This document shows, one piece after another, positions 1-64,000 of a DNA stretch of 64,000 nt. Under the pieces are notes generated by a model. That model ran no database searches. It was not told where the DNA came from and worked only from the letters and a program-made list of their open reading frames with translations. The stretch covers positions 58,724 through 122,723 of the forward strand of contig FR898166.1 in the NCBI GenBank assembly GCA_000437395.1, given 5' to 3'. The stretch's first letter is position 1. Each line of letters begins with the position of its first letter. A program made the translations under genes and the position numbers. This stretch comes from Clostridium sp. CAG:288. Lineage in GTDB: Bacteria > Bacillota_I > Bacilli_A > RFN20 > CAG-288.

Positions 1-2013
1 TTAGGCTTGGTTGGTCACGGTAACTGCATACGCTATGACTATGGTTTCTTCCGTCAAAAAATTAAAGATGGAAAACAAGAAGAAGTTCCAGATCAATGGT
101 TATTAAATGGTAACGCTTGGGAAATTAGAAAGCCTAAGCACGCTGTTGAAGTAAAATTCTATGGTAATGCTGAAACATATCAAGATGAAAATGGTTATGT
201 TAGAAGTCGTACAGTTAACGCTTTAACAGTTTTAGCTATTCCTTATGATATTCCAGTTATCGGTTATAGAAATGGTGTAACAAATACACTTAGACTTTGG
301 TATGCTGAACCAAGTGATGAAAATTTACCATCAAACCAAGACTTTACAGGCTATCTCCAATTCGTTAGAGATTTAACTCACGGCTTATATCCAGATGATT
401 CAACCGAACAAGGAAGACTTTTAAGATTGCGTCAACAATATTTCTTAGTATCTGCTGGTATGCAATCTATGTTAAGAGCTCACTATAGACACTATAAGAC
501 ATTCAAAAATCTTCCAGAACACTATGTCTTCCAACTTAACGATACACACCCAATCATGGCTATTCCAGAACTTATGAGACTCCTTATGGATGAACATAAC
601 TTCGGTTGGGATGAAGCTTTTGAAATATGTTCGAAGTGCTTTGCCTTTACTAACCACACAGTCATGGCTGAAGCTTTAGAAAAATGGCCATGCCACTATA
701 TTGCTAACCTCTTCCCACGTATCTATATGATCATCGAAGAGATTAACAGAAGAATGATTATTAAGATGAGAAATGAAAACCTTCCAGAAAACGTTATTCA
801 AAACTCCTTAATTATCAAAGATGGAAATGTTCATATGTGCCAAATGGCTATTCACGTTTGTTTCTCAGTAAACGGTGTTGCTAACTTGCACACTGAAATT
901 TTAAAAGCTGATACATTTAAAGAATTATATTCAATCTATCCAGAAAAATTTAATAACAAGACTAATGGTATTACACACAGACGTTGGTTCTTAGCTTCTA
1001 ACCCTGAATTATCAGGATTAGTAACATCTTTAATCGGTGATGGTTGGATTAAAAAGCCTGATGGACTTCAAAAACTTGCTAAATATCAAGACGATGAAGA
1101 AGTTTTAAAGAAGATTATTGAAATCAAACATCACAACAAAGAGAAACTAGCAGCTTTAATCAAGAAAGAAACAGGTATTGAAGTCGATACAAACTCTATT
1201 TTTGATACTCAAATTAAGAGATTACACGCTTATAAGAGACAACTTATGAATGTCTTTAGAATCATTCACTTATATAAGCGTATGAAAGCTTACAAGAACT
1301 TTAGAATAACGCCTCATACATATATCTTTGGAGCTAAAGCTGCTCCAAGCTACGTTTATGCTAAAAAGATTATCGAACTTATTTTAGCTGTTGCTGATAC
1401 AGTCAATAACGATCCAGAAATTTCAAAATATATGAAGGTAGTCTTTATTCCAAACTATGGAGTAAGTAAAGCTGAAGTAATTATTCCTGCTTCTGATGTT
1501 TCTGAACAAATCTCTACAGCTGGTAAGGAAGCTTCTGGTACATCTAACATGAAGTTTATGATTAATGGAGCTTTAACATTAGGAACTCTCGATGGAGCTA
1601 ACGTTGAAATCGATCAATTAGTCGGTTCAGAAAACGATGTTATCTTTGGTAAACACGCTGATGAACTCGATGAAATTAGATATAACAACTCTTATAATCC
1701 ATGGGATATCTATAACTCAGATATTAGAGTTAAAGTTGTCTTAGACTCTTTAGTCGACGGTACTTTCTCACCAAACCACGAAAAGTTCAGAATGATTTTC
1801 GATGAAGTTATGTATCACGGTGATGAATACTTCATTCTCCTTGACTTCGCAAGTTATCTTGAAGCAAGCAAGAAGATTGAATCGTTATATGCAGATCAAA
1901 TGTCATGGGCTAAGAAGTGTTTAATTAACATTTCTAAAGCTGGTTTCTTCTCATCAGATAGAACTATTAGCGAATACAATCGCGATATATGGCATCTTCA
2001 AAAGATTAAGTAA
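1..2013 (+). CDS. glgP: alpha-glucan (glycogen/maltodextrin) phosphorylase, GT35 family; 5' end lies outside the window
   Basis: The frame is open to the window start. The pyridoxal-phosphate site motif EASGTSNMKFMINGALTLGTLDGANVEI is characteristic of glycogen phosphorylases. The ORF-track protein is 668 aa and is N-terminally truncated. Confidence 0.9.
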   Translation, partial: LGLVGHGNCIRYDYGFFRQKIKDGKQEEVPDQWLLNGNAWEIRKPKHAVEVKFYGNAETYQDENGYVRSRTVNALTVLAIPYDIPVIGYRNGVTNTLRLWYAEPSDENLPSNQDFTGYLQFVRDLTHGLYPDDSTEQGRLLRLRQQYFLVSAGMQSMLRAHYRHYKTFKNLPEHYVFQLNDTHPIMAIPELMRLLMDEHNFGWDEAFEICSKCFAFTNHTVMAEALEKWPCHYIANLFPRIYMIIEEINRRMIIKMRNENLPENVIQNSLIIKDGNVHMCQMAIHVCFSVNGVANLHTEILKADTFKELYSIYPEKFNNKTNGITHRRWFLASNPELSGLVTSLIGDGWIKKPDGLQKLAKYQDDEEVLKKIIEIKHHNKEKLAALIKKETGIEVDTNSIFDTQIKRLHAYKRQLMNVFRIIHLYKRMKAYKNFRITPHTYIFGAKAAPSYVYAKKIIELILAVADTVNNDPEISKYMKVVFIPNYGVSKAEVIIPASDVSEQISTAGKEASGTSNMKFMINGALTLGTLDGANVEIDQLVGSENDVIFGKHADELDEIRYNNSYNPWDIYNSDIRVKVVLDSLVDGTFSPNHEKFRMIFDEVMYHGDEYFILLDFASYLEASKKIESLYADQMSWAKKCLINISKAGFFSSDRTISEYNRDIWHLQKIK

Positions 2014-2015
2014 AT

Positions 2016-2516
2016 ATGATTTACGACATCGGTGAACTTATACCATTACAAAAAGCTCTCGATGAAGACATTGCTAGTAGGCATAATTTAAGTTATGCGT
2101 CTACTAGCAATCGTCGTTTATTGGCACTTTTTGTTGAAATCGGGGAGTTTGCAAATTCGACGAGAACTTTTAAATTTTGGTCGACAAAAGGGCCAGAAAT
2201 AAGAGAAAGAGTATTAGATGAAGCTGCTGATTGCTTACATTTTTTCTTAAGCAAGTTTATAGAAAACAATGTTGAAAAATGCATTTTTGATATTAATCCT
2301 AAAGATGCTGATGAAATTGAGTTGACAGATTTATTTTTAAATATATATTCGAATCTTAGCGAATTTGGTAAATTAAACGATAACAAGTACTTATTAGAGG
2401 CTTTTTCTAGCTATCTACAAGTAGTAAGAAAGTTAGGATTTAGCAATGTAGATTTAGTTTATGGATATAAACTTAAACTAAAAGTTAACTATAATAGACA
2501 AAAAACAAATTATTGA
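2016..2516 (+). CDS. all-alpha NTP pyrophosphohydrolase, dimeric dUTPase-like (dUTPase_2 / MazG-like fold)
   Basis: 166 aa. Motifs LLALFVEIGEFANSTRTFKFWS and DEAADCLHFFLS resemble the metal-binding helices of dimeric dUTPase or dCTPase-like all-alpha NTP-PPases. Assignment is from motif memory only. Confidence 0.4.
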   Translation: MIYDIGELIPLQKALDEDIASRHNLSYASTSNRRLLALFVEIGEFANSTRTFKFWSTKGPEIRERVLDEAADCLHFFLSKFIENNVEKCIFDINPKDADEIELTDLFLNIYSNLSEFGKLNDNKYLLEAFSSYLQVVRKLGFSNVDLVYGYKLKLKVNYNRQKTNY

Positions 2517-2527
2517 GGTGTTTATTT

Positions 2528-3622
2528 ATGGAATATAACTTTGATGAAGAAATAGCGTTTTTAACTGATATTACTTTAGCAAAAGGCGTATCAGGAAGAG
2601 AAAAAGAGGTGGCTAAAACTTTTATAAAGTATGCCGAACCATATGCTGATGAAATTAAACGAGATGCTTTAGGTAACGTAATAGCTTATCACTATGGTAA
2701 ACCAAATGGACCAGTGGTCATGATGTGTGGCCATATGGATGAGGTAGGCTTTTTTGTTAAGTCTATAGAAGATAACGGGTTAATTAGACTTCATCCAATT
2801 GGTGGTTGGTGGCCACTTTGTTTGCCAAGCGATTTATTTGTAGTTACAAATAAAGAAGGCAAAGAATTTTTGGGTGTTATCGGCGCTAGAGCTCCTCATG
2901 GTGTTCCTCAAGAACAAAGAAAAAATGTTATTCCACTTGAAAATCTTTACTTAGATTTAGGTGTTAAAGATAAAAAGATGGTTGATGACTTGAAAATTAA
3001 AGTTGGTGATATGGTTACACCTAAAGTTGATTTCCACGTTATGAACGACGGCAAGACTTTAATGAGCAAAGCTTTTGACGATAGAATCGGAGCTGCAATA
3101 GCTTTAAGAGTTTTAAAAAATCTTAAAGGAGTTGAAACTGAATGTACATATGTTTGTGTTGGAACAACTCAAGAAGAAGTTGGATTACGTGGTGCTAAGA
3201 CAAGCGCTTATGGTGTTGAACCAGATATAAGTTTTGCTACTGATGTTTCACTTTCTCACGACACTCCAGATGTTTTAGATGGAGGCGATAGTAAACTTGG
3301 TGCTGGTGTAGCTATGACTTTATGTGATGCCGGCATATTATCTCATCCAGGTTTAGTCAACTACTTAAAAGAAACAGCTCAAAGACTTGATATTCCTTAT
3401 ACAAACGATTTCATGGCAGCAGGATCAACTGATGCTGGCACTATTCACAAAACAAGAGAAGGAGTTATGACAATGACAGTCTCCTTAGCTTGTAGATATT
3501 ATCATTCTCCATACTCTATGATTAACTATGATGATTATATAAACGCTTGCAAACTTATGACTGAAGCTATTAAGAATGTTGATCGTAAAGTAGTCAATAA
3601 AATTAGAGAAGCAAAGTATTAA
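2528..3622 (+). CDS. M42 family metallo-aminopeptidase (FrvX/CelM-like)
   Basis: Motif MMCGHMDEVGF and overall length of about 365 aa are typical of M42 peptidases. ATG at 2528 is preferred over the track start because of a GAGGTG RBS at 2514-2519. Confidence 0.8.
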   Translation: MEYNFDEEIAFLTDITLAKGVSGREKEVAKTFIKYAEPYADEIKRDALGNVIAYHYGKPNGPVVMMCGHMDEVGFFVKSIEDNGLIRLHPIGGWWPLCLPSDLFVVTNKEGKEFLGVIGARAPHGVPQEQRKNVIPLENLYLDLGVKDKKMVDDLKIKVGDMVTPKVDFHVMNDGKTLMSKAFDDRIGAAIALRVLKNLKGVETECTYVCVGTTQEEVGLRGAKTSAYGVEPDISFATDVSLSHDTPDVLDGGDSKLGAGVAMTLCDAGILSHPGLVNYLKETAQRLDIPYTNDFMAAGSTDAGTIHKTREGVMTMTVSLACRYYHSPYSMINYDDYINACKLMTEAIKNVDRKVVNKIREAKY

Positions 3623-3631
3623 TAAGGGCAA

Positions 3632-3667
3632 TTAAGAAATAAAAATATTTCTTAATGTCCTTTTTTT
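3632..3667 (+). terminator. rho-independent terminator after the M42 peptidase gene
   Basis: Inverted repeat TTAAGAAATA/TATTTCTTAA followed by a T7 run. Confidence 0.5.
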
Positions 3668-3962
3668 AATTTGAATAAATAAAGAATAAAATTTAAGTAT
3701 ATATTGAATAAAAAAAGCATAAAATATTAATAAATATTTAAGAATTATAGTAAAAAACTACAAAATCAGAAAGAATATTGAGTTTTTAGTAAGAAAAAAT
3801 CGATATTAATGTTTTAATTTCAAAGTTCCATTAACTTATGATGAAAGTTGGAATTAGATAATGGAAAAGTTTAATTCAATTAGACGCGGAGAAAACTATA
3901 TTATTTTACTTAATATGTTAAAAGAGTATAATTCGACAAATAAGTAATAATAAAACACAATT

Positions 3963-3991
3963 TTGGAAATTTTTAGGCTACGTGCTATAAT
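3963..3991 (+). promoter_or_regulatory. sigma-A type promoter for the ABC exporter operon
   Basis: -35 TTGGAA (3963-3968), 17-bp spacer, extended -10 TGcTATAAT (3986-3991). It sits about 35 nt upstream of the AAGGAG RBS of the 4028 gene. Confidence 0.45.
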
Positions 3992-4027
3992 AGCATAAGT
4001 TTTTATATGCAAATAAAGGAGTAACCT

Positions 4028-4768
4028 ATGAACGATGAAGACTATATTTTAAAAGTAGATCACCTGAATAAAAAATATGGCGATAAAATAGTTTTAAAAG
4101 ATTTGTCTTTTAACGTTAAAAAAGGTGAAATATTTGGTTTTATTGGAAGCAATGGTACTGGCAAAAGTACAACTATTAAATGTCTAACAAATATTGTTAA
4201 TTATGATAGTGGAGATATTATCATAAACGGATTTTCTTTAGATAAAAATCCTATAGACGCTAAAAAGTCTTTTGGTTTAATTATGGAAGAACCGTGTGTA
4301 TATGAAGATATGAGTGGAAAAGAATTCGTTTCTTTCACTGCTTCAATTTATGGTGTAAATAAAGAGACTTTTGAAACTAGATATGAAGAGCTAGTTTCAA
4401 AGTTTAATATGAAAAACGATATGAATAAACTTATAAAGTTTTATTCTCATGGTATGAAACAAAAAGTTGCCATGATTGCTTCACTTATTCACGAACCAAA
4501 GCTTTGGATTCTGGATGAACCTTTGACTGGGTTAGATATTATAACTGTCAAAGAGTTGATAGATTATATGAAAGATTATAGAGAAAAAGGAAACTCTATA
4601 TTTTTAACGTCTCACAATATAGATATAGTTGAAAAAATATGCGATAGAGTAGTTTTTATTCATAAAGGAAAAATACTAAATACATACGATTTACATTCTG
4701 ATTTGAAAAAAGGATTTAGTCTTTCAGATGAATTCTTTAAACTAGTTAAGGAAAATAGCGATGATTAA
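4028..4768 (+). CDS. ABC transporter ATP-binding protein (ABC-2 exporter type)
   Basis: Walker A GSNGTGKST, signature-like YSHGMKQKVAM, Walker B LWILDEP. Confidence 0.85.
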   Translation: MNDEDYILKVDHLNKKYGDKIVLKDLSFNVKKGEIFGFIGSNGTGKSTTIKCLTNIVNYDSGDIIINGFSLDKNPIDAKKSFGLIMEEPCVYEDMSGKEFVSFTASIYGVNKETFETRYEELVSKFNMKNDMNKLIKFYSHGMKQKVAMIASLIHEPKLWILDEPLTGLDIITVKELIDYMKDYREKGNSIFLTSHNIDIVEKICDRVVFIHKGKILNTYDLHSDLKKGFSLSDEFFKLVKENSDD

Positions 4769-6326
4769 GTTACTTTTAAAAAAAGAATGGTCAATATTTA
4801 AACATAAAAAGCTAAACGATAATATTGTTAGTTTTATAATAAATGCAATTATTAGCTTAGCTATTTTTGTTGTTATCATATATATATTTAACGCTTTAAA
4901 TGCTAGATTTGTAAACTATGGAGTAAGCGATAAGTTATTAGCCTTCACTTTAGGAGCAATTGGTTTTTTTGAAAGCTTAGTGATGATAAAAAAGATTGAT
5001 AAAAACATTTACGATATAAAAGATATGGAACTAGTGTTTTCATCACCTATTTCAATGAAAGACTTAGTAATTTCCAAATATATTGCGTTATATATTAAAG
5101 AGCTAGTTTCTTTAGCGCCATTATTTATAGCTGTAATAATTTGTTTTGGCTTAAAAACAGCTTTTACATTTAGCTTAATTCTTGGCTTATTTTTAACTAT
5201 ATTTTTTGAGCCGATATGGATAATTTTCTTTGCAACTATCTTATCTTTCCCAGCACATTATTTGTTTGAATTTTTAAAAAATCATTCCATAGTTCAAGTA
5301 ATCTTATCTATTGTTTTAGTGTCGATATTTTCTTTAGCTTATTATTACGTTTTAAAAGTTTTTATTGACCTTATAAGTGAAGGAAGACTAAATTATCTTT
5401 TCAGTGATTCAAATATGGAAATTTTAAGTGTTATTAATAATGTTTTAATCCCATCAATCTTCTTAAAAAATATATTGACTGGTGAAAACTTACTAGTTTC
5501 TAGTACTGTTATTATTTTTGGAAGTATTTTATTGTTAACTATAAGCGTTTTAGCTTTGTTATTTTATTATAGTTGGATTAAAGATCACTCATTAACTTTA
5601 AATTTGAAAAGAAAAGAAAAGAGAGCAAAAGTATATAACTTTAAAATTGCTCAACTAAAGAAAGAGTTTATAGTTATGTTTAGAAATTCAAATAATTCTT
5701 TCTTATATTGCACTTTGTTGCTATCGTTAAGCTTTATTTGTTTAGCTATATGTTTAGCTTTAAAAGAACTCGTTATTAAACTACTAGGTTCAACATTTAG
5801 TTTTTATCCATTTGCGTTATTGATTGTTAGCGTCTTTGCTTGTGTTATTAATGGGATAGGTTCTAACACTATTTATAGTGAAAAAAAGAATATTGCCTTA
5901 ATTAAAACTTCACCAATCGCATATAGAACACAAATAAATATAAAACTTTTGAGCTTAAGTATCATGTCTTTAATTTCTATAGCTTTAACTGCGTTAGCTT
6001 TATATGTTGGCAAAGTGTTAAACATTATCGAATCTCTTAGCTTATTTATTACAGTTTTATTCTTAGTGTTAGTAACGATAACTAGTATTTTATATTTAGA
6101 TTTAAAAAGACCTACAAAAACTCATAAAGCTGATTTTGTATTACTATTTGGAATCTTAGTACCTGGTATAACAAGCTTCTTATCGTTGATATTCTTTTAT
6201 TATGTTGGAAAAAGTATTATGTTATATATTCCTTTGTTATTAACTGCTATTATTTTTGCAGCTTCTTTTATAGTTTTAGAATTAAATATATCTAAATTAG
6301 TAAATAAATTGGAGGTGAATTTATGA
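4761..6326 (+). CDS. ABC transporter permease, polytopic (about 12 TM helices)
   Basis: 521 aa and highly hydrophobic with many predicted TM segments. Its start overlaps the ATPase stop by 8 nt. Confidence 0.7.
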   Translation: MIKLLLKKEWSIFKHKKLNDNIVSFIINAIISLAIFVVIIYIFNALNARFVNYGVSDKLLAFTLGAIGFFESLVMIKKIDKNIYDIKDMELVFSSPISMKDLVISKYIALYIKELVSLAPLFIAVIICFGLKTAFTFSLILGLFLTIFFEPIWIIFFATILSFPAHYLFEFLKNHSIVQVILSIVLVSIFSLAYYYVLKVFIDLISEGRLNYLFSDSNMEILSVINNVLIPSIFLKNILTGENLLVSSTVIIFGSILLLTISVLALLFYYSWIKDHSLTLNLKRKEKRAKVYNFKIAQLKKEFIVMFRNSNNSFLYCTLLLSLSFICLAICLALKELVIKLLGSTFSFYPFALLIVSVFACVINGIGSNTIYSEKKNIALIKTSPIAYRTQINIKLLSLSIMSLISIALTALALYVGKVLNIIESLSLFITVLFLVLVTITSILYLDLKRPTKTHKADFVLLFGILVPGITSFLSLIFFYYVGKSIMLYIPLLLTAIIFAASFIVLELNISKLVNKLEVNL

Positions 6327-8434
6327 AGTATAAAGTAATAAGTTCATTATTGTTATTACCAATTTTATTAACATTAATAGTCTTTACTTCTAGCAAATCA
6401 ATAAAGTTACCTACGGATACTAAGGCTGACAAAATAGTTTTAGAGCACGATAAACTTGAAGTAGTAAAGTTAGGTGAAAAATTAAAACTTAGCGCCTACG
6501 CAATTCCTAAAAACGTTTCAAATGCTCAGATAGAATTCTCAGTTAGTAATGAAGAGTACGCAAACATTGAAAGTAAAGAAGACGAATACTATTTAATTCC
6601 TAAAAAAGAAGGTTATGTTAGAGTAAATGCTTATACTAGCGATAAACTTATTTATTCAAGTTTTGAGGCTTATATATACGAGGATAAAGGTTTAGGAGCT
6701 CAAGAAATATTAATATATGACGATAACTTTTCTTATAGTGGTATCGATAATAATTATGTTTATGGTCAATATGATTTGGATAAAAATGGAAATAAAGTAT
6801 TAGCGACAAATGAACTACAAATAAAAGTAGTTGGATCAAAAAATCAAAATGTCGATATAGATGTTATAAAAGGAAATGCAAAAGTTAAAGATAGAAAGAT
6901 AACTTTTATCAATGGTGAAGACGTAGTGATAAAAGTTAGTTCTATTACTAATAGTAATATTTCAAAAGAATATACTTTTAATGTCGTCCCTGATGGTGTT
7001 AACGTTTATAATTATGAAGATCTAATGATTTGTACTAATAAATCTGAATCTGGTGAAAAAGTAGTTTTAAGAACTAACTTTGAAAGCAAAGAAAACGCCT
7101 TACTAGATCCTAAGGATTTAAATAGTGCTACTTATTCAAATACAAATTTATTTGGTAGAGTTTTAAATAATAAATTAGAATTTGATTACGAGACAATAGA
7201 GTCTACATACGATACTACATATCAAGATAACTTAGCCAAATTTAATAATTTAAGCTCAGATGAATTAAAAAAGAGCAAAGAGTTAAAAGTTGGATTAGTC
7301 ATAAAAAAAGATTTCTATGGTAACGGATTTACTATCAACATGCACGAAATGTGTTATCCAAGTGAAAGAATTGGTGGTGGCGCTCCACTATTAGGTAAAA
7401 ACGATTTATTTAGAGGCCCAATCTCTTTTGTTGAAGCTTTGGGTATGGCTAAAGTGTCAGGGCAAGATAATATAGGAACACTAATAAAAGGTGATAATAT
7501 AACATTGTCTAACGTTAATATAAAAAATTGTAGCAACGTTAAAGACTTAACATTCTTGGATTATGTAGGAACGACATTAGAAATAATGGGTAATAATGTA
7601 ACAGTTAAAGATTCAATAATATCTAATGGAAGAACAGTAATAAGATCTTTTTCAAACGAAAACTTATTGATTGATAACTGCTTAGTTCAATTTGGAAGAG
7701 AATTTTTAATTAAAGCAGGTTCAAACTCAGTTATCAAGCCAACTCAAGATATCGATTTAAGCAATATGAGTGATGAAGAAATAAATAACTTCTTAGCACC
7801 GGAGTTACCAATAGATGCAAACACTAAAAAAAGCGTTTCAGATTCTTCTATAACTATAAACGATACTTATTTATATAAATCAGGATTATTTAGTATTGGT
7901 ATTGACACTCATTTTGCTGGTCAACTCCTATATGATGCAACGACAACAAGCATTGGAGCATATTTCCCAGAAGTAAAAAATATGGCAGGCACATCTTATG
8001 CTACTAATATGAAGATAACAGGAAATACAAAAATGTTTGACTGGAAAGATGTCAAAAGTCTTGATTCTTCGACATTAATTCAAGTTATTAGTAATGATTT
8101 AGATGTTAATAAGTACTTTAATTTGCAAGAACTAGTTGAAAATTATGTAACTAAAGAAGATACATCATTTGCTATAAACGATAACGGTAAAACTTATGTA
8201 CATGGTGGAATAGCAATGTATGGTGGTGGTAAAAACTACTCTGAAGTTGAAATAGAAGATGAATTATTATCAGAATTTAAGAATATTGATGCTTTAAGTT
8301 TAACAGGATTAATTACTTTAGCAGCTGGAACTGAACCATTTAGGTTTAAACTATATACAAGTCAGTCAACGCCAGTTACTATTAATGAAGTTCCGAATAT
8401 TGACGATTTAAAAAATAATATAAAAAGTAATTAA
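6323..8434 (+). CDS. membrane-anchored surface protein with a bacterial Ig-like (Big_2-like) domain and right-handed beta-helix repeats
   Basis: N-terminal hydrophobic anchor LLLPILLTLIVFTSS. Big_2-like segment LKLSAYAIPKNVSNAQIEFSVSNEEYANIE. Repetitive NV.I.N / G.NVTV.DS.I.N segments typical of parallel beta-helix. Start overlaps the permease stop by 4 nt. Confidence 0.5.
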   Translation: MKYKVISSLLLLPILLTLIVFTSSKSIKLPTDTKADKIVLEHDKLEVVKLGEKLKLSAYAIPKNVSNAQIEFSVSNEEYANIESKEDEYYLIPKKEGYVRVNAYTSDKLIYSSFEAYIYEDKGLGAQEILIYDDNFSYSGIDNNYVYGQYDLDKNGNKVLATNELQIKVVGSKNQNVDIDVIKGNAKVKDRKITFINGEDVVIKVSSITNSNISKEYTFNVVPDGVNVYNYEDLMICTNKSESGEKVVLRTNFESKENALLDPKDLNSATYSNTNLFGRVLNNKLEFDYETIESTYDTTYQDNLAKFNNLSSDELKKSKELKVGLVIKKDFYGNGFTINMHEMCYPSERIGGGAPLLGKNDLFRGPISFVEALGMAKVSGQDNIGTLIKGDNITLSNVNIKNCSNVKDLTFLDYVGTTLEIMGNNVTVKDSIISNGRTVIRSFSNENLLIDNCLVQFGREFLIKAGSNSVIKPTQDIDLSNMSDEEINNFLAPELPIDANTKKSVSDSSITINDTYLYKSGLFSIGIDTHFAGQLLYDATTTSIGAYFPEVKNMAGTSYATNMKITGNTKMFDWKDVKSLDSSTLIQVISNDLDVNKYFNLQELVENYVTKEDTSFAINDNGKTYVHGGIAMYGGGKNYSEVEIEDELLSEFKNIDALSLTGLITLAAGTEPFRFKLYTSQSTPVTINEVPNIDDLKNNIKSN

Positions 8435-8600
8435 TTTTATCTCTACGCATATATAAATAACATGGAATTCCATAAATTTATTGAAAATTGTTCAAAAATT
8501 ATTTCTTTTTTGTAATTAAATGTTGCAATTGAACAATATGTGATTAAAATATAGGTATATGGTAATTAGTTCCATTAATGTAAGGAAAGGAAATTTTAAA

Positions 8601-9077
8601 ATGAAGAAGAGATTAAAGAAAGGTTTTACCTTAGTTGAATTAGTCGTAGTTATTGCTATCATTGCAATTCTATCAGCTGTTTCAGTTGCTGGTTACTTCG
8701 GATTCACAACAAATGCTAGAAAGACAGCTACAAAGCAAGAAGCAAAAGATATTGCTAACTTAATTTTAGTTGTTGCTGCTGATGAAGAAACAACAGGTGT
8801 TACAAATGATGGAACAAAAGTTACACTTACTTATGAAGTTGTAACTGAAGATTCAGCTGTTGCAACTGGTAAATATAAATCTGATGCTGATGCATTAATT
8901 GCTGCTTTAGCAACAGCAGGTTGGACAATGCCAACAGATGCAAAACTTACTGAAGTTATAGAAACTGGTGTTACTAATGGTGCAACAGATAAAGAAATCA
9001 AAACATTAAAATACGAACACAATAGCTTTGCATATACCATTACAGTTGGTACTGGTGATGTAGCATTTGTTGCTTAA
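8601..9077 (+). CDS. type IV pilin / competence-pilus major pilin (class III signal peptide)
   Basis: MKKRLKKG|FTLVELVVVIAIIAILSAV is the canonical prepilin leader with Gly-1 and Glu+5. AGGAAAGGAA RBS upstream of the ATG at 8601. The track start at 8559 is probably too far upstream. Confidence 0.8.
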   Translation: MKKRLKKGFTLVELVVVIAIIAILSAVSVAGYFGFTTNARKTATKQEAKDIANLILVVAADEETTGVTNDGTKVTLTYEVVTEDSAVATGKYKSDADALIAALATAGWTMPTDAKLTEVIETGVTNGATDKEIKTLKYEHNSFAYTITVGTGDVAFVA

Positions 9078-9112
9078 TTAATTAAACTAGTCTCAAAAAA
9101 AGATAATATAAA

Positions 9113-9140
9113 GACTGTGGTGAAAAGCCACAGTTTTTTA
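9113..9140 (+). terminator. rho-independent terminator or attenuator immediately after the major pilin gene
   Basis: GACTGTGG-tgaaaag-CCACAGT stem-loop followed by TTTTTTA. This arrangement is typical between major and minor pilin genes. Confidence 0.6.
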
Positions 9141-9311
9141 TTGCCATAAAATAACTAATCATGCTACGAATGTAGATAAATTAATATAAAAGGCATTTTT
9201 ATATCGTTATATATGTCTAATTTGATCGAATTATATAAAAAATATCTATTATTAATTACTAAAGTAATTAAAATATATCACTGAATAATGTTTTAATGTT
9301 ATAATTAAATC

Positions 9312-9782
9312 ATGAATAAATATAAGTCACACAAAAGATTTAAGCTTGGTTTTACTTTAGTAGAATTAGTTGTTACTTTAGCACTTATTGCAATTGTTAC
9401 TGGAATGACTTCTACTTTTTTATACATGTTTATAAAAATTAACAATAATATCGATACTTATAGAAAGACTTATCAAAATGCTAATTCAATAGCTTATATT
9501 CTTTCAACGTTTGTCGATCAAAAAAATGATGGCGGTTTAAGTGTTGGAAGTGAGAATAACTTGTTAAATTATACAGATGAAGAAAACACATATACACTTT
9601 ACTACAACTCTGAAACTGATGAGCTTATTTATAACGATAAAAGTCTATATGCTTCTGAAGATAATAGTTTAGAAATATCGATAACTTATCTTGAAAAATA
9701 TGAAGATAAACAATTAATTAAATTTGAAATTAGTTATGACAACAACAAAAGATCGATGTCTTTAATTAAGACTCTATACTGA
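9312..9782 (+). CDS. minor (pseudo)pilin with prepilin leader
   Basis: MNKYKSHKRFKLG|FTLVELVVTLALIAIV class III signal. Confidence 0.75.
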   Translation: MNKYKSHKRFKLGFTLVELVVTLALIAIVTGMTSTFLYMFIKINNNIDTYRKTYQNANSIAYILSTFVDQKNDGGLSVGSENNLLNYTDEENTYTLYYNSETDELIYNDKSLYASEDNSLEISITYLEKYEDKQLIKFEISYDNNKRSMSLIKTLY

Positions 9783-9796
9783 TGAAAGGAGAAAAT

Positions 9797-11107
9797 ATGG
9801 CAAAGACTGTAAATAACAATATTAGCTTATGCATTGAATATGTTGATACTTATTTGACTTGCTGTTTTAATTGCTTTTATTTAGATCAAAAATCAGGAGA
9901 AATAATTAAGACGAACAAATTTAAAGTTGAAGGTGGAGACATAGTTTCAACTTCAGCAATGGAAATAAGAAAGATTGCTGAAGAGATAAAAAAAGATGCA
10001 AACGAATTAGGAAAAACAATTGTTGGAAAAATTAATTATGTCGTTGCATCTAAAAGTGTTTTCTCATATTCAAACATTTTTCCAAAGATAAACAAGAAAA
10101 AGATAGTGCAATATTCTCGTAGAGATTTAGAAATGTCTTTCCCAGATTTTAAAAAGAAGAATGTGTATATTGAAAACTGGCATGAAGATGGAAATTTAGG
10201 AACATGTATTTTAACTACTTTGTTGCCTATTACTGTTTTTGAAAGACTTGATTTGTTGTCACGTGAAATTGGTTTGAAAATGGGAAATGTCACAACATCA
10301 AGCGTTTGTTTAAACGAAAGATATAAACAAAATTATCCTGAAGAATTTGATTCTGGTGCTTTAATTAACATTGAAGCTGACTATACAGTTATAAGCTTGA
10401 TTGTAAATAAAGTTATGGTTGATTCAGTTTTTATCAATGAAGGATTTGAATCTGTTTCAGAAGATGAAAACACATTTTGTGCTTTAGTTAAAAATAGATT
10501 AATTTCTGTTATTGCTAAACATGAATTCGGACTTGAAAAAGCTTCAATTTCTACAATAAAGATTACTTCTACAAACAACATCATTTCTAGCGCTCTTGAA
10601 AAGTATTTAGAGAGTACAACATCGTTTGTAGTTGGTTATACTCAAGCAAAGGAATTAGCTTATTGTAACTTTGATACTAAGAAAAGCTTTGCTAAATTTA
10701 AAAAAGAGTTTTTTAAAAAAGGCTTCACTTTAGTTGAAGTTGTAGTTTCGTTAGCATTATTTGCTATTCTTTCAGGTGTAGCTTTAGGTTGTATTGTACC
10801 TATGACTAATACAGTTAAGAATGCTGAGAGAAATTCAAATATAAGTAGAACAGTAAATGATATAACTGAAACTTTTAGACTTTATCATGATAATTTTGCT
10901 ACTTATTATTATGAAATAAATAATGTTACTGGAGATATCGTAGAAAACAAATTATTTTACGATAAAGATGTTAACGTTATTTCTAGTGAAGAAAATAGTT
11001 TTTATACACTTAACTATACATTGGACGGATCAACATTAACTATAGACAGTTTTGTTAAAACTGGAACTACAAAAAGTTTATTAAAAAGTGTAACAATACG
11101 AGGCTAA
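9797..11107 (+). CDS. PilM-like (actin-like ATPase fold) N-terminal domain fused in frame to a C-terminal prepilin-type pseudopilin domain
   Basis: The first ~300 aa have PilM-like architecture: ISLCIEYVDTYL near the start and ADYTVISLIVNKVMVDSVFINEG later. Residues ~305 onward are KKG|FTLVEVVVSLALFAILSGV, a canonical class III signal. There is no in-frame or out-of-frame start codon between the two parts. The AAAGGAG RBS favours ATG 9797. Confidence 0.5.
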   Translation: MAKTVNNNISLCIEYVDTYLTCCFNCFYLDQKSGEIIKTNKFKVEGGDIVSTSAMEIRKIAEEIKKDANELGKTIVGKINYVVASKSVFSYSNIFPKINKKKIVQYSRRDLEMSFPDFKKKNVYIENWHEDGNLGTCILTTLLPITVFERLDLLSREIGLKMGNVTTSSVCLNERYKQNYPEEFDSGALINIEADYTVISLIVNKVMVDSVFINEGFESVSEDENTFCALVKNRLISVIAKHEFGLEKASISTIKITSTNNIISSALEKYLESTTSFVVGYTQAKELAYCNFDTKKSFAKFKKEFFKKGFTLVEVVVSLALFAILSGVALGCIVPMTNTVKNAERNSNISRTVNDITETFRLYHDNFATYYYEINNVTGDIVENKLFYDKDVNVISSEENSFYTLNYTLDGSTLTIDSFVKTGTTKSLLKSVTIRG

Positions 11108-11109
11108 AT

Positions 11110-11523
11110 ATGAAAAAGAGAAGAAGAGAAGAAAAAGGAGCTGTATTAATTGCTACCATCGCTATTCTGGCATTTGTTGGTATTATGATGGGCTTTTTAG
11201 GTCAGCTTGTTTTGTATACTTCAAACTATTCTTCTTCTTTAAATAATGCTTATAAGGTTAAAAGAATCCTAACTAATGATTGCTATTTATTTGTTGAAAA
11301 TATAGATTCATCAAAAACTATTGATGAAAATATCAGTACTATTTCAGGTTTGTTAGAAAATTCAAAATATGTTGATGAGTCTATGACTTATTACATCGAT
11401 ACGGATGTTAAAACTGGTGGTAATTTTTCTTTGACCTATAAAAGATATCAAGCAGATGTTGTATTTGTAATTAATGATTCATCTATAACTTTAAAAAGTT
11501 TAACTATAAAGGGAGCAAAATAA
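11110..11523 (+). CDS. pseudopilin-like bitopic protein lacking Glu+5 (ComGG/PilX-like or PilN-like)
   Basis: MKKRRREEKG|AVLIATIAILAFVGIMMGFL. Its C-terminal end (ITLKSLTIKGAK) resembles the C-terminus of the upstream fusion protein (SLLKSVTIRG), suggesting paralogy. Confidence 0.4.
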   Translation: MKKRRREEKGAVLIATIAILAFVGIMMGFLGQLVLYTSNYSSSLNNAYKVKRILTNDCYLFVENIDSSKTIDENISTISGLLENSKYVDESMTYYIDTDVKTGGNFSLTYKRYQADVVFVINDSSITLKSLTIKGAK

Positions 11524-12317
11524 TGGATTTATTTATTCAAATATTTATCGGAGTTTTGTTCTTTGTTATCGGTACAGTATTTGCAAGTTTTTCTAATGTT
11601 TTGATTTATAGATTACCGTTAGAACAATCTATAGCTTATCCTGCTAGTCATTGTCCTCAATGTGGTGCTGAACTCAAGTGGTATGAAAATATACCGCTTT
11701 TCAGCTATATATTTTTAAAAGGTAAATGTGGTCATTGCCATCAAAAAATATCTCCGAGATATTTTATTGTTGAACTGTTAGGCGGTTTATTATCATTAGC
11801 TTGTTATTTAAAACTTGGTTTTGGTGTCGACTCAGTAATAGGAGCAATTAGTGTCATAATTTTAGTAGCTATCGCCTTTATCGATGCTGAACACAAAATT
11901 ATTCCTTTATCGCTAAATATAACATTAGGTGTGTTAGCTATTCTTAAATTAGTATTAAATATTATTTTTACTCCAAACTATCCATGGGTTCATTATTTAA
12001 TTGGCTTTGGAGTATTTGCTGTTTTATTCTTAGCTGTCTATTTTTTAGCAATATTATTTTATAAGCAAGAAGGCCTTGGCTTAGGAGATGTAATTCTTAT
12101 GAGCATTTGTGGATTATATCTAAATTGGAGTGGAGCCTTTATTGTATTTTTAGCTTCATCTGTCATATGTGCAATTGTTATGATAATCTTAATAGCTATT
12201 AAAAAACTTAAGAGAAACGAAGAGTGGGGATTTGGTCCTTATATTGCAATTGCCTTTGTAATTATGATTTATTTCAGTAACGATTTGTTAAGTTATATAC
12301 TTAGCTTTTTATCGTAG
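11523..12317 (+). CDS. pilD: prepilin peptidase (A24 family)
   Basis: Zinc-binding CPQCG...CGHC N-terminal motif and multi-TM body of 264 aa. Located in the pilus operon. Confidence 0.85.
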   Translation: MDLFIQIFIGVLFFVIGTVFASFSNVLIYRLPLEQSIAYPASHCPQCGAELKWYENIPLFSYIFLKGKCGHCHQKISPRYFIVELLGGLLSLACYLKLGFGVDSVIGAISVIILVAIAFIDAEHKIIPLSLNITLGVLAILKLVLNIIFTPNYPWVHYLIGFGVFAVLFLAVYFLAILFYKQEGLGLGDVILMSICGLYLNWSGAFIVFLASSVICAIVMIILIAIKKLKRNEEWGFGPYIAIAFVIMIYFSNDLLSYILSFLS

Positions 12318-12329
12318 AAAGGAGAAAAG

Positions 12330-13574
12330 ATGCCTTACTTTCAATATAAGAGTATAACCATTGATGGAATAAAAAAAGATGGTACCAAAGAAGCTTCGAG
12401 TTATGAAGATCTCAAGTGTATCTTAAAAGATAAAGGTGAATACTTATTAGAAGCAAATATAGCTAAAGAAAAAAGACGTTCAAACTTCTTAACTGCAACA
12501 AATAGAGTTTCTCCTAGAGCAGTTGCAAACTTTTGTCGTCAATTTTCTATTCTTTTAGATGCTGGTGTCAGCGTTGCTGATAGCTTGGATGTTTTAAGAA
12601 AGCAAAATTTCTCAACATATTTTAAAAACGTTATTTCTGATATATATGATTCAGTTTTAAAAGGCATGTCCATCTCTGATGCTATGAGAAAATACCCAAA
12701 AATATTTAAATCATTTGTTGTCAATATGGTTCATATCGGTGAATTATCAGGTGACTTAACTAAAGTACTTATCAAAGTGGCTGATTACTTAGAAAACGAT
12801 CAGAAAATCAAGTCTAAAACTAAAAGTGCTATGGTTTATCCTTTATTTTTACTTGTAGTAGTCACAATTGTTACAGTAGTTTTGATGGTATTTGTCGTTC
12901 CTCAATTTGAAAAGATAATTCTTGAAAATGGTGGTAAAGTGCCTGGAATTACTAGAGTTGTTTTATCTATATCTCACTTCTTTACTGAATATTGGTTTAT
13001 TTTAATACCTGCTATTATAGTTGTTATTATGCTGTTAGTCTTCTTCTTTACTCGCACTCAAAAAGGAAAGTATTGTCGAAACTTTTTAGCCATTCATCTT
13101 CCAATATTAAAAACAGTTACAATTGAAACTATTACAACGAGATTTACTACAGCTTTTTCAATTTTAATTGATTCAGGTATGCCTGTAATTGATTCTATGG
13201 AAGCTTTGATACCAATTCTTGATAATAAATTCTTTGAATCGAAGTTTGTCTATGCTATTGAGGATATTCGTCGTGGTAAAAGAATAGCTCCATCAATTGA
13301 AAAATGTGATATTTTTCCAAAGATGCTTATAGAAATGTTAGATGTTGGTGAAGAGTCATCAAGACTTTCTGAAGTCTGCGATACAGTCAGTAAATACTAT
13401 TCAGCTCAATTAGCTAACTCCATTCAAAAGTTAAGTTCAATACTTGAACCTGTAGTTATAATTATCATGGGTGTATTAGTTGGAACAATTATACTAGCTG
13501 TATTCTTACCAATTATGGAAATGACAAATTCTATGGGAAATCTCGATAGTGATATTCCTGATTTAGATGTATAG
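12330..13574 (+). CDS. pilC: type IV pilus / T2SS platform protein (GspF/PilC family)
   Basis: 414 aa with two T2SSF-like cytoplasmic repeats separated by TM helices (VYPLFLLVVVTIVTVVLMVFV ... VVIIIMGVLVGTIILAVFLPI). Confidence 0.85.
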   Translation: MPYFQYKSITIDGIKKDGTKEASSYEDLKCILKDKGEYLLEANIAKEKRRSNFLTATNRVSPRAVANFCRQFSILLDAGVSVADSLDVLRKQNFSTYFKNVISDIYDSVLKGMSISDAMRKYPKIFKSFVVNMVHIGELSGDLTKVLIKVADYLENDQKIKSKTKSAMVYPLFLLVVVTIVTVVLMVFVVPQFEKIILENGGKVPGITRVVLSISHFFTEYWFILIPAIIVVIMLLVFFFTRTQKGKYCRNFLAIHLPILKTVTIETITTRFTTAFSILIDSGMPVIDSMEALIPILDNKFFESKFVYAIEDIRRGKRIAPSIEKCDIFPKMLIEMLDVGEESSRLSEVCDTVSKYYSAQLANSIQKLSSILEPVVIIIMGVLVGTIILAVFLPIMEMTNSMGNLDSDIPDLDV

Positions 13575-13583
13575 GAGGTAAAT

Positions 13584-15272
13584 ATGAACCTTAATCAACA
13601 AATTGCTGAGTTCTTTGTACAAAAAGGACTTATAGATCCAGAATCAAAGAATAAGATTTTAGCTGAATCAGAAGCAAAGTCTATTAGCTTTTATACTAGC
13701 TTATTAAAAGATCAAGTAGTTGATGAAACTAAAGTATTTGAAGCTTTGTCAGAGTTTTATTCATTAGAATTTTATAACACGTCTGTTTATAATTTGAACG
13801 AAGAGATTATTTCAAAAATTCCAATGTCTTTTATTAAAGACAATAGAATGATCCCTTTTGCTATAGAAAATAATTCACTTGTCGTTTTAATTGATGAGCC
13901 ATATAGAGTTGTCGATGTTGATGCTTTATCATACTTCTTTGATAAACCAATAGTAGTTAAACTTGTTACTACTTCAAGTATGAACGGCATGCTTGGTTAT
14001 ATTGATAATAGACGTAGAAGAGCTGATGCTATGTCAGCAATTTCAAACGAATTATCAGATGAAAAAAAGAATGTAAAAGTAACAATTGACGCATCACAAT
14101 TAATCGATGCTCCTACAGTTAAATTAACAGATTCAATAATTAGAGAAGCAACATTGACAGGCGCTTCTGATATTCATATTGAACCATTTGATGGCTTAGT
14201 CAGAGTAAGGTTCAGATTGGATGGTAAATTGTTTACTAACACTCAATTACCTGCAGAATCATTTCCAGCTATTTTAGCTCGTTTTAAGATTATGGCTGGC
14301 ATGGATATTTCAGAACGTCGTATTCCTCAAGATGGTAAGATAACTATGGAAATAGATGGAAGAAAATATGATTACCGTGTTTCCACAGTTCCTATGGCTT
14401 TTGGAGAAAAGATAGTTATTCGTATATTTGATACCTTTGATAATCATTCAGATATATCTAAATTAGGCTTGGATGAAAGACAAGAAAAATTAGTCAGAAG
14501 AATGATTAGTTATCCACATGGTATTTTACTTTTGACAGGTCCAACAGGTTCAGGTAAAACAACATCTTTGTACTCATTCTTAAAGTCTTTGAATAAAGAA
14601 GATGTAAATATTACTACTATTGAAGATCCAATTGAAAATAACATTTCAGGAGTTAACCAAATCCAAGTTAATTCTAAAGTAAACATGACTTTTGCTGCTG
14701 CTTTAAGAGCAATTTTAAGACAAGACCCTAACATTATTATGATCGGTGAAATTAGAGATGAAGAAACAGCAGAAATCGCTGTAAAAGCCGCTATCACTGG
14801 TCACTTGGTTCTTTCGACTCTTCACACCAATAGCGCTCATGGAACTATTTCACGTTTAGTAGATATGGGTATACCTAAATACTTAGTTGCTGACGCTTTG
14901 ATTGGTGCTATTTCTCAAAGATTAGTTAGAAAACTTTGTCCAAACTGCAAAAAGCCGCACATGACAACGCCTGAAGAAATGAAAGAACTAGGTTTGACTG
15001 AACCAGTTCAAATATATGAACCAGGATCTTGTGGCAATTGCAATAATACAGGTTATCATGGAAGAACAGGTGTCTTTGAAATATTAAACATGAATCCAAC
15101 AATTAAAAAAGCTATTGAAATGCCTGAATTTTCCATGGAGACTATTTATGATGCTTGCGTTAGTAGTGGTATGATTCCACTTAAGGAAGCAGCAAAGAAA
15201 TTAGTATTAGAAGGAGTAACATCATACTCTGAATATATAGCTTTATTAGACAATGATACGGAGATTAAATAA
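13584..15272 (+). CDS. pilB: type IV pilus assembly ATPase (GspE/PilB/ComGA family)
   Basis: GspE N-terminal domain, Walker A GPTGSGKTT, Asp and His boxes, and tetracysteine CPNC...CGNC zinc motif. Confidence 0.9.
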   Translation: MNLNQQIAEFFVQKGLIDPESKNKILAESEAKSISFYTSLLKDQVVDETKVFEALSEFYSLEFYNTSVYNLNEEIISKIPMSFIKDNRMIPFAIENNSLVVLIDEPYRVVDVDALSYFFDKPIVVKLVTTSSMNGMLGYIDNRRRRADAMSAISNELSDEKKNVKVTIDASQLIDAPTVKLTDSIIREATLTGASDIHIEPFDGLVRVRFRLDGKLFTNTQLPAESFPAILARFKIMAGMDISERRIPQDGKITMEIDGRKYDYRVSTVPMAFGEKIVIRIFDTFDNHSDISKLGLDERQEKLVRRMISYPHGILLLTGPTGSGKTTSLYSFLKSLNKEDVNITTIEDPIENNISGVNQIQVNSKVNMTFAAALRAILRQDPNIIMIGEIRDEETAEIAVKAAITGHLVLSTLHTNSAHGTISRLVDMGIPKYLVADALIGAISQRLVRKLCPNCKKPHMTTPEEMKELGLTEPVQIYEPGSCGNCNNTGYHGRTGVFEILNMNPTIKKAIEMPEFSMETIYDACVSSGMIPLKEAAKKLVLEGVTSYSEYIALLDNDTEIK

Positions 15273-15883
15273 TGAAAAATAAAAGTGTACTTTTAATATT
15301 GTTTTTGGTAGTGGCACCATTACTATCAGCATGTAATTCTAAAACATCAGATCAATTACAGTTTTTAATTACATATAAGGCTGATGGAACTGAAGCTATA
15401 AAATACGGCTTGTTTTTTGATAAAGATGAAATAACTTCATCTAACTTTAATTTAAATTTAGAAAAAGTTGGCAAAGTAAAATATAGTACTTCAATATCTA
15501 ACGGTAACTATTCAGTAAAAAATATTAATGCAACAGAGTTAGAAGTCGGAGACCTTTTAACAATTAGATTAGATAAAAAAGCTAAAATTTCTAAATTAAA
15601 AAGTTATGATTTCTTGAAAGACGCATCGAGTATTGTTGCTAGAAATGGCGCTCGTTCAAAAGGTTGGATTTTAAATTCTAAGGTTCATTATGGCGATGAA
15701 ATATCTTATGGAGATTTTGCTTATAGTGAATTGCCACTATTTGTTTCTAAAGATAGTAAGGTAATAGATCCAAATAGCTTGCAAGAAAAAGAAACTGGCT
15801 ATGGTGGATATTATAAGTATGGTGATAAAGATCAATATAAATATATGTTCCCATTTGTTTTAGATGGTAATACTAGACAATAA
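15272..15883 (+). CDS. lipoprotein, function unknown
   Basis: Signal peptide with lipobox LLSAC. Start overlaps the pilB stop (ATAATG). Confidence 0.5.
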   Translation: MKNKSVLLILFLVVAPLLSACNSKTSDQLQFLITYKADGTEAIKYGLFFDKDEITSSNFNLNLEKVGKVKYSTSISNGNYSVKNINATELEVGDLLTIRLDKKAKISKLKSYDFLKDASSIVARNGARSKGWILNSKVHYGDEISYGDFAYSELPLFVSKDSKVIDPNSLQEKETGYGGYYKYGDKDQYKYMFPFVLDGNTRQ

Positions 15884-15930
15884 AAAATAGGCATATTTGA
15901 TGCTTTAGTGCATCATTTATGCCTTTTATC
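15884..15930. terminator. hairpin between convergent genes (putative bidirectional terminator)
   Basis: AATAGGCAT ... ATGCCTTTT stem with a nested GATGC/GCATC inner stem. It overlaps the stop codon of the minus-strand gene. Confidence 0.4.
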
Positions 15931-16432
15931 TTTCGTTAATTTTGTACCATTTTAAGACGTAAGCCAAATTTTCAAGCTTAACAGTATAAACTCCATTGCT
16001 CATTATATTTAATAAATCGCTATTAGAAGTTTCTTGAAGTTGATTATATTTTTGTGATGCAGATATCATTACTTTCATAATAAACTTATTCATACCAGTA
16101 AGCTTTTCTAAGTTAAATCCACCTTGAACAGTGAAAAGAGGAGTTTTATCATTAACTTTACTCTTTTTTCTAACGACATCTTCATTATCACCAGTTGGAA
16201 CCATACCAACACCGACGACAGCTTTGATATTAAACTTTTTATTAGCTTTTTTATAGCCTTGTACTTTAGCTGATTTAATCCAACCCATATAGATTATTTT
16301 GCTATCTTTAGGCAATTTTCTTTCAAGTGCTTCTTCTAGAGATAAAGCTTCTTTTTTTATTTGCTTTGAAAGCATGTTTGCATAGTCTTTTGTATGACCA
16401 GCGTTAGATGTATAAATAATATAGTCAATCAT
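15926..16432 (-). CDS. flavodoxin-like fold protein
   Basis: N-terminal IIYTSNAGHTKDYANMLS resembles the flavodoxin phosphate-binding loop. 168 aa. Confidence 0.45.
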   Translation of the reverse strand: MIDYIIYTSNAGHTKDYANMLSKQIKKEALSLEEALERKLPKDSKIIYMGWIKSAKVQGYKKANKKFNIKAVVGVGMVPTGDNEDVVRKKSKVNDKTPLFTVQGGFNLEKLTGMNKFIMKVMISASQKYNQLQETSNSDLLNIMSNGVYTVKLENLAYVLKWYKINER

Positions 16433-16551
16433 AAATATATTCCTTCAATATATAAAGTATAAAACATTTACCTAAATAATAATATATTTAAATTATTTTT
16501 TTAAATTACATATATGTTATAATTAATTTAAATTAAAGGAGAGAATGAAAA

Positions 16552-16983
16552 ATGTCGTATTCAGCTGTATCTAGTGGCGTTAATATAGTCACAATAGAAA
16601 AAGATGGTAGTTTTAAAGCTATGGCTTGCGCCTGGGCTTCTATGGTCGATTTTGATAAAGTTGTTATGTTGATTGGTTCTCAATCAGAAACAGGAAGTGT
16701 TATAAAGAAAGGTGATATAATTGGTTTCTCAGCCCTTTCTTCTAATCAAGCTGATATAGCTGAGAAGATTGGAAGTGTCCATTCTAGTCGAGTAGATAAA
16801 AAGAGTATAGCTAGTTTTGAAAAACTTGATAAAGCCTATGTAGTTCAAGATGCTAGAACACAAAATGAATTAGAAGTAATTGATGTTTTACACTTAGAAG
16901 GAATTGAAGAAGATAACTTAGTTTATGCTAGAATAATCACTTATAAGGATGATAAAGATTTAGGATTTTATAGATATCCATAA
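16552..16983 (+). CDS. flavin reductase-like (FMN-binding split barrel) domain protein
   Basis: VNIVTIEKDGSFKAMACAWASMVDFDKVVMLIGSQSETGSV...FSALSSNQADIAEKIG matches the flavin-reductase-like domain pattern. Confidence 0.45.
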   Translation: MSYSAVSSGVNIVTIEKDGSFKAMACAWASMVDFDKVVMLIGSQSETGSVIKKGDIIGFSALSSNQADIAEKIGSVHSSRVDKKSIASFEKLDKAYVVQDARTQNELEVIDVLHLEGIEEDNLVYARIITYKDDKDLGFYRYP

Positions 16984-17247
16984 AAACAAAATACAATATT
17001 AATAAAAGGAGATAATTCTTATGAAATGCTAAAAAATAATAGTTTTAATTGTACTGTAACAGAAAATAGTAAGAAAACGAATACTTCAGTAGCGTTAAAT
17101 TGGGAATATAATCCTTATAAAGTCGAAGAAGATATATTCTCTAAACCACTTAGTAAAATAGAAAAAGAATATATAAAAAAATATAGTTTAGATTAATTAT
17201 TTCTAAACAATAAAGATTCAACAGAGCCGATTTAATTAAACAATATG

Positions 17248-17279
17248 TGGCAACTAGGAACACCTAGTTGCCATTTTTT
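17248..17279 (+). terminator. rho-independent terminator after the 16552-16983 gene
   Basis: TGGCAACTAGG-aaca-CCTAGTTGCCA followed by TTTTTT. Confidence 0.6.
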
Positions 17280-17381
17280 ATAATTATGATTTAGTAATTT
17301 AATAAGAATAATCAAATGCTAAATATTATTTTCTAATTTATGATAAAAGTATTAGTAATAATTTATTATAAATATTTGTAT

Positions 17382-17486
17382 ACTTTCGATTATGTTAGAA
17401 ACTTTTGCATAAAAGTAGAAAACTTTCGACTATACTAGAAACTTTTTAAATTATTTTTGATTTTATCGACTATAATCGATACTTTT
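17382..17486. repeat. three direct repeats of about 25 bp at exactly 40-bp periodicity in a convergent intergenic region
   Basis: ACTTTCGATTATGTTAGAAACTTTT (17382-17406), ACTTTCGACTATACTAGAAACTTTT (17422-17446), TTTTATCGACTATAATCGATACTTTT (17461-17486). Confidence 0.5.
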
Positions 17487-17500
17487 TAGATGAAATATAG

Positions 17501-17532
17501 CAATAAAAAAGAACTGGCATAAACCAGTTCTT
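17501..17532 (-). terminator. rho-independent terminator for the minus-strand lipoprotein gene
   Basis: AAGAACTGG-cataaa-CCAGTTCTT perfect stem. On the minus strand it is followed by TTTTTTATT. Confidence 0.6.
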
Positions 17533-17542
17533 AATTAGCAAC

Positions 17543-20224
17543 TTATAAAGATGGTGGTGGTGGTGGTGGAAGTGGAATACTACTTGTGTCTTTGACACTA
17601 AGTTGTGGTTTTCCATCAGAATCCAAGGAAACTCTATATTCAGTAAAGAGTGAAGAGAAGACAATAACAAGATTGCCGTTATCATCTAACTCGAATGTAT
17701 ATGAAGTAATTATGGATTCGACTCCAGAAGCTGAGGTAGTCTTTAAACCAACTGAGTAACTCAATTCAGAAGTAAAGGCACCAAGTTCATATGAATTTGT
17801 ATCATCAGCAATTGTGAATGTTCCAAAGTACTTTGTGATATCAAATTCACGTTTTGTATAAGTTTCAACTGCATCGCCGTCAGTGATAGTTAAGACGCCT
17901 TCTTTGGTGTACGAAGCTGTGTATGATCCAAATTTGAGTGTATTTGCATCTTCACCAGCTGTGTAACTTGTAATAGTGTAAGTTGTGCCTTTATATCTGA
18001 CACTATCGTTTTGAATGGAAACTAAATCTGTTCCATCATTTAATTGATAGACACCAGCTGCTTCATGAATTTCTTCAACATAGTATTTGTTGCCGAAGAA
18101 TTCAGCGTAGTTGTCATGAACATAAACAAAGACGTTGTAGTTTGTTTTTGGTTCAACAAAGGAGAAAGCAAGTACATCATTACCATAATAGAACATAGTA
18201 TTGAATGAATATTCAGCTAATTCGTATTCGCCAGTAATGAAATTTCCATCACTATCTCTCTTAGAGGATGTGACAAATAAGTGACCATCAGCGGTTACTT
18301 TAATGTATTCAACACCTTGAGGACCATCATAACAATATGTTCCTACTAATTTAGAGTAATCTTCAATTCTTATGAAAGTTGAATCGACATTAGATGAAAT
18401 ATTATAGTCATCTGTAATTGAATATTGATAGACAGTTCCTAAAGCATCAACTGCTAAAATCTTAAAGGCTTTAGATGCTGCTGTAGCATTTTCATCAATT
18501 TGAACAAATAAGACTAATCCTAAGCCATCAACGAAGTCTAATAAGAAGTTAACTGGTGTACTTGTGCCATCTTTTACTAAAGCGATTGTTCCAGCATCTA
18601 AGTCAACTGTATAGCTGACATTGATACCATCGTCAGTCCAACTACCATTGAAGGCTTTTAAGACTGTTTGGGTAGCAAATACTTGAGTATTTTCACCATT
18701 TGTTAAGCAAATAACTCCATTTGCTAACATATAGATTGAGTAATTGCCAATTTGATAAATAACACATGAATTATCGGTATCATAAGTTAAGATAGCTGTG
18801 TCAATTAAATCTCCATCGAGATATAAAGCAGCATTTGAATCAATTGTAACTGTTGATTTAGAACCACCAATTAATGAAATGTATGTACCAGGGAGTTGAC
18901 TATTAAATGCATCTTTATTGATTAAGAAGGAAGTTGTATTTCCGTAAACAGCTTTTAAGGCAACACTTAGATATTGAATTGATAAAGTAAGTTCAACCCC
19001 GTCAACAGTAGCAGAGAAAACTAATTTTTTATCGACAACTTTAAATTGTCCTGTAACAGCTGCATCATCACCGATTTTAACTGTTTTGTTTTCACCATCT
19101 AATGTTAGTATTTTTCCGTTATAATACCACTCACCGTTAAATGATTCGTAATCAGCAGCAACTAATGTATCAGCTGTATCACCTAAAACAAGATCGAAGC
19201 CACCAATGAATGGAGCAACATAACCTTCTTTGTCACCAGAAGTAAGCTTGAATCTCCAACCGTGATCGTTGTAGAGTTCGAATGAATATTCTACTGAATT
19301 AATAACGATTTTTTTGTTCTCTTTATCGACTGTAACAGTAGAAGATCCGTTTTGACCAAGCCATTCACCAGCATAGTAAGAAACAGCTGGGTAGAAGAAT
19401 TCCATACCCCAATCGGTATCAAATAAACAAATATCGAATGTTGTATCTTCGGTTGGTTTTGCAGCGTAATATGTGCCAAATTCTTCAGATTCTTGTGTAT
19501 ATAAAGTAAATGTTTTTACATATGTATCGATATCTGAATAAGCAAAATATGGTTCAGCATAGTAATCTAATGATCCTGAAGAAGTAATGAATTTAGCTTT
19601 ATAAACTAAATAGTCATCGACATATTCGTCAGATACTACTATAGAGTAGTATTCTGAATACCAAGCACCGACAAATTCTTCAAACAAAGGAGTGAGTTCT
19701 TGAACGTCTTCCCAAGTTGTTGTACCACTTTGATATTGAAGATGTAAGAATGATTCGGCTTCGTGTGGTACGAAAGCTCTATAAAGCAAATCAGATGATT
19801 CATCTTTAAGAAGAACGACTTTTGTTGAATAGTCGCCTTCAAAACTCTTACTTGTAAATGTTTCACTTACAATATCAGTAACGACAAGTGGAGTTTCAAC
19901 TCCATTTTGAACTAAGACAGAATTATCTGTATCAATTTTTAAAACTGTGTTTGCATCGTTAAATGTTCCATAGACTTCTCCAAATTCTTCTTTTTCAAAG
20001 TGCTTAGCTGGAGCAAGTGAAGAACTGCTACTACTACTTGATGAGCTAGAAGAAGTTGAGTCACCTTTAGATGAGCTAATTGGAGAGGAAGAAATAACGC
20101 CGCCTGTTGATGAGCTTACTGGAGATGGTGGTGTGGATGTACTTGAAGATGTACCACTACCAGTATTACAACCAGTTAAAGCAGCAATAACAGGGAGTAA
20201 CACAAAAAGTTTAGATTTTTTCAT
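17543..20224 (-). CDS. large (893 aa) Ser-rich surface lipoprotein, function unknown
   Basis: Lipobox LTGC. About 60-aa poly-Ser/Thr tract. C-terminal PPPPPP is encoded by a (CCA)6 repeat, seen as (TGG)6 at about 17557-17575 on the plus strand. Confidence 0.7.
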   Translation of the reverse strand: MKKSKLFVLLPVIAALTGCNTGSGTSSSTSTPPSPVSSSTGGVISSSPISSSKGDSTSSSSSSSSSSSSLAPAKHFEKEEFGEVYGTFNDANTVLKIDTDNSVLVQNGVETPLVVTDIVSETFTSKSFEGDYSTKVVLLKDESSDLLYRAFVPHEAESFLHLQYQSGTTTWEDVQELTPLFEEFVGAWYSEYYSIVVSDEYVDDYLVYKAKFITSSGSLDYYAEPYFAYSDIDTYVKTFTLYTQESEEFGTYYAAKPTEDTTFDICLFDTDWGMEFFYPAVSYYAGEWLGQNGSSTVTVDKENKKIVINSVEYSFELYNDHGWRFKLTSGDKEGYVAPFIGGFDLVLGDTADTLVAADYESFNGEWYYNGKILTLDGENKTVKIGDDAAVTGQFKVVDKKLVFSATVDGVELTLSIQYLSVALKAVYGNTTSFLINKDAFNSQLPGTYISLIGGSKSTVTIDSNAALYLDGDLIDTAILTYDTDNSCVIYQIGNYSIYMLANGVICLTNGENTQVFATQTVLKAFNGSWTDDGINVSYTVDLDAGTIALVKDGTSTPVNFLLDFVDGLGLVLFVQIDENATAASKAFKILAVDALGTVYQYSITDDYNISSNVDSTFIRIEDYSKLVGTYCYDGPQGVEYIKVTADGHLFVTSSKRDSDGNFITGEYELAEYSFNTMFYYGNDVLAFSFVEPKTNYNVFVYVHDNYAEFFGNKYYVEEIHEAAGVYQLNDGTDLVSIQNDSVRYKGTTYTITSYTAGEDANTLKFGSYTASYTKEGVLTITDGDAVETYTKREFDITKYFGTFTIADDTNSYELGAFTSELSYSVGLKTTSASGVESIITSYTFELDDNGNLVIVFSSLFTEYRVSLDSDGKPQLSVKDTSSIPLPPPPPPSL

Positions 20225-20447
20225 ATATCTCTCTTTCTATCGAATTCTGATCAATTATAAAATTCGAATTTAATTTGCATTAAATATACAACAATAATTT
20301 ATCATATGCAATAAATATTTAAATGTTTTTTCAAGCTTAATAAAAAGTTACAATTTCGTTACATTTTGTTATGTAATATATTTATCTTTGCATTAATATA
20401 AATTAACATTTATACTTTATGTGAAGGAAGGAAAATATATTACTTTT

Positions 20448-22694
20448 ATGAACTCGGAAGTGAAAACTTATAATGTCATAGCTCCTTTTATTTTACATAA
20501 GAGAATATTGACTTTAAAAAATTCAAATATAAACATTAAGCTTTTTACCAAAGAATCTTTCTTTGAATTATTTTTAGGTTCGGTTGATAAATTGGATGTT
20601 TTAAACATATCTAAGCACGAAAATATTAGTTATAGTGAAAGTGCAATATATGCAGCTTATATGCCTTATATTAAAGATAATCCAACCCATGAAAAAACAA
20701 AAAAAATTAAACATATAAAAGATAATAATCCGCTAAGAATAAATTTTATAGCTCAAAAAACTTTTAGAAAGTATGAAACATATATATATGGATATAATCC
20801 AGAAGATGATAGAAATTTATACGAAGTTTTAAATCATTTTAAACTTAATAGTATTACAAAAGATTATTCATTTAACTTGCCTAAAATACCATATTATGAA
20901 TACAGTGATGCTAGAATTGAAATTGGTGAAGCATTTAATAGAATAGCTTCATTAATCGATGATGGTGTAGAAGAAAAAGATATATCAATTATTTGTTCTG
21001 AGACATATTTAGTATTATTTAACCTGTATGCCCACCTTTTTAATATTAAACTAAATTATAATAATCCAAATTTATTTCAAAATATCGATAGTGTTAAACT
21101 TTACACTGAATGCTTAGAAGGTAAAGAAATAAAAGATGAAAATTATAGCAATGAATACTCTCCATATATAGAAGCTATTAACGCTTTAAAAGAAAAAGGT
21201 TATTCCAATGATAGCATTGCAGAATTTATAAAAAAGTCTTTAAAATCATCTAAATTAGACAGAGGAAATAATGGTATAAAAGTATATACATCAATTAATA
21301 CAGCTAATCCAAATAAGTATTTATTTGTCGTTGGTTTTAGTGACGAAATTTTATCTTCTAAAAAAGATAACGAGTATTTAAGTGATATTGAAAAAGTTGA
21401 TGATACTGTTTTGCAAGCAAGTTATGAAGTAACTAATAATAAAAAGCAATTTTTTAAAATATTGCTAAGCGAAACAAAATCAGCTATTTTTTCTTACTCT
21501 GATAAAAATTCAATTAACGATTCAAAAAAGATAGATAATTTAAGTGAGTATAACGTAATTGAAATGGGAAAAGATATCCTTTCAACTAAAAGATATTCTC
21601 TTAAGTTTGATCGTTTGATTTTGGACTTATTTAAAGACGATGAAGGAAAATATGGATTAGTAAGTCCATTAAGCCAATATCTAGATAAAAAAATAGGCTC
21701 TGATTATGATACATACGAACCTAATTATAAGTCTGATAAAAATATAGTAACTGATGATCAAATAAAATTATCAAATACAAGTTCTACTCTTTACAACAAG
21801 TGTCCATTGGCTTATTTTTTCAAATATTATTTAAAAGTTAAAGATGATTCAAATTCTTATGCCTTTGATTTGGGCAATATTGCACATAAAGGTATTGAAG
21901 AAAATGTAATTATTGATGATTCAAATCTTGAACAATTTACTAATGACTACCAGTTTAATTATAAGAAATTATTTTATTTGAAAAAGATGTTGAAATCAAA
22001 TAAAGAAATGAGAAAAAATTTAAGCGAGTTTATTGCAAACTTTAAACCAGATTTTATTGAAGAACATGAAAAGAAGTTGGAAAGTAAAATAGACGACAAT
22101 ACAACATTAGAAGGAAAATTTGATTTAATACTAGCCAGTGATAAAGAGTATTTTGTAATTGATTTTAAATCAAGCCCAAAAGATTATAAAGAAGTTTTAA
22201 ATTACTTTGGTTTTGATAACCAACTTCAAATATATTTGTACCTGTTTAGTCAGCAAAACGAGGAATTAATTCCAATGGGTGCTGTTTATGCTCCTTTGTT
22301 TTCAAAGTCTTTAAAAAGTAAAAACGGAAAAGAATTTATTTATTCTGGATATGTTGTAAGTAAAGAATTGTTGACAGATATAGTTGGAGAAAACGAATTT
22401 AAAAAATACTTTAAGGGAACTAAAGCGCAAAGAGATTTTAATACTCTAAAAAAAGATCAAGAACACCTTGTTAAACTTTTAAAAAATACAAGTTCAAATA
22501 TAAGAAAAGGAATTTTTAAGTTTACTCCAATTAGATGTAAAGATACTAAAGATTTAAATTCATGTAAAAATTGCACATATAAGGACATGTGTTTTTATCA
22601 ATCGAAAGATTTGATATTTGTTGATCTTCCAGATGAACTAAAAAAATCTAAAAAAGAGAATTTATCAGAAATTGATGACGGAGGAAATGACTAA
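20448..22694 (+). CDS. addB: AddB/RexB-like nuclease subunit of the AddAB helicase-nuclease (compact form)
   Basis: C-terminal RecB-family nuclease with an Fe-S motif: the first Cys in CPLAYFFKYYLK and three Cys in CKDTKDLNSCKNCTYKDMC. It lies immediately upstream of addA and its stop overlaps the addA start. No Walker A is seen in the N-terminal part. Start uncertain: GTG at 20421 or ATG at 20448. Confidence 0.75.
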   Translation: MNSEVKTYNVIAPFILHKRILTLKNSNINIKLFTKESFFELFLGSVDKLDVLNISKHENISYSESAIYAAYMPYIKDNPTHEKTKKIKHIKDNNPLRINFIAQKTFRKYETYIYGYNPEDDRNLYEVLNHFKLNSITKDYSFNLPKIPYYEYSDARIEIGEAFNRIASLIDDGVEEKDISIICSETYLVLFNLYAHLFNIKLNYNNPNLFQNIDSVKLYTECLEGKEIKDENYSNEYSPYIEAINALKEKGYSNDSIAEFIKKSLKSSKLDRGNNGIKVYTSINTANPNKYLFVVGFSDEILSSKKDNEYLSDIEKVDDTVLQASYEVTNNKKQFFKILLSETKSAIFSYSDKNSINDSKKIDNLSEYNVIEMGKDILSTKRYSLKFDRLILDLFKDDEGKYGLVSPLSQYLDKKIGSDYDTYEPNYKSDKNIVTDDQIKLSNTSSTLYNKCPLAYFFKYYLKVKDDSNSYAFDLGNIAHKGIEENVIIDDSNLEQFTNDYQFNYKKLFYLKKMLKSNKEMRKNLSEFIANFKPDFIEEHEKKLESKIDDNTTLEGKFDLILASDKEYFVIDFKSSPKDYKEVLNYFGFDNQLQIYLYLFSQQNEELIPMGAVYAPLFSKSLKSKNGKEFIYSGYVVSKELLTDIVGENEFKKYFKGTKAQRDFNTLKKDQEHLVKLLKNTSSNIRKGIFKFTPIRCKDTKDLNSCKNCTYKDMCFYQSKDLIFVDLPDELKKSKKENLSEIDDGGND

Positions 22695-25600
22695 TGGGCT
22701 ATACACAAGCGCAACAAAAAGCAATAAATGCAAGAGGTCATAACTACGTCGTTTCAGCAGGAGCTGGTTCAGGTAAAACAACAGTTTTATCTGAAAGAGT
22801 TTTAAAGTTGTTAAATGATGGTGTCAAAATTAATAGAATGTTAATTCTTACTTTTACAAATAATGCTGCGGCCAACATGAAAGAAAGAATTAAGAAAATG
22901 ATGAAAAAGGAGCCTAAATTCCAAGATCAAATAAAACTTGTTGATGGCGCTGATATATCAACTTTTGATGCCTACAATCAAAAGTTAGTTAGAAAATATC
23001 GTGCTTATTTGGGCATAGAATCTGACTTTTCTATTGCTGAAGGATCTTATATTGCTGCTATAAAGAGAAAAATTATCGAAGAAATAATCGAAGAAAAATA
23101 CGCATTAAATGATTCTGATTTCTTAGAGTTATTAGATAGATATACAGTAGGCGATGACGAGTCTATAAAGAACTTGATTATCAGTATATATGATGCTATA
23201 TCAAAAACAATTGATCCATTTGCGTCTTTAGAAAAAGCTAAAGAATTAGCTAAAAATAAGAGTTCAGTTGAAAATGCTTATAAAGAAGTATTTAATGAAT
23301 TATCTATGTATGCAACAAAATGGAAAGAAGAATTAAAGAATAATGTTTACACTTCTTTAAAAGCACCTGAATATGTTGAAAAAGCTATAAACTTTATCGA
23401 TACTTTTGTCTTTGCACAAGATTATGATGAGTTCAGAAAAAATTTTTTGATCTCAGTAAATGCTAATCTAAAACCTAAAATAAATGCTAAATGCGATGAA
23501 TCAGAAAAGATATTTTTTAATATTTTAATAGAAAACTATTATAAAAAAATAAAAAAAATATGCGATTCTATACCAGATATCAATACTTATATAAGTATTT
23601 TTGATGATGAGCAAAAATATAAGTTGATTATTTTAAACTTAGTTGCTGAACTAAAAAATCGTTTAGATAACTATAAAAAAATTAATTCATATTTTGAATT
23701 TGATGATATTGCACTGATGGTTTTGAGTTTATTTAGAAATTATCCAGATATCGCTTTAGAAGTCAAAAATAGTTACGATGAAATAATGGTTGACGAATAT
23801 CAGGATAACTCTGATTTACAAGAATCTATCATTAATACATTAGAAAAAGACAATTTGTTTTTAGTTGGTGATGTTAAACAATCAATTTATTTATTTAGAA
23901 ACGCTAACCCAACTTTATTCATAAAGAGATATGAAGCATACAAAAATAACAATGGCGGAATAGCAATTGATATGAATGAAAATTTCCGTTCTTCTCCATG
24001 TGTAATAGATAGTGTTAATAATATTTTTAGCGACATTATGACTTTAGATTTTGGTGGAGCAGATTACGTTAAAGATCATATTATTATTTCTTCTAATCCA
24101 ATATATAAAAATATAAGTGGTTTGAAAAATAGAACATTGAATTATAATTGTGAGTTGAGCAGTCAAAAGCCAGAAATAGAAGCTACAATTATTGCTAAAA
24201 ATATTGTAAGTAGAATTAATTCAAACGAACAAATAGAAAATAGAAATATCAAATATAGCGATTTTGCTGTTATCATGGATAGAGGAAATGATTTTGATAC
24301 TTATGTTGAAGTTTTTAACAAATACGGAATACCTATTTATGTCGACAATGACCAAGATGTTTTTAACTTTTCAGTTATTGATGTAATAATTAATTTGTTT
24401 GTTTCATATAACGAGATTAAAAATAAAACCATTGATTCCAATAAGTTTAAACATTCATTAGTAAGCGTCGCACGTTCTTTCTTATTCTCAACAAGAGATG
24501 ATGTTATTTACGAAGCATTCAAGAAAGGAAGATACTCTGATTTAGAAGCTTATAATAAAGTGTTAGAAATTGTAGAATCTACAAAAGAATTAACAGTATA
24601 TGAAATATATTTGAAATTTATAATCGATTTAGATATAACAAGTAAAATAGGTACTTTAGCTAATCCAAGCGATAGTCTTACAATTTTAGAAATGTATTCT
24701 AACATTGTAAAAGGTCTTTCAAATATAGGTATTTCTATCGATGATTTTATTGATTATTTGGATGTAGTTAAATCTAATGGAATAAAGTTAAAGATGAAAT
24801 TTAATAACGATTCGAGTAACGCTGTTAAACTTCTAAATATTCATAAATCTAAGGGCTTAGAGTATAACTTTTGTTATTTTCCAGGAATATATAGGGAATA
24901 TCCAGAAAAAGATAGCAAACAACAATTCTTATTTTCAAAAAAATATGGTATTGCACTACCTTTAGTAGACGATGAAAGCAAAGAATCAATTTTTAAATAT
25001 TTAATTGATAAAAGTATTATTTTCGAAGGTAGATCAGAAAGAATTAGAACTTTATATGTCGCTTTAACTAGACCAAAATATTCATATGATTTCGTAGTTT
25101 GTAATAATGATATTAAGATTAAACCAAATATTAAAGAAGTCAAAAAATTTATAGATGTTTTAAACGTTCATTCTAATTTACTTAGTTTTGTCAAAGTTGA
25201 AGACGATATAGATATTGAAAATTCAAAAAAGCTTGTTAAAGAAGAATATAAAGACTTTGGATTTGAATATAAGACATTAGATGTTAAAAATGTTGAAAAA
25301 GAAAAAGTTAGAGCAAGCAAAAAGGGTAAACTTACAATTGACAAAGGTGCAATGGAATTTGGTACATTTGTTCACTCAATTGCCGAAAATATTGATTTTG
25401 CAAATCCAGATTATTCATATATCAAAAATGAAAAACTTAAAGAAGTTGCCCAAAACCTTGTAAACAATATAACAAGTTTAGGTTGCTTAGAGGGAATGTG
25501 TTATCATGAATATAGCTTCTATCTTGAAGAAACTGATACTTTAGGATCAATCGACTTGCTTATAGTTTTAAAAGATAGAGCTATAATTGTCGACTATAAG

Positions 25601-25750
25601 TTAAAGAATATCTCTGATGAGGCATATGTAAATCAATTAAGAGTATATTCTAATGCAGTAGAAAAAATATTTAGCTTAAAATCAGAGTGTTATTTATATT
25701 CTTTGTATGATGGGATTTTACAAAAGATTAATGTGGAGGATAAGAAATAA
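22694..25750 (+). CDS. addA: AddA ATP-dependent helicase/nuclease (UvrD-like SF1 helicase)
   Basis: Walker [11 protein letters not shown] near the N-terminus, UvrD-like motifs, 1018 aa, with a C-terminal nuclease region. Confidence 0.85.
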
Positions 25751-25752
25751 TT

Positions 25753-27000
25753 ATGATCGATGACAGAAAATTAAAAGAAGTTGATTATGAATTAGCTAAA
25801 GCTATTGAAGATGAAACAAGACGTCAGCAAGAGCATATAGAATTAATAGCAAGTGAAAACTACGTATCTGAGGCTGTTTTAGAGGCTCAAGGTTCAATTA
25901 TGACTAACAAGTATGCTGAAGGCTATCCAGGCCATAGATATTATGGTGGATGTGAATATGTCGATGTAGCTGAAAACCTTGCTAGGGATAGATTAAAAAA
26001 GTTATTTTCGGCTGCCTATGTTAACGTGCAACCTCATTCTGGTTCAGAAGCAAACTTAGCTGTTTATAGAGCACTTTTAAACCCTGGTGATAAAGTTTTA
26101 GGAATGTCTTTAGATCATGGTGGTCACTTAACTCATGGAAGTCCACTTTCGTTTAGCGGTCAAGACTATGAATGTCACTTTTATGGTTTAGATGAAAAAA
26201 CAGAGATGATTGATTATGATGAAGTAAGAAAAATCGCTCTTGAAATTAAGCCTAGAATGATAATTGCTGGTGCTTCAGCCTATCCTAGAAAAATTGACTT
26301 TAAAAAATTTAGAGAAATAGCTGATGAAGTCGGTGCATATTTATTTGTAGATATGGCGCATATTGCTGGCTTAGTTGCTGCAGGATTACATCAAAATCCA
26401 GTACCTTATGCCCACGTTGTGTCATCAACGACGCATAAAACTCTTAGAGGTCCACGAGGTGGGGTTATTTTAACAAACGATTTAGAATTAGGAAAAAGAA
26501 TAGATAAGATAGTTTTCCCAGGAGTTCAAGGTGGCCCACTTATGCATGTTATAGCTGCTAAAGCTGTTGCGTTTTATGAAGCCTTACAACCTGAGTTTAT
26601 AACTTATCAAAAACAAGTTATTGCTAATGCCAAAGCTTTAGCTAATAGACTTATTGAATTAGGTTATCACGTTATTTCTAACGGAACAGATAACCACCTT
26701 ATGCTTGTTGATGTTAAAAGCAAAACAAAACTAACGGGTAAGCAAGCTGAGAATATATTGCATAGCGTCAATATAACAGTTAATAAGAACTCTATTCCAA
26801 ACGATAAAGAAAAGCCATTTATTACTTCTGGAATAAGATTAGGATCTCCAGCGTGTACTACTCGTGGATTTAAAGAAGATGATATGATATTAGTAGCTGA
26901 TTTAATTGATAAGGCATTATCAGATCAATCGGAAAATAATTTAAAAGAAATTAAAGAGAAAGTATTAGAGCTTACTCATAAATATCCACTACCTTATTAG
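25753..27000 (+). CDS. glyA: serine hydroxymethyltransferase
   Basis: Highly conserved SHMT sequence: the PLP-lysine motif [12 protein letters not shown] plus LIASENY... and [14 protein letters not shown]. 415 aa. Confidence 0.95.
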
Positions 27001-27087
27001 TTTAAATTGCAAAAAGGTGTGATTTACTGCAAAAGTAGCAAACACATCTTTTTTTGTGATAGATTTATTAACATGAAAGGGGTATCA

Positions 27088-28911
27088 ATGCGTATTTATA
27101 AATTTTTAACAACCTTCATAGCTTTGTTTATGTTAGCAAGTTGTGATGTAAATATTATTGTTAGCTCATCAACATCACATGATAGTTCAAATGTGAGTTC
27201 TTCAATAACTACTAGCGATAGTTCGACTAGTAGTAGTCAATTTTCAAGTAGCAGTCAAACTTCATCATCAAGTACTGTAACTTCGACTTCATCAAGTTCT
27301 TCAATAACTGATAGCGAAGGGTATGTCATTACGCCAGATGACTATTTTACAAATAAGCATTATATTGAAGATGAAAATAAAATGACTAGCTATGTAAAAA
27401 TTCCTTCAATGCCAGATAACTATCAAGAGTATAAAGGATTTAGGGCTTATGTTAGTGGGACAAAATTACCTTTATATAATGTTAAAGTTAATAGAAATCA
27501 CTATTTTTCTCCTAATAACTATAATAGGGCAGATTCAGCTGTTGGAATTATTAAACTTGAAGGTAAGACCACAGTTCAAGTTCAATGTCCATTTAAAATT
27601 TCAACAATTTCAATAAAACCTGTTGCTGCAAATATTAAAGCTACCATAGATAATGTATATAACGTTGCGTCGTTTGAAGTGTCAAGTTCAGGGCAATATA
27701 CAGTTGAAATTAATGGATCAACTGAATATGTTTTGCATCTATTTGTCGATGGGACAGAAGACGACTATAGTTCTTATAAAACTAATGCTATATATTTGGG
27801 AAAAGGCATTCACACTAAAGACAATAGCAATTATATAAATGATAATAATGAAATTGTATTGTCGTCCAATCAAACTTTATTTATTGATTATGGTGCAGTT
27901 GTAAGAGCTAAAATTGTCTCATATAACTCTACTAATGTTAAAGTTGTCGGTGGAGGAATAATAGATGGTTCTATTTTTGATCGTGATGCAAACGCTAATA
28001 CAAGAGCAATACCATTTGACTTTAGCTTTTGTAGCAACATCACTTTAAAAGGAATTACTTTCTTGGATCCTGCTGGTTGGTGCCTTAACATTTATTTTTG
28101 CGATACTGTTACTGTTAACAACGTTAAAATAATAACATCGAGAGCAAACGGTGATGGTATATCTTTACAATCAGTTAAAAATGCATATGTAGATAGATGT
28201 TTTGTAAGAACTTTTGATGACTCCATTGTAGTTAAGAATTATCCAAAATGGTCAAATAGAAATGAAGAAGGTACTACAAAAAATATCAACGTTTCAAATT
28301 GCTTGATATGGACAGATCTAGCCCAATCATTAGAAATAGGATATGAAACAGTCGGTGAAGTGATGGAAGATATAAAGTTTAAAAACATTACTGTCTTACA
28401 TAACTTCCATAAACCAGTATTATCAATTCATAATTCTAACAATGCTAACGTTAAAAATGTTACGTATGAAAACATCACTGTTGATGATGCTTCTATGGGC
28501 AAAGGCGATGGATATAGTGCTGTTATCGAGTTTAATTCAAAGTATTCAAGTACATGGTCGAACGTCCAAAAAACAACTAAATTAGGCAGTGTAGATAATG
28601 TTAAAGTTACTAACTTGCTAGTTCGTGGTACAAGTACTACTTATCCAATAATTATTGAAGGCGACAAGGAAAGTAGATCTGGATATGAACAAACAGAGCA
28701 CTATGTGTCTAATGTATATTTATTAGATATAAAATTTGGTGGAAAAACAATTAACGCTTTAAACACAAAAATTAATAAAAACGAATATACAAAAGGAATA
28801 TATCTTTTAGAACCTAGCGGTGAAGAAATAACAGGCGCAAATCTTTATCGTAATTTAGATGATAGCCAATTGGCTAATTATGGTAAAAATGTAAGCGTTT
28901 CCTTAATTTAA
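27088..28911 (+). CDS. surface lipoprotein with a Ser-rich linker and a right-handed beta-helix (pectin-lyase fold) glycoside hydrolase-like domain
   Basis: Lipobox LASC. Poly-Ser/Thr linker. Blocks SRANGDGISLQS ... CFVRTFDDSIVVKN ... WTDLAQSLEIGYET ... HNFHKPVLSIHN, with Asp pairs resembling GH28-type catalytic motifs. Start moved to ATG 27088 (AAAGGGG RBS, typical lipoprotein signal). Confidence 0.6.
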   Translation: MRIYKFLTTFIALFMLASCDVNIIVSSSTSHDSSNVSSSITTSDSSTSSSQFSSSSQTSSSSTVTSTSSSSSITDSEGYVITPDDYFTNKHYIEDENKMTSYVKIPSMPDNYQEYKGFRAYVSGTKLPLYNVKVNRNHYFSPNNYNRADSAVGIIKLEGKTTVQVQCPFKISTISIKPVAANIKATIDNVYNVASFEVSSSGQYTVEINGSTEYVLHLFVDGTEDDYSSYKTNAIYLGKGIHTKDNSNYINDNNEIVLSSNQTLFIDYGAVVRAKIVSYNSTNVKVVGGGIIDGSIFDRDANANTRAIPFDFSFCSNITLKGITFLDPAGWCLNIYFCDTVTVNNVKIITSRANGDGISLQSVKNAYVDRCFVRTFDDSIVVKNYPKWSNRNEEGTTKNINVSNCLIWTDLAQSLEIGYETVGEVMEDIKFKNITVLHNFHKPVLSIHNSNNANVKNVTYENITVDDASMGKGDGYSAVIEFNSKYSSTWSNVQKTTKLGSVDNVKVTNLLVRGTSTTYPIIIEGDKESRSGYEQTEHYVSNVYLLDIKFGGKTINALNTKINKNEYTKGIYLLEPSGEEITGANLYRNLDDSQLANYGKNVSVSLI

Positions 28912-29025
28912 TAAAAAACTAGCATGAAACGCCTTACATTTGCAGTAAATTCTACTATTCTTGCAGTTTTAAGGCGTTTCTTAGTTTGCATGATAAAAAT
29001 ATAATTTTGGTATAAGGAGGTAATT

Positions 29026-31680
29026 ATGCTAAATAAATTCAAAAAAATATTGGCACTTCCAATCTTAGCTTGCATGCTTTTGACAGGTTGTAATAACAAT
29101 AATTCAAACAACTCTTCGTCAAGTAGCTCGTCTACAAATAGCGGTGATAAGACTAACTACTATAACTCAGCTAATTTTGTTCAATCAGATAAGGAAGTTA
29201 ATCAAACAAAATTGGTCACATATGATGGACCATCAATAATGACAACTTCGTCAAAAGTTGGCATTAGTGTTGAAGATCAAGAGTTATTCGTATATGAAAC
29301 AAGAGTAAATCATGGAAGAGTATTTACTTACGAATATTCGCAAGATACAGCTCCAATGGCTATATTTGATTTCCAAGGTAAGGTAAAGGTTGAAATAGAA
29401 GTAAAAGATGGTACATCAGTTACATCAGCTACTATATCACCACTCGTCTATGGTATTAAACCTGAAATTAAGGATAATAAAATTTCCTTCGAGTTAGAAT
29501 ATCCAGATAACTACACAATAGAATATAACGATGATTATAAAACAGCAGTACATTTATTTGCTAATCCACTTGAAGAAGATCCAATAACAGAAGAAATGGC
29601 TAAAAACGATCCAAATATTATTTACTTTGGACCAGGTGTCTATAAGCCAGATGGTATCCCAGTTAAGAGTGGACAAACAGTATATATTGCAGGTGGAGCT
29701 GTCATATATGGGCAAATGATTCCAACTGAGCTTAAAAACATTACGATCAGAGGACGTGGAATTATTTCTGGAGCTGTATATGATCGTCAAACACAAAACC
29801 AATTATATATTCCAATGGAAATTAGAGATTGTTCCAATGTCAAATTAGAAGGCATAACAATTCTTGACCCAGCTGGATGGACAGTTGCAGTTAAAAGTTC
29901 TGATCACGTAACTATCGATAATATTCACATTATTTCAGCACGTGCTAACTCAGACGGTATCTCAGTTCAATCTTCATATAACGTCACAGTTCAAAATTGT
30001 TTCGTAAGAACATGGGATGACTCATTAGTCGTTAAAAATGTCGATAGAGAAAGTACTCACGATATTTTATTTGATAACAATACCGTTTGGACTGATTTAG
30101 CTCAATCTATGGAAGTTGGTTATGAAACATATGGACCAGAGATGGATAACATTACATTTAAAAATACAACAGTTGTCCATAACTTCCACAAGCCAGTAAT
30201 CTCACTCCATAACTGCGATGATGCACATATCACTAACGTTCACTACGAAAACATCACAGTTGAAGATGGTCAAATGTTAGGCGATGTTCAAGATGATGGC
30301 GAAAATGATTTCTTCATTGACTTCACAATTGCTTATAACTCTGAATGGACAAAGTCAGAAGGTAAACGTGGTTCCGTTGAAAATGTTACAATCAAAAACG
30401 TCAATGTCTATAAGATGGCTTCAACAGTTGCTAGTAGAATGTTTGGTGAAGGTGAAGATAGTGCAATTAAAAACGTCACTATTTCAAACGTCGTTATCGA
30501 AGGTAAAAAAGTTAATAACGATACTGACTTAAAATTATCAAAAGGCAACTATGTTACAAACGTTAAATATTCAAATGATGCAGCTACAACAGGGGCAATA
30601 AAGACCTTACCTTATAAGATAGGTACATTAGCCAGTACTGTTGAAAAAACAAATCATCAAAATATTTCACAAGATGGTGTTATCGTTCCAGAAGATTATT
30701 ACATCGATGGACTTTCTTACTTAGGATCAAAACAAGATCCAAAGAACTTTGTCGCTACTGCTTTAAATGGTGTCGGTGCAACAAATAACTCTACACCTGA
30801 TCCAAGTAGAGGAGATTGGACAAAAGAAGGAAGTAGTCCAGCAAATGTCTTAGATGGCGATAAGAACACGACATGGGTAGCAAAAGATTGGACAGATGAA
30901 AAGAACGACTTTGTCGCTTTGAATATCAATATGGTCAATCTCACTCAAGTTGGTGTTATTAGATTATACGCCAAGAATGGTAGTAATTTATATCAAACAT
31001 TAAATTTCTCATTATTTGGTAGAAGAAATAAAACTGATGGTACACCAAATGATAAGTTCTTAAAAATTTTATCTGCTGATACTTATTCATTATCTCCAGG
31101 TAGTGGTAACGCAATAGATATTAACTTTACTGCAAACCAATATTACGAATTACAAATTAGATTCTATAAGACAGAAGGAATTACAGCTCCTGCCCAATTA
31201 GAAATATCTGAAATTGAATTCTATCCACCATCATTATCTTGGGGAAAGACAATCGCTGATCACTCTGAACATAACGATGTCTATCCAGCTGATAAACTTG
31301 TTGATGGTGATACAACTGGTACAAGCTATTATGAATCTAAAGGTTTACCAGCTTATGTTGTCATCGATTTAGGAAAGGTTGAAAAGATTAAACTTATCGT
31401 ATTAAATCTTCCACCAATGACTTCATGGCCAGAAAGAACTCAAAACGTTCAAATTTTAGTTTCAAATTCAAATGAGGCATATGATGTAAATAAAACACAA
31501 TTTACAGAAATAGTCCCAGCAACTGATATGTTATTTGATCCTAAGACAAATGGTAATATGCAAGTAATTACCTTGGATCAATCAGTTGAATGTCGTTATC
31601 TTAAAGTGGTTGTATCCTCTAACAACGCTGTTGGAAGTTATGGTGCTCAACTTTCCGAAATCAGTGTTTATGGGGAATAA
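29026..31680 (+). CDS. paralogous beta-helix hydrolase-like lipoprotein with two C-terminal F5/8 type C (discoidin / CBM32-like) domains
   Basis: Lipobox LTGC. Conserved blocks shared with the upstream gene: ARANSDGISVQS, CFVRTWDDSLVVKN, WTDLAQSMEVGYET, HNFHKPVISLHN. Discoidin signatures NVLDGDKNTTWVA and KLVDGDTTGTSYYESK. Confidence 0.6.
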   Translation: MLNKFKKILALPILACMLLTGCNNNNSNNSSSSSSSTNSGDKTNYYNSANFVQSDKEVNQTKLVTYDGPSIMTTSSKVGISVEDQELFVYETRVNHGRVFTYEYSQDTAPMAIFDFQGKVKVEIEVKDGTSVTSATISPLVYGIKPEIKDNKISFELEYPDNYTIEYNDDYKTAVHLFANPLEEDPITEEMAKNDPNIIYFGPGVYKPDGIPVKSGQTVYIAGGAVIYGQMIPTELKNITIRGRGIISGAVYDRQTQNQLYIPMEIRDCSNVKLEGITILDPAGWTVAVKSSDHVTIDNIHIISARANSDGISVQSSYNVTVQNCFVRTWDDSLVVKNVDRESTHDILFDNNTVWTDLAQSMEVGYETYGPEMDNITFKNTTVVHNFHKPVISLHNCDDAHITNVHYENITVEDGQMLGDVQDDGENDFFIDFTIAYNSEWTKSEGKRGSVENVTIKNVNVYKMASTVASRMFGEGEDSAIKNVTISNVVIEGKKVNNDTDLKLSKGNYVTNVKYSNDAATTGAIKTLPYKIGTLASTVEKTNHQNISQDGVIVPEDYYIDGLSYLGSKQDPKNFVATALNGVGATNNSTPDPSRGDWTKEGSSPANVLDGDKNTTWVAKDWTDEKNDFVALNINMVNLTQVGVIRLYAKNGSNLYQTLNFSLFGRRNKTDGTPNDKFLKILSADTYSLSPGSGNAIDINFTANQYYELQIRFYKTEGITAPAQLEISEIEFYPPSLSWGKTIADHSEHNDVYPADKLVDGDTTGTSYYESKGLPAYVVIDLGKVEKIKLIVLNLPPMTSWPERTQNVQILVSNSNEAYDVNKTQFTEIVPATDMLFDPKTNGNMQVITLDQSVECRYLKVVVSSNNAVGSYGAQLSEISVYGE

Positions 31681-31710
31681 ATAAAAAAATTAATAAAAGG
31701 AGAAAATTCT

Positions 31711-34293
31711 ATGAAAAAGAGTTTATTATTCGTTTCAATTTCGTTAGTAGCTTTATTAGGAATTACTAGTTGTAATAACAACAGTAATGACTCATCATCT
31801 ACATCACCTGTTAGCAGTAGCACAACTGTAACTAGCAGCAGCACAACAAATCCATCAAGTACAACAACACCTGCTTCATCATCAAGCAGTACTACACCAT
31901 CTGGATTTGAAGATGATACACCAAAACCAACTGAAGAAAATCTTCCAGAAGGCACAGTTGTAAGAGATTATAATCCGGCTTTCGATACAATGGTTGATGA
32001 CTTCTCAGGTGAAACATCAACTGGAACATTATCTGATACAGGTGCAACATATCAATCCAAACCATATCTTAAAGTTGCATTACACTCTAAGTGGGATGAA
32101 GGAACAACTTCAGATTCTGAAAGAATGGTTCCAACAACTCCAGATAGAGCTATCTATAAGATGGCAACAGGAACATACGATTTAGTCAGTATGGATGCTA
32201 TTGGCTTTAGAGTTAGATTAGCAACAGGTAGTACTCCAATTGCTTTAAGTAACCTCATCTTTGGATGTAGAGGTGCTGATACAGTTCAAGTTTATCCAAT
32301 TAACCTTGCTAACGCTGTCGATGCAGATAGCTCACCACTTGAAGAAATTGGATATGAATATAAAGATTTAATGATTTCTGTTAAGAACTCAGTCGATGAT
32401 AACGTAATGTATGCAAACCCAGATGGCACTGCTTCATCATTACAAGTTACATCAACTATGTTAGGCTTCCACCTCTATGCAACAGGTGACTTCAAAGGCG
32501 ATATCGAAATCGAAGAAGTCTTTGCAATTAAAGGATCTACAAGAACAGTAATTGATAACTTTAATAGAGCAACAGTTGGTAATGGCTTAGAAAATGCTTA
32601 TTGGGCAGGCTCAACAGGAACAATTGAAGGCAGAAGAGCTGTTATCAATGAAGGCGGTAGCTATAAAGTTTCTAAAGCTGATGCTACACCAGCTGCAAAT
32701 GTCGCATTAAGCGTCAAGGGTGATTCAACAGGTTTAACAGTTACACCAGTTAAAGCTAATGGCGATGAAGGTACAGCAGTTGCATGGTCTGAATTAAAAG
32801 ATTCAGAGGGTAAAGCTTTACCAACGATTCTTAAGAACACATATGCTTCATATGTAGTTGATATTGAAAAGAGTGGCTTAGGTTCTGATGTTGTCGGTGT
32901 TAAACTCTCATCAACAACAGAAGTATCTGTCAATAAAGTTTTCTTAACAGACTTAGTTGATGTTGTTGCTCAAGACTACCCAGCAATTGAAAGAACAGGT
33001 GTCTTTGATAACTTCAACAGAACACAAAATTCATTCACAAGTGATTGGGATGCATCAGCCACTGATCCAATTGTTGTCAATGCTGGCTTAAATGGTTGTG
33101 TTTCCTATAATGGTGCTGAACTTATTTCAATCGGTAATGGTGCTTTAAAACTCGGTGCCACAGATGACTATATTAACTTTGTCGAAGGTTCTAAGACTGG
33201 CGTTGAAGGCGCTAAATACTTAGTATTCCGCATGAAGACAGAAGGTACATTAGATAACTTCCGTATCATGGTTGATAATATGAGTCAACCAGTCTACTTC
33301 AACGATTGGTATGCAGCTCCAGGCACACTTTCTAAAGATACACCATATGTCGATAGCACATCTGGCTATTCACTTTATGTCATCGACTTAGAAGAATCTG
33401 GATTAGGATCAATGAAAGATCAAATTACATTCTTCTACACAGGTACAGCAGATTTATTCATTGATGAAGTCTTCTATGCTAACGATATGAGCAGAGAAAC
33501 TAAAGTAGTTTCTGCTAAACTTAATGAAGCTGATTTAGTTGCTGATTTCTCAACTGGTGACTATGTATATGTTGGCAACTGCTATGTTGGAGATTCAGAT
33601 ATTGTTGCTGTTACATTAAAAGGTGATGGTGAAACAACATTAGAAGCAATCAGATTTGAACTTGGCGGTAAACAAGCTTGGTTTAAAGATGGTATTGTCG
33701 ACGTCCATGGTGATTTGATCGATTATACAACAGCTTTATCAACAGAAGATGTTACATACTATATTCCATTACGTGCTAACGGTCTTGAAAAAGGCGATGG
33801 TACACTCCATATCCACGCAGGCGCTTATAATGGAATTAAAGGTTCATTAACAATCACTGCTTTAGGAACATATAACTACGTTCCAAATACAAAAGTTGTT
33901 ATGGCTGAAAATAAAGAAGTTTCTAATAATGCTTATAACTACATTTGTGGTAACGATGGTCACATTGCTGGTCCAAAGTATTTAACAATGGTTGTCACCG
34001 GTGATTTATCAACAATGCGTATCGAAGATGCTGCTGGTAATGAATGGTGGGCAAAAGATGGTAAGATTATCCTTGCTGATGGTTCAGTTTTAGATGCTTC
34101 AACTCCATTTGCTGAAGAAACAACAATTGTAATTGATTTAGTTGCTACTGGCTTATCCAATAACGTTCAAATTCACATTCATAATGGTGGGGCTGTCGAT
34201 ACAACTGTAACTTATAAGAGCATCACTCTTACAGCTGATAACTTAAACTACTCTGAAATTATGAGTGCATTATTCCCAGCTGAAGTCGAATAA
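31711..34293 (+). CDS. large (860 aa) surface lipoprotein with Ser/Thr-rich linker, function unknown
   Basis: Lipobox ITSC. S/T-rich tract of about 60 aa. No recognisable catalytic motif. Confidence 0.5.
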   Translation: MKKSLLFVSISLVALLGITSCNNNSNDSSSTSPVSSSTTVTSSSTTNPSSTTTPASSSSSTTPSGFEDDTPKPTEENLPEGTVVRDYNPAFDTMVDDFSGETSTGTLSDTGATYQSKPYLKVALHSKWDEGTTSDSERMVPTTPDRAIYKMATGTYDLVSMDAIGFRVRLATGSTPIALSNLIFGCRGADTVQVYPINLANAVDADSSPLEEIGYEYKDLMISVKNSVDDNVMYANPDGTASSLQVTSTMLGFHLYATGDFKGDIEIEEVFAIKGSTRTVIDNFNRATVGNGLENAYWAGSTGTIEGRRAVINEGGSYKVSKADATPAANVALSVKGDSTGLTVTPVKANGDEGTAVAWSELKDSEGKALPTILKNTYASYVVDIEKSGLGSDVVGVKLSSTTEVSVNKVFLTDLVDVVAQDYPAIERTGVFDNFNRTQNSFTSDWDASATDPIVVNAGLNGCVSYNGAELISIGNGALKLGATDDYINFVEGSKTGVEGAKYLVFRMKTEGTLDNFRIMVDNMSQPVYFNDWYAAPGTLSKDTPYVDSTSGYSLYVIDLEESGLGSMKDQITFFYTGTADLFIDEVFYANDMSRETKVVSAKLNEADLVADFSTGDYVYVGNCYVGDSDIVAVTLKGDGETTLEAIRFELGGKQAWFKDGIVDVHGDLIDYTTALSTEDVTYYIPLRANGLEKGDGTLHIHAGAYNGIKGSLTITALGTYNYVPNTKVVMAENKEVSNNAYNYICGNDGHIAGPKYLTMVVTGDLSTMRIEDAAGNEWWAKDGKIILADGSVLDASTPFAEETTIVIDLVATGLSNNVQIHIHNGGAVDTTVTYKSITLTADNLNYSEIMSALFPAEVE

Positions 34294-34314
34294 TATATAA
34301 TTCATAGAAAAACA

Positions 34315-34345
34315 AAAGCTAGCCTTTAACTCGGCTAGCTTTTTG
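34315..34345 (+). terminator. rho-independent terminator
   Basis: AAAGCTAGCC-tttaactc-GGCTAGCTTT followed by TTTTG. Confidence 0.6.
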
Positions 34346-34383
34346 CGTATATCTTTTTTAGTTTAATTATTGATATTTAAATA

Positions 34384-34959
34384 TTATGTTAAAAACTTCT
34401 TAATTACTTTGAATGGATTTCCAACTGCAACGCAATTTGCTTGTATAGACTTATTTACTACGCTTTCAGCTCCTATAATTGAGTTTTTACCAAATTGTTA
34501 CACCAGGTAAAATAATGGTCCCACCACCAATCCAAACGTTATCTTCTATAATAACTGGTTTGGCAAAAGTCCTAAAATATGTAGGGCTTATTTCTTTCTA
34601 ATTATCTATTAATCTTTCTTGAGGTAAAATCGGGTGTGAAGCGGTATATATTTGAATATTTGGTGCTATCATTACTTGATTTCCGATATGTATTTCAGCT
34701 TTATCTACAAAAGTATAGTTCATACCAATTATGACATTGTCCCCTATAAAAATGCTTTTGCCGTGGTCATAATAAAAAGTAACTTCAATACCGTCATTTT
34801 CACCTATTTTTCCTAATAACTTTTTTAAAATTAATGTCTTTTTTCTTCATTGCGATAGTCACAAAGATAATATTCTCTTGTTAGTTTTCGACAGGGAATG
34901 CTTAATTCGGTATTTGTTGGATCACCAGTTTCTAGAAAATCTTTTTCACAATATTCCAT
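34384..34959 (-). pseudogene. disrupted maltose/galactoside O-acetyltransferase (Maa/LacA hexapeptide-repeat family) gene
   Basis: Manual translation of the minus strand gives MEYCEKDFLETGDPTNTELSIPCRKLTREYYLCDYRNEEKRH*. After a frameshift in an A-run it gives ...IGENDGIEVTFYYDHGKSIFIGDNVIIGMNYTFVDKAEIHIGNQVMIAPNIQIYTASHPILPQERLIDN*. Further shifts give ...NVWIGGGTIILPGVTI.* and ...KNSIIGAESVVNKSIQANCVAVGNPFKVIKKFLT*. Together these align along the full length of Maa-type acetyltransferases but need at least two frameshifts and a premature stop. No ORF of 60 aa or more is left in the track. Confidence 0.55.
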
Positions 34960-35126
34960 AAATTTTTCCTCGTATAAATCTTATTTTGAGTATACCATTT
35001 TAAATAGTTAATTCATAACTTTATCATATGTTATTACATGGAAAATAAATAATAACTTTTAGGCTTTATCAGCCTTATTTATTTGCTTTTCTTTATGTAC
35101 TCTATTAAAATAAATGTGGTGATTTT

Positions 35127-36347
35127 ATGCATAAACTTGTAATTGTTGACGATGAATATTTAGTTAGATTAGGGATTCGTGAAACCATTGATTGGGCAGC
35201 TAATGGAATTGAAGTAATTGGTGATGCATCCAATGGTAAACAAGGCTATGAAATGATTAAAGAACTAAATCCAGACTTAGTTATTACAGATATAAAAATG
35301 CCAATAATGAATGGTGTTGATTTAGTTAAAACTTTACACAAAGAAGGCTTTAATGGCGAAATAGTAGTTTTAAGTGGATATAAAGATTTTGAGTATGCCA
35401 AAGAAACATTTGAAAATGGAATATTTTCATATGTTGTAAAGCCTATCGATAACGATGAATTATTAGAGGTTGTTTTAAGAGCTGTTGCTAAGCTTGAACA
35501 AAAGATTAAAGATAGAACTTTAACTTCAAAAGTTCAAACAGAATTACCAACACTTCAAAGCGAATTTATGAAAAAACTTTTATCCAGTAATTCATTTGTA
35601 GGTTCTGATATTCCTAGCGAATTATCAAATCACGATATATCGCTTCCTACAAACGGAACTATGGCTTTAATATCTATCGAAGAAATGTTTAAATCAAAGA
35701 AATCTGAACTGAATATTTATATCAATTTATTGAAAGAAGCACTAAGCAAAGAAAAAATAGCTTTTGTTGATTTTGATTTTCAAGATTCAATAGTTATGTT
35801 TTTAAACTCTAACGATATTGAAAAAATATCCTTGATTTGCCGTGATACTTTTATTCCATTTGAGCAAAAGACTTTAACAGCTCTCACCGTTGGTTTAACG
35901 TTATACTCTTCGTTGGAATACATTCAAAAAACATATGAATCATGTTTAAAACTTGTTCAATCAAAACTTTTATTCCATTTAAATACTGTTGAGATGGAAT
36001 TAGATGATCAAACATCATATAGACATCGACAAAGTATTTCTCAGTTCTATTCTATAATTGCCGAAAAATATTCTACGCAATTAACAGTAAGATCAGTTTC
36101 TGATGAAATGAATGTTTCTGAATCATATTTAATGCATCTATTAAAAGACAATTTAGGAAAAACTTTTAATGAGATATTAACTGGCTATCGAATAGGAATA
36201 GCAAAGAGATTACTTTTAAGTGGAAAATATAGAATTAACGAGGTATCAGATAAAGTTGGATATATTGATGTTAAGTATTTTTCACAAGTATTTAAAAAGA
36301 TTGTCGGTGTGACTCCAAGTGATTATCAAGGGCACGATATAGGATGA
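35127..36347 (+). CDS. two-component response regulator, receiver + AraC-type HTH (YesN-like)
   Basis: Receiver motifs VIVDDE, VITDIKMP, VVKP. C-terminal AraC HTH ...YRIGIAKRLL...VGYIDVKYFSQVFKK. Confidence 0.85.
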   Translation: MHKLVIVDDEYLVRLGIRETIDWAANGIEVIGDASNGKQGYEMIKELNPDLVITDIKMPIMNGVDLVKTLHKEGFNGEIVVLSGYKDFEYAKETFENGIFSYVVKPIDNDELLEVVLRAVAKLEQKIKDRTLTSKVQTELPTLQSEFMKKLLSSNSFVGSDIPSELSNHDISLPTNGTMALISIEEMFKSKKSELNIYINLLKEALSKEKIAFVDFDFQDSIVMFLNSNDIEKISLICRDTFIPFEQKTLTALTVGLTLYSSLEYIQKTYESCLKLVQSKLLFHLNTVEMELDDQTSYRHRQSISQFYSIIAEKYSTQLTVRSVSDEMNVSESYLMHLLKDNLGKTFNEILTGYRIGIAKRLLLSGKYRINEVSDKVGYIDVKYFSQVFKKIVGVTPSDYQGHDIG

Positions 36348-38050
36348 AAAAGAGTAAAAAATTCCATTTTAGGACAAAAATGCTAGCTTTTGTTTCAGCT
36401 TTTTTGGGTGCTCTTTTTTTAATTATTATTATTGCTGTTCAAGTAGTTTCAAGCGTTTATACAGATAACTATGTAAAACATAATGTTTATGTGCAACAAA
36501 GCAATTTTGATCAATCAATAAACACTTTGTTAATTAATACAAATTTTAATTTAATTAAACTTTTTTCAAATGAAAACATTTCAGAGATTGATAAATCTAA
36601 TGAAAGTAGTAAAAACGAAGTTTTAATAGCTCAATATACAGAATTAAGTTTGAGTGATGAGCTTTATGATGGGGTGTCGTTATACTACAATGATAGTCTT
36701 ATTGCTGAAACAGAAAAGATGACTTATATAGAAAAAAAGCAAAGGGACTTAGTTATAAATTCGACAGAAAATTTAGTTTATATAGATACAGTAGAGCATA
36801 ACGGAACAAATAATTTGATTTTTGGAAAGAAAATAAACGACAATTACCTAGGCTTTATACATGTTAAAGAACAAGTTGTTTTGGATTTTTTAAGTAATAT
36901 TTTATCGTCTGGTTATTCGCTTTTAATTGCTAATGATAATCACATAGTTTCAGATCAAAAAAACGAATTGTCAGGAAGTTATTTATATGAATCAAACACT
37001 TTTAAAACTTCTAACGGTAGAAAATATTCAGTAAAGAAAATAAATGATGTGAAAAGCCTAATAATTGTTGAAGATATGAATAATATCAATAGTTCTTTTG
37101 CACTTTCTTGGAAGGTAGCTTCGATCATTCCTTATTCAGAGCTATTTTATCTTTTAGATGTCTTTAGATATATTCTTATAGCAACAGCTATTGTCATGTT
37201 ATCGATTTCTATCGTCATTTCTATTAAAGCTTCCTCATCGGTAGCTAAACCAATAAAAAACTTAGCAGATAAAGTAGATAATTTCAATCCAGAAAAACCA
37301 GAAGAATATGTATTAAAAAATGAAGTTAAAAAGGCTTCTACAAAAGATGAAATCTATATGCTTGAAGAATCGTACGATGCTATGATCGAAAGAATATACG
37401 AATTGATGGAAAAAAACATCAAAGATATGGATGAAAAAAGAAGACTTGAATTAGACTCTTTGCAACAACAAATTAATCCACATTTCTTATATAATACGTT
37501 AGATGCTATTGCCTGGATGGCTAAGATAAAAAAAGAGCCAGAAATAGAAAAACTAGTTATGTCATTAGCTAAATTTTTTAGAATTTCACTCCATCGTGGC
37601 GATACAATTATAACTGTCGGTGAAGAAATAGAACTTACCCAACATTATTTAGAAATTCAAGAAATTAGATTTCCAAATAGATTTGACATTACTTACGATA
37701 TAGATCCTAATGTAAAAAACTATAAAACTTTGAAATTATTACTTCAACCAGTTGTGGAAAACGCTATTAAATATGGCATGCAAGAACAATCAGGAACGAT
37801 TGTAATTTCAGTTAAAAAGATAGATGAAAACATTGTTTATAGTGTGAAAGATAACGGTGAAGGATTCGATGTGCCTAAAGATATGCTTTCTAGACCATAT
37901 GGTACTATGCAAGAAAATAGAAGTGGATATGGACTATTTAATATCAACGAGCGCATAAGACTTGAGTATGGTGCTGGGTATGGATTAAAAATAGATTCGG
38001 AAAAAGGTAAGGGAACTACAGTATATATAACTATCCCGATTAAAAAGTAG
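36344..38050 (+). CDS. sensor histidine kinase, YesM/LytS-type (His_kinase + HATPase_c)
   Basis: Hallmark QQINPHFLYNTLDAIAWMA H-box, G-box GYGLFNINERIRLEYGAGYGL, N-terminal TM, extracellular domain and a second TM. Start overlaps the regulator stop. Confidence 0.85.
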   Translation: MKKSKKFHFRTKMLAFVSAFLGALFLIIIIAVQVVSSVYTDNYVKHNVYVQQSNFDQSINTLLINTNFNLIKLFSNENISEIDKSNESSKNEVLIAQYTELSLSDELYDGVSLYYNDSLIAETEKMTYIEKKQRDLVINSTENLVYIDTVEHNGTNNLIFGKKINDNYLGFIHVKEQVVLDFLSNILSSGYSLLIANDNHIVSDQKNELSGSYLYESNTFKTSNGRKYSVKKINDVKSLIIVEDMNNINSSFALSWKVASIIPYSELFYLLDVFRYILIATAIVMLSISIVISIKASSSVAKPIKNLADKVDNFNPEKPEEYVLKNEVKKASTKDEIYMLEESYDAMIERIYELMEKNIKDMDEKRRLELDSLQQQINPHFLYNTLDAIAWMAKIKKEPEIEKLVMSLAKFFRISLHRGDTIITVGEEIELTQHYLEIQEIRFPNRFDITYDIDPNVKNYKTLKLLLQPVVENAIKYGMQEQSGTIVISVKKIDENIVYSVKDNGEGFDVPKDMLSRPYGTMQENRSGYGLFNINERIRLEYGAGYGLKIDSEKGKGTTVYITIPIKK

Positions 38051-38984
38051 GCAAATCTGAAATGTCTTCTTTCATGCTGGTTTTAAGTTTTATTAATTGA
38101 GTCTCTTTTCTTTTAGCAAATACGTTTGAAAGTAAAAGTAAGATAAAAATAATTAATATATCACTAGTTAAAATTCCAATTCCTGTTAATATAAGAGATT
38201 TTTCTATATTTATAGTTGGAACTGAAACAAATAAATAGAGAGGCAAAGAATCATTTTCTATAGTTGTTGCTATGGTATAGTTTTTGCCTTTCTTTTTTAT
38301 TTGCTCTGATTTAATAAATTCTAAGTGGTCATATTCGGTATTATAGTTAGCTAAAACTGTTCCGCTCTCACTGACAATTACAGCTTTATAGTTATTAAAA
38401 TATTGATAACTATCAAAATTGATGATTGTATCGTATATTGTGCTTGTATCAAAATCTATAATCAATAAAGAATTATTTTTGGTTTTAACTAAAAATGATA
38501 ATTGCCCAAGTTCTGGTGAATAAGGAACGAACCCATGAGTATTTGGTAACCCTTGCGTTCTAATGGCGAATGATGAAATTTGATTTGTATTGTAGAAATT
38601 AATAACTTCTGGATCTTTTATGACTTCCTCATAAGTTTTAACTTCGCCTAAGTTTGTAGAATTATAAATCATGCCATTTTGATAAAAGTAAGCTCCGATA
38701 ATCATCTCGTGTGAATTATAAATTTGATCGAGTTGCATCGCATATGATTCTGTATCGTAACTATTGACGTTATCAGCAAAAGAAAAAGCCTCAGAAGATA
38801 ATAATTCTAATTGTAGTTTGATACGTTCAGCGCAAAGTTTTGTATTTGTTGAAAAGTTATTTCTAAAGTCGTTGCTATATAAAAAGTATAATGAACTAAT
38901 AAGTACTATAGATATCAAAATTAAAAATATAGTAGGAACGATAAATAACGATAAAAAAATCTTCTTTTTAAGCTTTTTAAACAT
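38040..38984 (-). CDS. membrane protein with an extracytoplasmic domain flanked by two TM helices (sensor-domain-like, no kinase module)
   Basis: TM at residues ~10-35 and ~275-300 of a ~315-aa protein. The topology copies the N-terminal half of YesM-type kinases. Its stop overlaps the convergent HK stop by 11 nt. AAAGGA RBS before ATG 38984. Confidence 0.45.
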   Translation of the reverse strand: MFKKLKKKIFLSLFIVPTIFLILISIVLISSLYFLYSNDFRNNFSTNTKLCAERIKLQLELLSSEAFSFADNVNSYDTESYAMQLDQIYNSHEMIIGAYFYQNGMIYNSTNLGEVKTYEEVIKDPEVINFYNTNQISSFAIRTQGLPNTHGFVPYSPELGQLSFLVKTKNNSLLIIDFDTSTIYDTIINFDSYQYFNNYKAVIVSESGTVLANYNTEYDHLEFIKSEQIKKKGKNYTIATTIENDSLPLYLFVSVPTINIEKSLILTGIGILTSDILIIFILLLLSNVFAKRKETQLIKLKTSMKEDISDLPTF

Positions 38985-39174
38985 GTTTATATCCTTTGAT
39001 AAACAAATTATATCTAAATGTTTTAACAAATTAAATAATTTGCTTAATTAAGTTTTAAATATTTGCAGTATTATCGCCATTTTTGCAGTTTATTTAGCTT
39101 ATAAGATAGCCCTTACATTTTTATAATATATATAACTAGAAAGCTTATGCTTTTATGTCTAATGGAGGACATTT

Positions 39175-40584
39175 ATGAAGAAAATACATTCACGTTTAGC
39201 AAGTATGTTAGTTGCAGCAGCAACTATTAGTACATTAGCAGGTTGCGGTTCACATTCAGATAAAATTGAAATAACAATTGGTATGTGGCCACAAGCTGGA
39301 CTTACCCAAGAAGTTAATATGTTTAAAGTATGGAAAGAAAGATTTGAAACTGATCATCCAGAATATCAAATTAAGGCAGCTCCATATGAATATTCTATTG
39401 AAACAGCACAATCAAAAGGTCAATCACACACTTTACCAACTGTTTTCCAAACATGGTTTACTGAACCACAATGGTTAGTAAATGCTGGATATATCAAAGA
39501 CATCACTAGCTTCCTTAATGATTTGGGTTGGTATGACAAGATGGATGTCGATATGAGAAATAACCTCACATTTGAAGGGAAAGTTTACGGTATCCCAAGA
39601 GATGGTTATGGACTTGGACTTGTTTTAAATAAGAGAATTCTCGGTGAATGTGGTTTGTTACCTGAAAATGAAGATGGAACTTATTCAATCTATAACAAAG
39701 ATGGGTCGCCAGCATATCCAACTACTTTTGACGAAGTAAGACATTTTTCTGAAGTTATCGTCGATTCAACAGATAATACTAGAGGTATTTTGATTCCTTC
39801 TGCAAATAAAAATGGCGGTTGGCAATTTAGCAATATTGCCTGGAATTTCGGTGCTCAACTTGAAGTTCAAAATAGCGATGGAAAATGGGTTGGAACTTTA
39901 AACGATCCAAAAGCAGTTGAAGCCATGAATTGGATTAAAGAAATGAAATCTGATGGCTTATTAATTGATACAATCACCGTTAGTTACAACGATTGGTATG
40001 GAAAAATTAAGAGTCAAGTAGGTATGGCAATTGTCGGTAGCGATGTCGTTCAACTTGCCATTACAAATGCTAAATTAGCTAAAGAAGATTTAGCTTTTGT
40101 TCCAATGCCAGCAGGTCCATATGGAGATAGATATTCATTATATGGTGGTACTCCTTATGTCTTCTCATCAGATGCTAGCGATGAACAAGTTAAAGGCGCT
40201 ATGATGTTCTTAGAATATATGGGTAGATCACCAGACGCTACAGAAGCAAACTTAGCTGCTGTCACAGAGGGAAACGAAGTTGCATCCAAAAAGGGTGAAC
40301 CAATTATTCCATCTGTTAAACCTTGGACAGATGCTACCTATTTAGCCGCAACAAAAGAAATTGAAGATAAATATGTTAACGTCGATATGACTAACTTTAA
40401 CGATTTCTTTAATACACTTCCAACAATGAAACACAATGAAGTTTCTTATTACGCTCAAGAAATGTATAAGTTACTTGATAATGTCATTCAAAAGGTTTTA
40501 CAAAATCCAGATACAGTTAATGTTGAAAATGAATTAACAACTGCAAACAACACATTTAATTCTCAATATATGAGTCAATTATAA
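39175..40584 (+). CDS. sugar ABC transporter extracellular solute-binding lipoprotein (family 1 SBP)
   Basis: Lipobox LAGC. 469 aa. Lies in an operon with MalFG-type permeases. Confidence 0.8.
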   Translation: MKKIHSRLASMLVAAATISTLAGCGSHSDKIEITIGMWPQAGLTQEVNMFKVWKERFETDHPEYQIKAAPYEYSIETAQSKGQSHTLPTVFQTWFTEPQWLVNAGYIKDITSFLNDLGWYDKMDVDMRNNLTFEGKVYGIPRDGYGLGLVLNKRILGECGLLPENEDGTYSIYNKDGSPAYPTTFDEVRHFSEVIVDSTDNTRGILIPSANKNGGWQFSNIAWNFGAQLEVQNSDGKWVGTLNDPKAVEAMNWIKEMKSDGLLIDTITVSYNDWYGKIKSQVGMAIVGSDVVQLAITNAKLAKEDLAFVPMPAGPYGDRYSLYGGTPYVFSSDASDEQVKGAMMFLEYMGRSPDATEANLAAVTEGNEVASKKGEPIIPSVKPWTDATYLAATKEIEDKYVNVDMTNFNDFFNTLPTMKHNEVSYYAQEMYKLLDNVIQKVLQNPDTVNVENELTTANNTFNSQYMSQL

Positions 40585-40603
40585 TTGTCTCAAGGAGGGC
40601 AAT

Positions 40604-41581
40604 ATGTCAGTACAAAATGAAACTTTGACCCTCACACAAGATAACTATGTAAAGTTTTTACCAAAACAAGTATCGAAAGAGAAAAAAGGTATCAACAAGG
40701 CAATTTTAAAAAAGAATTTATCTGGTTGGTTATTGATGCTTCCAGGTATAGCATTATTTACATTCTTCGTGTGGGAACCACTTGTCATGAATGTAGTCTT
40801 ATCATTCTTTGAAGGCTACAACATGAAAGAATTTCAAGGCTTTGGAAACTATATAAAAATATTCCAAGATCCACAGTTCCAAGCAGCTTTTACTAACACG
40901 TTCAAATATATATTTTGGTCTTTAGTAATAGGTTTCTTGATTCCTGTTATTTTAGGAATTTTATTAAGTGAAGTTACAAGAGGACAATCGTTCTTTAGAA
41001 TTTGTATTTATTTACCATGTATTATTTCAGGTATTGCAGTTGCTTTCTTATTTAGACAACTTTACGATCCAGAATCTTTTTCAGTAATAAATACAATACT
41101 TCAAAAAATGGGCTTAAAAACATCGCTTCTAAGAGATGATAAAAATTTAGTTATTCCTCTTATTGTAGTTGCTATGACATGGCGTGGAGCAGGTGGTACT
41201 GTTTTAATCTATCTTTCAGCAATGCAAAGTATCGATAATAGCTTATATGAAGCTGTTAGAATTGATGGTGGTGGTTTAATGAAGAGATTTAGATATGTCA
41301 CTTTACCACACTTAAAGGGAACTATCACTTCGTTATTCATTATGCAAATTATCTCAGTCTTCCAAGTTTTCTATGAACCTATGGTTATTTCAAATGGTGG
41401 ACCAAATAACGCATCACTTTCCTTGATGTTATTAAGTTATAACTATGCTTTTGCTGATGCTAAACCTCAATTAGGTGCAGCTGTCGGCGTAATTCTATCA
41501 CTTATTATTCTTGCCTGTACTGGTGTCTATTACTTAGTTTTAAGACTTATAAATGGTAAACAAGTGGAGGCTAGAAGATGA
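40604..41581 (+). CDS. sugar ABC transporter permease (MalF/UgpA-like)
   Basis: Six TM helices. EAA-like loop EAVRIDGGGLMKRFRYVTLP. Confidence 0.85.
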   Translation: MSVQNETLTLTQDNYVKFLPKQVSKEKKGINKAILKKNLSGWLLMLPGIALFTFFVWEPLVMNVVLSFFEGYNMKEFQGFGNYIKIFQDPQFQAAFTNTFKYIFWSLVIGFLIPVILGILLSEVTRGQSFFRICIYLPCIISGIAVAFLFRQLYDPESFSVINTILQKMGLKTSLLRDDKNLVIPLIVVAMTWRGAGGTVLIYLSAMQSIDNSLYEAVRIDGGGLMKRFRYVTLPHLKGTITSLFIMQIISVFQVFYEPMVISNGGPNNASLSLMLLSYNYAFADAKPQLGAAVGVILSLIILACTGVYYLVLRLINGKQVEARR

Positions 41582-42474
41582 AAAAAGCAGTTAAACTTTC
41601 ACAAAAGACAAATGGATTACTAAATTTCCAAGATTATAAAAAAGCTAAATATAGAGTAGTTTACGGAATTATTATATTCGTATTAGTTTTAGCTGTTTTA
41701 ACAGCTTTAATTCCAATTTTCTGGTTGTTGATAACAAGCTTTAAAACGACAGATGAACTTTATTCTAATATTTATCATTTATTTCCAAAAGTGTTCGATA
41801 TAAGAAAAGTGGCTCAAGTTTGGCAAAAAGCAAACTTTATGCGTTATTTCTTAAATTCGGCTATAGTTGCAATTGGCGCTGTAGTATGCGCTGTTGTTTT
41901 TAACGGATTATTTGCATATGCTACTACTATTGTTAAACCAAAGGGATATAAAATTGCACACGCTTTAGTTATGTTAAGTTATATGATCCCAGCAGTTACA
42001 GCAATTATTCCACTTTATAGCAACATCATTAAGTTAGGAATGGTAAATAGTTACGTTCCATTAATGCTTATTTTAGGCGCTAATGCTTTCTATTATGTCA
42101 ACTTTAGAAATTACTTCAAAACAATACCAAATTCACTATTTGAAGCAGCAAAACTTGACGGATGTTCTGACTTGAGAATATTCGCTTCAATCGTTGTTCC
42201 AAACAGTAAACCAATTATTGGTGTTGTGGCTATATTTGCTATGACGGCAAGCTGGTCTGATTTCTTGTTGCCATACTTAATTTTAAATGATCAAGAAATG
42301 TACACTGTTATGGTTCAAATATTCTCAGTAAACGCTACAATTTCTCAAGGCGCTTATACTTATGATGAATTTTTGATGTTATTAATGATTTCTATATTAC
42401 CACAATTGATTTTTTTCTTTGTTTTCCAAAAACAAATTACGAACTCTCAAACAACAAGTGGATTAAAGGACTAA
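41578..42474 (+). CDS. sugar ABC transporter permease (MalG/UgpE-like)
   Basis: EAA loop EAAKLDGCSDLRIFASIVVP. Start overlaps the upstream stop. Confidence 0.85.
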   Translation: MKKAVKLSQKTNGLLNFQDYKKAKYRVVYGIIIFVLVLAVLTALIPIFWLLITSFKTTDELYSNIYHLFPKVFDIRKVAQVWQKANFMRYFLNSAIVAIGAVVCAVVFNGLFAYATTIVKPKGYKIAHALVMLSYMIPAVTAIIPLYSNIIKLGMVNSYVPLMLILGANAFYYVNFRNYFKTIPNSLFEAAKLDGCSDLRIFASIVVPNSKPIIGVVAIFAMTASWSDFLLPYLILNDQEMYTVMVQIFSVNATISQGAYTYDEFLMLLMISILPQLIFFFVFQKQITNSQTTSGLKD

Positions 42475-42478
42475 TATT

Positions 42479-44752
42479 ATGGGAAAAGAAGCAACTAAAT
42501 ATTTAAAAGAAGATTCTTTCAAGATTATTGAAGAAGGATTACATCTAGATAGATTAAAAGTATCTGAATCTATTTTCTCTTTAGCTAATGAATATACTGG
42601 TATTCGTGGAAGCTTTGATGAAGGATCAGATAGTCTTGATTCGTTACGTGGCTCATATTTCAATGGGATATATGAGTATGCTAAAAAAGATACTCCATCA
42701 GCATATTTAGGCATTGTTAAAAGAACACACTTCATGATTAACTCTGTCGATTGGACAAAGGTTAAAATTGTTTGTTTAAATCAAAAATTAGATTTAGGTA
42801 AAGTAAAGTTTTCTAAATTCTATAGAGAATTAGACATGCAAAGTGGTCTTTATACAAGATCGTTTACTTGGAAAGTTACTGAAGGTAAGCATATCGATAT
42901 TTGTTTTGAAAGACTTTTATCAATGACCGAATGTCATAAAGTGTTCCAAGTAATTACTTTAAAAACTAATTTTGATTGTAAAGTCGATTTAGAGTTGAGC
43001 TTAAATAGCAATGTACTTCACTGGGGACAAGATTGCTATTGGGATAGAAAAGACGAATTTGTTACTGACGAAAATATATACGCATTAAGAGTTAATACTC
43101 AAACAACAAATCAAAAGCTTGTTAGTACTATGCTTATTAACGGCATAGATAATCAAGAAACTTTTATTGATGATAAAGAAATTACTTGTGTTTGTAGTTT
43201 GCTATTAAAAGCTAATGAAACAAGAAAAATTGAAAGATATGTTGTAAACATTATCGATAAAAACAATACTGCAACTTTTGATGAAATGTTAATTGAAGCA
43301 AAAAATGAAGTAAAAGCCTCTAAGGAACATGGATTTGAATATTATCTTGATTTGAATAAAAAATACTGGGCAGATGTTTGGCATAGATCCGACATTGTTA
43401 TTGATGGATCACTTATCGATCAACAAGGCATTAGATTCTGTATATTCCAATTAGAACAAACTTATCACGGATATGCAATGACTGATAATATTGGCGCTAA
43501 GGGTTTAACTGGTGAAGCCTATAGTGGACATGCTTTCTGGGATAGTGAAACTTATTGCTTGCCATATTATTTATTCCACAATACAGAAGCAGCAAAAGAT
43601 TTGCTTTTATTCAGATATAATACATTAAAACAAGCAAAAGAAAGAGCTAAGGCTTTAGACTGCAAAGGAGCTTGTTATCCAATAGCTACTTTAAATGGTG
43701 AAGAAGGTTGTAACTTATGGCAACATGCTTCACTTCAATTTCAACCTTCAACAGCCGTTGCATATGGTATTTATCACTATATGCGTTTGACAAACGATGT
43801 TGATTTTTTAAAGAAATATGGAATAGAAATGCTTTTAGAAATTTCTCAATTCTTATTAACACGTGGTCAATGGGATCAAAAGCACGAATATTTTGGATTC
43901 TATGCAGTTATGGGACCTGATGAATTCCAAATGATGGTTAACCATAACACATATACAAACTACATGGCTAAAAAGACTTTCGATTATACTTTAGATTTAA
44001 TTGAAAAATATAAAGATGATGCAGAAGTTTCAAATAGAGTTAAAGAACTTGGATTTGATGAAACTTTCTTAAAAGATATTCGCCATGCTAGCGAGCACAT
44101 GAAAATATTAAAAGACAACAAAACTGGATTATATGAACAACATGAAGGTTTTTTTAATCTTCCACATATTGATGTCGATTCAATTCCTGTTAATGATTTC
44201 CCATTATATTCGCATTGGTCATACGATAGAATTTATAGAAACGACATGATAAAACAACCTGATGTTTTGATGTTTATGTTTTTATACTCAAGTGAATTTT
44301 CGTTGGCTGAAAAGAAAGTTAACTATGATTATTATGAACCACGTTGTATTCATGAATCAAGTTTATCACCTTCTATTCACTCTATTTTTGCAAATGAATT
44401 AGGCTATGAACAACAAGCATTAGACTTCTTTGGATTTGCTACAAGAATGGATTTAGATGATTATAACCGTAATACATGCGAAGGATTACACATGACATCA
44501 ATCGCTGCTGGATTTATGAATATCGTCTACGGATTCGGTGGCTTAAAGAGCGATGGAGAAATGCTTGAACTTGCTCCAACACTTCCAAAGATTTGGAACT
44601 CATATTCTTTCTCAATTGTTTATCACGGTTCAGTTTTAAAAATAGATGTTAAAAGAGAAAACGTTACAATAATTTGTCACGGTAACAAAGTGACATTAAA
44701 GTTATATGGCAATGTTGTAACAATTAAAGATAAAATTATTGTTGAGCGTTAA
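42479..44752 (+). CDS. glycoside hydrolase family 65 alpha-glucoside phosphorylase (maltose/kojibiose/nigerose/trehalose phosphorylase family)
   Basis: 757 aa with GH65 N-terminal, central (alpha/alpha)6 and C-terminal domains. Motifs include GAKGLTGEAYSGHAFWDSETY. Confidence 0.85.
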   Translation: MGKEATKYLKEDSFKIIEEGLHLDRLKVSESIFSLANEYTGIRGSFDEGSDSLDSLRGSYFNGIYEYAKKDTPSAYLGIVKRTHFMINSVDWTKVKIVCLNQKLDLGKVKFSKFYRELDMQSGLYTRSFTWKVTEGKHIDICFERLLSMTECHKVFQVITLKTNFDCKVDLELSLNSNVLHWGQDCYWDRKDEFVTDENIYALRVNTQTTNQKLVSTMLINGIDNQETFIDDKEITCVCSLLLKANETRKIERYVVNIIDKNNTATFDEMLIEAKNEVKASKEHGFEYYLDLNKKYWADVWHRSDIVIDGSLIDQQGIRFCIFQLEQTYHGYAMTDNIGAKGLTGEAYSGHAFWDSETYCLPYYLFHNTEAAKDLLLFRYNTLKQAKERAKALDCKGACYPIATLNGEEGCNLWQHASLQFQPSTAVAYGIYHYMRLTNDVDFLKKYGIEMLLEISQFLLTRGQWDQKHEYFGFYAVMGPDEFQMMVNHNTYTNYMAKKTFDYTLDLIEKYKDDAEVSNRVKELGFDETFLKDIRHASEHMKILKDNKTGLYEQHEGFFNLPHIDVDSIPVNDFPLYSHWSYDRIYRNDMIKQPDVLMFMFLYSSEFSLAEKKVNYDYYEPRCIHESSLSPSIHSIFANELGYEQQALDFFGFATRMDLDDYNRNTCEGLHMTSIAAGFMNIVYGFGGLKSDGEMLELAPTLPKIWNSYSFSIVYHGSVLKIDVKRENVTIICHGNKVTLKLYGNVVTIKDKIIVER

Positions 44753-44756
44753 TAAT

Positions 44757-46889
44757 ATGAAATTAGAAAAACAAGGACTTGATTTAGAACAAGTTAAAAG
44801 TTTAGGTGATACCTTTGTCATTGGTAATGGACATTTGGGCTATCGTGGAACTTTAGAAGAATATACTAAATCACAAGGAGTTGGATTAAACATTGTTGGT
44901 TTTTATGATCGCTATAGTTCTAAATGGAGAGAATCTGTAAATGTCGCCAATCCAATATATATTAAAAGCTATTTTAATGATAAATGTTTATCTGTTTTAG
45001 AAAATACTCCTTTAAATCACAATATTACTCTTGATACTGAAAAGAGAGTATTTTCACGAAAGACAGAATTTGACGATGCAATTATTACTTCATCAAGATT
45101 TGTTTCTGCGACTAAAGACAACTTAATTGGATTCGAATACAAATTAACTGCTAAAAGTGCAGGAGAATATTCAATTTTAGCTGGAATTGATGCATTAATT
45201 GATGAAATTAACGGTCCTCACTTTGCTACAAAAAAAGTCTACAGAAAAGAAGAACTTATTATTTTTGAAGGTCAAACAAACGAATCAAAAGTAGCATATG
45301 TAAAACTAAAGCTTATTTGTGATTCAGATTATATTGAAAAAAAAGAAGAAAACTATCGCTTAACCAATGAATATAAGAAGAATCTAGAAGCTGGAGAAAG
45401 CATTTGTTTAGTTGGAGTCGCTGATATTGAAGCTAATGACTTTATTGATGAAACAATAGATATTTCTTCATATGAGCTTAAAGATTATTTAAATTTAAAA
45501 GATGAACATATAAAAGAGTGTTTAGCTCAATGGAGTATTTCACAAGTTGTTATTGATGGACCTAAAGATGCACAAGAGGGTTTAGATTATTCAATTTATC
45601 AACTATTAAGTATCGCTCCACATAAATACATAACTTCTATACCTGCTCGTGGTGTAAGTGGTCAAACTTATAAAGGCGCTATTTTCTGGGACACAGAAGT
45701 CTTCATGCTTCCATTTTATATTTTAACTAATCCAAGTGTTGCTAGAGGTTTAGTTGAGTATAGAATTAAAGGCTTAAAAGGTGCTAAAAAGAAGGCTAAA
45801 GACTTTGGCTTTAGAGGAGCTTTTTATGCTTGGGAAAGTCAAGAAGAAGGTTATGAAGCCTGCTCTTTATATAATATTACTGATGCCAAAACAGGTGAAC
45901 CTATTAGAACATATTTTGCTGATAAACAAATTCATATTAGCGCTGATGTAATAAAAGCTTTATTCGATTATTCAACTAGAACAAATGACTATACACTTTT
46001 AAATCACGGTGGATTAGAAGCAGCTTTAGAAGTTGCTAGATTTTATTTATCTTATTCTTCTATAGATAAAAACGGCGTCTATCATTTAAATGATGTCATA
46101 GGTCCTGATGAATATCACGAAAGAATAAACGACAACACGTTTACAAACTATTTAGTTAAAGACGTAATTAGTAAAACATTAAAGTATTTTAATGAGTTAA
46201 AAGAAAAATCACCATATAAAGCCAGTAAGCTTTTAACAAAAATTAAAATGAGTGAAAAAGAACTTGATGACATTATAAAGTTTGAAAATAATATTTATAT
46301 TCCAAGTACTAACGATATTATTGAACAATTTAATGGCTATTTTGCTCTTGAAGATGTTAAAGTTGAAGATGTTAGAAAAAGATTGACTACCGCAAATGAG
46401 TATTGGGGAAAAGAAGCTTCAAAAACTCGAGTTATTAAACAGGCAGATGTCATAACACTTCTAGCTTTATACCCACGAGATTTTTCATTAGATATTGCTC
46501 AAAGAAACTTTAACTTCTATGAACCTTATACTGAACATGGAAGTTCATTAAGTGCATCGATGCATTCACTTGTTGCAAGCAGAATTGGATTAAAAGATAA
46601 AGCGTATCAATTCTTTATGAAAACAGCATTAGCAGATTTAGGTGAAAGTACAAAGAAATATGCTGGTGGCATTTATATTGGTGGCACTCATCCTGCAGCT
46701 AATGGTGGAGCATATTTATCGGCTATATTTGGTTTCGCCGGTTTAACATATGACGGTGCTAAAATTAAGCTTCAACCACACTTGCCAACAGAAATAAATT
46801 CGTTGACATTTAAATTTTATGAAAATAAAAAAGTATATGAGGCTAACGTTACAAAAGATAGCTATATTATCAAGGAGGTAAAGCTATGA
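44757..46889 (+). CDS. second GH65 family phosphorylase (paralogue)
   Basis: Equivalent motifs RGVSGQTYKGAIFWDTEVF. Start uncertain: TTG at 44739 overlapping the upstream gene, or ATG at 44757. Confidence 0.8.
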   Translation: MKLEKQGLDLEQVKSLGDTFVIGNGHLGYRGTLEEYTKSQGVGLNIVGFYDRYSSKWRESVNVANPIYIKSYFNDKCLSVLENTPLNHNITLDTEKRVFSRKTEFDDAIITSSRFVSATKDNLIGFEYKLTAKSAGEYSILAGIDALIDEINGPHFATKKVYRKEELIIFEGQTNESKVAYVKLKLICDSDYIEKKEENYRLTNEYKKNLEAGESICLVGVADIEANDFIDETIDISSYELKDYLNLKDEHIKECLAQWSISQVVIDGPKDAQEGLDYSIYQLLSIAPHKYITSIPARGVSGQTYKGAIFWDTEVFMLPFYILTNPSVARGLVEYRIKGLKGAKKKAKDFGFRGAFYAWESQEEGYEACSLYNITDAKTGEPIRTYFADKQIHISADVIKALFDYSTRTNDYTLLNHGGLEAALEVARFYLSYSSIDKNGVYHLNDVIGPDEYHERINDNTFTNYLVKDVISKTLKYFNELKEKSPYKASKLLTKIKMSEKELDDIIKFENNIYIPSTNDIIEQFNGYFALEDVKVEDVRKRLTTANEYWGKEASKTRVIKQADVITLLALYPRDFSLDIAQRNFNFYEPYTEHGSSLSASMHSLVASRIGLKDKAYQFFMKTALADLGESTKKYAGGIYIGGTHPAANGGAYLSAIFGFAGLTYDGAKIKLQPHLPTEINSLTFKFYENKKVYEANVTKDSYIIKEVKL

Positions 46890-48736
46890 TAAAAGGATTT
46901 GTTTTTGATCTTGATGGTGTTTTAGTTTTCACGGATCACTTTCACTATCTTTCTTGGAAAGCAATTGCTGATGAAGAAGGAATAGAATTTAACGAACAAA
47001 TAAATAATCAATTAAGAGGTGTTTCACGTAAAGATTCTTTAGAAATTATATTAAGAAAAGCTTCAAAGACTTATACCGAAGATGAAAAAGATGCTCTTTG
47101 TGAAAAAAAGAACAACATTTATAAGACTTATTTAGATACAATGTCTGAAAAAGATGTTGATCCTGATACTATAGAAACATTAAAGCAACTTAAAGCTCAA
47201 GGATACAAAATAGCTTTAGGCTCCTCTAGTAAAAATGCTAAGTACATATTAAATAAAGTTGGGTTAACTCCTTATTTTGATGCAATTTCAGATGGCGTTG
47301 GCTTAGTTCATTCAAAACCAGATCCAGAAGTCTTCCTCAAAGCTAGCGATATGCTAAAGATTAACCCTAAAGAGCTTGTTGTAGTCGAAGATGCTGAAGC
47401 AGGAATTAACGCCGCAAACGCTGGAAAATTTATCAGTGTTGGCATAGGTGAAGCTAGCAAGTATGAAAAGACACAAATCAGCATTGAAAGATTTTCTGAT
47501 TTATTAAAAGTTGCTAAAGCAAATTCAGGTATTGTTATTGAAGATTTATGCAAAGAATATACACCTGGAGTAAAAGCAGTTAAAGATGTAAATCTTGTCA
47601 TTAACGACAAAGAATTTTTAGTTTTAGTTGGCCCTTCTGGTTGTGGTAAATCAACTATTTTAAGAATGATTGCAGGACTAGAAGAAATTAGTGGTGGTAG
47701 AATTTACATTGGTGGTAAATTGATAAATGATGTTGAACCAAAAGATAGAAACATCGCTATGGTTTTCCAGAATTACGCTTTGTTCCCAAATATGACTGTC
47801 GCACAAAATATCGGCTTTTGTCTTAAGATTTCTAAAGTGTTAAGAGAAAAAGATTACAAGTGTCCAACAAGTCCTAAAAAGCTTAGAAACTTATGGTATA
47901 AGGTACAGTATCCATTTGTAAAAAAACTTAAGTATAGACATTTGAAAAAAGAAGAAATTGATGAAAAAGTTAAATCAGTTGCTGAAATTTTAGGATTAAC
48001 ACAATACTTAGATAGAAAACCTGGGCAATTGTCTGGTGGTCAAAGACAAAGAGTCGCTCTAGGTAGAGCAATTATTAGAAATCCAGAAGTATTCTTATTT
48101 GATGAACCTCTTTCTAACCTTGATGCTAAAATGAGAGCAACAATGAGAACTGAAATTACAAAGTTACATAATAGACTTCAAACGACATTTATTTATGTTA
48201 CTCACGATCAAGTTGAAGCTATGACAATGGGTACAAAGATTGTTGTTTTGAAAGATGGTGTCGTTCAACAATATGATACTCCAGCTAATATTTATAATAG
48301 ACCAGCTAATAAATTTGTCGCTGGCTTTATTGGAACTCCACAAATGAACTTTATTGATGCTAAATATATAAATAGCCAACTAACAATTGGATCTAAAACT
48401 ATCGATTTAACTAAAGAGTTCTTGGCTAACCAAGACGTTGAATCTTTAGGAGGAGGCAACGTTTGTGTTGGTATTAGACCTAGATCAGTTAAAGTTATGG
48501 ATCAAGAAGGATATGATGAAAAATACGCTTTTGAAGGTACTGTTAATGTTTCAGAACAGCTTGGTGATGAAGTATTGCTCTATTTAACTGTTGAAGGTAA
48601 AGATGGAGACTTTACAATAGCTGGCAACCCAAAGAAACAATACAAAATTGGCGATAAAGTTAAGTTCTCGATTAATCCAAATGAGATTCATTTGTTTAAC
48701 CCTGTAACAGAAAAGACATTATATATTTCTAAATAA
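46886..48736 (+). CDS. fusion protein: beta-phosphoglucomutase (HAD-IA) N-terminal domain + MsmK/MalK-type ABC transporter ATP-binding domain
   Basis: The N-terminus carries the HAD DxD motif FVFDLDGVLVFTD and the ...VVEDAEAGINAANAG motif typical of beta-PGM. From residue ~220 there are Walker A GPSGCGKST, signature LSGGQRQRV, Walker B LLFDEPLSNLD, and a C-terminal MalK-like regulatory domain. No start codon separates the two halves. Confidence 0.7.
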   Translation: MIKGFVFDLDGVLVFTDHFHYLSWKAIADEEGIEFNEQINNQLRGVSRKDSLEIILRKASKTYTEDEKDALCEKKNNIYKTYLDTMSEKDVDPDTIETLKQLKAQGYKIALGSSSKNAKYILNKVGLTPYFDAISDGVGLVHSKPDPEVFLKASDMLKINPKELVVVEDAEAGINAANAGKFISVGIGEASKYEKTQISIERFSDLLKVAKANSGIVIEDLCKEYTPGVKAVKDVNLVINDKEFLVLVGPSGCGKSTILRMIAGLEEISGGRIYIGGKLINDVEPKDRNIAMVFQNYALFPNMTVAQNIGFCLKISKVLREKDYKCPTSPKKLRNLWYKVQYPFVKKLKYRHLKKEEIDEKVKSVAEILGLTQYLDRKPGQLSGGQRQRVALGRAIIRNPEVFLFDEPLSNLDAKMRATMRTEITKLHNRLQTTFIYVTHDQVEAMTMGTKIVVLKDGVVQQYDTPANIYNRPANKFVAGFIGTPQMNFIDAKYINSQLTIGSKTIDLTKEFLANQDVESLGGGNVCVGIRPRSVKVMDQEGYDEKYAFEGTVNVSEQLGDEVLLYLTVEGKDGDFTIAGNPKKQYKIGDKVKFSINPNEIHLFNPVTEKTLYISK

Positions 48737-48743
48737 TTAAATC

Positions 48744-48782
48744 AATCCATTTAGTAATCATATTGCTAGATGGATTTTTTAA
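48744..48782 (+). terminator. putative rho-independent terminator after the sugar operon
   Basis: AATCCAT ... ATGGATT stem followed by TTTTTT. Confidence 0.45.
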
Positions 48783-48818
48783 TAGGTAATATAATTATGT
48801 TTAGTAGGAGGTATTTTT

Positions 48819-50279
48819 ATGCCATGTACAACGATATTAGTAGGTAAAAAAGCTAGCAATGATGGCTCAACAATGATTGCTAGAAACGATGATGGAAGAT
48901 TTGATGTTAAAAAAATAAAGGTTGTTGAAAAAGATAAACAACCTAGAAAATATGTAAGTAAAATTTCACATGTTGAAGTTGAATTACCAGAACATTCTTT
49001 AAGATATACAACTTGTCCAAACGTCGATCCTAAATATGGAATTTGGGCTGCTACTGGGATAAATGAAGCAAATGTTGGAATGAGTGCTACAGAGACTATC
49101 ACAACAAATGCTCGCGTCTTAGGTGGTGATCCTTACGTTAAGTGCGAAAAGAAAAGTAAAGGTAAAGATGAAGTTAAGGGTGGAATTGGTGAAGAAGATT
49201 TAGTTGTTTTAGTATTACCATATATTCATTCTGCAAGAGAAGGTGTCCTTAGACTCGGAAGACTTCTTGAAAAATATGGAACATATGAGCCAAATGGAAT
49301 AGCATTTAACGATAAAAATGAAGTTTGGTGGTTAGAAACAATAGGTGGACATCACTGGATTGCTAAAAGAGTAAAAGATGAAGAATATGTTATAATGCCA
49401 AATCAATTTGGATTAGACAATTTTGACTTTGAAGACGCTTTTAATGAAGGAAAAGAAAATCTTTGTTCCAAAGACTTGTTAGAATTTATTAAAGACAACA
49501 ATTTAGATCTAGAAGAATCAAAAGAATTTAATCCACGTGTTGCTTTTGGAAGTCACTCTGATGCTGATCACGTTTATAACACTCCACGTGGTTGGTATAT
49601 GGCAAGATATTTTAATCCAAAAACTTATAAGTGGGAAGGTGATAATGCTGACTTTACACCAGAAAGTGATGATATACCTTGGAGTTTAGTTCCAGAAAAA
49701 AAGATAACTATTGAAGATGTTAAATATATTTTGTCTTCATATTACCAAGGAACAAACTATAATCCATATTTAAAACACGATTATCCAGAAAAAGGAAAGT
49801 ATCGTCCAATAGGAATTAGTAGAACTGGTGTTATGGCTATTTGCCAAATTAGAAACAATGTTCCAGAAGAAATTAGCGCAGTTGAATGGCTTTGCTTCGG
49901 ATCTAATGCTTTTAACGTTTGCATACCTTTATATACAAATGTCGATAAGATGCCAAATTATGTTAGCAATGTTTCTTTAGATGTTTCGGTAGATAATTTC
50001 TATTGGGCAAGTAGATTGATTGGCGTTTTATGTGATGCTCATTATAGTAATTGTCTTATTTATGTTGAGAGATATCAAAATACAGTTGCTGCACTAGCTA
50101 GACAACACATAAAAGAATTTGATGAAAAATATATTAAATCATTAGATACTAACTTGTTGTCTAAAGCTAACGAAGAACTATGCAAGAAAGTTAAAGTTGA
50201 ATCACAAAATTTAATCAATACTTTAACTCTTGTGTGCTCGCAAGAAATGAAAAACGGATATTCACGATTCGATAATTAA
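48819..50279 (+). CDS. C69 family dipeptidase
   Basis: N-terminal nucleophile context MPCTTILVGKKASNDGSTMIARNDD is typical of the C69 (PepD/dipeptidase A) family. 486 aa. Confidence 0.8.
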   Translation: MPCTTILVGKKASNDGSTMIARNDDGRFDVKKIKVVEKDKQPRKYVSKISHVEVELPEHSLRYTTCPNVDPKYGIWAATGINEANVGMSATETITTNARVLGGDPYVKCEKKSKGKDEVKGGIGEEDLVVLVLPYIHSAREGVLRLGRLLEKYGTYEPNGIAFNDKNEVWWLETIGGHHWIAKRVKDEEYVIMPNQFGLDNFDFEDAFNEGKENLCSKDLLEFIKDNNLDLEESKEFNPRVAFGSHSDADHVYNTPRGWYMARYFNPKTYKWEGDNADFTPESDDIPWSLVPEKKITIEDVKYILSSYYQGTNYNPYLKHDYPEKGKYRPIGISRTGVMAICQIRNNVPEEISAVEWLCFGSNAFNVCIPLYTNVDKMPNYVSNVSLDVSVDNFYWASRLIGVLCDAHYSNCLIYVERYQNTVAALARQHIKEFDEKYIKSLDTNLLSKANEELCKKVKVESQNLINTLTLVCSQEMKNGYSRFDN

Positions 50280-50283
50280 AATA

Positions 50284-50342
50284 AAAGTGCTAAGCTTTTT
50301 AAACATAACATTTAATATATATGTTAAAAAGCTTGCACTTTT
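50284..50342. terminator. bidirectional terminator between convergent genes
   Basis: Near-perfect 21-bp inverted repeat AAAGTGCTAAGCTTTTTAAACAT / ATGTTAAAAAGCTTGCACTTT with T or A runs on both sides. Confidence 0.55.
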
Positions 50343-50353
50343 TATATGCTTAT

Positions 50354-51346
50354 TTATAAATACTTATCGGTAACTAGCTTATTGTAGTCGATAGTATCTT
50401 TACTATTTATTTCTCCTGCCATTTCAATAATAGTTAATAGTTTATCAAAGTTTTCTTTTGTTATGTGCATGTCTGTTGCCCAAGCTTCAATATTTCTATA
50501 GTTTTGAAGAATCATTTCAATTTCATCTAATGGAGAAGAAAGAAAATCATTTTGTACTACTTTAGCAATATTTTCAATAGGTTCTGTATAACAATACTTA
50601 ATAGCTTTATCAATAGCTTTAGTGAACTTTTTAAGCATATCACCATTTTTGTCCATAGTATTTTTTAAAGTGCTATAAGCTGTATAAGGAATTATTCCTG
50701 AAGATTCTCCTAAGCTTGCTACTATATGACCAACACCATTTTTTACTACTTGAGTTGCTGATGGTTCAAATAAGGCTACAAAATCACTTTGTCCTGCCTG
50801 AAATACTCCAGCTAAAACATCAAATTGAACATCAGTTCGAACGTTAACCTCAGCTTTAGGATCATCTTGTTTGACATCTAAACCGTTATTTTTAAGTATA
50901 TATTCTAATACCATCTCAGGCATTCCGCCTTTTCTACCACCGATAATCGTTTTACCTTTGGTCATATTCCAAGTGAAGTTATCAATTTTATCTCTAGCTA
51001 GCAAAAAGGAACCATCTTTTTGAGTTAACTTTGCAAAGTTAATGGCGTAGTTTGTGGCCCCTTGTTGTTCTATATATACAGTTGCTTCCGGACCCATTAA
51101 ACCTATTTGAGCATCTTTACTTAAAAGAGCTGCCATAGTTTTATCTGCACCAGGTGTTGTTATAAAGTCTATATCTAACCCTTCTGCTTTAAAGAAACCG
51201 AGATTTTTAGCTACATATTGAGGTGCATAGAAAAGAGAGTGAGTAACTTCTGCAACTATTACCTTGTTGCCATTTGTTTTATTACATCCTACTAGTGGGA
51301 TAACCATAAAGGATAGTAAACCTATCATCAATTTGTTATATTTCAT
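50354..51346 (-). CDS. ABC transporter substrate-binding lipoprotein, NMT1/SsuA/ThiY-like (NitT/TauT family)
   Basis: Lipoprotein signal MKYNKLMIGLLSFMVIPLVGC. Start chosen at the internal Met immediately after the permease stop (translational coupling). Operon with a TauC-like permease and TauB-like ATPase. Confidence 0.65.
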   Translation of the reverse strand: MKYNKLMIGLLSFMVIPLVGCNKTNGNKVIVAEVTHSLFYAPQYVAKNLGFFKAEGLDIDFITTPGADKTMAALLSKDAQIGLMGPEATVYIEQQGATNYAINFAKLTQKDGSFLLARDKIDNFTWNMTKGKTIIGGRKGGMPEMVLEYILKNNGLDVKQDDPKAEVNVRTDVQFDVLAGVFQAGQSDFVALFEPSATQVVKNGVGHIVASLGESSGIIPYTAYSTLKNTMDKNGDMLKKFTKAIDKAIKYCYTEPIENIAKVVQNDFLSSPLDEIEMILQNYRNIEAWATDMHITKENFDKLLTIIEMAGEINSKDTIDYNKLVTDKYL

Positions 51347-51347
51347 T

Positions 51348-52160
51348 TTATTTTCTTTTTGTATTCCTTCCTTGTAAGTACTTTTCAAATAAAGCGAGTA
51401 TTTCATACATAGCAAAAGCAATGACAGCTAAAATAAGTACACCCATCATAACTAAGTCGAGTTTAAAGACTTGACCGCCATATACTACAAGATACCCAAT
51501 TCCTCCACGAGATACTAAAAACTCACCGACAATTACACCAACCCAAGCTAAACCAATATTGATTTTAACAAGAGAAATAATATTGGATAAATTGCCTGGA
51601 AGAACTAATTTAAAAAGTATTTGTCTTTTATTAGCTCCATACGATTGAAGCATTTTTACTTGCTCAGCATCGACACTTTTAAAATATGAATGAGCTTGAA
51701 TTATTGTTACAACAAGTGATAGAGAAACACTGACTGCAACAATCCCTTTAATTCCTGTTCCTACCCAAATGATAATTATTGGTGCTAACGCTGTTTTTGG
51801 AAGAGCATTTAAAACTACTAATATTGGATCAAGTATTTTATATAGTTTAGGTAAAAGATACAAAATAATTGCAAATATTAGTCCACTTGTCGTACCAATA
51901 AGTAGTCCAATAATTGTTTCATAAACAGATATTCCAACATGTTTAGCTAATTCTCCAGATTTCATATATGTTAAAAATAATGAGAACACATCACTAGGCT
52001 TACTAACTAAGAAAACATTTAAAAATCCTAATCTAGCACCGACTTCCCATAAAACAAAAAAGCCAATTACTATTAATGATCTTAACAAAATAACTATTAA
52101 TTTATCTTTTCTTACTTGCTTTTTAAAGTCTTTAAATGTTTCAATTTTCTTATTCTTCAT
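51348..52160 (-). CDS. ABC transporter permease (NitT/TauT family)
   Basis: 270 aa, six TM helices, binding-protein-dependent permease fold. Confidence 0.75.
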   Translation of the reverse strand: MKNKKIETFKDFKKQVRKDKLIVILLRSLIVIGFFVLWEVGARLGFLNVFLVSKPSDVFSLFLTYMKSGELAKHVGISVYETIIGLLIGTTSGLIFAIILYLLPKLYKILDPILVVLNALPKTALAPIIIIWVGTGIKGIVAVSVSLSLVVTIIQAHSYFKSVDAEQVKMLQSYGANKRQILFKLVLPGNLSNIISLVKINIGLAWVGVIVGEFLVSRGGIGYLVVYGGQVFKLDLVMMGVLILAVIAFAMYEILALFEKYLQGRNTKRK

Positions 52161-52908
52161 GGCTTAGATCCTTATAAATTTTGTCAAAATAAACTTGAAA
52201 TTCTTTTGTTGTACGTGCGTTTGTAGGAGTATGTTCTTTGCCTTCAAAGTTAAGTTTTATTTGATAGTTTCCAAGTATTTTTGATGGTCGCTTTGAAATT
52301 ACAATAACTCTATCCGAAAGAGAAATAGCTTCTGAAATATCATGAGTGACGATAATAGCACTTTTTTGTTCTTTTCTAATTATGTTATTAACATCATCCT
52401 CTAAATTTAGTCTTGTTATGTAGTCTAAAGCTGAAAATGGTTCATCTAACAACAATAAATTTGGCTTTAATGCTAGAGTTCTTATTAATGCAACACGTTG
52501 TCTCATGCCACCTGATAAAGTGCTAGGGTAAGCATCTATAAAATCTTTTAATCCATATTTATTTAATAAACTTAAAACGTATTTTTTGTCTTCTGCATTT
52601 ATTTTACCTTTAATTTCTAACCCTAAAACGACATTCTTATATACTGTCCTCCAAGGAAATAAATTGTCTTTTTGAAACATATAACCGAATTGTTTAGTAG
52701 TTTGAATAAAGCCGCTATCTTGGCTAATTAAACCAGAAATTAAATTTAATATTGTTGATTTGCCAGCACCAGAAGGTCCAACTAACGTTACTATTTCATT
52801 ATTTTGTACTTCAAAAGATATGTTATTTAAAACATCTAACCGTCCATCTTTATTAAAAAAATGTTTATAAACATTTTCAAATTTAACTATAGGGTTCAAA
52901 ATACTCAC
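52150..52908 (-). CDS. ABC transporter ATP-binding protein (NitT/TauT family)
   Basis: Walker A GPSGAGKST, signature LSGGMRQRV, Walker B LLLDEP. GTG start. Confidence 0.85.
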   Translation of the reverse strand: MSILNPIVKFENVYKHFFNKDGRLDVLNNISFEVQNNEIVTLVGPSGAGKSTILNLISGLISQDSGFIQTTKQFGYMFQKDNLFPWRTVYKNVVLGLEIKGKINAEDKKYVLSLLNKYGLKDFIDAYPSTLSGGMRQRVALIRTLALKPNLLLLDEPFSALDYITRLNLEDDVNNIIRKEQKSAIIVTHDISEAISLSDRVIVISKRPSKILGNYQIKLNFEGKEHTPTNARTTKEFQVYFDKIYKDLSHEE

Positions 52909-52921
52909 CTATTTTAGAATA

Positions 52922-52953
52922 TGAAAAAACCAGAACTGCCGTAACAGTTCTGG
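52922..52953 (-). terminator. rho-independent terminator after mgtE
   Basis: CCAGAACTG-ccgtaa-CAGTTCTGG stem followed on the minus strand by TTTTTT. Confidence 0.55.
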
Positions 52954-52972
52954 TAAATAATCCACTTTTTAC

Positions 52973-54397
52973 CTACAAACCTAATATTAATTTGGCAAGG
53001 AGGAAATAAACAGCAAGTGAACTTACATCAAGTATTGTTGTAATTAAAGGTCCTGCCATCAATGCTGGGTCGAGGTGAATTAGCTTAGCTAGCATTGGTA
53101 ATGAGCTACCAAGAGTTTTAGCCATAACAATAATAAGATACATAGTCAATGAAACAAGGAGGGCTAAAAGCCATTCAGGGTAATTTGTAGCTCCACCTGT
53201 TGCATCGATAATGCCAGTTTTTAATTCTATAAATATCCAAGCAAAGTTGAAGGCAGAGATGAATAAGCCTGTGATTAAAGCTACTCTAAACTCTTTCCAT
53301 AAAACTTTTGGATAATCTGATAATTTTACTTCACCTAAAGCTAAAGCTCTTGTAACGACTGTTGTTGTTTGGTTACCAGCATTACCTGATGTATCCATTA
53401 GCATAGGAACAAATACCGTCAAAACTGGGACGACCATGAGCAAACTTTCAAAGTTATTTAATAAGAGTCCAGTAAGTGTGGCAGAGAGCATTAAGACTAA
53501 TAGCCATACAACTCTTGATTTAGCAAGTTTGAAGACTCCAGTTTTTAAATAAGGTGTATCAACAGGAGTGATAGCAGCCATCTTTTGCAAGTCTTCTGTG
53601 TTTTCTTCTTCAATAACGTCCATGACATCATCGAAAGTAATAATACCTAACAATCTTCCTTCAGTATTAACAACTGGTAAGACAGGAATATCATATTTTT
53701 TAAATATTCTAGCAACTTCTTCTTGGTCGGTATTTGTATAAACTTCTGTATAATCAGTGTTCATGATTTCAGTGATTGGAGTATCATCTTTAGCAAATAC
53801 TAGTTCTTCAAGAGAAAGAGTACCAATAAGCTTTCTTGATTCATCGACAACAAACGTTGTAGCTACTGTTTCTGCACCTTTACCAATGGACTTGATTTTG
53901 TCTAAAGCTTCTTTAGCTGTAGCTGTCTTTTTAATTTCGACATATTCACTGGTCATGATTGAACCAGCAGAGTCATCATTGTAATTTAAAAATCTATTGA
54001 TATTACCACGATTTTCTTTATCGGTAGCTTGCAAAACTTTAGAAACTAAGTTACTTGGCAACTCTTCGACAAAGTCGATCAAGTCATCGGTTGACATATC
54101 TCTAATTAAGTTTTGAATATCAGCTTCTGAGAAAGCCTCAACAATAGTTTGTTGTTGATCTTGATCAAGATATGAGAAAATTTCTGCTGTATATTCATTT
54201 TGAATAGTCTTAAACAAAAGGATAACGTCTCTTTTGTCTTCAGCTTGATCGTAGTCCATAAGCTTTATTGCATCAGCAACAACAATTGGAGAGTGGTCTT
54301 CAACAAGACTTCGTAGGGAAGTAAAATCCTTTTTTGCTATAAGTGATCTTATTTCTGCTAATAGTTGTTCACTATCGGTTATTTCTTCTTCGTTCAT
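52973..54397 (-). CDS. mgtE: magnesium transporter MgtE
   Basis: MgtE N-domain, tandem CBS domains and a C-terminal five-TM transporter domain. 474 aa. AGGAGG RBS. Confidence 0.9.
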   Translation of the reverse strand: MNEEEITDSEQLLAEIRSLIAKKDFTSLRSLVEDHSPIVVADAIKLMDYDQAEDKRDVILLFKTIQNEYTAEIFSYLDQDQQQTIVEAFSEADIQNLIRDMSTDDLIDFVEELPSNLVSKVLQATDKENRGNINRFLNYNDDSAGSIMTSEYVEIKKTATAKEALDKIKSIGKGAETVATTFVVDESRKLIGTLSLEELVFAKDDTPITEIMNTDYTEVYTNTDQEEVARIFKKYDIPVLPVVNTEGRLLGIITFDDVMDVIEEENTEDLQKMAAITPVDTPYLKTGVFKLAKSRVVWLLVLMLSATLTGLLLNNFESLLMVVPVLTVFVPMLMDTSGNAGNQTTTVVTRALALGEVKLSDYPKVLWKEFRVALITGLFISAFNFAWIFIELKTGIIDATGGATNYPEWLLALLVSLTMYLIIVMAKTLGSSLPMLAKLIHLDPALMAGPLITTILDVSSLAVYFLLAKLILGL

Positions 54398-54467
54398 GTT
54401 AATGACCTCCTTTCGTCTTTGCTAGTATGGCATTTTAAATCGATTTTTACAAGACGAAAAGAAAAAA

Positions 54468-54683
54468 TTATAATACTTTTACATAAATTTCTTTAACTTC
54501 GCTTTTATTTAAGTATAAAACAGAATCATCGAATAATATTACTATAAAGTTAAATGTTTTATATAATACTTCAACTAATTGATTTTCTCTTAATCCATAA
54601 TTATATAAATCATCATTTTTAATAGAATAAATAACACATTTTTTGTTGGTTTTAATAGAATTTAGGTTTACGATTTCTTCCAT
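54468..54683 (-). CDS. small FeoA-like (SH3-like) protein, tentative
   Basis: 71 aa. The pattern LNSIKTNKKCVIYSIKNDD...YGLRENQLVEVLYKT...LFDDSVLYLNKSEVKEIYVKV fits the FeoA domain spacing. The RBS is weak. Confidence 0.35.
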   Translation of the reverse strand: MEEIVNLNSIKTNKKCVIYSIKNDDLYNYGLRENQLVEVLYKTFNFIVILFDDSVLYLNKSEVKEIYVKVL

Positions 54684-54904
54684 AGTTAAATTAAAATATG
54701 CAACTAGTAATAAAATGGTTACTTTGCTTATATCTCATCAATTATGATTAGCTTAAAAGTGTTGTGCGCAAAAAATGGGCAATAAAGTAAAAAATGAACA
54801 AATGATATGCTTTCAATTATTGAAAAAAATTATCTTGTATGAGAAAATATAAACGATACCGAGCTTGCTCGGACAAATAATAAAGAAAGGTTAATAGGTA
54901 ACTT

Positions 54905-55597
54905 ATGGATTACTCCAAAGAAGTTAGCAACCAATGTATTGTTAATAAAGGTTGCGATCACGGCCCAGCACCAATCCCAGAAGAAGGTAGATGGGTCCTT
55001 GCTAAAGAGATTAAAGATATCTCTGGCCTCAGCCACGGTGTCGGCTGGTGTGCTCCTCAACAAGGTGCTTGTAAGTTAACATTAAATGTTAAAAACGGCA
55101 TCATCGAAGAAGCTCTCGTTGAGACTATCGGTTGTTCCGGTATGACTCACTCTGCAGCTATGGCTGTAGAAATTTTACAAGGAAAGACACTCCTTGAAGC
55201 TCTTAACACAGATCTTGTCTGCGATGCAATTAACGTTGCAATGCGCGAAATCTTTAAACAATTTGTTTATGGACGTACACAAACTGCTTTCTCAGAGAAC
55301 GGTCTTCCAGTTGGTTCATCATTAGATGACCTTGGTAAGAACATTCGTAGCCAAGTTGCTACAATGGTTGGCACAAAAGCAAAAGGCCCACGTTATCTTG
55401 AAATGACAGATGGTTATGTCTTAAAGCTTGGTCTCGATAGTCACGATGAAATTATCGGTTATCAATTTGTCAATCTCGGCAAAATGATGAACGCAATCCG
55501 TAGTGGTGTCGATCCAAAAGAAGCATATGAAAAAGCAATTGGTCAATATGGCCGCTTCAGTGAAGCAGTCAAGACTATTGACCCAAGAAAGGAGTAA
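54905..55597 (+). CDS. NifU/IscU-like N-terminal domain protein with C-terminal extension (Fe-S scaffold-like)
   Basis: Three conserved Cys in IscU-like contexts (GWCAPQQGAC, ETIGCSGMTHSAAMAVEILQGKTLLEAL, DLVCDAINVA), plus a ~100-aa C-terminal extension. Confidence 0.6.
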   Translation: MDYSKEVSNQCIVNKGCDHGPAPIPEEGRWVLAKEIKDISGLSHGVGWCAPQQGACKLTLNVKNGIIEEALVETIGCSGMTHSAAMAVEILQGKTLLEALNTDLVCDAINVAMREIFKQFVYGRTQTAFSENGLPVGSSLDDLGKNIRSQVATMVGTKAKGPRYLEMTDGYVLKLGLDSHDEIIGYQFVNLGKMMNAIRSGVDPKEAYEKAIGQYGRFSEAVKTIDPRKE

Positions 55598-55602
55598 TTT
55601 TT

Positions 55603-56607
55603 ATGGCTACATTTGAAAACTCCGAACGTCGTGCAGCTGGCATTGCCGCATGCTGTGCAAAATATGGCATCAAGGATTTAGACGAAGCAAGAGAAATTTG
55701 CTTAGCTCATGGAATTGATGTTGAAAAAATAGTTAAAGGTGTTCAACCAATTTGTTTCGATAACGCTGTTTGGGCTTATACACTTGGTGTTGCAATCGGC
55801 TTAAAAGAAGGTGTTAAGACAGCTGTTAAAGCTAGTGAACTTATTGGTGTTGGTCTCCAAGCTTTCTGTGTTCCTGGTTCTGTTGCCCAAGTTCGTGAAG
55901 TCGGCTTAGGTCATGGTAACTTAGGTGCTATGTTATTAAGTGAAGAAACAAAATGCTTCTGCTTCTTAGCAGGTCACGAATCATTTGCTGCTGCTGAAGG
56001 TGCAATTGGTATTGCTCGTAACGCAAACAAAGCAAGAAAAACTCCATTAAAGGTTATCTTAAATGGTTTAGGAAAAGATGCTGCTTACATCATTTCAAGA
56101 ATCAATGGTTTTACATATGTCCAAACAGATTATGATTTTGCAACATCTGAACTTAAGATTGTTAGAGAAGTTAAATTCTCTGATGGCGAAAGAGCCAACA
56201 TTCGTTGCTATGGTGCAAACGACGTTTCTGAAGGTGTTGCTATTATGCAATATGAAGATGTCGACGTTTCCATCACTGGTAACTCTACAAACCCAACTAG
56301 ATTCCAACATCCAGTTGCTGGTACATATAAAAACTGGGCTTGGTCTCATGGTAAGAAGTATTTCTCAGTCGCTTCAGGTGGCGGTACTGGTAGAACACTT
56401 CACCCAGACAACATGGCCGCTGGTCCATCTTCTTATGGCTTAACAGATACCATGGGAAGAATGCACGCTGATGCACAATTTGCTGGTTCTTCATCAGTTC
56501 CTGCTCACGTTGAAATGATGGGTCTCATCGGTATGGGTAATAACCCAATGGTCGGTGCCACAGTTAGCTGCGCAGTTGCTGTCTACGAAGCAAACAAAGA
56601 TAAGTAA
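55603..56607 (+). CDS. GGGtGRT family protein (conserved, function unknown)
   Basis: 334 aa containing the eponymous motif ASGGGTGRTLHPDNMAAGP. Family identity and its usual pairing with a NifU-like gene are from memory. Confidence 0.65.
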   Translation: MATFENSERRAAGIAACCAKYGIKDLDEAREICLAHGIDVEKIVKGVQPICFDNAVWAYTLGVAIGLKEGVKTAVKASELIGVGLQAFCVPGSVAQVREVGLGHGNLGAMLLSEETKCFCFLAGHESFAAAEGAIGIARNANKARKTPLKVILNGLGKDAAYIISRINGFTYVQTDYDFATSELKIVREVKFSDGERANIRCYGANDVSEGVAIMQYEDVDVSITGNSTNPTRFQHPVAGTYKNWAWSHGKKYFSVASGGGTGRTLHPDNMAAGPSSYGLTDTMGRMHADAQFAGSSSVPAHVEMMGLIGMGNNPMVGATVSCAVAVYEANKDK

Positions 56608-56618
56608 AATTAATAATT

Positions 56619-56678
56619 AGAGCTTAATTCAAAAGTAATACTGTAATCAGTTATTTCTTAAGAGTTAAGCTCTTTTTA
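56619..56678 (+). terminator. putative terminator after the NifU-like/GGGtGRT operon
   Basis: AGAGCTTAA ... TTAAGCTCT stem with a long loop, followed by TTTTT. Confidence 0.4.
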
Positions 56679-56768
56679 TATGCTTTATTTATTTTTTGGG
56701 GCATTTTAACAAAAAAAGTAGGATTTTGTCGAAATTTTCCCATATATAAAATAGGAGGATAGACAGAA

Positions 56769-57149
56769 ATGACTTATAAAGAAATGTCTAAAGAATTAAA
56801 AGAGATTGCTAAGACTTACAATAGAAGCTTACAAGATCTAATTGTAAATGGCGCACAAATTAAAGAAGGATTTTTATTTGATCCATCTAAAAGAAATGAT
56901 GAGTACGCGTTTTTCCAGTTTAAGGGAACAAACTCATCGACAATTAACGCTGAAAGGTTTGTTTTAAGTGTCAATTTTGCTCTGACATGTCTAAAAACTG
57001 AATATAGAACAATCTTATGGCACGATTATTTCCGCAAAGCAGAAAATGGATGGTGGATTTCTTATTTTTCTAAAACATCGTATTATCGAAATAGACGAGA
57101 GGCAGTAAAAGAATTTATGGAGATAAAAATGGATGCTAACAACTTTTAA
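56769..57149 (+). CDS. small sigma-70 region-4-like transcriptional regulator (ArpU/RinA-type phage-like activator)
   Basis: 126 aa. The C-terminal LKTEYRTILWHDYFRKAENGWWISYFSKTSYYRNRREAVKEF matches the sigma region 4 HTH spacing. AGGAGGA RBS. Confidence 0.5.
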   Translation: MTYKEMSKELKEIAKTYNRSLQDLIVNGAQIKEGFLFDPSKRNDEYAFFQFKGTNSSTINAERFVLSVNFALTCLKTEYRTILWHDYFRKAENGWWISYFSKTSYYRNRREAVKEFMEIKMDANNF

Positions 57150-57867
57150 GAATAGTTTATCTATTTTATTCTTTTTGCCTTTATTAGTTTTTGATCAAAA
57201 TAATAATCATGTTTCTGATATAAAAATTAAAACTGTTGATAATGGATATGAAGTTTCTTTTATTGCTAATAGTTTGATTGATGAGACTTTAAAAGTTACA
57301 TATAAAGAAAACATTAAAATATTGTGCGATAATTTAGGAAAAAATAATTATTCGTTTATTATCAATTTTCATGAATTTGATGGTGGAAATGATAACATTT
57401 ATTTTTATTTAGGCGATGATGTTTTTAATGCTAATGTCATAAATTATATAAATAACGAATTTAATAAAAAAACAGATTATATATTTACTCGTCCTATAGG
57501 CATAGATACAAATTCGAAATTTATTTATGAAACTTTAATTATTGAACCGCTCGAATTTGAATTGTGGTCAAATTGTAATTATTATGTTGGTCCAATTGTT
57601 AAGTTTAAGTCAAATAAAGATTATGAAGAAATAAAAGATTATTGCTTTTCTGTAACAACAAAAACTTTTAGTAAAAATTTAAAGATAGTTAAAGATCTGG
57701 ATAATTATATGCTTGCTTTGGATTATATAAATGTCAGTTTGAATAACGAACTTTTAGACTATTCTATAAATTTTAATGATCAAATACTTGTTAGAGGAAA
57801 AATATTATCACATAAAACTTTTGATAGCAAAAATGGAATAGGTGAATATGAAATACATCAAATTTAA
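57133..57867 (+). CDS. secreted or membrane-anchored hypothetical protein
   Basis: 244 aa with N-terminal hydrophobic signal LSILFFLPLLVF. About 21% GC. Overlaps the upstream gene by 17 nt. Confidence 0.5.
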   Translation: MLTTFKNSLSILFFLPLLVFDQNNNHVSDIKIKTVDNGYEVSFIANSLIDETLKVTYKENIKILCDNLGKNNYSFIINFHEFDGGNDNIYFYLGDDVFNANVINYINNEFNKKTDYIFTRPIGIDTNSKFIYETLIIEPLEFELWSNCNYYVGPIVKFKSNKDYEEIKDYCFSVTTKTFSKNLKIVKDLDNYMLALDYINVSLNNELLDYSINFNDQILVRGKILSHKTFDSKNGIGEYEIHQI

Positions 57868-58198
57868 TTTGTCTTTTTTAATTATATTCATCGGTTTGAA
57901 TTATATATATTTCAATTTTGGTAAAAATAAATTTAATTTTCAAATTGAAAGTTTTTTAAAAGAGAATTTAAAAAAAGCATTTTTAGACAATGTTGTTTTT
58001 GTTGATGAAAAACCAATGATTGATTCAGATAATTTAATAAAAGAATATAGTTATTTAGTTTATCAAAAATATAGAGAAGCTGAAATAACACAAATTTACA
58101 TTGATGATGAATATAAAAAATATGTATATAGCATTAAAGAGATAGTAACTATAGATGAAGTTAAATATGAGGTTGGGTATGGAATTAAAGAAAAGTAA
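57848..58198 (+). CDS. small N-terminally anchored membrane protein, hypothetical
   Basis: TM FNLSFLIIFIGLNYIYF followed by an ~85-aa charged domain. Overlaps the upstream gene by 20 nt. Confidence 0.45.
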   Translation: MKYIKFNLSFLIIFIGLNYIYFNFGKNKFNFQIESFLKENLKKAFLDNVVFVDEKPMIDSDNLIKEYSYLVYQKYREAEITQIYIDDEYKKYVYSIKEIVTIDEVKYEVGYGIKEK

Positions 58199-58844
58199 GA
58201 TTAAATTTTATCTTTCTATAGTTATAGCTATTTTGGTTTGGTTGTTGTTTTTATATGTAAATATAAGAAATTATATAAACATTTTTATTATTGTTATAGG
58301 AACTTTAAGTGTTGTTTTATTTTCTAGTTTGTATTATTCAGTTTTAAAATCATATTATGTTAGAACATGTTCTTTCGCTTTTGCGCGTTCTTTATTATTT
58401 AATTTAAAATGGGGCGCAAATTATAAAGAAAGTTTAGAAGCAAGTTGTGAAAAAATAAAAGGCATAAATATTAATATTTCATTAGAAGACACATCTCTTT
58501 CATTGGAGTTCAAGAAACTAAAGTTAGGTTATTTAAATTCGTTAATTACTACTATTATAGACAGCGCTAATAATGGTAAAAAGCTTTTTATAAGAAGTAT
58601 GTCAATCGATTATATTTTAAAAAAGGAAATAGATAAAAAAAACGAAATTGAGTTAAATTTATCAAATACTTTATCCGCGTTTTTACAAATTAACTGTATT
58701 AATTTGATTTTGTTTTTTATGTGCGTAATAAATCAAAGCTTTGAAATAATAATTTCAAATTCGATTATGTATATTTGGCTAATAATCATATTAAGTAACT
58801 TATGCTTCACATTAGTTTTAAATGGTATTAAAGGAGAAATATAA
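58179..58844 (+). CDS. polytopic membrane protein (two N-terminal TMs, helical cytoplasmic domain, C-terminal TMs)
   Basis: GAGGT RBS 5 nt before ATG 58179. Hydrophobic segments YLSIVIAILVWLLFLY, IFIIVIGTLSVVLFSSLYY and C-terminal INLILFFMCVI ... IWLIIILSNLCFTLVL. The topology resembles GspF/TadB-type platform proteins (inference). Confidence 0.5.
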   Translation: MELKKSKIKFYLSIVIAILVWLLFLYVNIRNYINIFIIVIGTLSVVLFSSLYYSVLKSYYVRTCSFAFARSLLFNLKWGANYKESLEASCEKIKGININISLEDTSLSLEFKKLKLGYLNSLITTIIDSANNGKKLFIRSMSIDYILKKEIDKKNEIELNLSNTLSAFLQINCINLILFFMCVINQSFEIIISNSIMYIWLIIILSNLCFTLVLNGIKGEI

Positions 58845-59458
58845 TGAAAAATAAGATTAAAATAGAAAAAGAAGAAAAGTATTATTTATTTATAATTTTA
58901 ATTGGGATAGTTTTAACTTTCTTAATTTATTATTTTTATCGTCAGTTTTATTTATCGTTAGTTCCATTACTTGTTTCACTTAGCGTTTCTTTTATTCTTT
59001 TTTATTTCAATAGTGAATTGAAGAAAAGAAAAGTAGAAAAAAAAGCTGAATCAATGCTAGGTTTTTATATGAGCATCAATCAACAGTTAACTTTAGGCAA
59101 TTCTTTTAAAGATAGCGCCATAAAAGCTATTAGCGAGATTGTTGATGAAAATTTAAAGAAAGATATACAAGAATATTTTAACGAGGAGAATGTTGGATCT
59201 GGTGTTTTAGATATTTCAATCTTAAATACTGATACAGAAAAAGAGTTATGTAGCTTGTTTTTATATGGAATAACTCATCAAATAAACGCTGAATTTAAAG
59301 ATAATTTTTTTCAACTTTGTGATATGTATAAAGATGAAGTTAATATTAAAATTGGCAATAAAAAGAATTACGAAAAGTATATTGAGTATATAAGTGTATT
59401 TGTGACTTTGATAATTGCTATTTTATTAACTTATAAGCTTTTTAACTCATTATTATGA
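58844..59458 (+). CDS. polytopic membrane protein, same architecture as the upstream gene
   Basis: AAAGGAGA RBS. TAATG overlap with the upstream stop. TMs YLFIILIGIVLTFLIYYF, LVPLLVSLSVSFILFYF and C-terminal ISVFVTLIIAILLTY. The central helical domain has a GspF-like F...L..G.S...A pattern. Confidence 0.5.
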   Translation: MKNKIKIEKEEKYYLFIILIGIVLTFLIYYFYRQFYLSLVPLLVSLSVSFILFYFNSELKKRKVEKKAESMLGFYMSINQQLTLGNSFKDSAIKAISEIVDENLKKDIQEYFNEENVGSGVLDISILNTDTEKELCSLFLYGITHQINAEFKDNFFQLCDMYKDEVNIKIGNKKNYEKYIEYISVFVTLIIAILLTYKLFNSLL

Positions 59459-59778
59459 ATAAAAATTTATATATAAATCTAATAGTTTCTTTGATATTTA
59501 TTTTGATAATTTATGATTTTTATAGCTTATCAAAATATAAAGAATTATTGCAAAACTGTATGGAAGTAACAAACAAGTGTTTATTTGAAAATAAAAATCC
59601 TAATGAATACTTACCTACTAACACAAAGTATACGTGCAATACGAATTGTGAATACGAAAGTGGAAGAGTAGTAGAATATAAATTAAGTGTTAAATCTTCT
59701 TTTTTTATTAATCCTTTTCAAAAAGAGGTTAGTGAAACGTATTATTATTTTGTATCTGATGTAAAGTTTTACGAATGA
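59455..59778 (+). CDS. small membrane-anchored protein with a four-Cys extracytoplasmic domain
   Basis: ATGA overlap with the upstream stop. TM LYINLIVSLIFILIIY, then CMEVTNKC...YTCNTNCEY (4 Cys). Confidence 0.4.
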   Translation: MNKNLYINLIVSLIFILIIYDFYSLSKYKELLQNCMEVTNKCLFENKNPNEYLPTNTKYTCNTNCEYESGRVVEYKLSVKSSFFINPFQKEVSETYYYFVSDVKFYE

Positions 59779-59805
59779 TAATCATACCCTTTAAGGGTGA
59801 ACAAA

Positions 59806-60669
59806 ATGAAATATGAAGAACTGTATGGAGCAATTGTTACTCCAATGAAAGATGACAAAATTGATTTAAAAACTTTTGATAATATTTTATCTTTATATGA
59901 GAAAAATCGACATCAAGGAGTTATTGTTGCTGGTTCTACTGGTGAAGGGGAATCTTTGACAATTAATGAAAAATATGAACTATTGAAAGTAGCGTTAAAA
60001 CATAAAAATCTCGATGTAATTATGGCTGTAAAATCTGGTTCAACTAAAAGTGTTATTGATGAAATTAAAAGATATTGTACTTTAGACGTAAAAACTTTTT
60101 TGATAGTTGTTCCAGCATATTATAAAGCGCCTCAAGAAGGAATTTATTTTCACTTTGCAGAAATAGCTAATACTTATAACGATAAAAACATAATTGTTTA
60201 TAATATTCCATCAAGGACTGGAAGTAATATAAACTATGAAACAGTAGCTAGGTTAGTAAACGATTATAAAAACATAGTTGGAATTAAAGATTGCTCATTA
60301 AATTATGAGTATGTAGAAAAGCTATCTAAGATTACAACTGTTTATTGTGGATCTGATGATTGTGCATTAGATTACTTAAAATCAGGAGCAACGAAGTTTA
60401 TTTCAGTATGCAGCATTTTTTATTATGATACAATACATCAATTATATATGGAATATAATAGTGGTTTATATAACTACATAATGTACGGATATTTAAGATA
60501 TGTAACAAACTTATTATCTTTAAAAGTTAATCCAATTGGAATAAAAGAATTGTTTAAACTTAAAGGATACAAATCTATGGATTTAAGATTGCCTCTTGTG
60601 CCTTATGATGAAAAAGAAAGAGAAAGGTTAAAAAAGTTGATCCCTATAAGCGATATGGCAATTGATTAA
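59806..60669 (+). CDS. DapA family aldolase (dihydrodipicolinate synthase / N-acetylneuraminate lyase family)
   Basis: GSTGEGES (DapA GTTGE motif), YNIPSRTG, and the Schiff-base lysine context IVGIKDCS. AAGGGTG RBS before ATG 59806. Confidence 0.7.
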   Translation: MKYEELYGAIVTPMKDDKIDLKTFDNILSLYEKNRHQGVIVAGSTGEGESLTINEKYELLKVALKHKNLDVIMAVKSGSTKSVIDEIKRYCTLDVKTFLIVVPAYYKAPQEGIYFHFAEIANTYNDKNIIVYNIPSRTGSNINYETVARLVNDYKNIVGIKDCSLNYEYVEKLSKITTVYCGSDDCALDYLKSGATKFISVCSIFYYDTIHQLYMEYNSGLYNYIMYGYLRYVTNLLSLKVNPIGIKELFKLKGYKSMDLRLPLVPYDEKERERLKKLIPISDMAID

Positions 60670-60708
60670 ATTTGATGTAAATAGTAGAATTTGTTTGAGG
60701 TTTTATAA

Positions 60709-61524
60709 ATGAATTCTATCTCAGCTTGGAATATATTTTGTCAAAGTATGTTAGCAAATATTGATGGTGAAACCGATTATCCAGAATTAGATTATCAATT
60801 TGACCAATTTCTTTTTTGCTACAGCAATAATCAACGGTTGTATTTGGAAATGGCTCCAAGTTTAACTTTATATAAATTGGCTAATGGTTATGAAGATAAA
60901 GAGTTCTATGGAAAATTCTTAAATGAAATTGAAGATATAGAAAGTCTCGGATTTATTTCAGCTAAAGTTGAGCTGATAATATCTTTCTATTGGAAACTTT
61001 ATGATCAAGAAGATTACGATATAGAAACATCAAATAGTACTAAATTAGATCAATCACTATTAGATAATTTAAATTGTACATTTGAACAATTTATCTCGTA
61101 TATTAGAGCTACACTAGAAAATAAAGACGTTAAGTTATCCGATAAACTTAAAGTTATTCAACTAATAAAAACGGTCGATGATTCAATGATTAACAGCAGT
61201 TCATATATAATTACTTACCCAAACGGTTCAAAAAGAGTTTATAGAACTGATGAGAATATTGATGATGAATTGATGGAATTTATAAATAAAATAGAAAACG
61301 ATTCTAATAATTTTAAAATTTTAACCAGTTTAGAAATATTTTTAAATAATCTTAAAGACGTTTATTTTAAAGAATATGTAAATATTAATAATTTAGATAC
61401 AAAAGAATTTTTAAAGTGGTTTGATTTCTTTTATAAAAACTATCAAGTTAACTATCTTAAATTGCTAGAATTATCCAAGAATAACATACATATAAATTTT
61501 TTATTAGCGTATAATTGCTTTTAA
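60709..61524 (+). CDS. hypothetical cytoplasmic protein
   Basis: 271 aa, AT-rich, no recognisable motif. Confidence 0.45.
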   Translation: MNSISAWNIFCQSMLANIDGETDYPELDYQFDQFLFCYSNNQRLYLEMAPSLTLYKLANGYEDKEFYGKFLNEIEDIESLGFISAKVELIISFYWKLYDQEDYDIETSNSTKLDQSLLDNLNCTFEQFISYIRATLENKDVKLSDKLKVIQLIKTVDDSMINSSSYIITYPNGSKRVYRTDENIDDELMEFINKIENDSNNFKILTSLEIFLNNLKDVYFKEYVNINNLDTKEFLKWFDFFYKNYQVNYLKLLELSKNNIHINFLLAYNCF

Positions 61525-61674
61525 AATGTTAAAAATAGTGTCGAAACACGATTTTTGTTAGCAATCTATTGACATAAAAGGCTAGTTGTTAAATACAAAT
61601 ACTCGTTTTGTTTGATTTTACAATATCGCTAGTATTATAATATTTTAGCGTGTTTATGGAGGTTTAAAAACATC

Positions 61675-62970
61675 GTGGAAAAGATATTTAAAAATAACAA
61701 AGACGGAAGCTTATTAGTTTCAGTCGCTTACGCTCAAGCAGACTACGCACCAGTAGTTAACAAAGTAATTGAACACTTGGCTCAAAACGTTACAATCAAG
61801 GGCTTTAGAAAAGGCAAAGCTCCACTTGATAGAGCAAGACCATATATCAAGAACGAAGACATATATGATGGAATGGTTAGAAAATTAATCGATCGTGATT
61901 TCCCAGGCTTACTCGAAGAATATGAAGATAAGAAGGAAGTTGCTAACATTCAACCATCATTAGAAATTGCAGTTGATGATAAGACTGGTGTCTATACTTT
62001 CAACTACACATTTACATATTTACCAAAGGCTGAATTAGGCCAATATAAAGGCTTAGGCATTAAAGAAGATGTTCAACCAGTCTCTGATGAAGAAGTTGAT
62101 GCTAAGTTAGAAGCCTTACGTAAAGATCAAGCTGAACTTGTTCCAAGTGAAGGTGAAAGCAAACTTACAGATACAGTCAATATTGATTTCACAGGCTTTA
62201 TCGATAACAAACCATTTGATGGTGGCAGTGCAAAGAACTATGACTTAGTTTTAGGATCCAATTCATTCATTCCAGGCTTTGAAGATGAACTCGTTGGCCT
62301 CAAAGAAGGAAGTCACAAGAGCTTTAACATTACATTCCCTGAGAACTATGTTGCAAGTTTAGCTGGAAAACAAGCTAGATTTGATGTCACAGTCAATTCA
62401 GTTAAATCACAAGTCTTACCAGAACTTGATGACGAATTTGCTAAAGGCGTCGAAAAATATGAAGTCGAAACTCTCGCTGATTTAAGAGCAAAAGTTACAG
62501 AAGAACTTACATCTTCTCATGCCACACAAGCTAAGAACGCTAAACTTTTAGCTGTTGTAGATTCAATTGCTGCAAATTCAAAATTTGTCATTTCTGACAA
62601 GTACATTGAAGTTACAGCTAATAACATCAACGATCAAAAGCTTAATCAAATCAAACAATATGGTTTAGGAAAGAAAGAATATCTTGAACTTGTTGGTATG
62701 ACAGAAGAACAATTTGATGCTGATGCTAAGACACAAGCTCAAACAGAAGGAAAGAACTTTGCTGTTTATAGAGCTGTTATTGCCGCAGAAAACTTAGAAG
62801 TTTCAGACGATGAAATTGCTAATGTTTTCGGTGGAAAAGAAAAATATGATGAATTTGTTGCAAAGGCTAAAGAAGGTTCTTCAGCTGGCCAATTAACAAA
62901 TTATATCGCACAAATCAGATCCAACTTACTTAACCGTAAAGTCGAAGAATTCCTTTTAGCTAATAACTAA
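61675..62970 (+). CDS. tig: trigger factor (ribosome-associated PPIase chaperone)
   Basis: N-terminal ribosome-binding motif GFRKGKAP. FKBP-type PPIase core (FTGFIDNKPFDGGSAKNYDLVLGSNSFIPGFEDELVGLKEG). 431 aa. GTG start with a GGAGG RBS. Confidence 0.9.
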   Translation: MEKIFKNNKDGSLLVSVAYAQADYAPVVNKVIEHLAQNVTIKGFRKGKAPLDRARPYIKNEDIYDGMVRKLIDRDFPGLLEEYEDKKEVANIQPSLEIAVDDKTGVYTFNYTFTYLPKAELGQYKGLGIKEDVQPVSDEEVDAKLEALRKDQAELVPSEGESKLTDTVNIDFTGFIDNKPFDGGSAKNYDLVLGSNSFIPGFEDELVGLKEGSHKSFNITFPENYVASLAGKQARFDVTVNSVKSQVLPELDDEFAKGVEKYEVETLADLRAKVTEELTSSHATQAKNAKLLAVVDSIAANSKFVISDKYIEVTANNINDQKLNQIKQYGLGKKEYLELVGMTEEQFDADAKTQAQTEGKNFAVYRAVIAAENLEVSDDEIANVFGGKEKYDEFVAKAKEGSSAGQLTNYIAQIRSNLLNRKVEEFLLANN

Positions 62971-63000
62971 TTAGTATAAAAAGAAGAAAGGAGGTTAAAG

Positions 63001-64000
63001 ATGGCTGATAATAATAAAGTTTTACTACCAGTATTTCCAAACGCTAGAAGCGTTGCTTTACCATCTTTAAAAATGTCAATCTCAGTCGTAAATGAATACG
63101 GAAAGAGATTGTTTGATTCTCTCAAAGAAGGAGACTATTTCTTCTTTGTCAGATCGTTCAACGACGACGCATTTGTCGATGTTGAAAATATTAAATTACC
63201 TGCAACTAAAAAGACAGGTACAATTTGCAAATTAATTAGTATCGTTAAAAACGACGTTAGTTACACTGTCGAGTTTATTGGCGATGATACAGCTGATTTA
63301 GTTGATATTGAAATCGATAAAGACAATAAAATTGTTCGTGCTGAATTAGCTCCTCACGACAATGCTCCACGCGAAGCATATGAAATATATGCTAGACTTG
63401 GTAAATTACAAGCAAAGTATGATGCTTTAAAATCTAAATATCCTACTTTACCTGAATTACCAGATTTAACTGATGTCGCTCCAGAGAACATTCCATATCA
63501 ATTAGCTGCTTTCTTCAATTCAAGTTTTGATGTAAGACAATTAATGATCGAATACACAGATGTAATCGATAAAATGAAATTATGTCTAAACGAAATTGAA
63601 AAATTAGATATTGATGGAAAAATTGAGTTCGAACTCGATAGAGCTGTTTCAACTGCTATGGACAAAAATCAAAGAGAGTATGTCCTTAGAGAAAAGATGA
63701 AAGCAGTCAAGGGAATGCTCAAAGAATTCGATGGCGATGATCAAGATGCAGTCTATGAAAAAGCTTTAAACGAAAATAAAGATTTATATCCTGAAAACAT
63801 TCAACAAAAGATTAAAGTTGAAATGAACCGTTTAAAGACTATGCCTGCTGCTTCTCAAGAAGCTTCAGTTGTTAGAACATATCTTGATTTATTAGTCGAA
63901 ATGCCATGGAGAGTTTCATCACAAGATAATGAAGATTTAAATAATGTTCAAAAGATCTTAGATGAAGACCATTATGGCTTAGTTAAACAAAAAGAACGTA
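63001..64000 (+). CDS. lon: Lon protease, N-terminal part (gene runs off the window end)
   Basis: The frame is open from ATG 63001 to the window end. It shows Lon N-terminal domain features and sits immediately downstream of tig, as in many low-GC Gram-positives. GGAGG RBS. Confidence 0.85.
   Translation, partial: MADNNKVLLPVFPNARSVALPSLKMSISVVNEYGKRLFDSLKEGDYFFFVRSFNDDAFVDVENIKLPATKKTGTICKLISIVKNDVSYTVEFIGDDTADLVDIEIDKDNKIVRAELAPHDNAPREAYEIYARLGKLQAKYDALKSKYPTLPELPDLTDVAPENIPYQLAAFFNSSFDVRQLMIEYTDVIDKMKLCLNEIEKLDIDGKIEFELDRAVSTAMDKNQREYVLREKMKAVKGMLKEFDGDDQDAVYEKALNENKDLYPENIQQKIKVEMNRLKTMPAASQEASVVRTYLDLLVEMPWRVSSQDNEDLNNVQKILDEDHYGLVKQKER

Follow-up and report, generated by a model that had tools for sequence, protein, structure and literature searches.

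A conserved PilM-like/minor-prepilin fusion in a type IV filament operon of Clostridium sp. CAG:288, with a candidate prepilin peptidase site between its two parts

How pilins are handed over from the membrane to the assembly motor, and what role PilM/GspL-type proteins have, are open questions (PMC10191384, PMC6916266). They are raised in an unusual form by one gene in the 64-kb stretch of Clostridium sp. CAG:288 DNA analysed here (the window), where a single reading frame appears to join a PilM-like domain to a prepilin. Is this arrangement real, and does its product work as one protein or as two?

The fusion gene and its operon

The gene occupies positions 9797 to 11107 of the plus strand and encodes a 436-aa protein (CDE16651.1) annotated "unknown". 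The frame is uninterrupted from 9782 to 11107 (+; 441 aa), in agreement with the single ORF of 436-441 aa reported in the first-pass annotation. ATG 9797 is the likelier start codon, because the sequence AAAGGAG lies five nucleotides 5' to it (9785-9791) and because 436 aa is the length found in orthologues and in the GenBank call CDE16651.1.

Genes in the region are ordered major pilin, minor pilin, fusion, small atypical pilin, PilD, PilC and PilB, all on the plus strand; the succession of pilins, PilD, PilC and PilB is as originally described. The probable major pilin (8601..9077; MKKRLKKG/FTLVELVV, the slash marking the processing position; N_methyl, 33.7 bits) was listed as an ORF starting at 8559, but ATG 8601, preceded by AGGAAAGGAAA, is the likelier start. 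A terminator-like hairpin follows this gene (9113..9142, plus strand; ACTGTGG-TGAAAAG-CCACAGT, then TTTTTT) and separates it from the tightly packed genes downstream; the scan also lists the stem on the minus strand (9134-9114). Next comes a minor pilin of 156 aa (9312..9782; KLG/FTLVELVV) with weak GspH/ComGD-like matches, whose stop codon overlaps ATG 9782. The fusion gene is followed by a small atypical pilin-like protein (11110..11523; MKKRRREEKG/AVLIATIAIL...) that lacks Glu at position +5 and resembles ComGG/GspK-type subunits. It has no family match in Pfam or NCBIfam and is kept at the same position in related loci. The prepilin peptidase PilD (11523..12317) is of the standard, bifunctional type, with an A24_N domain carrying four Cys (117.8 bits) and a Peptidase_A24 domain (50.5 bits). 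The platform protein PilC/GspF (12330..13574; T2SSF, 198 bits) scores best against GspF (319 bits, versus 154 for ComGB). The extension ATPase PilB (13584..15272; T2SSE, 435 bits) is a long form with an N-terminal MshEN-type domain (33.5 bits); the whole protein aligns with type IV-A PilB (549 bits), but only its core with ComGA (278 bits). A predicted lipoprotein gene (MKNKSVLLILFLVVAPLLSAC...; 15272..15883, plus strand) starts within the PilB stop codon. Its product has no family match and is not conserved after PilB in two related loci (L004 and L007); whether it is part of the system is uncertain.

No operon ORF matches a PilN or PilO family. A phmmer search of all frames of the 64 kb revealed no PilT (a PilB paralogue), bearing out the earlier statement that the window lacks a retraction ATPase. 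Rfam gave no match in the window. A promoter scan returned 47 sites against 49 expected.

A PilM-like domain joined to a minor prepilin

The N-terminal domain spans about residues 1-285 (9797..10651, plus strand). In Pfam and NCBIfam scans the prepilin motif was the sole match of the fusion protein, with no PilM family appearing even at E<=1, and six relatives (P0008, P0009, P0014, P0016, P0021 and P0023) likewise gave no PilM family match; identification of the domain as PilM-like therefore required profile methods. A profile of the domain searched against 1.84 billion sequences reached four PF11104 proteins (E 4.6e-7 to 8.5e-4), which themselves score 65-98 bits on Pfam PilM_2. When the domain family was aligned to PilMs with hhalign, the match had a probability of 99.3% (E 2e-20, 257 columns). 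In PDB searches a profile of 17 sequences had Myxococcus PilM 3jc8 as its sole meaningful match (E 0.007) and a three-sequence profile had none. A second word-indexed search, run with the 17-sequence alignment, returned four proteins, none informative.

The AF2 model of the fusion protein (pLDDT 87.9) predicts an actin-like fold with an FtsA/PilM-type 1C subdomain. It was built from a 22-sequence alignment that includes true PilMs and may bias the fold towards PilM; a first run on four close, PilM-free sequences gave a pLDDT of 52, yet the order of secondary-structure elements was identical. The top Foldseek matches, obtained with the pLDDT 87.9 model and not the pLDDT 52 model, were PilM 3jc8, 5eou and 2ych (E 1.5e-13 to 5e-10). 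We conclude that the domain is a highly divergent PilM-type actin-fold domain, a remote homologue of PilM. The PilM-like features that had been noted in the first 300 or so residues are thereby borne out, by profiles and predicted structure though not by Pfam or NCBIfam.

Compared with the PilM of type IVa pili (PF11104; 2YCH, 5EOU, 3JC8), the domain shares the actin-like FtsA/PilM fold and an LPK...E...FP region, and both are encoded with pilB, pilC and pilD. It differs in being shorter (about 300 aa versus about 350) with a reduced second lobe, in being missed by PF11104, in having no visible PilN/PilO partner in its operon and in being covalently joined to a prepilin. Subdomain 2B appears reduced and the ATP-binding motifs (phosphate-1 DxG, phosphate-2 DxG, adenosine GGG) are not conserved: hhalign pairs VDIGS and DIGF of PilM with CIEYVDT and INIEADYT of the window protein, so that CIEYVDT appears where PilM has its phosphate-binding DIGS. 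ATP binding has probably been lost, as in GspL.

A basic, aromatic-rich linker (residues 286-309; 10652..10723, plus strand; ...AYCNFDTKKSFAKFKKEFFKKG) connects the domain to the prepilin and ends in Gly309, the -1 position, the junction reading ...KEFFKKG/FTLVEVVVSLALFAILSGV. Its last 20 residues carry a net charge of +5; F292, F298, F306 and G309 are invariant in close orthologues, and the AF2 pLDDT drops to 54-78 across it. Hydrophobic moments are unremarkable (0.3-0.8), both in the linker and at the C-termini of the split forms (see below). An amphipathic membrane-binding tail was accordingly set aside and nothing beyond basic charge is claimed for the linker.

The segment KKG/FTLVEVVVSLALFAILSGVALGCIV has all the elements of a prepilin processing site: Gly at -1, a hydrophobic stretch of about 20 residues and Glu at +5. 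Both Pfam N_methyl (PF07963; 30 bits, cut-off 21.2) and TIGR02532 (28 bits, cut-off 16.3) match residues 307-330. What is atypical for a prepilin is the position of the motif, which starts at residue 307, after a folded domain of about 285 aa and a linker, instead of after a short leader. Among the fused sequences, Gly(-1) and Glu(+5) are kept in nine of nine despite an overall identity of about 20%, with Phe at +1 in eight and Met in one.

The C-terminal moiety (residues 310-436; 10724..11104, plus strand) begins with F+1, E+5 and the hydrophobic alpha1N. AF2 predicts a helix at 312-362 and strands at 385-388, 403-410, 413-421 and 432-435 (pLDDT 73-91). Profile matches to PDB entries span the helix alone, and the output of the fold search was dominated by the N-terminal domain. 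Among named families ComGE/GspI and ComGF come closest, all under cut-off; for this moiety together with the split orthologues, ComGE was reached by six of seven members, GspI by six of seven and ComGF by five of seven, with scores that fall mostly in the N-terminal helix. By these sequence criteria, residues 310-436 are assigned to a small ComGE/GspI-like minor pilin. The description of this part as a canonical prepilin is upheld by PF07963, TIGR02532, the AF2 model and the alignment with split pilins. ComGE/ComGF and GspI share with it the small size and the G/FTLxE motif; their leader is 5-15 aa, against a segment of about 309 aa here. The system as a whole also departs from the Com pilus, in that the ATPase is PilB/GspE-like and the platform protein GspF-like (not ComGA/ComGB-like), and a PilM-like domain is present.

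Fused and split forms of the gene pair

Runs of A6, T6 and A6, noted in the first-pass annotation as a possible source of error, were confirmed at 10700-10720 (10700-10705, 10709-10714 and 10715-10720), where they adjoin the Gly309 codon (10721-10723) on its 5' side. An indel in these runs could in principle have merged two genes during sequencing or assembly, the more so as the genes of distant relatives are separate, in some cases with an overlap, and could be joined by a change of 1 nt. This explanation is refuted by several findings. The exact window protein belongs to a cluster of 281 sequences at at least 90% identity from NCBI, ENA and Logan assemblies; the 15 members listed derive from many assemblies, one of them being present on 68 contigs, and their length is 436 aa in every case but one, called at 441. 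Orthologues from other samples at 43% and 39% identity are also fused and lie in syntenic loci (pilin, pilin, fusion, small ORF, PilD, PilC, PilB), as does a relative at about 20% identity (P0021), again with the gene order unchanged; nine fused sequences were found in total. One of these (L001) has a junction free of any 6-nt homopolymer, and the runs at the window junction are not conserved in L001 or in a second locus, L002. Moreover, a separate pilin would have neither an in-frame start codon nor a leader. The fusion is genuine and conserved, and the chance that it is an artefact is negligible.

In the pilin frame, no ATG, GTG or TTG occurs within 40 codons upstream of Gly309. The original claim had been broader, namely that none of these codons is present in any frame across the 100 nt or so before the junction. 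It holds for ATG and GTG but not for TTG, of which there are five, all out of frame (10626, 10632, 10663, 10671 and 10689).

More distant relatives have the same two components as separate genes. Four loci (L004, L005, L006 and L009) have a PilM-like gene and, after it, a separate prepilin gene with a short leader. The two genes overlap by 4 nt in L004 and by 17 nt in L006, and they lie 1 nt apart in L005 and 6 nt apart in L009. Leaders are 4-9 residues long (MMKKRG/MTLIE, MKNG/FTLVE, MILVNKRSG/FTLVE), and the split pilins match the fused C-terminal domain end to end in the alignment. A stop and a start codon between the two domains, proposed as the sign that they are separate genes, are thus found in these distant relatives alone (about 17-23% identity), whereas the close orthologues are fused. 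The fused proteins P0021 and P0020 retain a relic Met that precedes Gly(-1) by 5-7 residues (for example MRLARG/FTLIE). Since the pair exists both fused and split, the window gene is one state of a conserved gene pair. A neighbour-joining tree of the N-terminal domain is star-like, with fused members in three or more groups and their monophyly recovered in 1 of 100 bootstraps.

Cleavage by PilD and competing accounts

We read the gene as a fusion of two neighbouring genes in a type IV filament operon devoid of PilN and PilO. At roughly even odds (a probability of about 0.5), its product would be cut by PilD after Gly309 into two subunits, one PilM-like and the other a mature minor pilin. The alpha1N segment of the pilin would serve as an internal N-in/C-out signal-anchor, with the PilM-like domain thereby positioned on the cytoplasmic side of the membrane. 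Cleavage after Gly309 by PilD, whose gene lies two places further downstream, would then release at the same spot and in a 1:1 ratio a free PilM-like subunit of about 309 aa and a 127-aa mature minor pilin starting with Phe. The former may bind PilC, the long N-terminal region of PilB, or both, while the latter would enter the filament with the other minor pilins. In favour of cleavage are the constancy of G-1 and E+5 in all nine fused sequences, the positive linker, the relic Met of P0021 and P0020 and the presence of PilD in the operon. Because no start codon lies in frame in the 40 codons before the site in the window gene, a free pilin could arise only via proteolysis. Against cleavage, the constancy of G-1, F+1 and E+5 could equally reflect intramembrane contacts of an uncleaved helix. 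The prepilin leaders that have been described are hydrophilic, short and variable in length (PMC10191384), and the "leader" here is a folded domain, 309 residues in all. Furthermore, the known fusions of a PilM domain to a transmembrane segment are not cleaved, neither PulL/GspL (PMC10191384) nor the PilM-PilN protein of C. difficile (PMC6916266). The wider proposal that prepilin peptidase acts as a polyprotein-processing enzyme, one cut at the membrane providing both a minor pilin and a cytoplasmic assembly factor for a machine lacking PilN and PilO, is put forward tentatively, at somewhat less than even odds.

The main competing account is that the protein stays intact as a GspL- or PilMN-like tether, a bitopic protein with a nucleotide-free cytoplasmic domain binding PilB, one transmembrane segment and, on the outside, a pilin fold in place of the ferredoxin-like domain of PilN. 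An actin-like domain followed by a single transmembrane segment and a small ectodomain is the architecture of PulL/GspL (PMC10191384) and of C. difficile PilM-PilN (PMC6916266), where a PilM domain likewise lies N-terminal to a single transmembrane segment in a type IV pilus locus of a monoderm. Fusions of the PilM-PilN type (P0026 and P0028) also occur among the remote matches of the N-terminal domain profile. The operon has no recognisable PilN or PilO, which leaves the PilM-like domain in need of some other anchor, and the apparent loss of the ATP motifs would be shared with GspL. An uncleaved role, however, would require the function to have changed while every determinant of cleavage stayed in place: the pilin of the split relatives must be a normal PilD substrate, given its ordinary leader of 4-9 residues. 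In these relatives the PilM-like protein works without a covalent transmembrane segment. The ectodomain, too, is predicted to be a pilin lollipop and not ferredoxin-like. In C. difficile PilM-PilN, as in the apparently similar P0026 and P0028, the transmembrane segment and outside part are PilN and lack the Gly(-1)/Phe(+1)/Glu(+5) motif, whereas the window protein has a bona fide prepilin with short-leader split orthologues. In type II secretion systems, GspL/PulL (4PHT, 1YF5, 5TKW) has an outside domain that is ferredoxin-like instead of pilin-like and lacks the prepilin cleavage motif, and no GspL family of Pfam or NCBIfam matches the fusion at the sequence level. On balance we consider an intact tether less likely than PilD cleavage, of which it is the strongest competitor; these are the two models that the first-pass annotation had put forward. 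Far less probable is that two products arise without proteolysis, the pilin or the PilM-like part being made separately and the long ORF giving just one of several products. Translation would then start internally, or slippage would occur at the A6/T6/A6 runs during translation or transcription. The Met codons 5-7 positions before Gly(-1) in P0021 and P0020 and the three homopolymers at the window junction would suit such a scheme. So would the shortness of the alternative frames at the junction: followed from 30 codons before Gly309, frames +1 and +2 run into a stop after 8 and 11 codons, so that a frameshifted product would end soon after the shift. Against it, the 40 codons before Gly(-1) contain no in-frame ATG, GTG or TTG in either the window or L001, and neither L001 nor L002 shares the homopolymers. 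Inspection of the junction by eye shows no in-frame X XXY YYZ heptamer. As the promoter scan performed at chance level (see above), the promoter-like match at 10671-10698 gives no support to an internal transcript. More improbable still is the chance fusion of a pilin to an actin-fold domain foreign to pili, FtsA-like or sugar-kinase-like. The protein does escape Pfam PilM_2, but PilM is the only named family reached by sequence profiles, a similar score for FtsA being expected from the 1C-subdomain topology that FtsA and PilM share. In addition, every locus examined, fused or split, has the gene between pilin genes and pilD-pilC-pilB.

Two other families of pilins with additional sequence offer partial parallels to the fusion protein. 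The modular pilins PilB and PilC of Streptococcus sanguinis also carry a grafted extra domain (PMC8179133, PMC9934059); these modules lie at the C-terminus, outside the cell, and belong to the mature pilin, whereas the extra domain of the window protein is N-terminal, would be cytoplasmic and precedes the cleavage site. The mitochondrial GspG of Naegleria is a pseudopilin with an N-terminal extension of about 160 aa before the conserved processing site and proteomic peptides only downstream of it; its extension, however, serves for targeting and does not form a folded machine subunit, and a GspO homologue is absent (bioRxiv 10.1101/790865). A full-text literature search with little coverage of subscription journals found no description of a PilM-prepilin fusion.

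CAG:288-type gut Bacillota are common in human metagenomes. The fusion protein is annotated only as "unknown" or "hypothetical", and its PilM-like family escapes Pfam. The locus points to a minimal machine with no recognisable PilN and PilO. A conserved fusion of PilM and prepilin at the peptidase site, together with adjacent or overlapping split genes, argues that the two components cooperate physically, and the fusion provides a natural handle on how a pilin is coupled to the assembly machine. If the polyprotein reading is true, the fused and split forms would record a direct physical coupling of PilM-type proteins to the cytoplasmic end of a specific minor prepilin.

A PilM-like domain and a prepilin in one protein

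The fusion gene occupies a single open frame (9782-11107, +), which, from the ATG at 9797 with AAAGGAG just upstream (9785-9791), yields a product of 436 aa, the length found in orthologues and in GenBank. The identical database entry is CDE16651.1 from Clostridium sp. CAG:288, whose annotation is "unknown". Its junction reads ...KFKKEFFKKG|FTLVEVVVSLALFAILSGV (the bar marks the predicted PilD cut, after Gly309), with A6, T6 and A6 runs (10700-10720) immediately 5' of the Gly309 codon. The first-pass annotation had considered that an indel in these homopolymers merged two genes, an artefact that the relatives effectively exclude. At 90% identity or more, CDE16651.1 clusters with sequences from NCBI, ENA and Logan assemblies (281 in all); the 15 members listed have 436 aa, one being called at 441, and one member is present on 68 contigs. 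Two homologues (43% and 39% identity) align over the full length, with GFTLVEVVVSLA invariant in both, and lie in loci syntenic with the window. In L002, the locus of a close fused orthologue, synteny extends upstream to a phosphorylase, an ABC transporter, a 12TM protein and a ~700-aa protein. L001, the other such locus, is fused yet lacks 6-nt homopolymers at the junction, and the distant fused protein P0021 (~20% identity) has the same gene order as the window. Thus, the comparison of orthologous loci proposed at first pass yielded fused relatives, and the fusion is real. A profile search with the N-domain against 1.84 billion representatives returned 26 proteins in all, nine of them carrying a G[FM]TLxE motif after that domain (P0002, P0003/P0004, P0008, P0016, P0017, P0020, P0021, P0023 and a fragment of the window protein).

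Pfam and NCBIfam recognised a single feature in the fusion protein, the cleavage/methylation motif of prepilins (residues 307-330; 30 bits in Pfam, cut-off 21.2, and 28 bits in NCBIfam, cut-off 16.3), consistent with the signal peptide originally proposed. The motif sits internally, from residue 307, and not N-terminally as in a canonical prepilin. In the AlphaFold model the C-domain consists of helix 312-362 and four strands; its nearest named families (ComGE, GspI and ComGF) all fall under cut-off and rest largely on the helix. The C-domain is a prepilin: a small minor pilin whose subtype is uncertain.

The PilM-like nature ascribed to the N-terminus was borne out by profile comparison and structure prediction. 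The weakest matches of the N-domain profile (P0019, P0024, P0026 and P0028) are genuine Pfam PilM_2 proteins (65-98 bits), and hhalign related these four to a 17-sequence alignment of the N-domain family with 99.3% probability (E 2e-20, 257 columns). Searched against PDB sequences, the 17-sequence profile gave a sole match below E 0.01, Myxococcus PilM 3jc8 (E 0.007). AlphaFold reached a pLDDT of 52 from 4 close sequences, and 87.9 (pTM 0.68) from 22; Foldseek ranked PilM (3jc8, 5eou, 2ych) ahead of FtsA, itself ahead of GspL/EpsL. The N-domain is PilM-like, and the whole protein is homologous to both PilM and prepilin families despite the absence of a match to the PF11104 (PilM) model and the position of the motif. 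The domain is ~50 residues shorter than PilM, and the family does not conserve the positions that align with PilM's phosphate-binding motifs (CIEYVDT and INIEADYT in the window, where PilM has VDIGS and VDIGF). Judging from the alignment, it is probably a nucleotide-free PilM/GspL-like module. After its last strand, an aromatic/basic pattern recurs at residues 286-309 of the window protein (10652-10723; F292, F298, F306), in another fused clade (DLFKKNVFN) and at the C-termini of split relatives (...DFSFDIKG, ...YRLKGIKL, ...SSFWTFRLR); it may close the fold, dock back onto the domain as a PilN-like peptide, or act as a membrane tail.

Operon and machine type

The window has the order major pilin, hairpin, minor pilin, fusion, small atypical pilin-like ORF, PilD, PilC, PilB, in keeping with the first reading (pilins, PilD, PilC, PilB). 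Listed from 8559, the major pilin ORF (+) probably starts at ATG 8601, with an RBS-like AGGAAAGGAAA upstream and the leader MKKRLKKG. Its stop is followed by a strong terminator-like hairpin and T-run (9113-9142), and an AT-rich gap of 170 nt precedes the next pilin gene, suggesting that the major pilin is expressed separately and at a higher level. The minor pilin starts at 9312 (+). The small ORF starting at 11110 (+) has KG|AVLIATIAIL, with no Glu+5; it resembles ComGG/GspK-type subunits, and its position is conserved across related loci. The ATPase aligns end to end with type IV-A PilB, N-terminal MshEN-type domain included, whereas ComGA matches the core only, and the platform protein matches GspF/PilC better than ComGB; these matches point to a T4aP/T2SS-like rather than a Com-like system. 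PilN and PilO are not recognisable in the operon, and no PilB paralogue occurs anywhere in the 64-kb window, in line with the reported lack of PilT.

Three genes lie directly upstream of the pilin genes (4028-8434), encoding an ABC ATPase, a membrane protein of 12-TM type (so assigned from synteny with L002) and a signal-peptide protein of 703 aa that matched no family; this trio also precedes the pilus locus in L002. Elsewhere, 17543-20224 (-) encodes an 893-aa predicted lipoprotein without a Pfam match; its N-terminal part has a long tract rich in Ser and Thr, and its C-terminal part a run of prolines (PLPPPPPPSL). The intervals 20421-25750 and 27007-31680 hold a PD-(D/E)XK nuclease and UvrD-type helicase pair (AddB/AddA-like), then two GH28-family proteins, one with an F5/8 type C domain.

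Split relatives and history of the pair

Four loci carry the PilM-like gene directly before a separate, short-leader prepilin gene, then PilD and PilC, with PilB next wherever the contig reaches that far. The two genes overlap by 4 nt in L004 (Bacilli MAG) and by 17 nt in L006 (a clearly low-GC, Firmicute-like contig binned as Parabacteroides), and lie 1 nt apart in L005 (Clostridia MAG) and 6 nt apart in L009 (GCA_046540115.1), where a small ORF separates PilD from the prepilin and PilC is cut off by the contig end. The partner pilins align with the fused C-domain over the full length (20-23% identity). Therefore, the PilM-like protein and a particular minor pilin are a conserved pair, existing fused or split; its members are probably translationally coupled. 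P0021 and P0020 have a Met 5-7 residues ahead of Gly(-1) (e.g. MRLARG|FTLIE), which resembles a start codon left over from a time when the prepilin was separate. A neighbour-joining tree did not resolve a single fusion event from several.

The L006 locus (CAVFNL010000045.1, 6686-13049; binned as Parabacteroides distasonis) is of low-GC Firmicute type and reads two pilins, PilM-like gene with overlapping prepilin gene, PilD, PilC, PilB; the contig is probably mis-binned. In L004, very large prepilin-motif proteins of 388 and 496 aa (3166-4332 and 12850-14340), candidate modular pilins with C-terminal domains, flank the machine genes. In the split PilM-like protein of that locus (P0018, 7401-8549), the PilM-like domain is preceded by an additional TM helix at the N-terminus and a Glu/Lys-rich linker of ~90 residues, an alternative means of membrane anchoring. 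The PilD ORF of L005 (6791-8044, high-GC MAG), listed at 417 aa, has a long Arg/Ala-rich N-terminal extension that may be an over-long call in GC-rich DNA.

Cleavage or tether

PilM-TM fusions (GspL, PilMN) and pilins with extra modules are already known. In GspL/PulL and C. difficile PilM-PilN, a PilM-type domain is joined to a TM partner (PMC10191384, PMC6916266). S. sanguinis pilins carry extra modules, but C-terminal and extracellular ones, and a mitochondrial pseudopilin has a 160-aa N-terminal extension (10.1101/790865). In the full-text literature searched, whose coverage was incomplete, we found no account of a prepilin cleavage site preceded by a fused PilM-type domain. Two remote profile matches, P0026 (520 aa) and P0028 (413 aa), belong genuinely to Pfam PilM_2; each runs on into a TM segment followed by an outside domain, and they look like PilM-PilN-type fusions such as that reported for C. 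difficile.

G-1 and E+5 are invariant in all nine fused sequences, +1 being F and once M; the linker before Gly309 is positively charged, and a standard PilD is encoded nearby. In the main rival to cleavage, the protein would stay whole and function in the manner of GspL/PulL or C. difficile PilM-PilN, the pilin fold replacing PilN's outside domain. This would account for the missing PilN, yet the pilin would have to switch role while retaining every cleavage determinant, and we regard it as possible but the less probable course. Separate production of the pilin by internal initiation or slippage is unlikely in the window, where this pilin moiety has no independent start. The earlier statement that no ATG, GTG or TTG occurs in any frame over ~100 nt before the junction fails for out-of-frame TTG codons (10626, 10632, 10663, 10671 and 10689) and stands for the pilin's frame, which has none of the three within 40 codons upstream of Gly309. 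Cleavage by PilD after Gly309 is the reading we favour, at a probability of about 0.5. The hydrophobic alpha1N of the pilin moiety would insert N-in/C-out, PilD would then cut, and the PilM-like subunit would be set free from a mature minor pilin; the split relatives encode these two proteins in separate genes.

Follow-up and report, generated by a model that had tools for sequence, protein, structure and literature searches.

The window, a stretch of 64,000 nucleotides from Clostridium sp. CAG:288, carries one uninterrupted open reading frame in which a β-phosphoglucomutase (β-PGM) runs through a three-residue linker into a MalK/MsmK/UgpC-type ABC ATPase and its regulatory domain, both halves being complete (Table 1). 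An earlier reading made from the DNA alone (hereafter the sequence-only reading) had proposed these two domain assignments and had seen neither stop nor start between the domains; profile matches agree with the former, and the single frame, with no in-frame start near the junction, bears out the latter. The ATG of the fusion gene overlaps the TGA of the preceding GH65 gene (ATGA), and the fusion gene is the last of its operon.

Table 1. Features of the fusion gene and of the cassette that surrounds it; positions are counted from the first letter of the window.
Feature	Position	Strand	Basis or remark
Two-component system: response regulator with AraC-type HTH and His_kinase/HATPase_c sensor	35127..38050	+	Accompanies the cassette in relatives
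Putative solute-binding protein, 469 aa	39175..40584	+	Conserved cassette position
Two BPD_transp_1 permeases, membrane partners of the ATPase half	40604..42474 (40604-41581, 41578-42474)	+	
GH65 enzyme 1, 757 aa	42479..44752	+	Closest solved chain 6W0P, 894 bits
GH65 enzyme 2, 716 aa	44739..46889	+	Closest solved chains 4KTP/4KTR, 3WIQ
RBS AGGAGG of the fusion gene	46871..46876	+	9 nt 5' of the ATG
β-PGM::MsmK-type ATPase fusion ORF	46886..48736	+	616 aa, ATG start, lone stop at the end (included)
β-PGM domain (HAD-IA), residues 1-212	46886..47521	+	TIGR01990, 1LVH alignment, invariant columns, AF2
Linker N213-S214-G215	47522..47530	+	Between last β-PGM helix (205-212) and first NBD strand (216-226)
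ABC nucleotide-binding domain (NBD), residues 216-482	47531..48331	+	Pfam/NCBIfam, motifs, fold match
Walker A GPSGCGKS, residues 249-256	47630-47653	+	
Insert V318-H352, 35 aa	47837..47941	+	Gap versus insert-free relatives, ATPase models and solved chains
Signature LSGGQ, residues 382-386	48029-48043	+	
C-terminal MalK-type regulatory domain (OB_MalK + TOBE_2), residues 483-616	48332..48733	+	Pfam; fold match to MsmX/MalK
Terminator-like hairpin, 15 pairs, then T-run	48744..48785	+	Immediately 3' of the fusion stop codon

Five independent loci share the cassette order (solute-binding protein, permease, permease, GH65, GH65, fusion). The link of the fusion to GH65 phosphorylases, already suspected from the DNA, thus holds, with two GH65 genes lying directly upstream in a conserved cassette. 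As expected of a CUT1 importer, a solute-binding-protein-like gene and two permease genes precede the fusion in the same operon, although the putative binding protein gave no match in Pfam or NCBIfam. The solved chain closest to GH65 enzyme 1 was named 'kojibiose phosphorylase' by its depositors. Among those closest to enzyme 2, 3WIQ is a kojibiose phosphorylase, and 4KTP/4KTR, deposited simply as a GH65 catalytic domain, is 2-O-α-glucosylglycerol phosphorylase. The two-component system likely regulates the locus.

Residues 2-188 of the fusion covered the full 187-position profile of the β-PGM equivalog TIGR01990 (NCBIfam) at 231.5 bits, above the cutoff of 189.4, and residues 1-190 aligned end to end with PgmB of L. 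lactis (PDB 1LVH and others; 146 bits). The motif residues D8/D10 (FDLDGV), T16, H20, R44-G45, R48, S113/S115/K116/N117, K144 and E168-D169 are all present. Nucleophile, acid/base, Mg and phosphate ligands of PgmB are conserved: D8 (the nucleophile) and D10 (the general acid/base) of the HAD motif I DxD, S113 of motif II (Ser/Thr), K144 of motif III and E168-D169 of motif IV align with L. lactis D8, D10, S114, K145 and E169-D170. Kept as well are the cap hinge T16/H20 and the distal-phosphate site with G45, R48, S115, K116 and N117 (L. lactis K45/G46/R49, S116/K117/N118), where K45 is replaced by R44, an arginine that is invariant across the family. The AF2 model of the domain, cap helices included, has a pLDDT of about 90. 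As judged by alignment, all catalytic motifs are kept in both halves of the fusion; these residues are invariant in 82 family members, except K116, which is at least 90% conserved. The β-PGM half is predicted to convert β-glucose-1-phosphate (β-G1P) into glucose-6-phosphate via β-glucose-1,6-bisphosphate. Unlike PgmB, a free monomer of 221 aa, its C-terminal helix enters the ABC ATPase after three residues.

The ATPase half matched ABC_tran, OB_MalK (PF17912, residues 483-532) and TOBE_2 (PF08402, residues 528-604) in Pfam. In addition to the Walker A and signature motifs, it contains Q-loop Q295, Walker B D406-E407 and H-loop H440, all five motifs being invariant family-wide. Residues ~217-612 matched UgpC/MalK-type models; NF008653 was barely passed (439.9 bits for a cutoff of 432), while the MalK equivalog NF008233 scored 384.5 bits, below its cutoff of 568. 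By these profile scores, the ATPase half is MalK-like without being a MalK orthologue. It has the fold and domain order of E. coli MalK, NBD then regulatory domain, but MalK lacks both the insert and the N-terminal enzyme domain; the fold match to MsmX/MalK spans about 400 columns. Residues 216-612 were closest in sequence and fold to the CUT1 sugar-importer ATPases MsmX (B. subtilis, 6YIR), MsmK and Clo1313_2554 (C. thermocellum, 7X0Q), with 401 and 344 bits and Foldseek TM values of 0.89-0.91 on the target. Every ATPase motif is common to them and the fusion, and so is the OB/TOBE regulatory domain, but they are standalone proteins of ~365 aa without the insert in the helical subdomain. The usual CUT1 ATPase is free, of ~360-380 aa and uninterrupted in its helical subdomain, a form from which the fusion departs in carrying 215 aa of enzyme domain at its N-terminus and an insert of 35 aa. 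MsmX and MsmK are 'multitask' ATPases whose genes are located apart from transporter operons, whereas the fusion ATPase is operon-encoded and fused. MsmX serves several transporters, and for such multitask ATPases D77, R104, E110 and K154 were tentatively proposed as a charged signature (PMC7658222). In ungapped alignment blocks these positions correspond to N289, S316, E357 and E401 of the fusion, so that only one of the four, E110, is kept. Within the 64-kb window we found no second CUT1 permease pair, and the single other ABC ATPase is unrelated.

No in-frame ATG, GTG or TTG was found between codons 156 and 261 of the fusion ORF, and a search of positions 47400-47650 around the domain junction returned no SD-like motif. 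As Walker A lies within the span devoid of starts, the ATPase can be produced only as part of the fusion. The identical protein forms a cluster of 270 members from many independent contigs and different assemblies, and the same architecture occurs in at least 110 further 90%-identity clusters, at 50-69% identity. Named members come from Clostridium sp. CAG:288 and Coprobacillus sp. CAG:826, both RFN20 families (PMC10868615). The fusion, whose recurrence in related taxa had been left as a question and extends down to 50% identity, is real and lineage-wide in the order RFN20, a group of wall-less gut bacteria. Our literature search found no paper describing a β-PGM::ATPase fusion.

Across the family the linker varies in sequence and ranges from about 2 to 15 aa. 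A split form is known from one 2.7-kb metagenome contig (L087), where a β-PGM of 211 aa is followed by TAATAA, AGGAGG, 9 nt and the ATG of an MsmK of 438 aa (P0170). The two proteins are the same, in the same order and reading frame, at 55-64% identity to fused family members and with the 13-aa insert motif described below in the ATPase, but a stop, an RBS and a start replace the linker and two polypeptides result. In one NJ tree, which has no support values, this split form appears to nest inside the fused clade, as a secondary fission would, and P0159 is probably an independent second fusion. Fusion and insert are moreover separable, the proteins P0020/21 and P0159 being fused without an insert and P0170 on L087 being split with one. 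The fusion seems mechanistically dispensable, its junction being an unconstrained linker that relatives have also split or formed independently.

The same components are found in the ycj cluster of E. coli, which encodes the kojibiose phosphorylase YcjT, the β-PGM YcjU, the ABC ATPase YcjV and, as YcjNOP, a solute-binding protein with two permeases; the local order GH65 phosphorylase, β-PGM, MalK-type ATPase in one operon is also shared (PMC11543891). The β-PGM half of the fusion is 40% identical to YcjU. In E. coli, however, ycjU and ycjV are unfused genes with 13 nt between them, the latter being a pseudogene in K-12; the dehydrogenases/epimerase (ycjQRS), the GH13-type phosphorylase (ycjM) and the porin (ompG) are absent from the window cassette, which has two GH65 genes. 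With only 25% identity to characterised YcjT, GH65 enzyme 1 falls outside YcjT orthology. Given this identity and a 6W0P name that is its depositors' own, phosphorylase rather than hydrolase activity is presumed for both GH65 enzymes, as is production of β-G1P by enzyme 1. By analogy, the cassette would work like the ycj cluster while standing outside its membership.

Taken together, these sequence comparisons make it probable that the bifunctional protein arose by fusion of adjacent operon genes, pgmB and the operon's own MalK/MsmK-type ATPase, and that it would both energise import and convert β-G1P. Since close relatives produce the two parts as separate proteins, a merger of neighbouring genes looks likelier than a new mechanism. 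In the scheme we propose, the ATPase halves of two fusion copies would dock onto the permease pair and drive import of an α-glucoside, probably α-1,2-linked and of the kojibiose type. The two GH65 enzymes would cleave this sugar with phosphate into glucose and β-G1P, and the N-terminal β-PGM domains, held on their 3-residue linkers at the inner membrane face, would turn β-G1P into glucose-6-phosphate for glycolysis. In a compact genome whose genes overlap, fusion would ensure 1:1 co-expression and co-localisation at the membrane. The physical coupling of uptake with conversion inferred in the sequence-only reading is weakened by the split pair on L087, by P0159 and by unfused ycjU-ycjV, and also by the GH65 phosphorylase, the step between transport and β-PGM, lying outside the fusion.

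All ATPase models and all solved MalK-like chains aligned with the fusion as two pieces (residues 217-321 and 348-612), leaving the insert unmatched. Within the helical subdomain it occupies the loop joining helices 1 and 2, between the positions that correspond to MsmX R104 and E110, a site that we take to be the E. coli MalK loop L102-K107 (the K106 loop) at the N-terminus of helix 2. This agrees with the position first noticed, in the helical subdomain between Q-loop and signature motif, the peptide quoted then being residues 318-352. With two flanking residues (316-352) it carries a net charge of +10 and is aromatic-rich. AF2 predicts a loop (316-331) and then a helix (332-369) that extends helix 2 at its N-terminal end, with pLDDT values of 78-84 for the helical part of the long insert and about 70 for the loop, and of 86-91 for the 13-aa form. 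In this model, the insert lengthens helix 2 at the edge of the permease-facing surface.

The sequence-only reading, aligning by eye with MalK/MsmX, saw no counterpart for it and had named its being common in the clade as a finding that would count against its view; the insert proved to be a nested, clade-wide feature, not one peculiar to this protein. A 13-aa core with the motif IPFKxFFDFKYRKxRK is present in 71 of the 82 family members, a 35/36-aa form in nine, throughout the sub-clade containing the window protein, and only two have none; other MsmK lineages also carry inserts, unrelated and of +18 to +40 aa, at the same loop. The 35-aa insert is thus a lineage-specific enlargement of the 13-aa element found in most of the family. 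Most likely, we infer, it makes an extra contact with the permeases of this transporter or with the membrane surface. The unrelated inserts of other lineages and the two members without any would also fit a loop that, being structurally permissive, has expanded neutrally in a reduced genome that is AT-rich and evolves fast. So would the fall in insert identity to 14-17% within the long-insert clade, where the flanking NBD remains at 66-74%, and the minimum of AF2 confidence at this place (pLDDT ~70 at 311-330). However, inserts across the clade all measure 35/36 aa and, by inspection, repeatedly contain basic and aromatic residues; those of the nearest relatives are 66-74% identical, equal to the β-PGM half and above the regulatory domain (46%), and few non-catalytic segments of the family are as well conserved as the 13-aa core. 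We regard neutral expansion as possible, though on balance doubtful.

Selection of the fusion because both halves work together is a less probable account. The β-PGM, perhaps with bound GH65 enzymes, might channel β-G1P at the transporter, or its substrate or phospho-state might feed back on ATP hydrolysis, with the insert reaching across the head-to-tail ATP-bound dimer to touch the partner subunit's β-PGM; even jointly, the two variants seem unlikely. That nearly all of the more than 110 clusters, deeply diverged as they are, have retained the fusion could mean that coupling is selected and retention is not neutral, and the linker of the window protein is very short. The AF2 pTM values of 0.70 and 0.81 suggest a non-random domain arrangement; they hint at a defined β-PGM-NBD orientation and could denote a real interface. 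The 13-aa insert is strongly conserved and confidently predicted, and the helical subdomain of each NBD in an ABC dimer adjoins the N-terminal β-subdomain of its partner. Against these points stand the separability of insert and fusion, the wide range of linker lengths, the separate GH65 phosphorylase between import and β-PGM, and the same gene set working unfused in E. coli. A bolder form of this account is a membrane-bound 'transport metabolon' in which the basic, aromatic-rich insert of one subunit would contact the β-PGM of the other in the ATP-bound dimer, allosterically linking import with β-G1P conversion or with the β-PGM substrate or phospho-state. We consider it a long shot; if true, it would give wall-less gut Bacilli a non-PTS link between the uptake of a carbohydrate and the first committed step of its metabolism.

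Returning to the bifunctional enzyme-transporter that we favour, its β-PGM half might instead be a former enzyme, now a sugar-phosphate sensor or an inert appendage of the ATPase. Regulatory add-ons are frequent on MalK-type ATPases, such as their C-terminal regulatory domain, and the L. lactis K45 has become arginine family-wide. This is, however, a conservative change in a domain that exceeds the equivalog cutoff and keeps its catalytic residues invariant (D8, D10, T16, H20, S113, K144, E168-D169), and the cassette has no second β-PGM gene to process β-G1P from the GH65 enzymes; such a loss of activity is highly improbable. Finally, a frameshift or chimera masking the stop and start of two genes, which the sequence-only reading had advised checking near the junction, is refuted by the identical ORF on many independent contigs from different assemblies and by an architecture that persists at 50-69% identity, a distance at which no frameshift could be shared, and retains practically no probability. 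Nothing in the window points to such an event; a chimera-like join inside this gene occurs on another contig, L082, at 1.08x coverage.

The reading frame proved to be what the sequence-only reading had taken it for, a single 616-residue protein in which a beta-phosphoglucomutase (bPGM) runs into a MalK-like ABC ATPase carrying an insert; the ORF, the profile matches and the alignments confirmed this in full. Its ATG overlaps the TGA of the upstream GH65 gene (ATGA), an arrangement typical of this tightly packed window (30.4% G+C), and an AGGAGG box lies 9 nt 5' of it. The N-terminal half was assigned to the bPGMs, with a full-length match of residues 2-188 to TIGR01990, the NCBIfam bPGM equivalog (231.5 bits, cutoff 189.4). 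The C-terminal half is a CUT1 ATPase by motifs, fold and operon: residues ~217-612 form a MalK/UgpC/MsmK-type ATPase (NF008653, 439.9 bits, cutoff 432) with the Pfam domains ABC_tran, OB_MalK and TOBE_2. The protein stayed below the NCBIfam MalK equivalog cutoff (384 vs 568 bits) and is not an orthologue of MalK. No in-frame ATG, GTG or TTG was found in codons 156-261 and no Shine-Dalgarno-like motif between nucleotides 47400 and 47650; since Walker A occupies residues 249-256, the ATPase cannot be translated alone. In the AlphaFold2 model (82-sequence alignment, mean pLDDT 90.6, pTM 0.70), the bPGM domain closes with a helix that runs to A212, and the nucleotide-binding domain (NBD) opens with a strand from I216, leaving only N213-S214-G215 as linker.

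Features of the fusion locus and of the remainder of the window (nucleotide positions in the window)
Feature	Position	Strand	Remarks
Large ORFs of 892, 521 and 703 aa	17543-20224 (-), 4761-8434 (+)		no Pfam match
Type IV pilus or competence-like genes	9782-15272		N-terminal methylation motif protein, T2SSF, T2SSE ATPase
AddAB-like pair	20421-25750		PD-(D/E)XK nuclease protein and UvrD-type helicase
Serine hydroxymethyltransferase	25753-27000
Two GH28-like beta-helix proteins and 860-aa protein	27007-28911, 29026-31680, 31711-34293
AraC-type response regulator and histidine kinase	35127-38050		accompany cassette in relatives
329-aa ORF	38040-39029	-	divergently oriented; no Pfam or NCBIfam match
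Cassette genes upstream of fusion	39175-46889		solute-binding protein (SBP), permeases, two GH65
Presumed SBP	39175-40584		469 aa; no Pfam or NCBIfam match
Permease 2	41578-42474
GH65 enzyme 1	42479-44752
GH65 enzyme 2	44739-46889
Fusion ORF	46886-48736	+	616 codons, sole stop at end
Insert	47837-47941 (V318-H352)		35 residues extra relative to insert-free relatives
Terminator-like hairpin and T-run	48744-48785		3' of fusion gene
GGGtGRT family protein (PF14057)	55603-56607		downstream of MgtE transporter gene

At 90% identity the protein falls into a cluster with 270 member sequences, located on many independent contigs, one of them being CDE16676.1 ('Clostridium sp. CAG:288'). Nearly all of the best 120 homology matches listed were full-length (578-616 aa), contained both HAD and ABC_tran Pfam domains and were 50-69% identical, under names such as 'Coprobacillus sp. 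CAG:826', 'Bacilli bacterium' and 'Firmicutes bacterium'; the last of these 120 still fell within the fusion family, which is thus at least this large. The fusion thus recurs in relatives. A frameshift could not be shared by proteins so divergent, which contradicts the stop and start codons that the sequence-only reading had thought might be hidden between the domains, and we conclude from these comparisons that the fusion is genuine and ancient. Clustered at 50%, the family is reduced to ~3 representatives among 1.84 billion proteins, indicating one compact family rather than a widespread architecture. A profile search of genome contigs with patterns from the ATPase core of the family alignment returned generic MsmK genes and no fused locus. 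One apparent second fusion (L075 10001-12019, uncultured Eubacteriales; match to residues 1-613, 35%) was rejected: it consists of a separate HAD gene (248 aa, DKDG motif, not a bPGM) lying 87 nt 5' of a standalone MsmK, so that HAD-MsmK adjacency without fusion also occurs outside the family. Nor was P0113 (363 aa, 73% identity) counted as a standalone insert-free paralogue, its contig being chimera-like. This contig (L082, NODE_4566, 3452 bp, 1.08x coverage), which encodes P0113 as a standalone MsmK, is 95.6% identical to the window over 47947-50200, starting precisely where the insert ends on its 3' side. Upstream of that point its DNA is unrelated and encodes the start of an insert-free NBD, so that either the assembly is chimeric or the allele recombinant.

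The insert lies in the helical subdomain of the ATPase, where each ATPase profile and solved MalK-like chain aligned in two blocks (residues 217-321 and 348-612). It is not confined to the window protein, insertion here being a common feature of the MsmK proteins of this clade, which the sequence-only reading had named as grounds for refutation. Judged by the spacing between flanking invariant positions in 82 family members, 71 contain 13 additional residues (14 in one member) with the well-conserved motif IPFKxFFDFKYRKxRK, nine contain 35 or 36 (the window protein, P0010, P0011 and P0014-P0019) and two fused proteins, P0020 and P0021, contain none. The long-form tail LKYRHLKKEE resembles the short-form tail FKYRKxRKEE, so that the long insert looks as if it had grown from the short one by further expansion. 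An origin by local tandem duplication was unsupported, the DNA having one 12-nt imperfect repeat only; HMMER placed LKISKV and LKYRHLKKEEI both on the same MsmK segment. AlphaFold2 predicted a loop at 316-331 (pLDDT about 70) followed by a single long helix at 332-369, which lengthens helix 2 of the subdomain by ~20 residues at its N-terminus, and modelled the 13-residue form of P0097 more confidently (pLDDT 86-91, pTM 0.81) as a short turn with a ~7-residue helix extension. By ungapped alignment blocks, the insert falls between the residues that correspond to R104 and E110 of MsmX, at a site that we take to be the L102-K107 loop of E. coli MalK. Both MsmX residues lie near but outside the surface that binds the coupling helices of the permeases (PMC7658222).

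With its two flanking residues (316-352) the insert of the window protein has a net charge of +10. We favour a role in which it would add a contact, either with the permeases of its own transporter or with the surface of the membrane, because it is basic and aromatic and lies where helix 2 faces the membrane. A serious but less probable rival is neutral expansion of the loop. Unrelated inserts of +18 to +40 residues occupy the same loop outside the family (P0162, P0163, P0175, P0185, P0202 and P0268), which, on these alignments, makes it a general insertion hot spot, and insert identity falls to 14-17% in the other long-insert members; length is held there with basic and aromatic residues recurring, and in the two closest relatives the insert is 66-74% identical, equal to the bPGM half and above the regulatory domain (46%). 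Alongside the favoured contact with permeases or membrane, we compared permease 2 of the insert-free loci L086 (2473-3603) and L088 (2232-3623) with that of the window and found an extra hydrophobic N-terminal stretch of about +80 and +165 residues, respectively; NBD insert and permease architecture may covary, a weak lead from two cases only. In a search of representative sequences, many MsmK-like proteins of 500-850 aa (P0161-P0164, P0175, P0185 and P0202) had an N-terminal ATPase followed by an uncharacterised C-terminal extension of roughly 100-370 residues, several of them also with unrelated inserts in the same helical-subdomain loop.

The fusion cassette works like other GH65/bPGM/CUT1 systems, such as E. 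coli ycj and the MsmX/MsmK-energised sugar importers. In E. coli K-12 bPGM and ATPase are unfused and arranged in the order of the fusion, namely ycjT (kojibiose phosphorylase), ycjU (bPGM) and ycjV (ABC ATPase), the last two separated by 13 nt; the three genes share an operon with ycjNOP (PMC11543891). CUT1 ATPases are usually free and uninterrupted, from which the window protein departs. The MsmX multitask signature D77, R104, E110 and K154, itself tentative, aligns with N289, S316, E357 and E401; the loss of three of the four residues fits a dedicated, operon-encoded ATPase. A natural split form occurs in a relative: on contig L087 a 211-residue bPGM ends in TAATAA, followed by AGGAGG, 9 nt and the ATG of a 438-residue MsmK (P0170) with the 13-residue motif, all elements being in the frame of the fused proteins. 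A neighbour-joining tree built on the ATPase part nests the split form in the +13 fused clade, beside P0117, which suggests secondary fission. P0159, fused in the same cassette and lacking the insert, is placed among ordinary MsmKs, suggesting that fusion happened independently a second time or that a domain was replaced. The direction of these events is provisional, given a tree without support values and a split form found on one short contig. Linkers of ~2 to 15 residues, not conserved in sequence, together with these two cases, P0020 and P0021 and the E. coli gene order, indicate that neighbouring genes fuse readily here and that the fusion is reversible. Fusion and insert can each occur without the other and the junction is prone to change, and we argue that no coupling tighter than co-localisation is required. 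A transport metabolon or allosteric coupling of the halves is accordingly improbable, even with the near-universal retention of the fusion in the family, the very short linker of the window protein and a fairly high pTM; a mundane origin of the fusion is most likely.

Five loci with different family members share one cassette, composed of SBP, two BPD_transp_1 permeases, GH65 enzymes of ~750 and ~700 aa and the fusion. The closest PDB chain to GH65 enzyme 1 was 6W0P (894 bits), named kojibiose phosphorylase by its depositors, and those to enzyme 2 were 3WIQ (kojibiose phosphorylase) and 4KTP/4KTR, deposited merely as a GH65 catalytic domain and presumably the 2-O-alpha-glucosylglycerol phosphorylase of Bacillus selenitireducens. 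Given these nearest neighbours, the substrate is likely an alpha-1,2-type glucoside. We infer the following mechanism from the observed architecture, conservation and context. Two fusion subunits would dock on the two permeases and drive import of the SBP-delivered sugar by ATP hydrolysis, the GH65 enzymes would phosphorolyse it to glucose and beta-glucose-1-phosphate (beta-G1P), and the tethered bPGM domains would convert beta-G1P to glucose-6-phosphate; the fusion would keep both functions in equal amounts and put bPGM at the membrane. Both domains look active. The bPGM half aligned over its full length with L. lactis bPGM (PDB 1LVH), keeping D8, D10, T16, H20, G45, R48, S113, S115, K116, N117, K144 and E168-D169 (K45 to R44 was the sole change among the residues compared), all invariant in the 82 family members except K116 (at least 90% conserved). 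Walker A, Q295, LSGGQ, D406-E407 and H440 of the ATPase are likewise kept and invariant, and Foldseek fitted the C-terminal 400 residues to MsmX (6YIR) and other MalK-type chains (target TM 0.85-0.91). PDB sequence and fold searches returned no chain covering both halves, the fold matches being MalK/MsmX only. With its catalytic residues so conserved, the bPGM domain is unlikely to be an inactive 'sensor'.

The cassette is accompanied by the two-component pair, two GH28-like beta-helix proteins and an 860-aa protein, in positions that differ between genomes; together they look like one conserved polysaccharide-utilisation regulon. The GH28-like pair is downstream of the fusion gene in L083 and L084; its second protein contains an F5/8 type C domain and begins with a lipoprotein-like N-terminus, and the 860-aa protein had no Pfam or NCBIfam match. 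The SBPs of L086 and L088 do match SBP_bac_1/8, in contrast to that of the window, which suggests that transporter parts of insert-bearing lineages are unusually divergent.

Searches of the open-access full-text literature found no description of a bPGM-ABC ATPase fusion, and public records name these proteins by one half ('beta-phosphoglucomutase' or 'ABC transporter ATP-binding protein'), each name hiding half the function. The family is real, conserved and uncharacterised, and built from well-understood parts. To our knowledge, fusion of a metabolic enzyme to an ABC importer ATPase is rare. Being rare, and fixed across the order RFN20, a lineage of abundant uncultured human and animal gut bacteria, this one is a strong 'Rosetta stone': it links one particular CUT1 transporter with the GH65/beta-G1P pathway and draws attention to an alpha-glucoside utilisation locus that is conserved but uncharacterised. 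Its fused, split, insert-free, 13-residue and 35-residue forms are a natural experiment on how tethering or loop enlargement affects transport and flux.

Rfam and tRNA scans of the 64-kb window gave no matches, and a promoter scan, with fewer matches than in shuffled sequence, was left unused. Several small ORFs without a family match surround the PF14057 gene. The AddAB-like pair and the serine hydroxymethyltransferase gene that follows it are ordinary housekeeping context, and the pilus or competence-like genes occur in a lineage predicted in the literature to be without peptidoglycan.

Follow-up and report, generated by a model that had tools for sequence, protein, structure and literature searches.

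An IscU-fold protein with four invariant cysteines and a GGGtGRT (PF14057) protein encoded by a conserved gene pair in Clostridium sp. CAG:288

Results

Organization and composition of the locus

The window analyzed here, a 64,000 nt stretch of the genome of Clostridium sp. CAG:288, contains two adjacent genes, ORF1 and ORF2 (Table 1), whose coordinates agree exactly with the lengths and the 5-nt gap (55598–55602) given for them in an earlier, sequence-only reading of this DNA. Because the Shine-Dalgarno sequence of ORF2 lies inside the 3' end of ORF1 and the gap is so short, the two genes are translationally coupled; in 71 other ORF1-ORF2 pairs, the intergenic distance is mostly 14–28 nt. The hairpin noticed in that reading after the pair is real, with a folding energy of -24.3 kcal/mol (z = -5.56; RNA fold; 0 of 200 shuffled sequences as stable). 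The candidate promoter upstream of ORF1 is weak: it has 9 of 12 consensus matches, and sites of this kind are no more frequent in the region than in shuffled sequences. The perfect palindrome in the presumed leader of ORF1 was flagged by the scan as a minus-strand terminator-like site, and no riboswitch, RNA family or tRNA was found in the window.

Table 1. Features of the ORF1-ORF2 locus and domains of the deduced products.
Feature	Position	Strand	Description
Candidate sigma-70-type promoter	54820..54848	+	TTGAAA-17-GAAAAT, TG extension, ~57 nt 5' of ORF1
GC-rich palindrome	54859..54872	+	CCGAGC-TT-GCTCGG, perfect; presumed ORF1 5' leader
ORF1	54905..55597	+	230 aa
Shine-Dalgarno sequence of ORF2	55589..55594	+	AAGGAG, within the last ORF1 codons, 8 nt before the ORF2 ATG
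ORF2	55603..56607	+	334 aa, PF14057 GGGtGRT protein
Intrinsic terminator	56613..56685	+	Long hairpin 56613–56679, then UUUUUAU
ORF1 IscU-fold domain	aa ~41–122		Four invariant Cys (C49, C56, C77, C106) and His44
ORF1 linker	aa 122–149		Highly conserved, YGRTQTAFSE..DLGK
ORF1 C-terminal domain	aa 150–230		Beta-rich
ORF2 helical N-domain	aa 1–115
ORF2 Rossmann-like alpha/beta domain	aa 118–256		Holds the invariant GLGKDAA beta-loop-alpha
ORF2 Gly/His/Asp-rich loop	aa 257–305		Almost invariant: SGGGTGRTLHPDN..GRMH..AGSSSVPAHVE
ORF2 C-terminal part			GMGNNPMVG motif, then C-terminal helix

The GC content of the pair is 0.42, compared to 0.30 for the window, and the GC3 of ORF1 is the highest among the 44 long ORFs of the window. 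This excess, which had been read as consistent with high expression, does exist; most of it falls on the first and second codon positions, and it is therefore a signal of amino-acid composition, mainly reflecting a Gly/Ala-rich, strongly constrained protein sequence, and not evidence of expression.

ORF2 is a full-length member of the GGGtGRT family

The product of ORF2 and the database entry CDE16684.1, from Clostridium sp. CAG:288, share 100% identity. Pfam family PF14057 matches the ORF2 protein end to end (622 bits, cut-off 27; E = 2.5e-187; positions 1–327 of 327), confirming the assignment suggested earlier. The GGGTGRT motif is located, as anticipated, at aa 259–265, and the length of the protein fits that of the family (~316–340 aa). 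The literature of 2024–2025 still describes the GGGtGRT protein as of unknown function, in agreement with the sequence-only reading, and the family has no solved structure and no clan. Likewise, we found no characterized relative that would place ORF2 in another enzyme family: Pfam, searched also with three sub-regions at E ≤ 10, retrieved PF14057 only, NCBIfam and sequence and profile searches of the PDB retrieved nothing, and there was no whole-fold match in the PDB. An exhaustive phmmer search of 1.84 billion representatives recovered only the GGGtGRT family. Certain long representatives with the appearance of fusions (P0241, P0249, P0260, P0309 and P0242) are assembly or frameshift chimeras and not natural fusions.

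Sequence constraint on ORF2 is high, with about 150 near-invariant polar and Gly residues, and the segment from aa 259 to 299 is conserved yet unmodelled. The Cys/His/Gly-rich profile attributed to this protein stands for Gly (38 Gly residues, together with 43 Ala) and for His (five invariant residues), but not for Cys, because none of its nine cysteines is invariant across the family. Self-processing of the pyruvoyl type at the AGSSS sequence was considered and set aside, since the ~35-kDa native band in S. copri, albeit a weak test, lends it no support.

ORF1 shares the fold of IscU without being an IscU

ORF1 had been interpreted as a scaffold protein with the three-Cys signature of the IscU/NifU N-domain. 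The alpha+beta core fold of IscU is present in a structure model of moderate confidence (pLDDT 67), whereas the match to NifU_N in Pfam is marginal (24 bits, cut-off 22; aa 56–102, 51 of 127 positions) and the NCBIfam models score well below their cut-offs: IscU, 22.9 against 192.4 bits; NifU_clost, 26.8 against 187.9; NifU, 15.9 against 273.3; and SufU, 20.5 against 92.5. Instead of three cysteines there are four, C49, C56, C77 and C106, that are invariant, as is His44, in 72 sequences of the ORF1 family. From the canonical ligands of IscU (Cys37, Cys63 and Cys106, in the numbering of the Escherichia coli protein), only Cys63 has a counterpart, which is C77, while Cys37 and Asp39 align with Gln53 and Ala55, respectively. 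C49 and C56 lie on either side of the loop bearing Cys37 in IscU, and ORF1 C106 begins the last core helix, within a shortened segment. A stretch of ~12 residues from IscU, AEELELPPVKIH, is missing from ORF1; the LPPVK motif and His105 are deleted, and NTDL runs directly into VC106D. Beyond the IscU-fold part there is a conserved extension of 120 aa, where residues 125–149 are conserved yet unmodelled. Since Cys37, Asp39 and LPPVK are absent, and given the extension and the lack of a desulfurase partner (see below), ORF1 has the fold of IscU, but is not an IscU; it is a four-Cys variant that fails most of the features of IscU membership.

The two genes are the conserved unit

ORF1 is directly upstream of ORF2, in the same strand, in 76 of 80 genome loci, and the other four are contig ends, so that the pairing occurs in all 76 assessable loci. 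In metagenomes, ORF2 follows ORF1 in 72 of 80 loci, plus two more with a longer gap; five loci lack room for the second gene, leaving ~74 of 75. The expectation that a NifU-like gene would accompany the GGGtGRT gene in other genomes was therefore well founded. Adjacency and order are kept in eight or more bacterial phyla as well as in an archaeon, and the same pairing is seen in a Vibrio and in a divergent clade. No third gene recurs in the 80 loci, the best being SecA (8/80), and the pair itself is thus the conserved unit. Amino acid identity is 70–80% across phyla without gaps, and the values for the two genes run in parallel: 73 and 74% for the archaeal (methanogen) copy, 68 and 71% for Vibrio, and 56 and 52% for the divergent clade. 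ORF1 and ORF2 co-diverge, and the pair has been transferred as a unit. Conservation is higher than that of SecA on the same contigs (0.81 vs. 0.67), and the family shrinks to ~3 full-length representatives at 50% clustering.

The pair occurs in Clostridia, Bacteroidota, Akkermansia, Collinsella, Melainabacteria and methanogens, and one bacterium that keeps it is represented in the collection by contigs of no more than ~1.65 Mb. Plasmids and phages were discarded as a route of spread, since the pair was carried by only 10 large, non-mobilizable replicons and, among viromes, by 6 contigs that are unverified.

In the divergent clade the two genes overlap and, in two organisms, they are located between genes for an ApgM-type phosphoglycerate mutase (517 bits; cut-off of 489) and a His_Phos_1 protein. 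A gene for a 317-aa membrane protein also belongs to this cluster. This synteny is confined to the rare divergent clade, and phosphoglycerate mutase or His-phosphatase genes were near 0 of 160 main-clade pairs.

Genomic neighborhood, iron response and abundance

A divergent FeoA-like gene (22.4 bits, just below the Pfam cut-off of 23) and mgtE lie upstream of the pair, as had been remarked in suggesting a metal-homeostasis neighborhood. The genes are there, but their association with the pair is not conserved, because none of the 160 other loci has FeoA, MgtE, rubrerythrin or rubredoxin close to the pair; this neighborhood is peculiar to this genome. Separately, A. thermocellum has rubrerythrin next to the pair, and a Methanobacteriaceae MAG has rubredoxin. 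A homolog of cysteine desulfurases (IscS/NifS/SufS) was found within ±3–5 kb in only one of 160 loci, accompanied by a separate canonical IscU, and Collinsella encodes SufU in addition to the pair. Operator motifs for Fur, PerR, FNR/CRP, HcpR, cre and Zur were not enriched upstream of the pairs. Rex-like boxes with up to two mismatches occur in 11 of 139 loci, compared to 1–3 in controls, which is a weak signal, and none is in the window; the k-mer GCAAAAA is enriched upstream of the pairs, with no common context.

Published data on homologs connect the pair with iron. In Bacteroides thetaiotaomicron, BT0173-74 drops 11–13-fold in iron-depleted medium (PMC10434189), and both proteins from C. 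pasteurianum increase with iron, by 7.1-fold and 2.4–3.7-fold (PMC5395762). This iron-dependent expression and the four invariant cysteines on an IscU fold fit a link of the pair to iron or Fe-S. Proteomics of homologs also describes abundant, intracellular proteins of ~35 kDa; high expression is hence supported from this source, and not from GC content. GGGtGRT proteins have been found repeatedly in metaproteomes.

Transposon mutants in BT0173-4 were recovered in the same glucose-signaling screen as those in pfkA; they are viable and grow on glucose like the wild type, and their phenotype in B. thetaiotaomicron is a modest 2-fold effect that could be indirect. As leads only, the clues to a substrate suggest a small, phosphorylated compound from lower glycolysis.

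Discussion

With a probability of around 0.6, we propose that ORF1 and ORF2 encode two subunits that make up a single cytoplasmic protein. This protein, abundant in anaerobes, would depend on iron and most likely be of the Fe-S type; a two-subunit Fe-S protein is more likely than an ordinary scaffold for Fe-S assembly. The two products would form a complex, bind a cluster and act as a redox enzyme or carrier. ORF1 re-uses the IscU fold with a putative metal site rebuilt around four invariant cysteines and, since it has lost the features that a transient scaffold requires (Cys37, Asp39 and the LPPVK chaperone motif), we infer a permanent cluster, either [2Fe-2S] or [4Fe-4S], or else a tetrathiolate site for a single metal. 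As ORF2 has no invariant Cys, any cluster would be on ORF1 alone, or else be ligated by His or Asp. For its part, ORF2 would supply a helical domain, a Rossmann-like domain of the nucleotide- or phosphate-binding type and the loop of ~45 residues rich in Gly, His and Asp. This loop and the ORF1 linker are equally conserved and neither can be folded in isolation; they may become ordered against each other, and around a ligand, to create a functional site at the interface.

A more specific version, which we put forward only tentatively, is that the pair constitutes an unrecognized class of two-subunit metalloenzymes from anaerobes, with a composite site made by the four-Cys Fe-S or metal center of ORF1 and the GGGtGRT loop, acting on a phosphorylated metabolite of central carbon metabolism or on a nucleotide. 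If true, it would account for the abundance, the control by iron, the link to glucose signaling in Bacteroides and the synteny with phosphoglycerate mutase in the divergent clade.

Public annotations name ORF1 homologs 'NifU' or 'Fe-S cluster assembly scaffold', and the IscU fold with its partial NifU_N match, the increase with iron, the high abundance and the Gly-rich, phosphate-loop-like motifs of ORF2 would all suit a dedicated or alternative system for Fe-S assembly, storage or delivery, in which clusters would be built on ORF1, as a true scaffold, and then passed on to abundant Fe-S enzymes of anaerobes by ORF2, as a nucleotide-dependent carrier or chaperone. We nevertheless consider this unlikely: besides the replaced Cys37 and Asp39 and the deleted LPPVK-His105 segment, ligation by four cysteines suggests a fixed site, the NCBIfam scaffold models reach only 16–27 bits against cut-offs of 92–273, the single desulfurase locus has its own canonical IscU, Collinsella has SufU in addition to the pair, and the BT0173-4 mutants are viable and wild-type-like on glucose. 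If ORF1 were instead a persulfide carrier similar to SufU or SufE, and ORF2 a nucleotide-activating enzyme, the pair could thiolate a metabolite, a cofactor or tRNA; this is quite improbable, given that no PP-loop family matched at any threshold, that the SufU score is so low, that a desulfurase partner is lacking and that an abundance at the level of central metabolism is atypical of modification enzymes.

A role in iron or sulfur buffering or in protection against oxidative stress, comparable to that of ferritin or rubrerythrin and exerted when iron is plentiful, would agree with proteins that are very abundant and, like storage proteins, go up under iron-replete and down under iron-poor conditions, as well as with the rubrerythrin and rubredoxin genes beside two of the pairs. 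It is improbable as well, because those genes are absent from the surroundings of the 160 other loci, the proteins have neither a ferritin-like or di-iron motif nor a match to such families, and the near-invariant polar and Gly residues of ORF2 resemble a catalytic or cofactor site and not a storage shell. That ORF1 and ORF2 are mere neighbors with unrelated functions can hardly be reconciled with their strict adjacency and order across phyla, their co-divergence and their translational coupling, and we give it almost no credit.

As a typical copy, the locus belongs to a family that has been catalogued but not studied, and few proteins of unknown function in gut and rumen anaerobes are as conserved and as abundant as the GGGtGRT protein. 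Assigning a function to it would close a visible gap in how anaerobic metabolism and the iron economy are modelled and would reveal a further use for the IscU fold. Both genes need to be studied jointly, with the four cysteines of ORF1 and the invariant loop of ORF2 as targets for mutation, and tractable hosts with mutants or data are available in B. thetaiotaomicron (BT0173-74), A. thermocellum and C. pasteurianum (F502_05012/05017).

Comparison with known systems

Relative to scaffolds with the IscU/NifU N-domain (PF01592, TIGR01999), ORF1 differs in having two extra invariant cysteines (C49 and C56) and the C-terminal extension, in addition to the substitutions and the deletion already described, and in lacking a desulfurase or HscAB partner, its obligate partner being the GGGtGRT protein. 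It is also distinct from SufU/SufE, as it scores poorly with the SufU model and is not beside SufS, and the genomes carry a separate SufU.

ORF2, in turn, is a textbook full-length member of PF14057, with no difference from the family. Its best Foldseek match is to Ni,Fe-CODH and the hybrid-cluster protein (prismane fold), with a collinear arrangement of helical and alpha/beta parts (E = 3.8e-3; probability 0.85; TM 0.29) and, as these proteins, its family is anaerobe-specific, iron-dependent and abundant; kinship was rejected, however, because hhalign to Hcp gave a probability of 0.5% and ORF2 has no invariant Cys. The GGGTGRT and GMGNNPMVG motifs look like those of FtsZ/tubulin (GGGTG[ST]G and GAGANPEVG), but they occur in reverse order, hhalign gave a probability of 0.9% and FtsZ is absent from the fold matches, indicating a resemblance only. 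With NAD(P)- and nucleotide-binding Rossmann proteins, ORF2 may bear comparison through the GLGKDAA beta-loop-alpha of its Rossmann-like domain.

Organization of the Locus

ORF1, coding for the 'NifU'-like protein, and ORF2, coding for the GGGtGRT protein, have exactly the coordinates, lengths and 5-nt spacing previously read from the sequence alone, and are a 100% match to two consecutive deposits, CDE16683.1 and CDE16684.1, from Clostridium sp. CAG:288, a gut bacterium. The Shine-Dalgarno sequence of ORF2 lies inside the 3' codons of ORF1, and the two genes are therefore translationally coupled. The terminator-like hairpin noticed after the pair proved to be a convincing intrinsic terminator when its folding energy was compared with that of shuffled sequences (-24.3 kcal/mol, z = -5.6; 0/200 shuffles equally stable). 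The spacer preceding ORF1 spans 221 nt; the palindrome in the ORF1 leader, GC-rich within this AT-rich spacer, might serve either as an operator or as a 5' hairpin with a stabilising role. Rfam families and tRNAs were not found anywhere in the window. Just 3' of the pair, the region 56769-59778 (+) starts with a 126-aa gene of the MG284/MPN403 family (NCBIfam NF045770, 70.6 bits), which suggests a Mollicutes-like member of the Bacilli with a reduced genome. Behind it lie five ORFs of 244, 118, 229, 204, and 107 aa, closely spaced or overlapping, which have a very low GC content (0.20-0.23) and a strongly positive GC skew; their N-termini are hydrophobic, and none matched Pfam.

Features of the locus, of the ORF2 product and of the divergent-clade loci (window positions unless a locus or aa is indicated)
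Feature	Position	Strand or place	Remarks
mgtE	52973-54397	-	TIGR00400, 441 bits; bona fide; FeoA-like ORF directly upstream
FeoA-like ORF	54468-54683	-	71 aa; PF04023, 22.4 bits (cut-off 23); GC 0.185
Promoter-like site, weak	54820-54848	upstream of ORF1	
CCGAGC-TT-GCTCGG	54859-54872	ORF1 leader	perfect palindrome
ORF1	54905-55597	+	230 aa
ORF2 Shine-Dalgarno, AAGGAG	55589-55594	+	within final ORF1 codons
ORF2	55603-56607	+	334 aa
Intrinsic terminator	56613-56685	3' of ORF2	RNA folding; long hairpin, then UUUUUAU
ORF2 helical N-domain	aa 1-115		AF2 model
ORF2 Rossmann-like alpha/beta domain	aa 118-256		AF2 model; invariant strand-GLGKDAA-helix unit (GxGxxA-like)
ORF2 long loop	aa 259-299		pLDDT < 50; SGGGTGRTLHPDN..SYG.TD..GR.H..QFAGSSSVPAHVE
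Divergent-clade five-gene loci	L168:581-6589; L171:2997-7606; L172:650-5259		
ApgM-type phosphoglycerate mutase		gene 1	NCBIfam equivalog, 517 bits vs 489
ORF1-like		gene 2	222 aa; four Cys retained, N-terminal 19 residues absent
GGGtGRT		gene 3	overlaps ORF1-like gene
Membrane-anchored protein		gene 4	317-326 aa; copies of the two organisms share 50% identity; no family hit
His_Phos_1 protein		gene 5	

The sequence-only reading was right that the pair has a higher GC content (0.42, vs 0.30 for the window), but not in taking this as a sign of high expression. Among 44 long ORFs, ORF1 and ORF2 rank top for GC in the first two codon positions and for Gly+Ala+Arg+Pro content (0.25 and 0.31, respectively; typically 0.1-0.2), whereas GC3, at 0.32 and 0.26, exceeds the median (0.20) only moderately. 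The excess is therefore mainly the footprint of a protein sequence that is constrained and rich in Gly and Ala.

The Conserved Unit Is the Bicistron

Among the best 80 loci retrieved with ORF2 from species genomes, 76 contained an ORF1 homolog directly upstream on the same strand, with a gap of 15-138 nt, and in the other four the contig end left no room for it. Conversely, ORF2 was directly downstream of ORF1 in 72/80 metagenome loci; the remaining eight showed a longer gap or a diverged ORF2 5' end (two), no room (five) or a short contig that allowed no decision (one). The pair was also intact in the most divergent GGGtGRT clade, an archaeon and Vibrio, so that its proposed co-conservation is well borne out. 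No third gene recurred nearby, the commonest neighbor being SecA (8/80 loci), so that conservation extends to the bicistron and no further. Indeed, the supposed metal-homeostasis neighborhood is coincidental, because FeoA-like/MgtE genes occurred near the pair in 0/160 other loci. Rubrerythrin, seen in A. thermocellum, and rubredoxin, seen in the archaeon, were likewise near it in 0/160 other loci. A FeoA-like domain ahead of a Mg2+ channel gene is an unusual arrangement, and no feoB was in view.

In the 250 nt upstream of ORF1 homologs (loci L008-L167), Rex-box-like sequences (TTGTTAANNNNTTAACAA, up to two mismatches) appeared in 11/139 loci, around -105 to -125, vs 1-3 in shuffled or reversed controls; none occurs in the window. 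These motifs are a weak hint of redox (NADH/NAD+) control in some Clostridia.

Family Assignment, Conservation and Spread

As anticipated, ORF2 belongs to PF14057 (whole model covered, 622 bits); it matched nothing in NCBIfam, nor any PDB chain by sequence or profile. ORF1 matched Pfam NifU_N only over aa 56-102 (24 bits, cut-off 22) and fell far under the cut-offs of the NCBIfam IscU, NifU, and SufU models, while its C-terminal 120 residues gave no Pfam hit with the threshold relaxed to E <= 10. The family is already on record in Pfam and NCBI, and the locus is a typical representative of it.

Each protein has thousands of homologs at ~80% identity. When 1.84 billion representatives clustered at 50% identity were searched exhaustively, 1783 hits emerged, nearly all fragments or chimeras, with only ~3 full-length GGGtGRT representatives (70%, 52%, and one frameshifted); therefore, the whole family is more than ~50% identical, without detectable distant relatives. 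Many odd or 'long' representatives, including P0241, P0242, P0249, P0260, P0309, and P0368, were rejected as assembly or frameshift chimeras. Some are partial duplications; in others, a GGGtGRT C-terminus is preceded by an ABC-ATPase, Tex-like or SusD-like N-terminus. Such entries inflate the apparent diversity at 50% clustering.

Identity was high throughout: 70% in Akkermansia, 76% in Bacteroidaceae, 72% in Collinsella, 71% in Desulfobacteraceae, 77% in Melainabacteria, 78% in Elusimicrobia and 71% in Vibrio. A Methanobacteriaceae copy (MAG GCA_030539685.1, L173:3296-4999), on a contig of 29% GC and flanked by genes for archaeal-type DNA ligase, ThiC, DUF2099 and rubredoxin, was 74% (ORF2) and 73% (ORF1) identical to the proteins of the window, with zero gaps. 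This far exceeds the expectation for vertical descent between domains, indicating that the module moved as a unit by inter-domain transfer and that purifying selection on it is very strong. Where housekeeping genes lay on the same contigs, median pairwise identity was 0.81 for the pair vs 0.67 for SecA, the pair being higher in 28/28 comparisons. Plasmid or phage carriage is not usual. Copies from marine bacteria of facultative or aerobic lineages, Vibrio sp. THAF191d (L178, 1.85-Mb replicon) and Persicobacter (H6 and H10), are on large secondary replicons; the pair is not strictly confined to gut anaerobes.

The rare divergent clade (~20 clusters, 52-57% identical to the main clade) has a five-gene order common to two organisms with flanking proteins only ~50% identical. 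Phosphoglycerate-mutase/His_Phos_1-type genes were never found near main-clade pairs.

A Putative Iron-Dependent Two-Subunit Protein

We found no functional study of the GGGtGRT family, whose function was stated as unknown in 2024 and 2025 (PMC11204068, PMC12078515). In B. thetaiotaomicron, BT0173-74 (GGGtGRT plus 'NifU') drop 11-13-fold in iron-depleted medium (PMC10434189). With excess iron, the adjacently encoded C. pasteurianum proteins F502_05012 (GGGtGRT) and F502_05017 (NifU-related) are up 7.1-fold and 2.4-3.7-fold, respectively, both being seen on 2-D gels (PMC5395762). The Segatella copri GGGtGRT protein is an intracellular antigen of ~35 kDa. Transposon insertions in BT0173-4 were recovered, as was pfkA, in a screen for lost glucose-dependent silencing of the regulator Cur, with a 2-fold effect and wild-type-like growth on glucose (bioRxiv 10.64898/2026.04.10.717545). 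This screen and the gene cluster of the divergent clade, one clade only, hint at a phosphorylated small-molecule substrate.

The AF2 model of ORF2 (pLDDT 81, pTM 0.82) has three main parts, the long loop being the most conserved of the protein. The family alignment contains no invariant Cys; H104, H125, H267, H288, H302 and several Asp/Glu are invariant. In ORF1, H44, C49, C56, C77, and C106 are invariant in 72 sequences, C11, H19, and H82 are 92-99% conserved, and conservation stays strong in aa 122-145 (YGRTQTAFSE..DLGK). Each subunit thus has a hyper-conserved stretch that defies modelling in isolation, as would be expected if it folds on a partner or on a cofactor.

We favor, with a probability of about 0.6, a protein of two obligate subunits that depends on iron, probably as an Fe-S protein, and that would serve anaerobes as an abundant redox enzyme or carrier. 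ORF1 would bear a fixed metal site of four Cys on its IscU fold, and ORF2 would contribute a domain of the nucleotide- or phosphate-binding type, along with the invariant loop completing the functional site. The iron response is also what a role in iron buffering or stress protection might show, and a sulfur relay is a further alternative; specific tests weakened both, leaving the former improbable and the latter slightly more so. Our analysis adds a quantified inseparability of the pair, its extreme conservation and inter-domain transfer, conserved unmodellable segments in both subunits, a divergent cluster with phosphoglycerate-mutase-type genes, and a 'NifU' partner that falls outside IscU.

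A dedicated system for Fe-S assembly or delivery, although the likeliest of these alternatives, is itself unlikely and was similarly weakened. The IscU/NifU-like domain read from the sequence stands as an IscU fold (87% probability in a profile alignment with E. coli IscU), unlike membership in IscU. Cys63 corresponds to Cys77 of ORF1, but Cys37 and Asp39 are replaced by Gln53 and Ala55, and the segment AEELELPPVKIH ahead of Cys106 is absent, and with it the chaperone-binding LPPVK motif and His105. A cysteine desulfurase was near the pair at only 1/160 loci, together with a separate canonical IscU, and Collinsella has SufU in addition to the pair. Thus, ORF1 has the IscU fold with a four-Cys site rebuilt on it, and is not the assembly scaffold of the cell.
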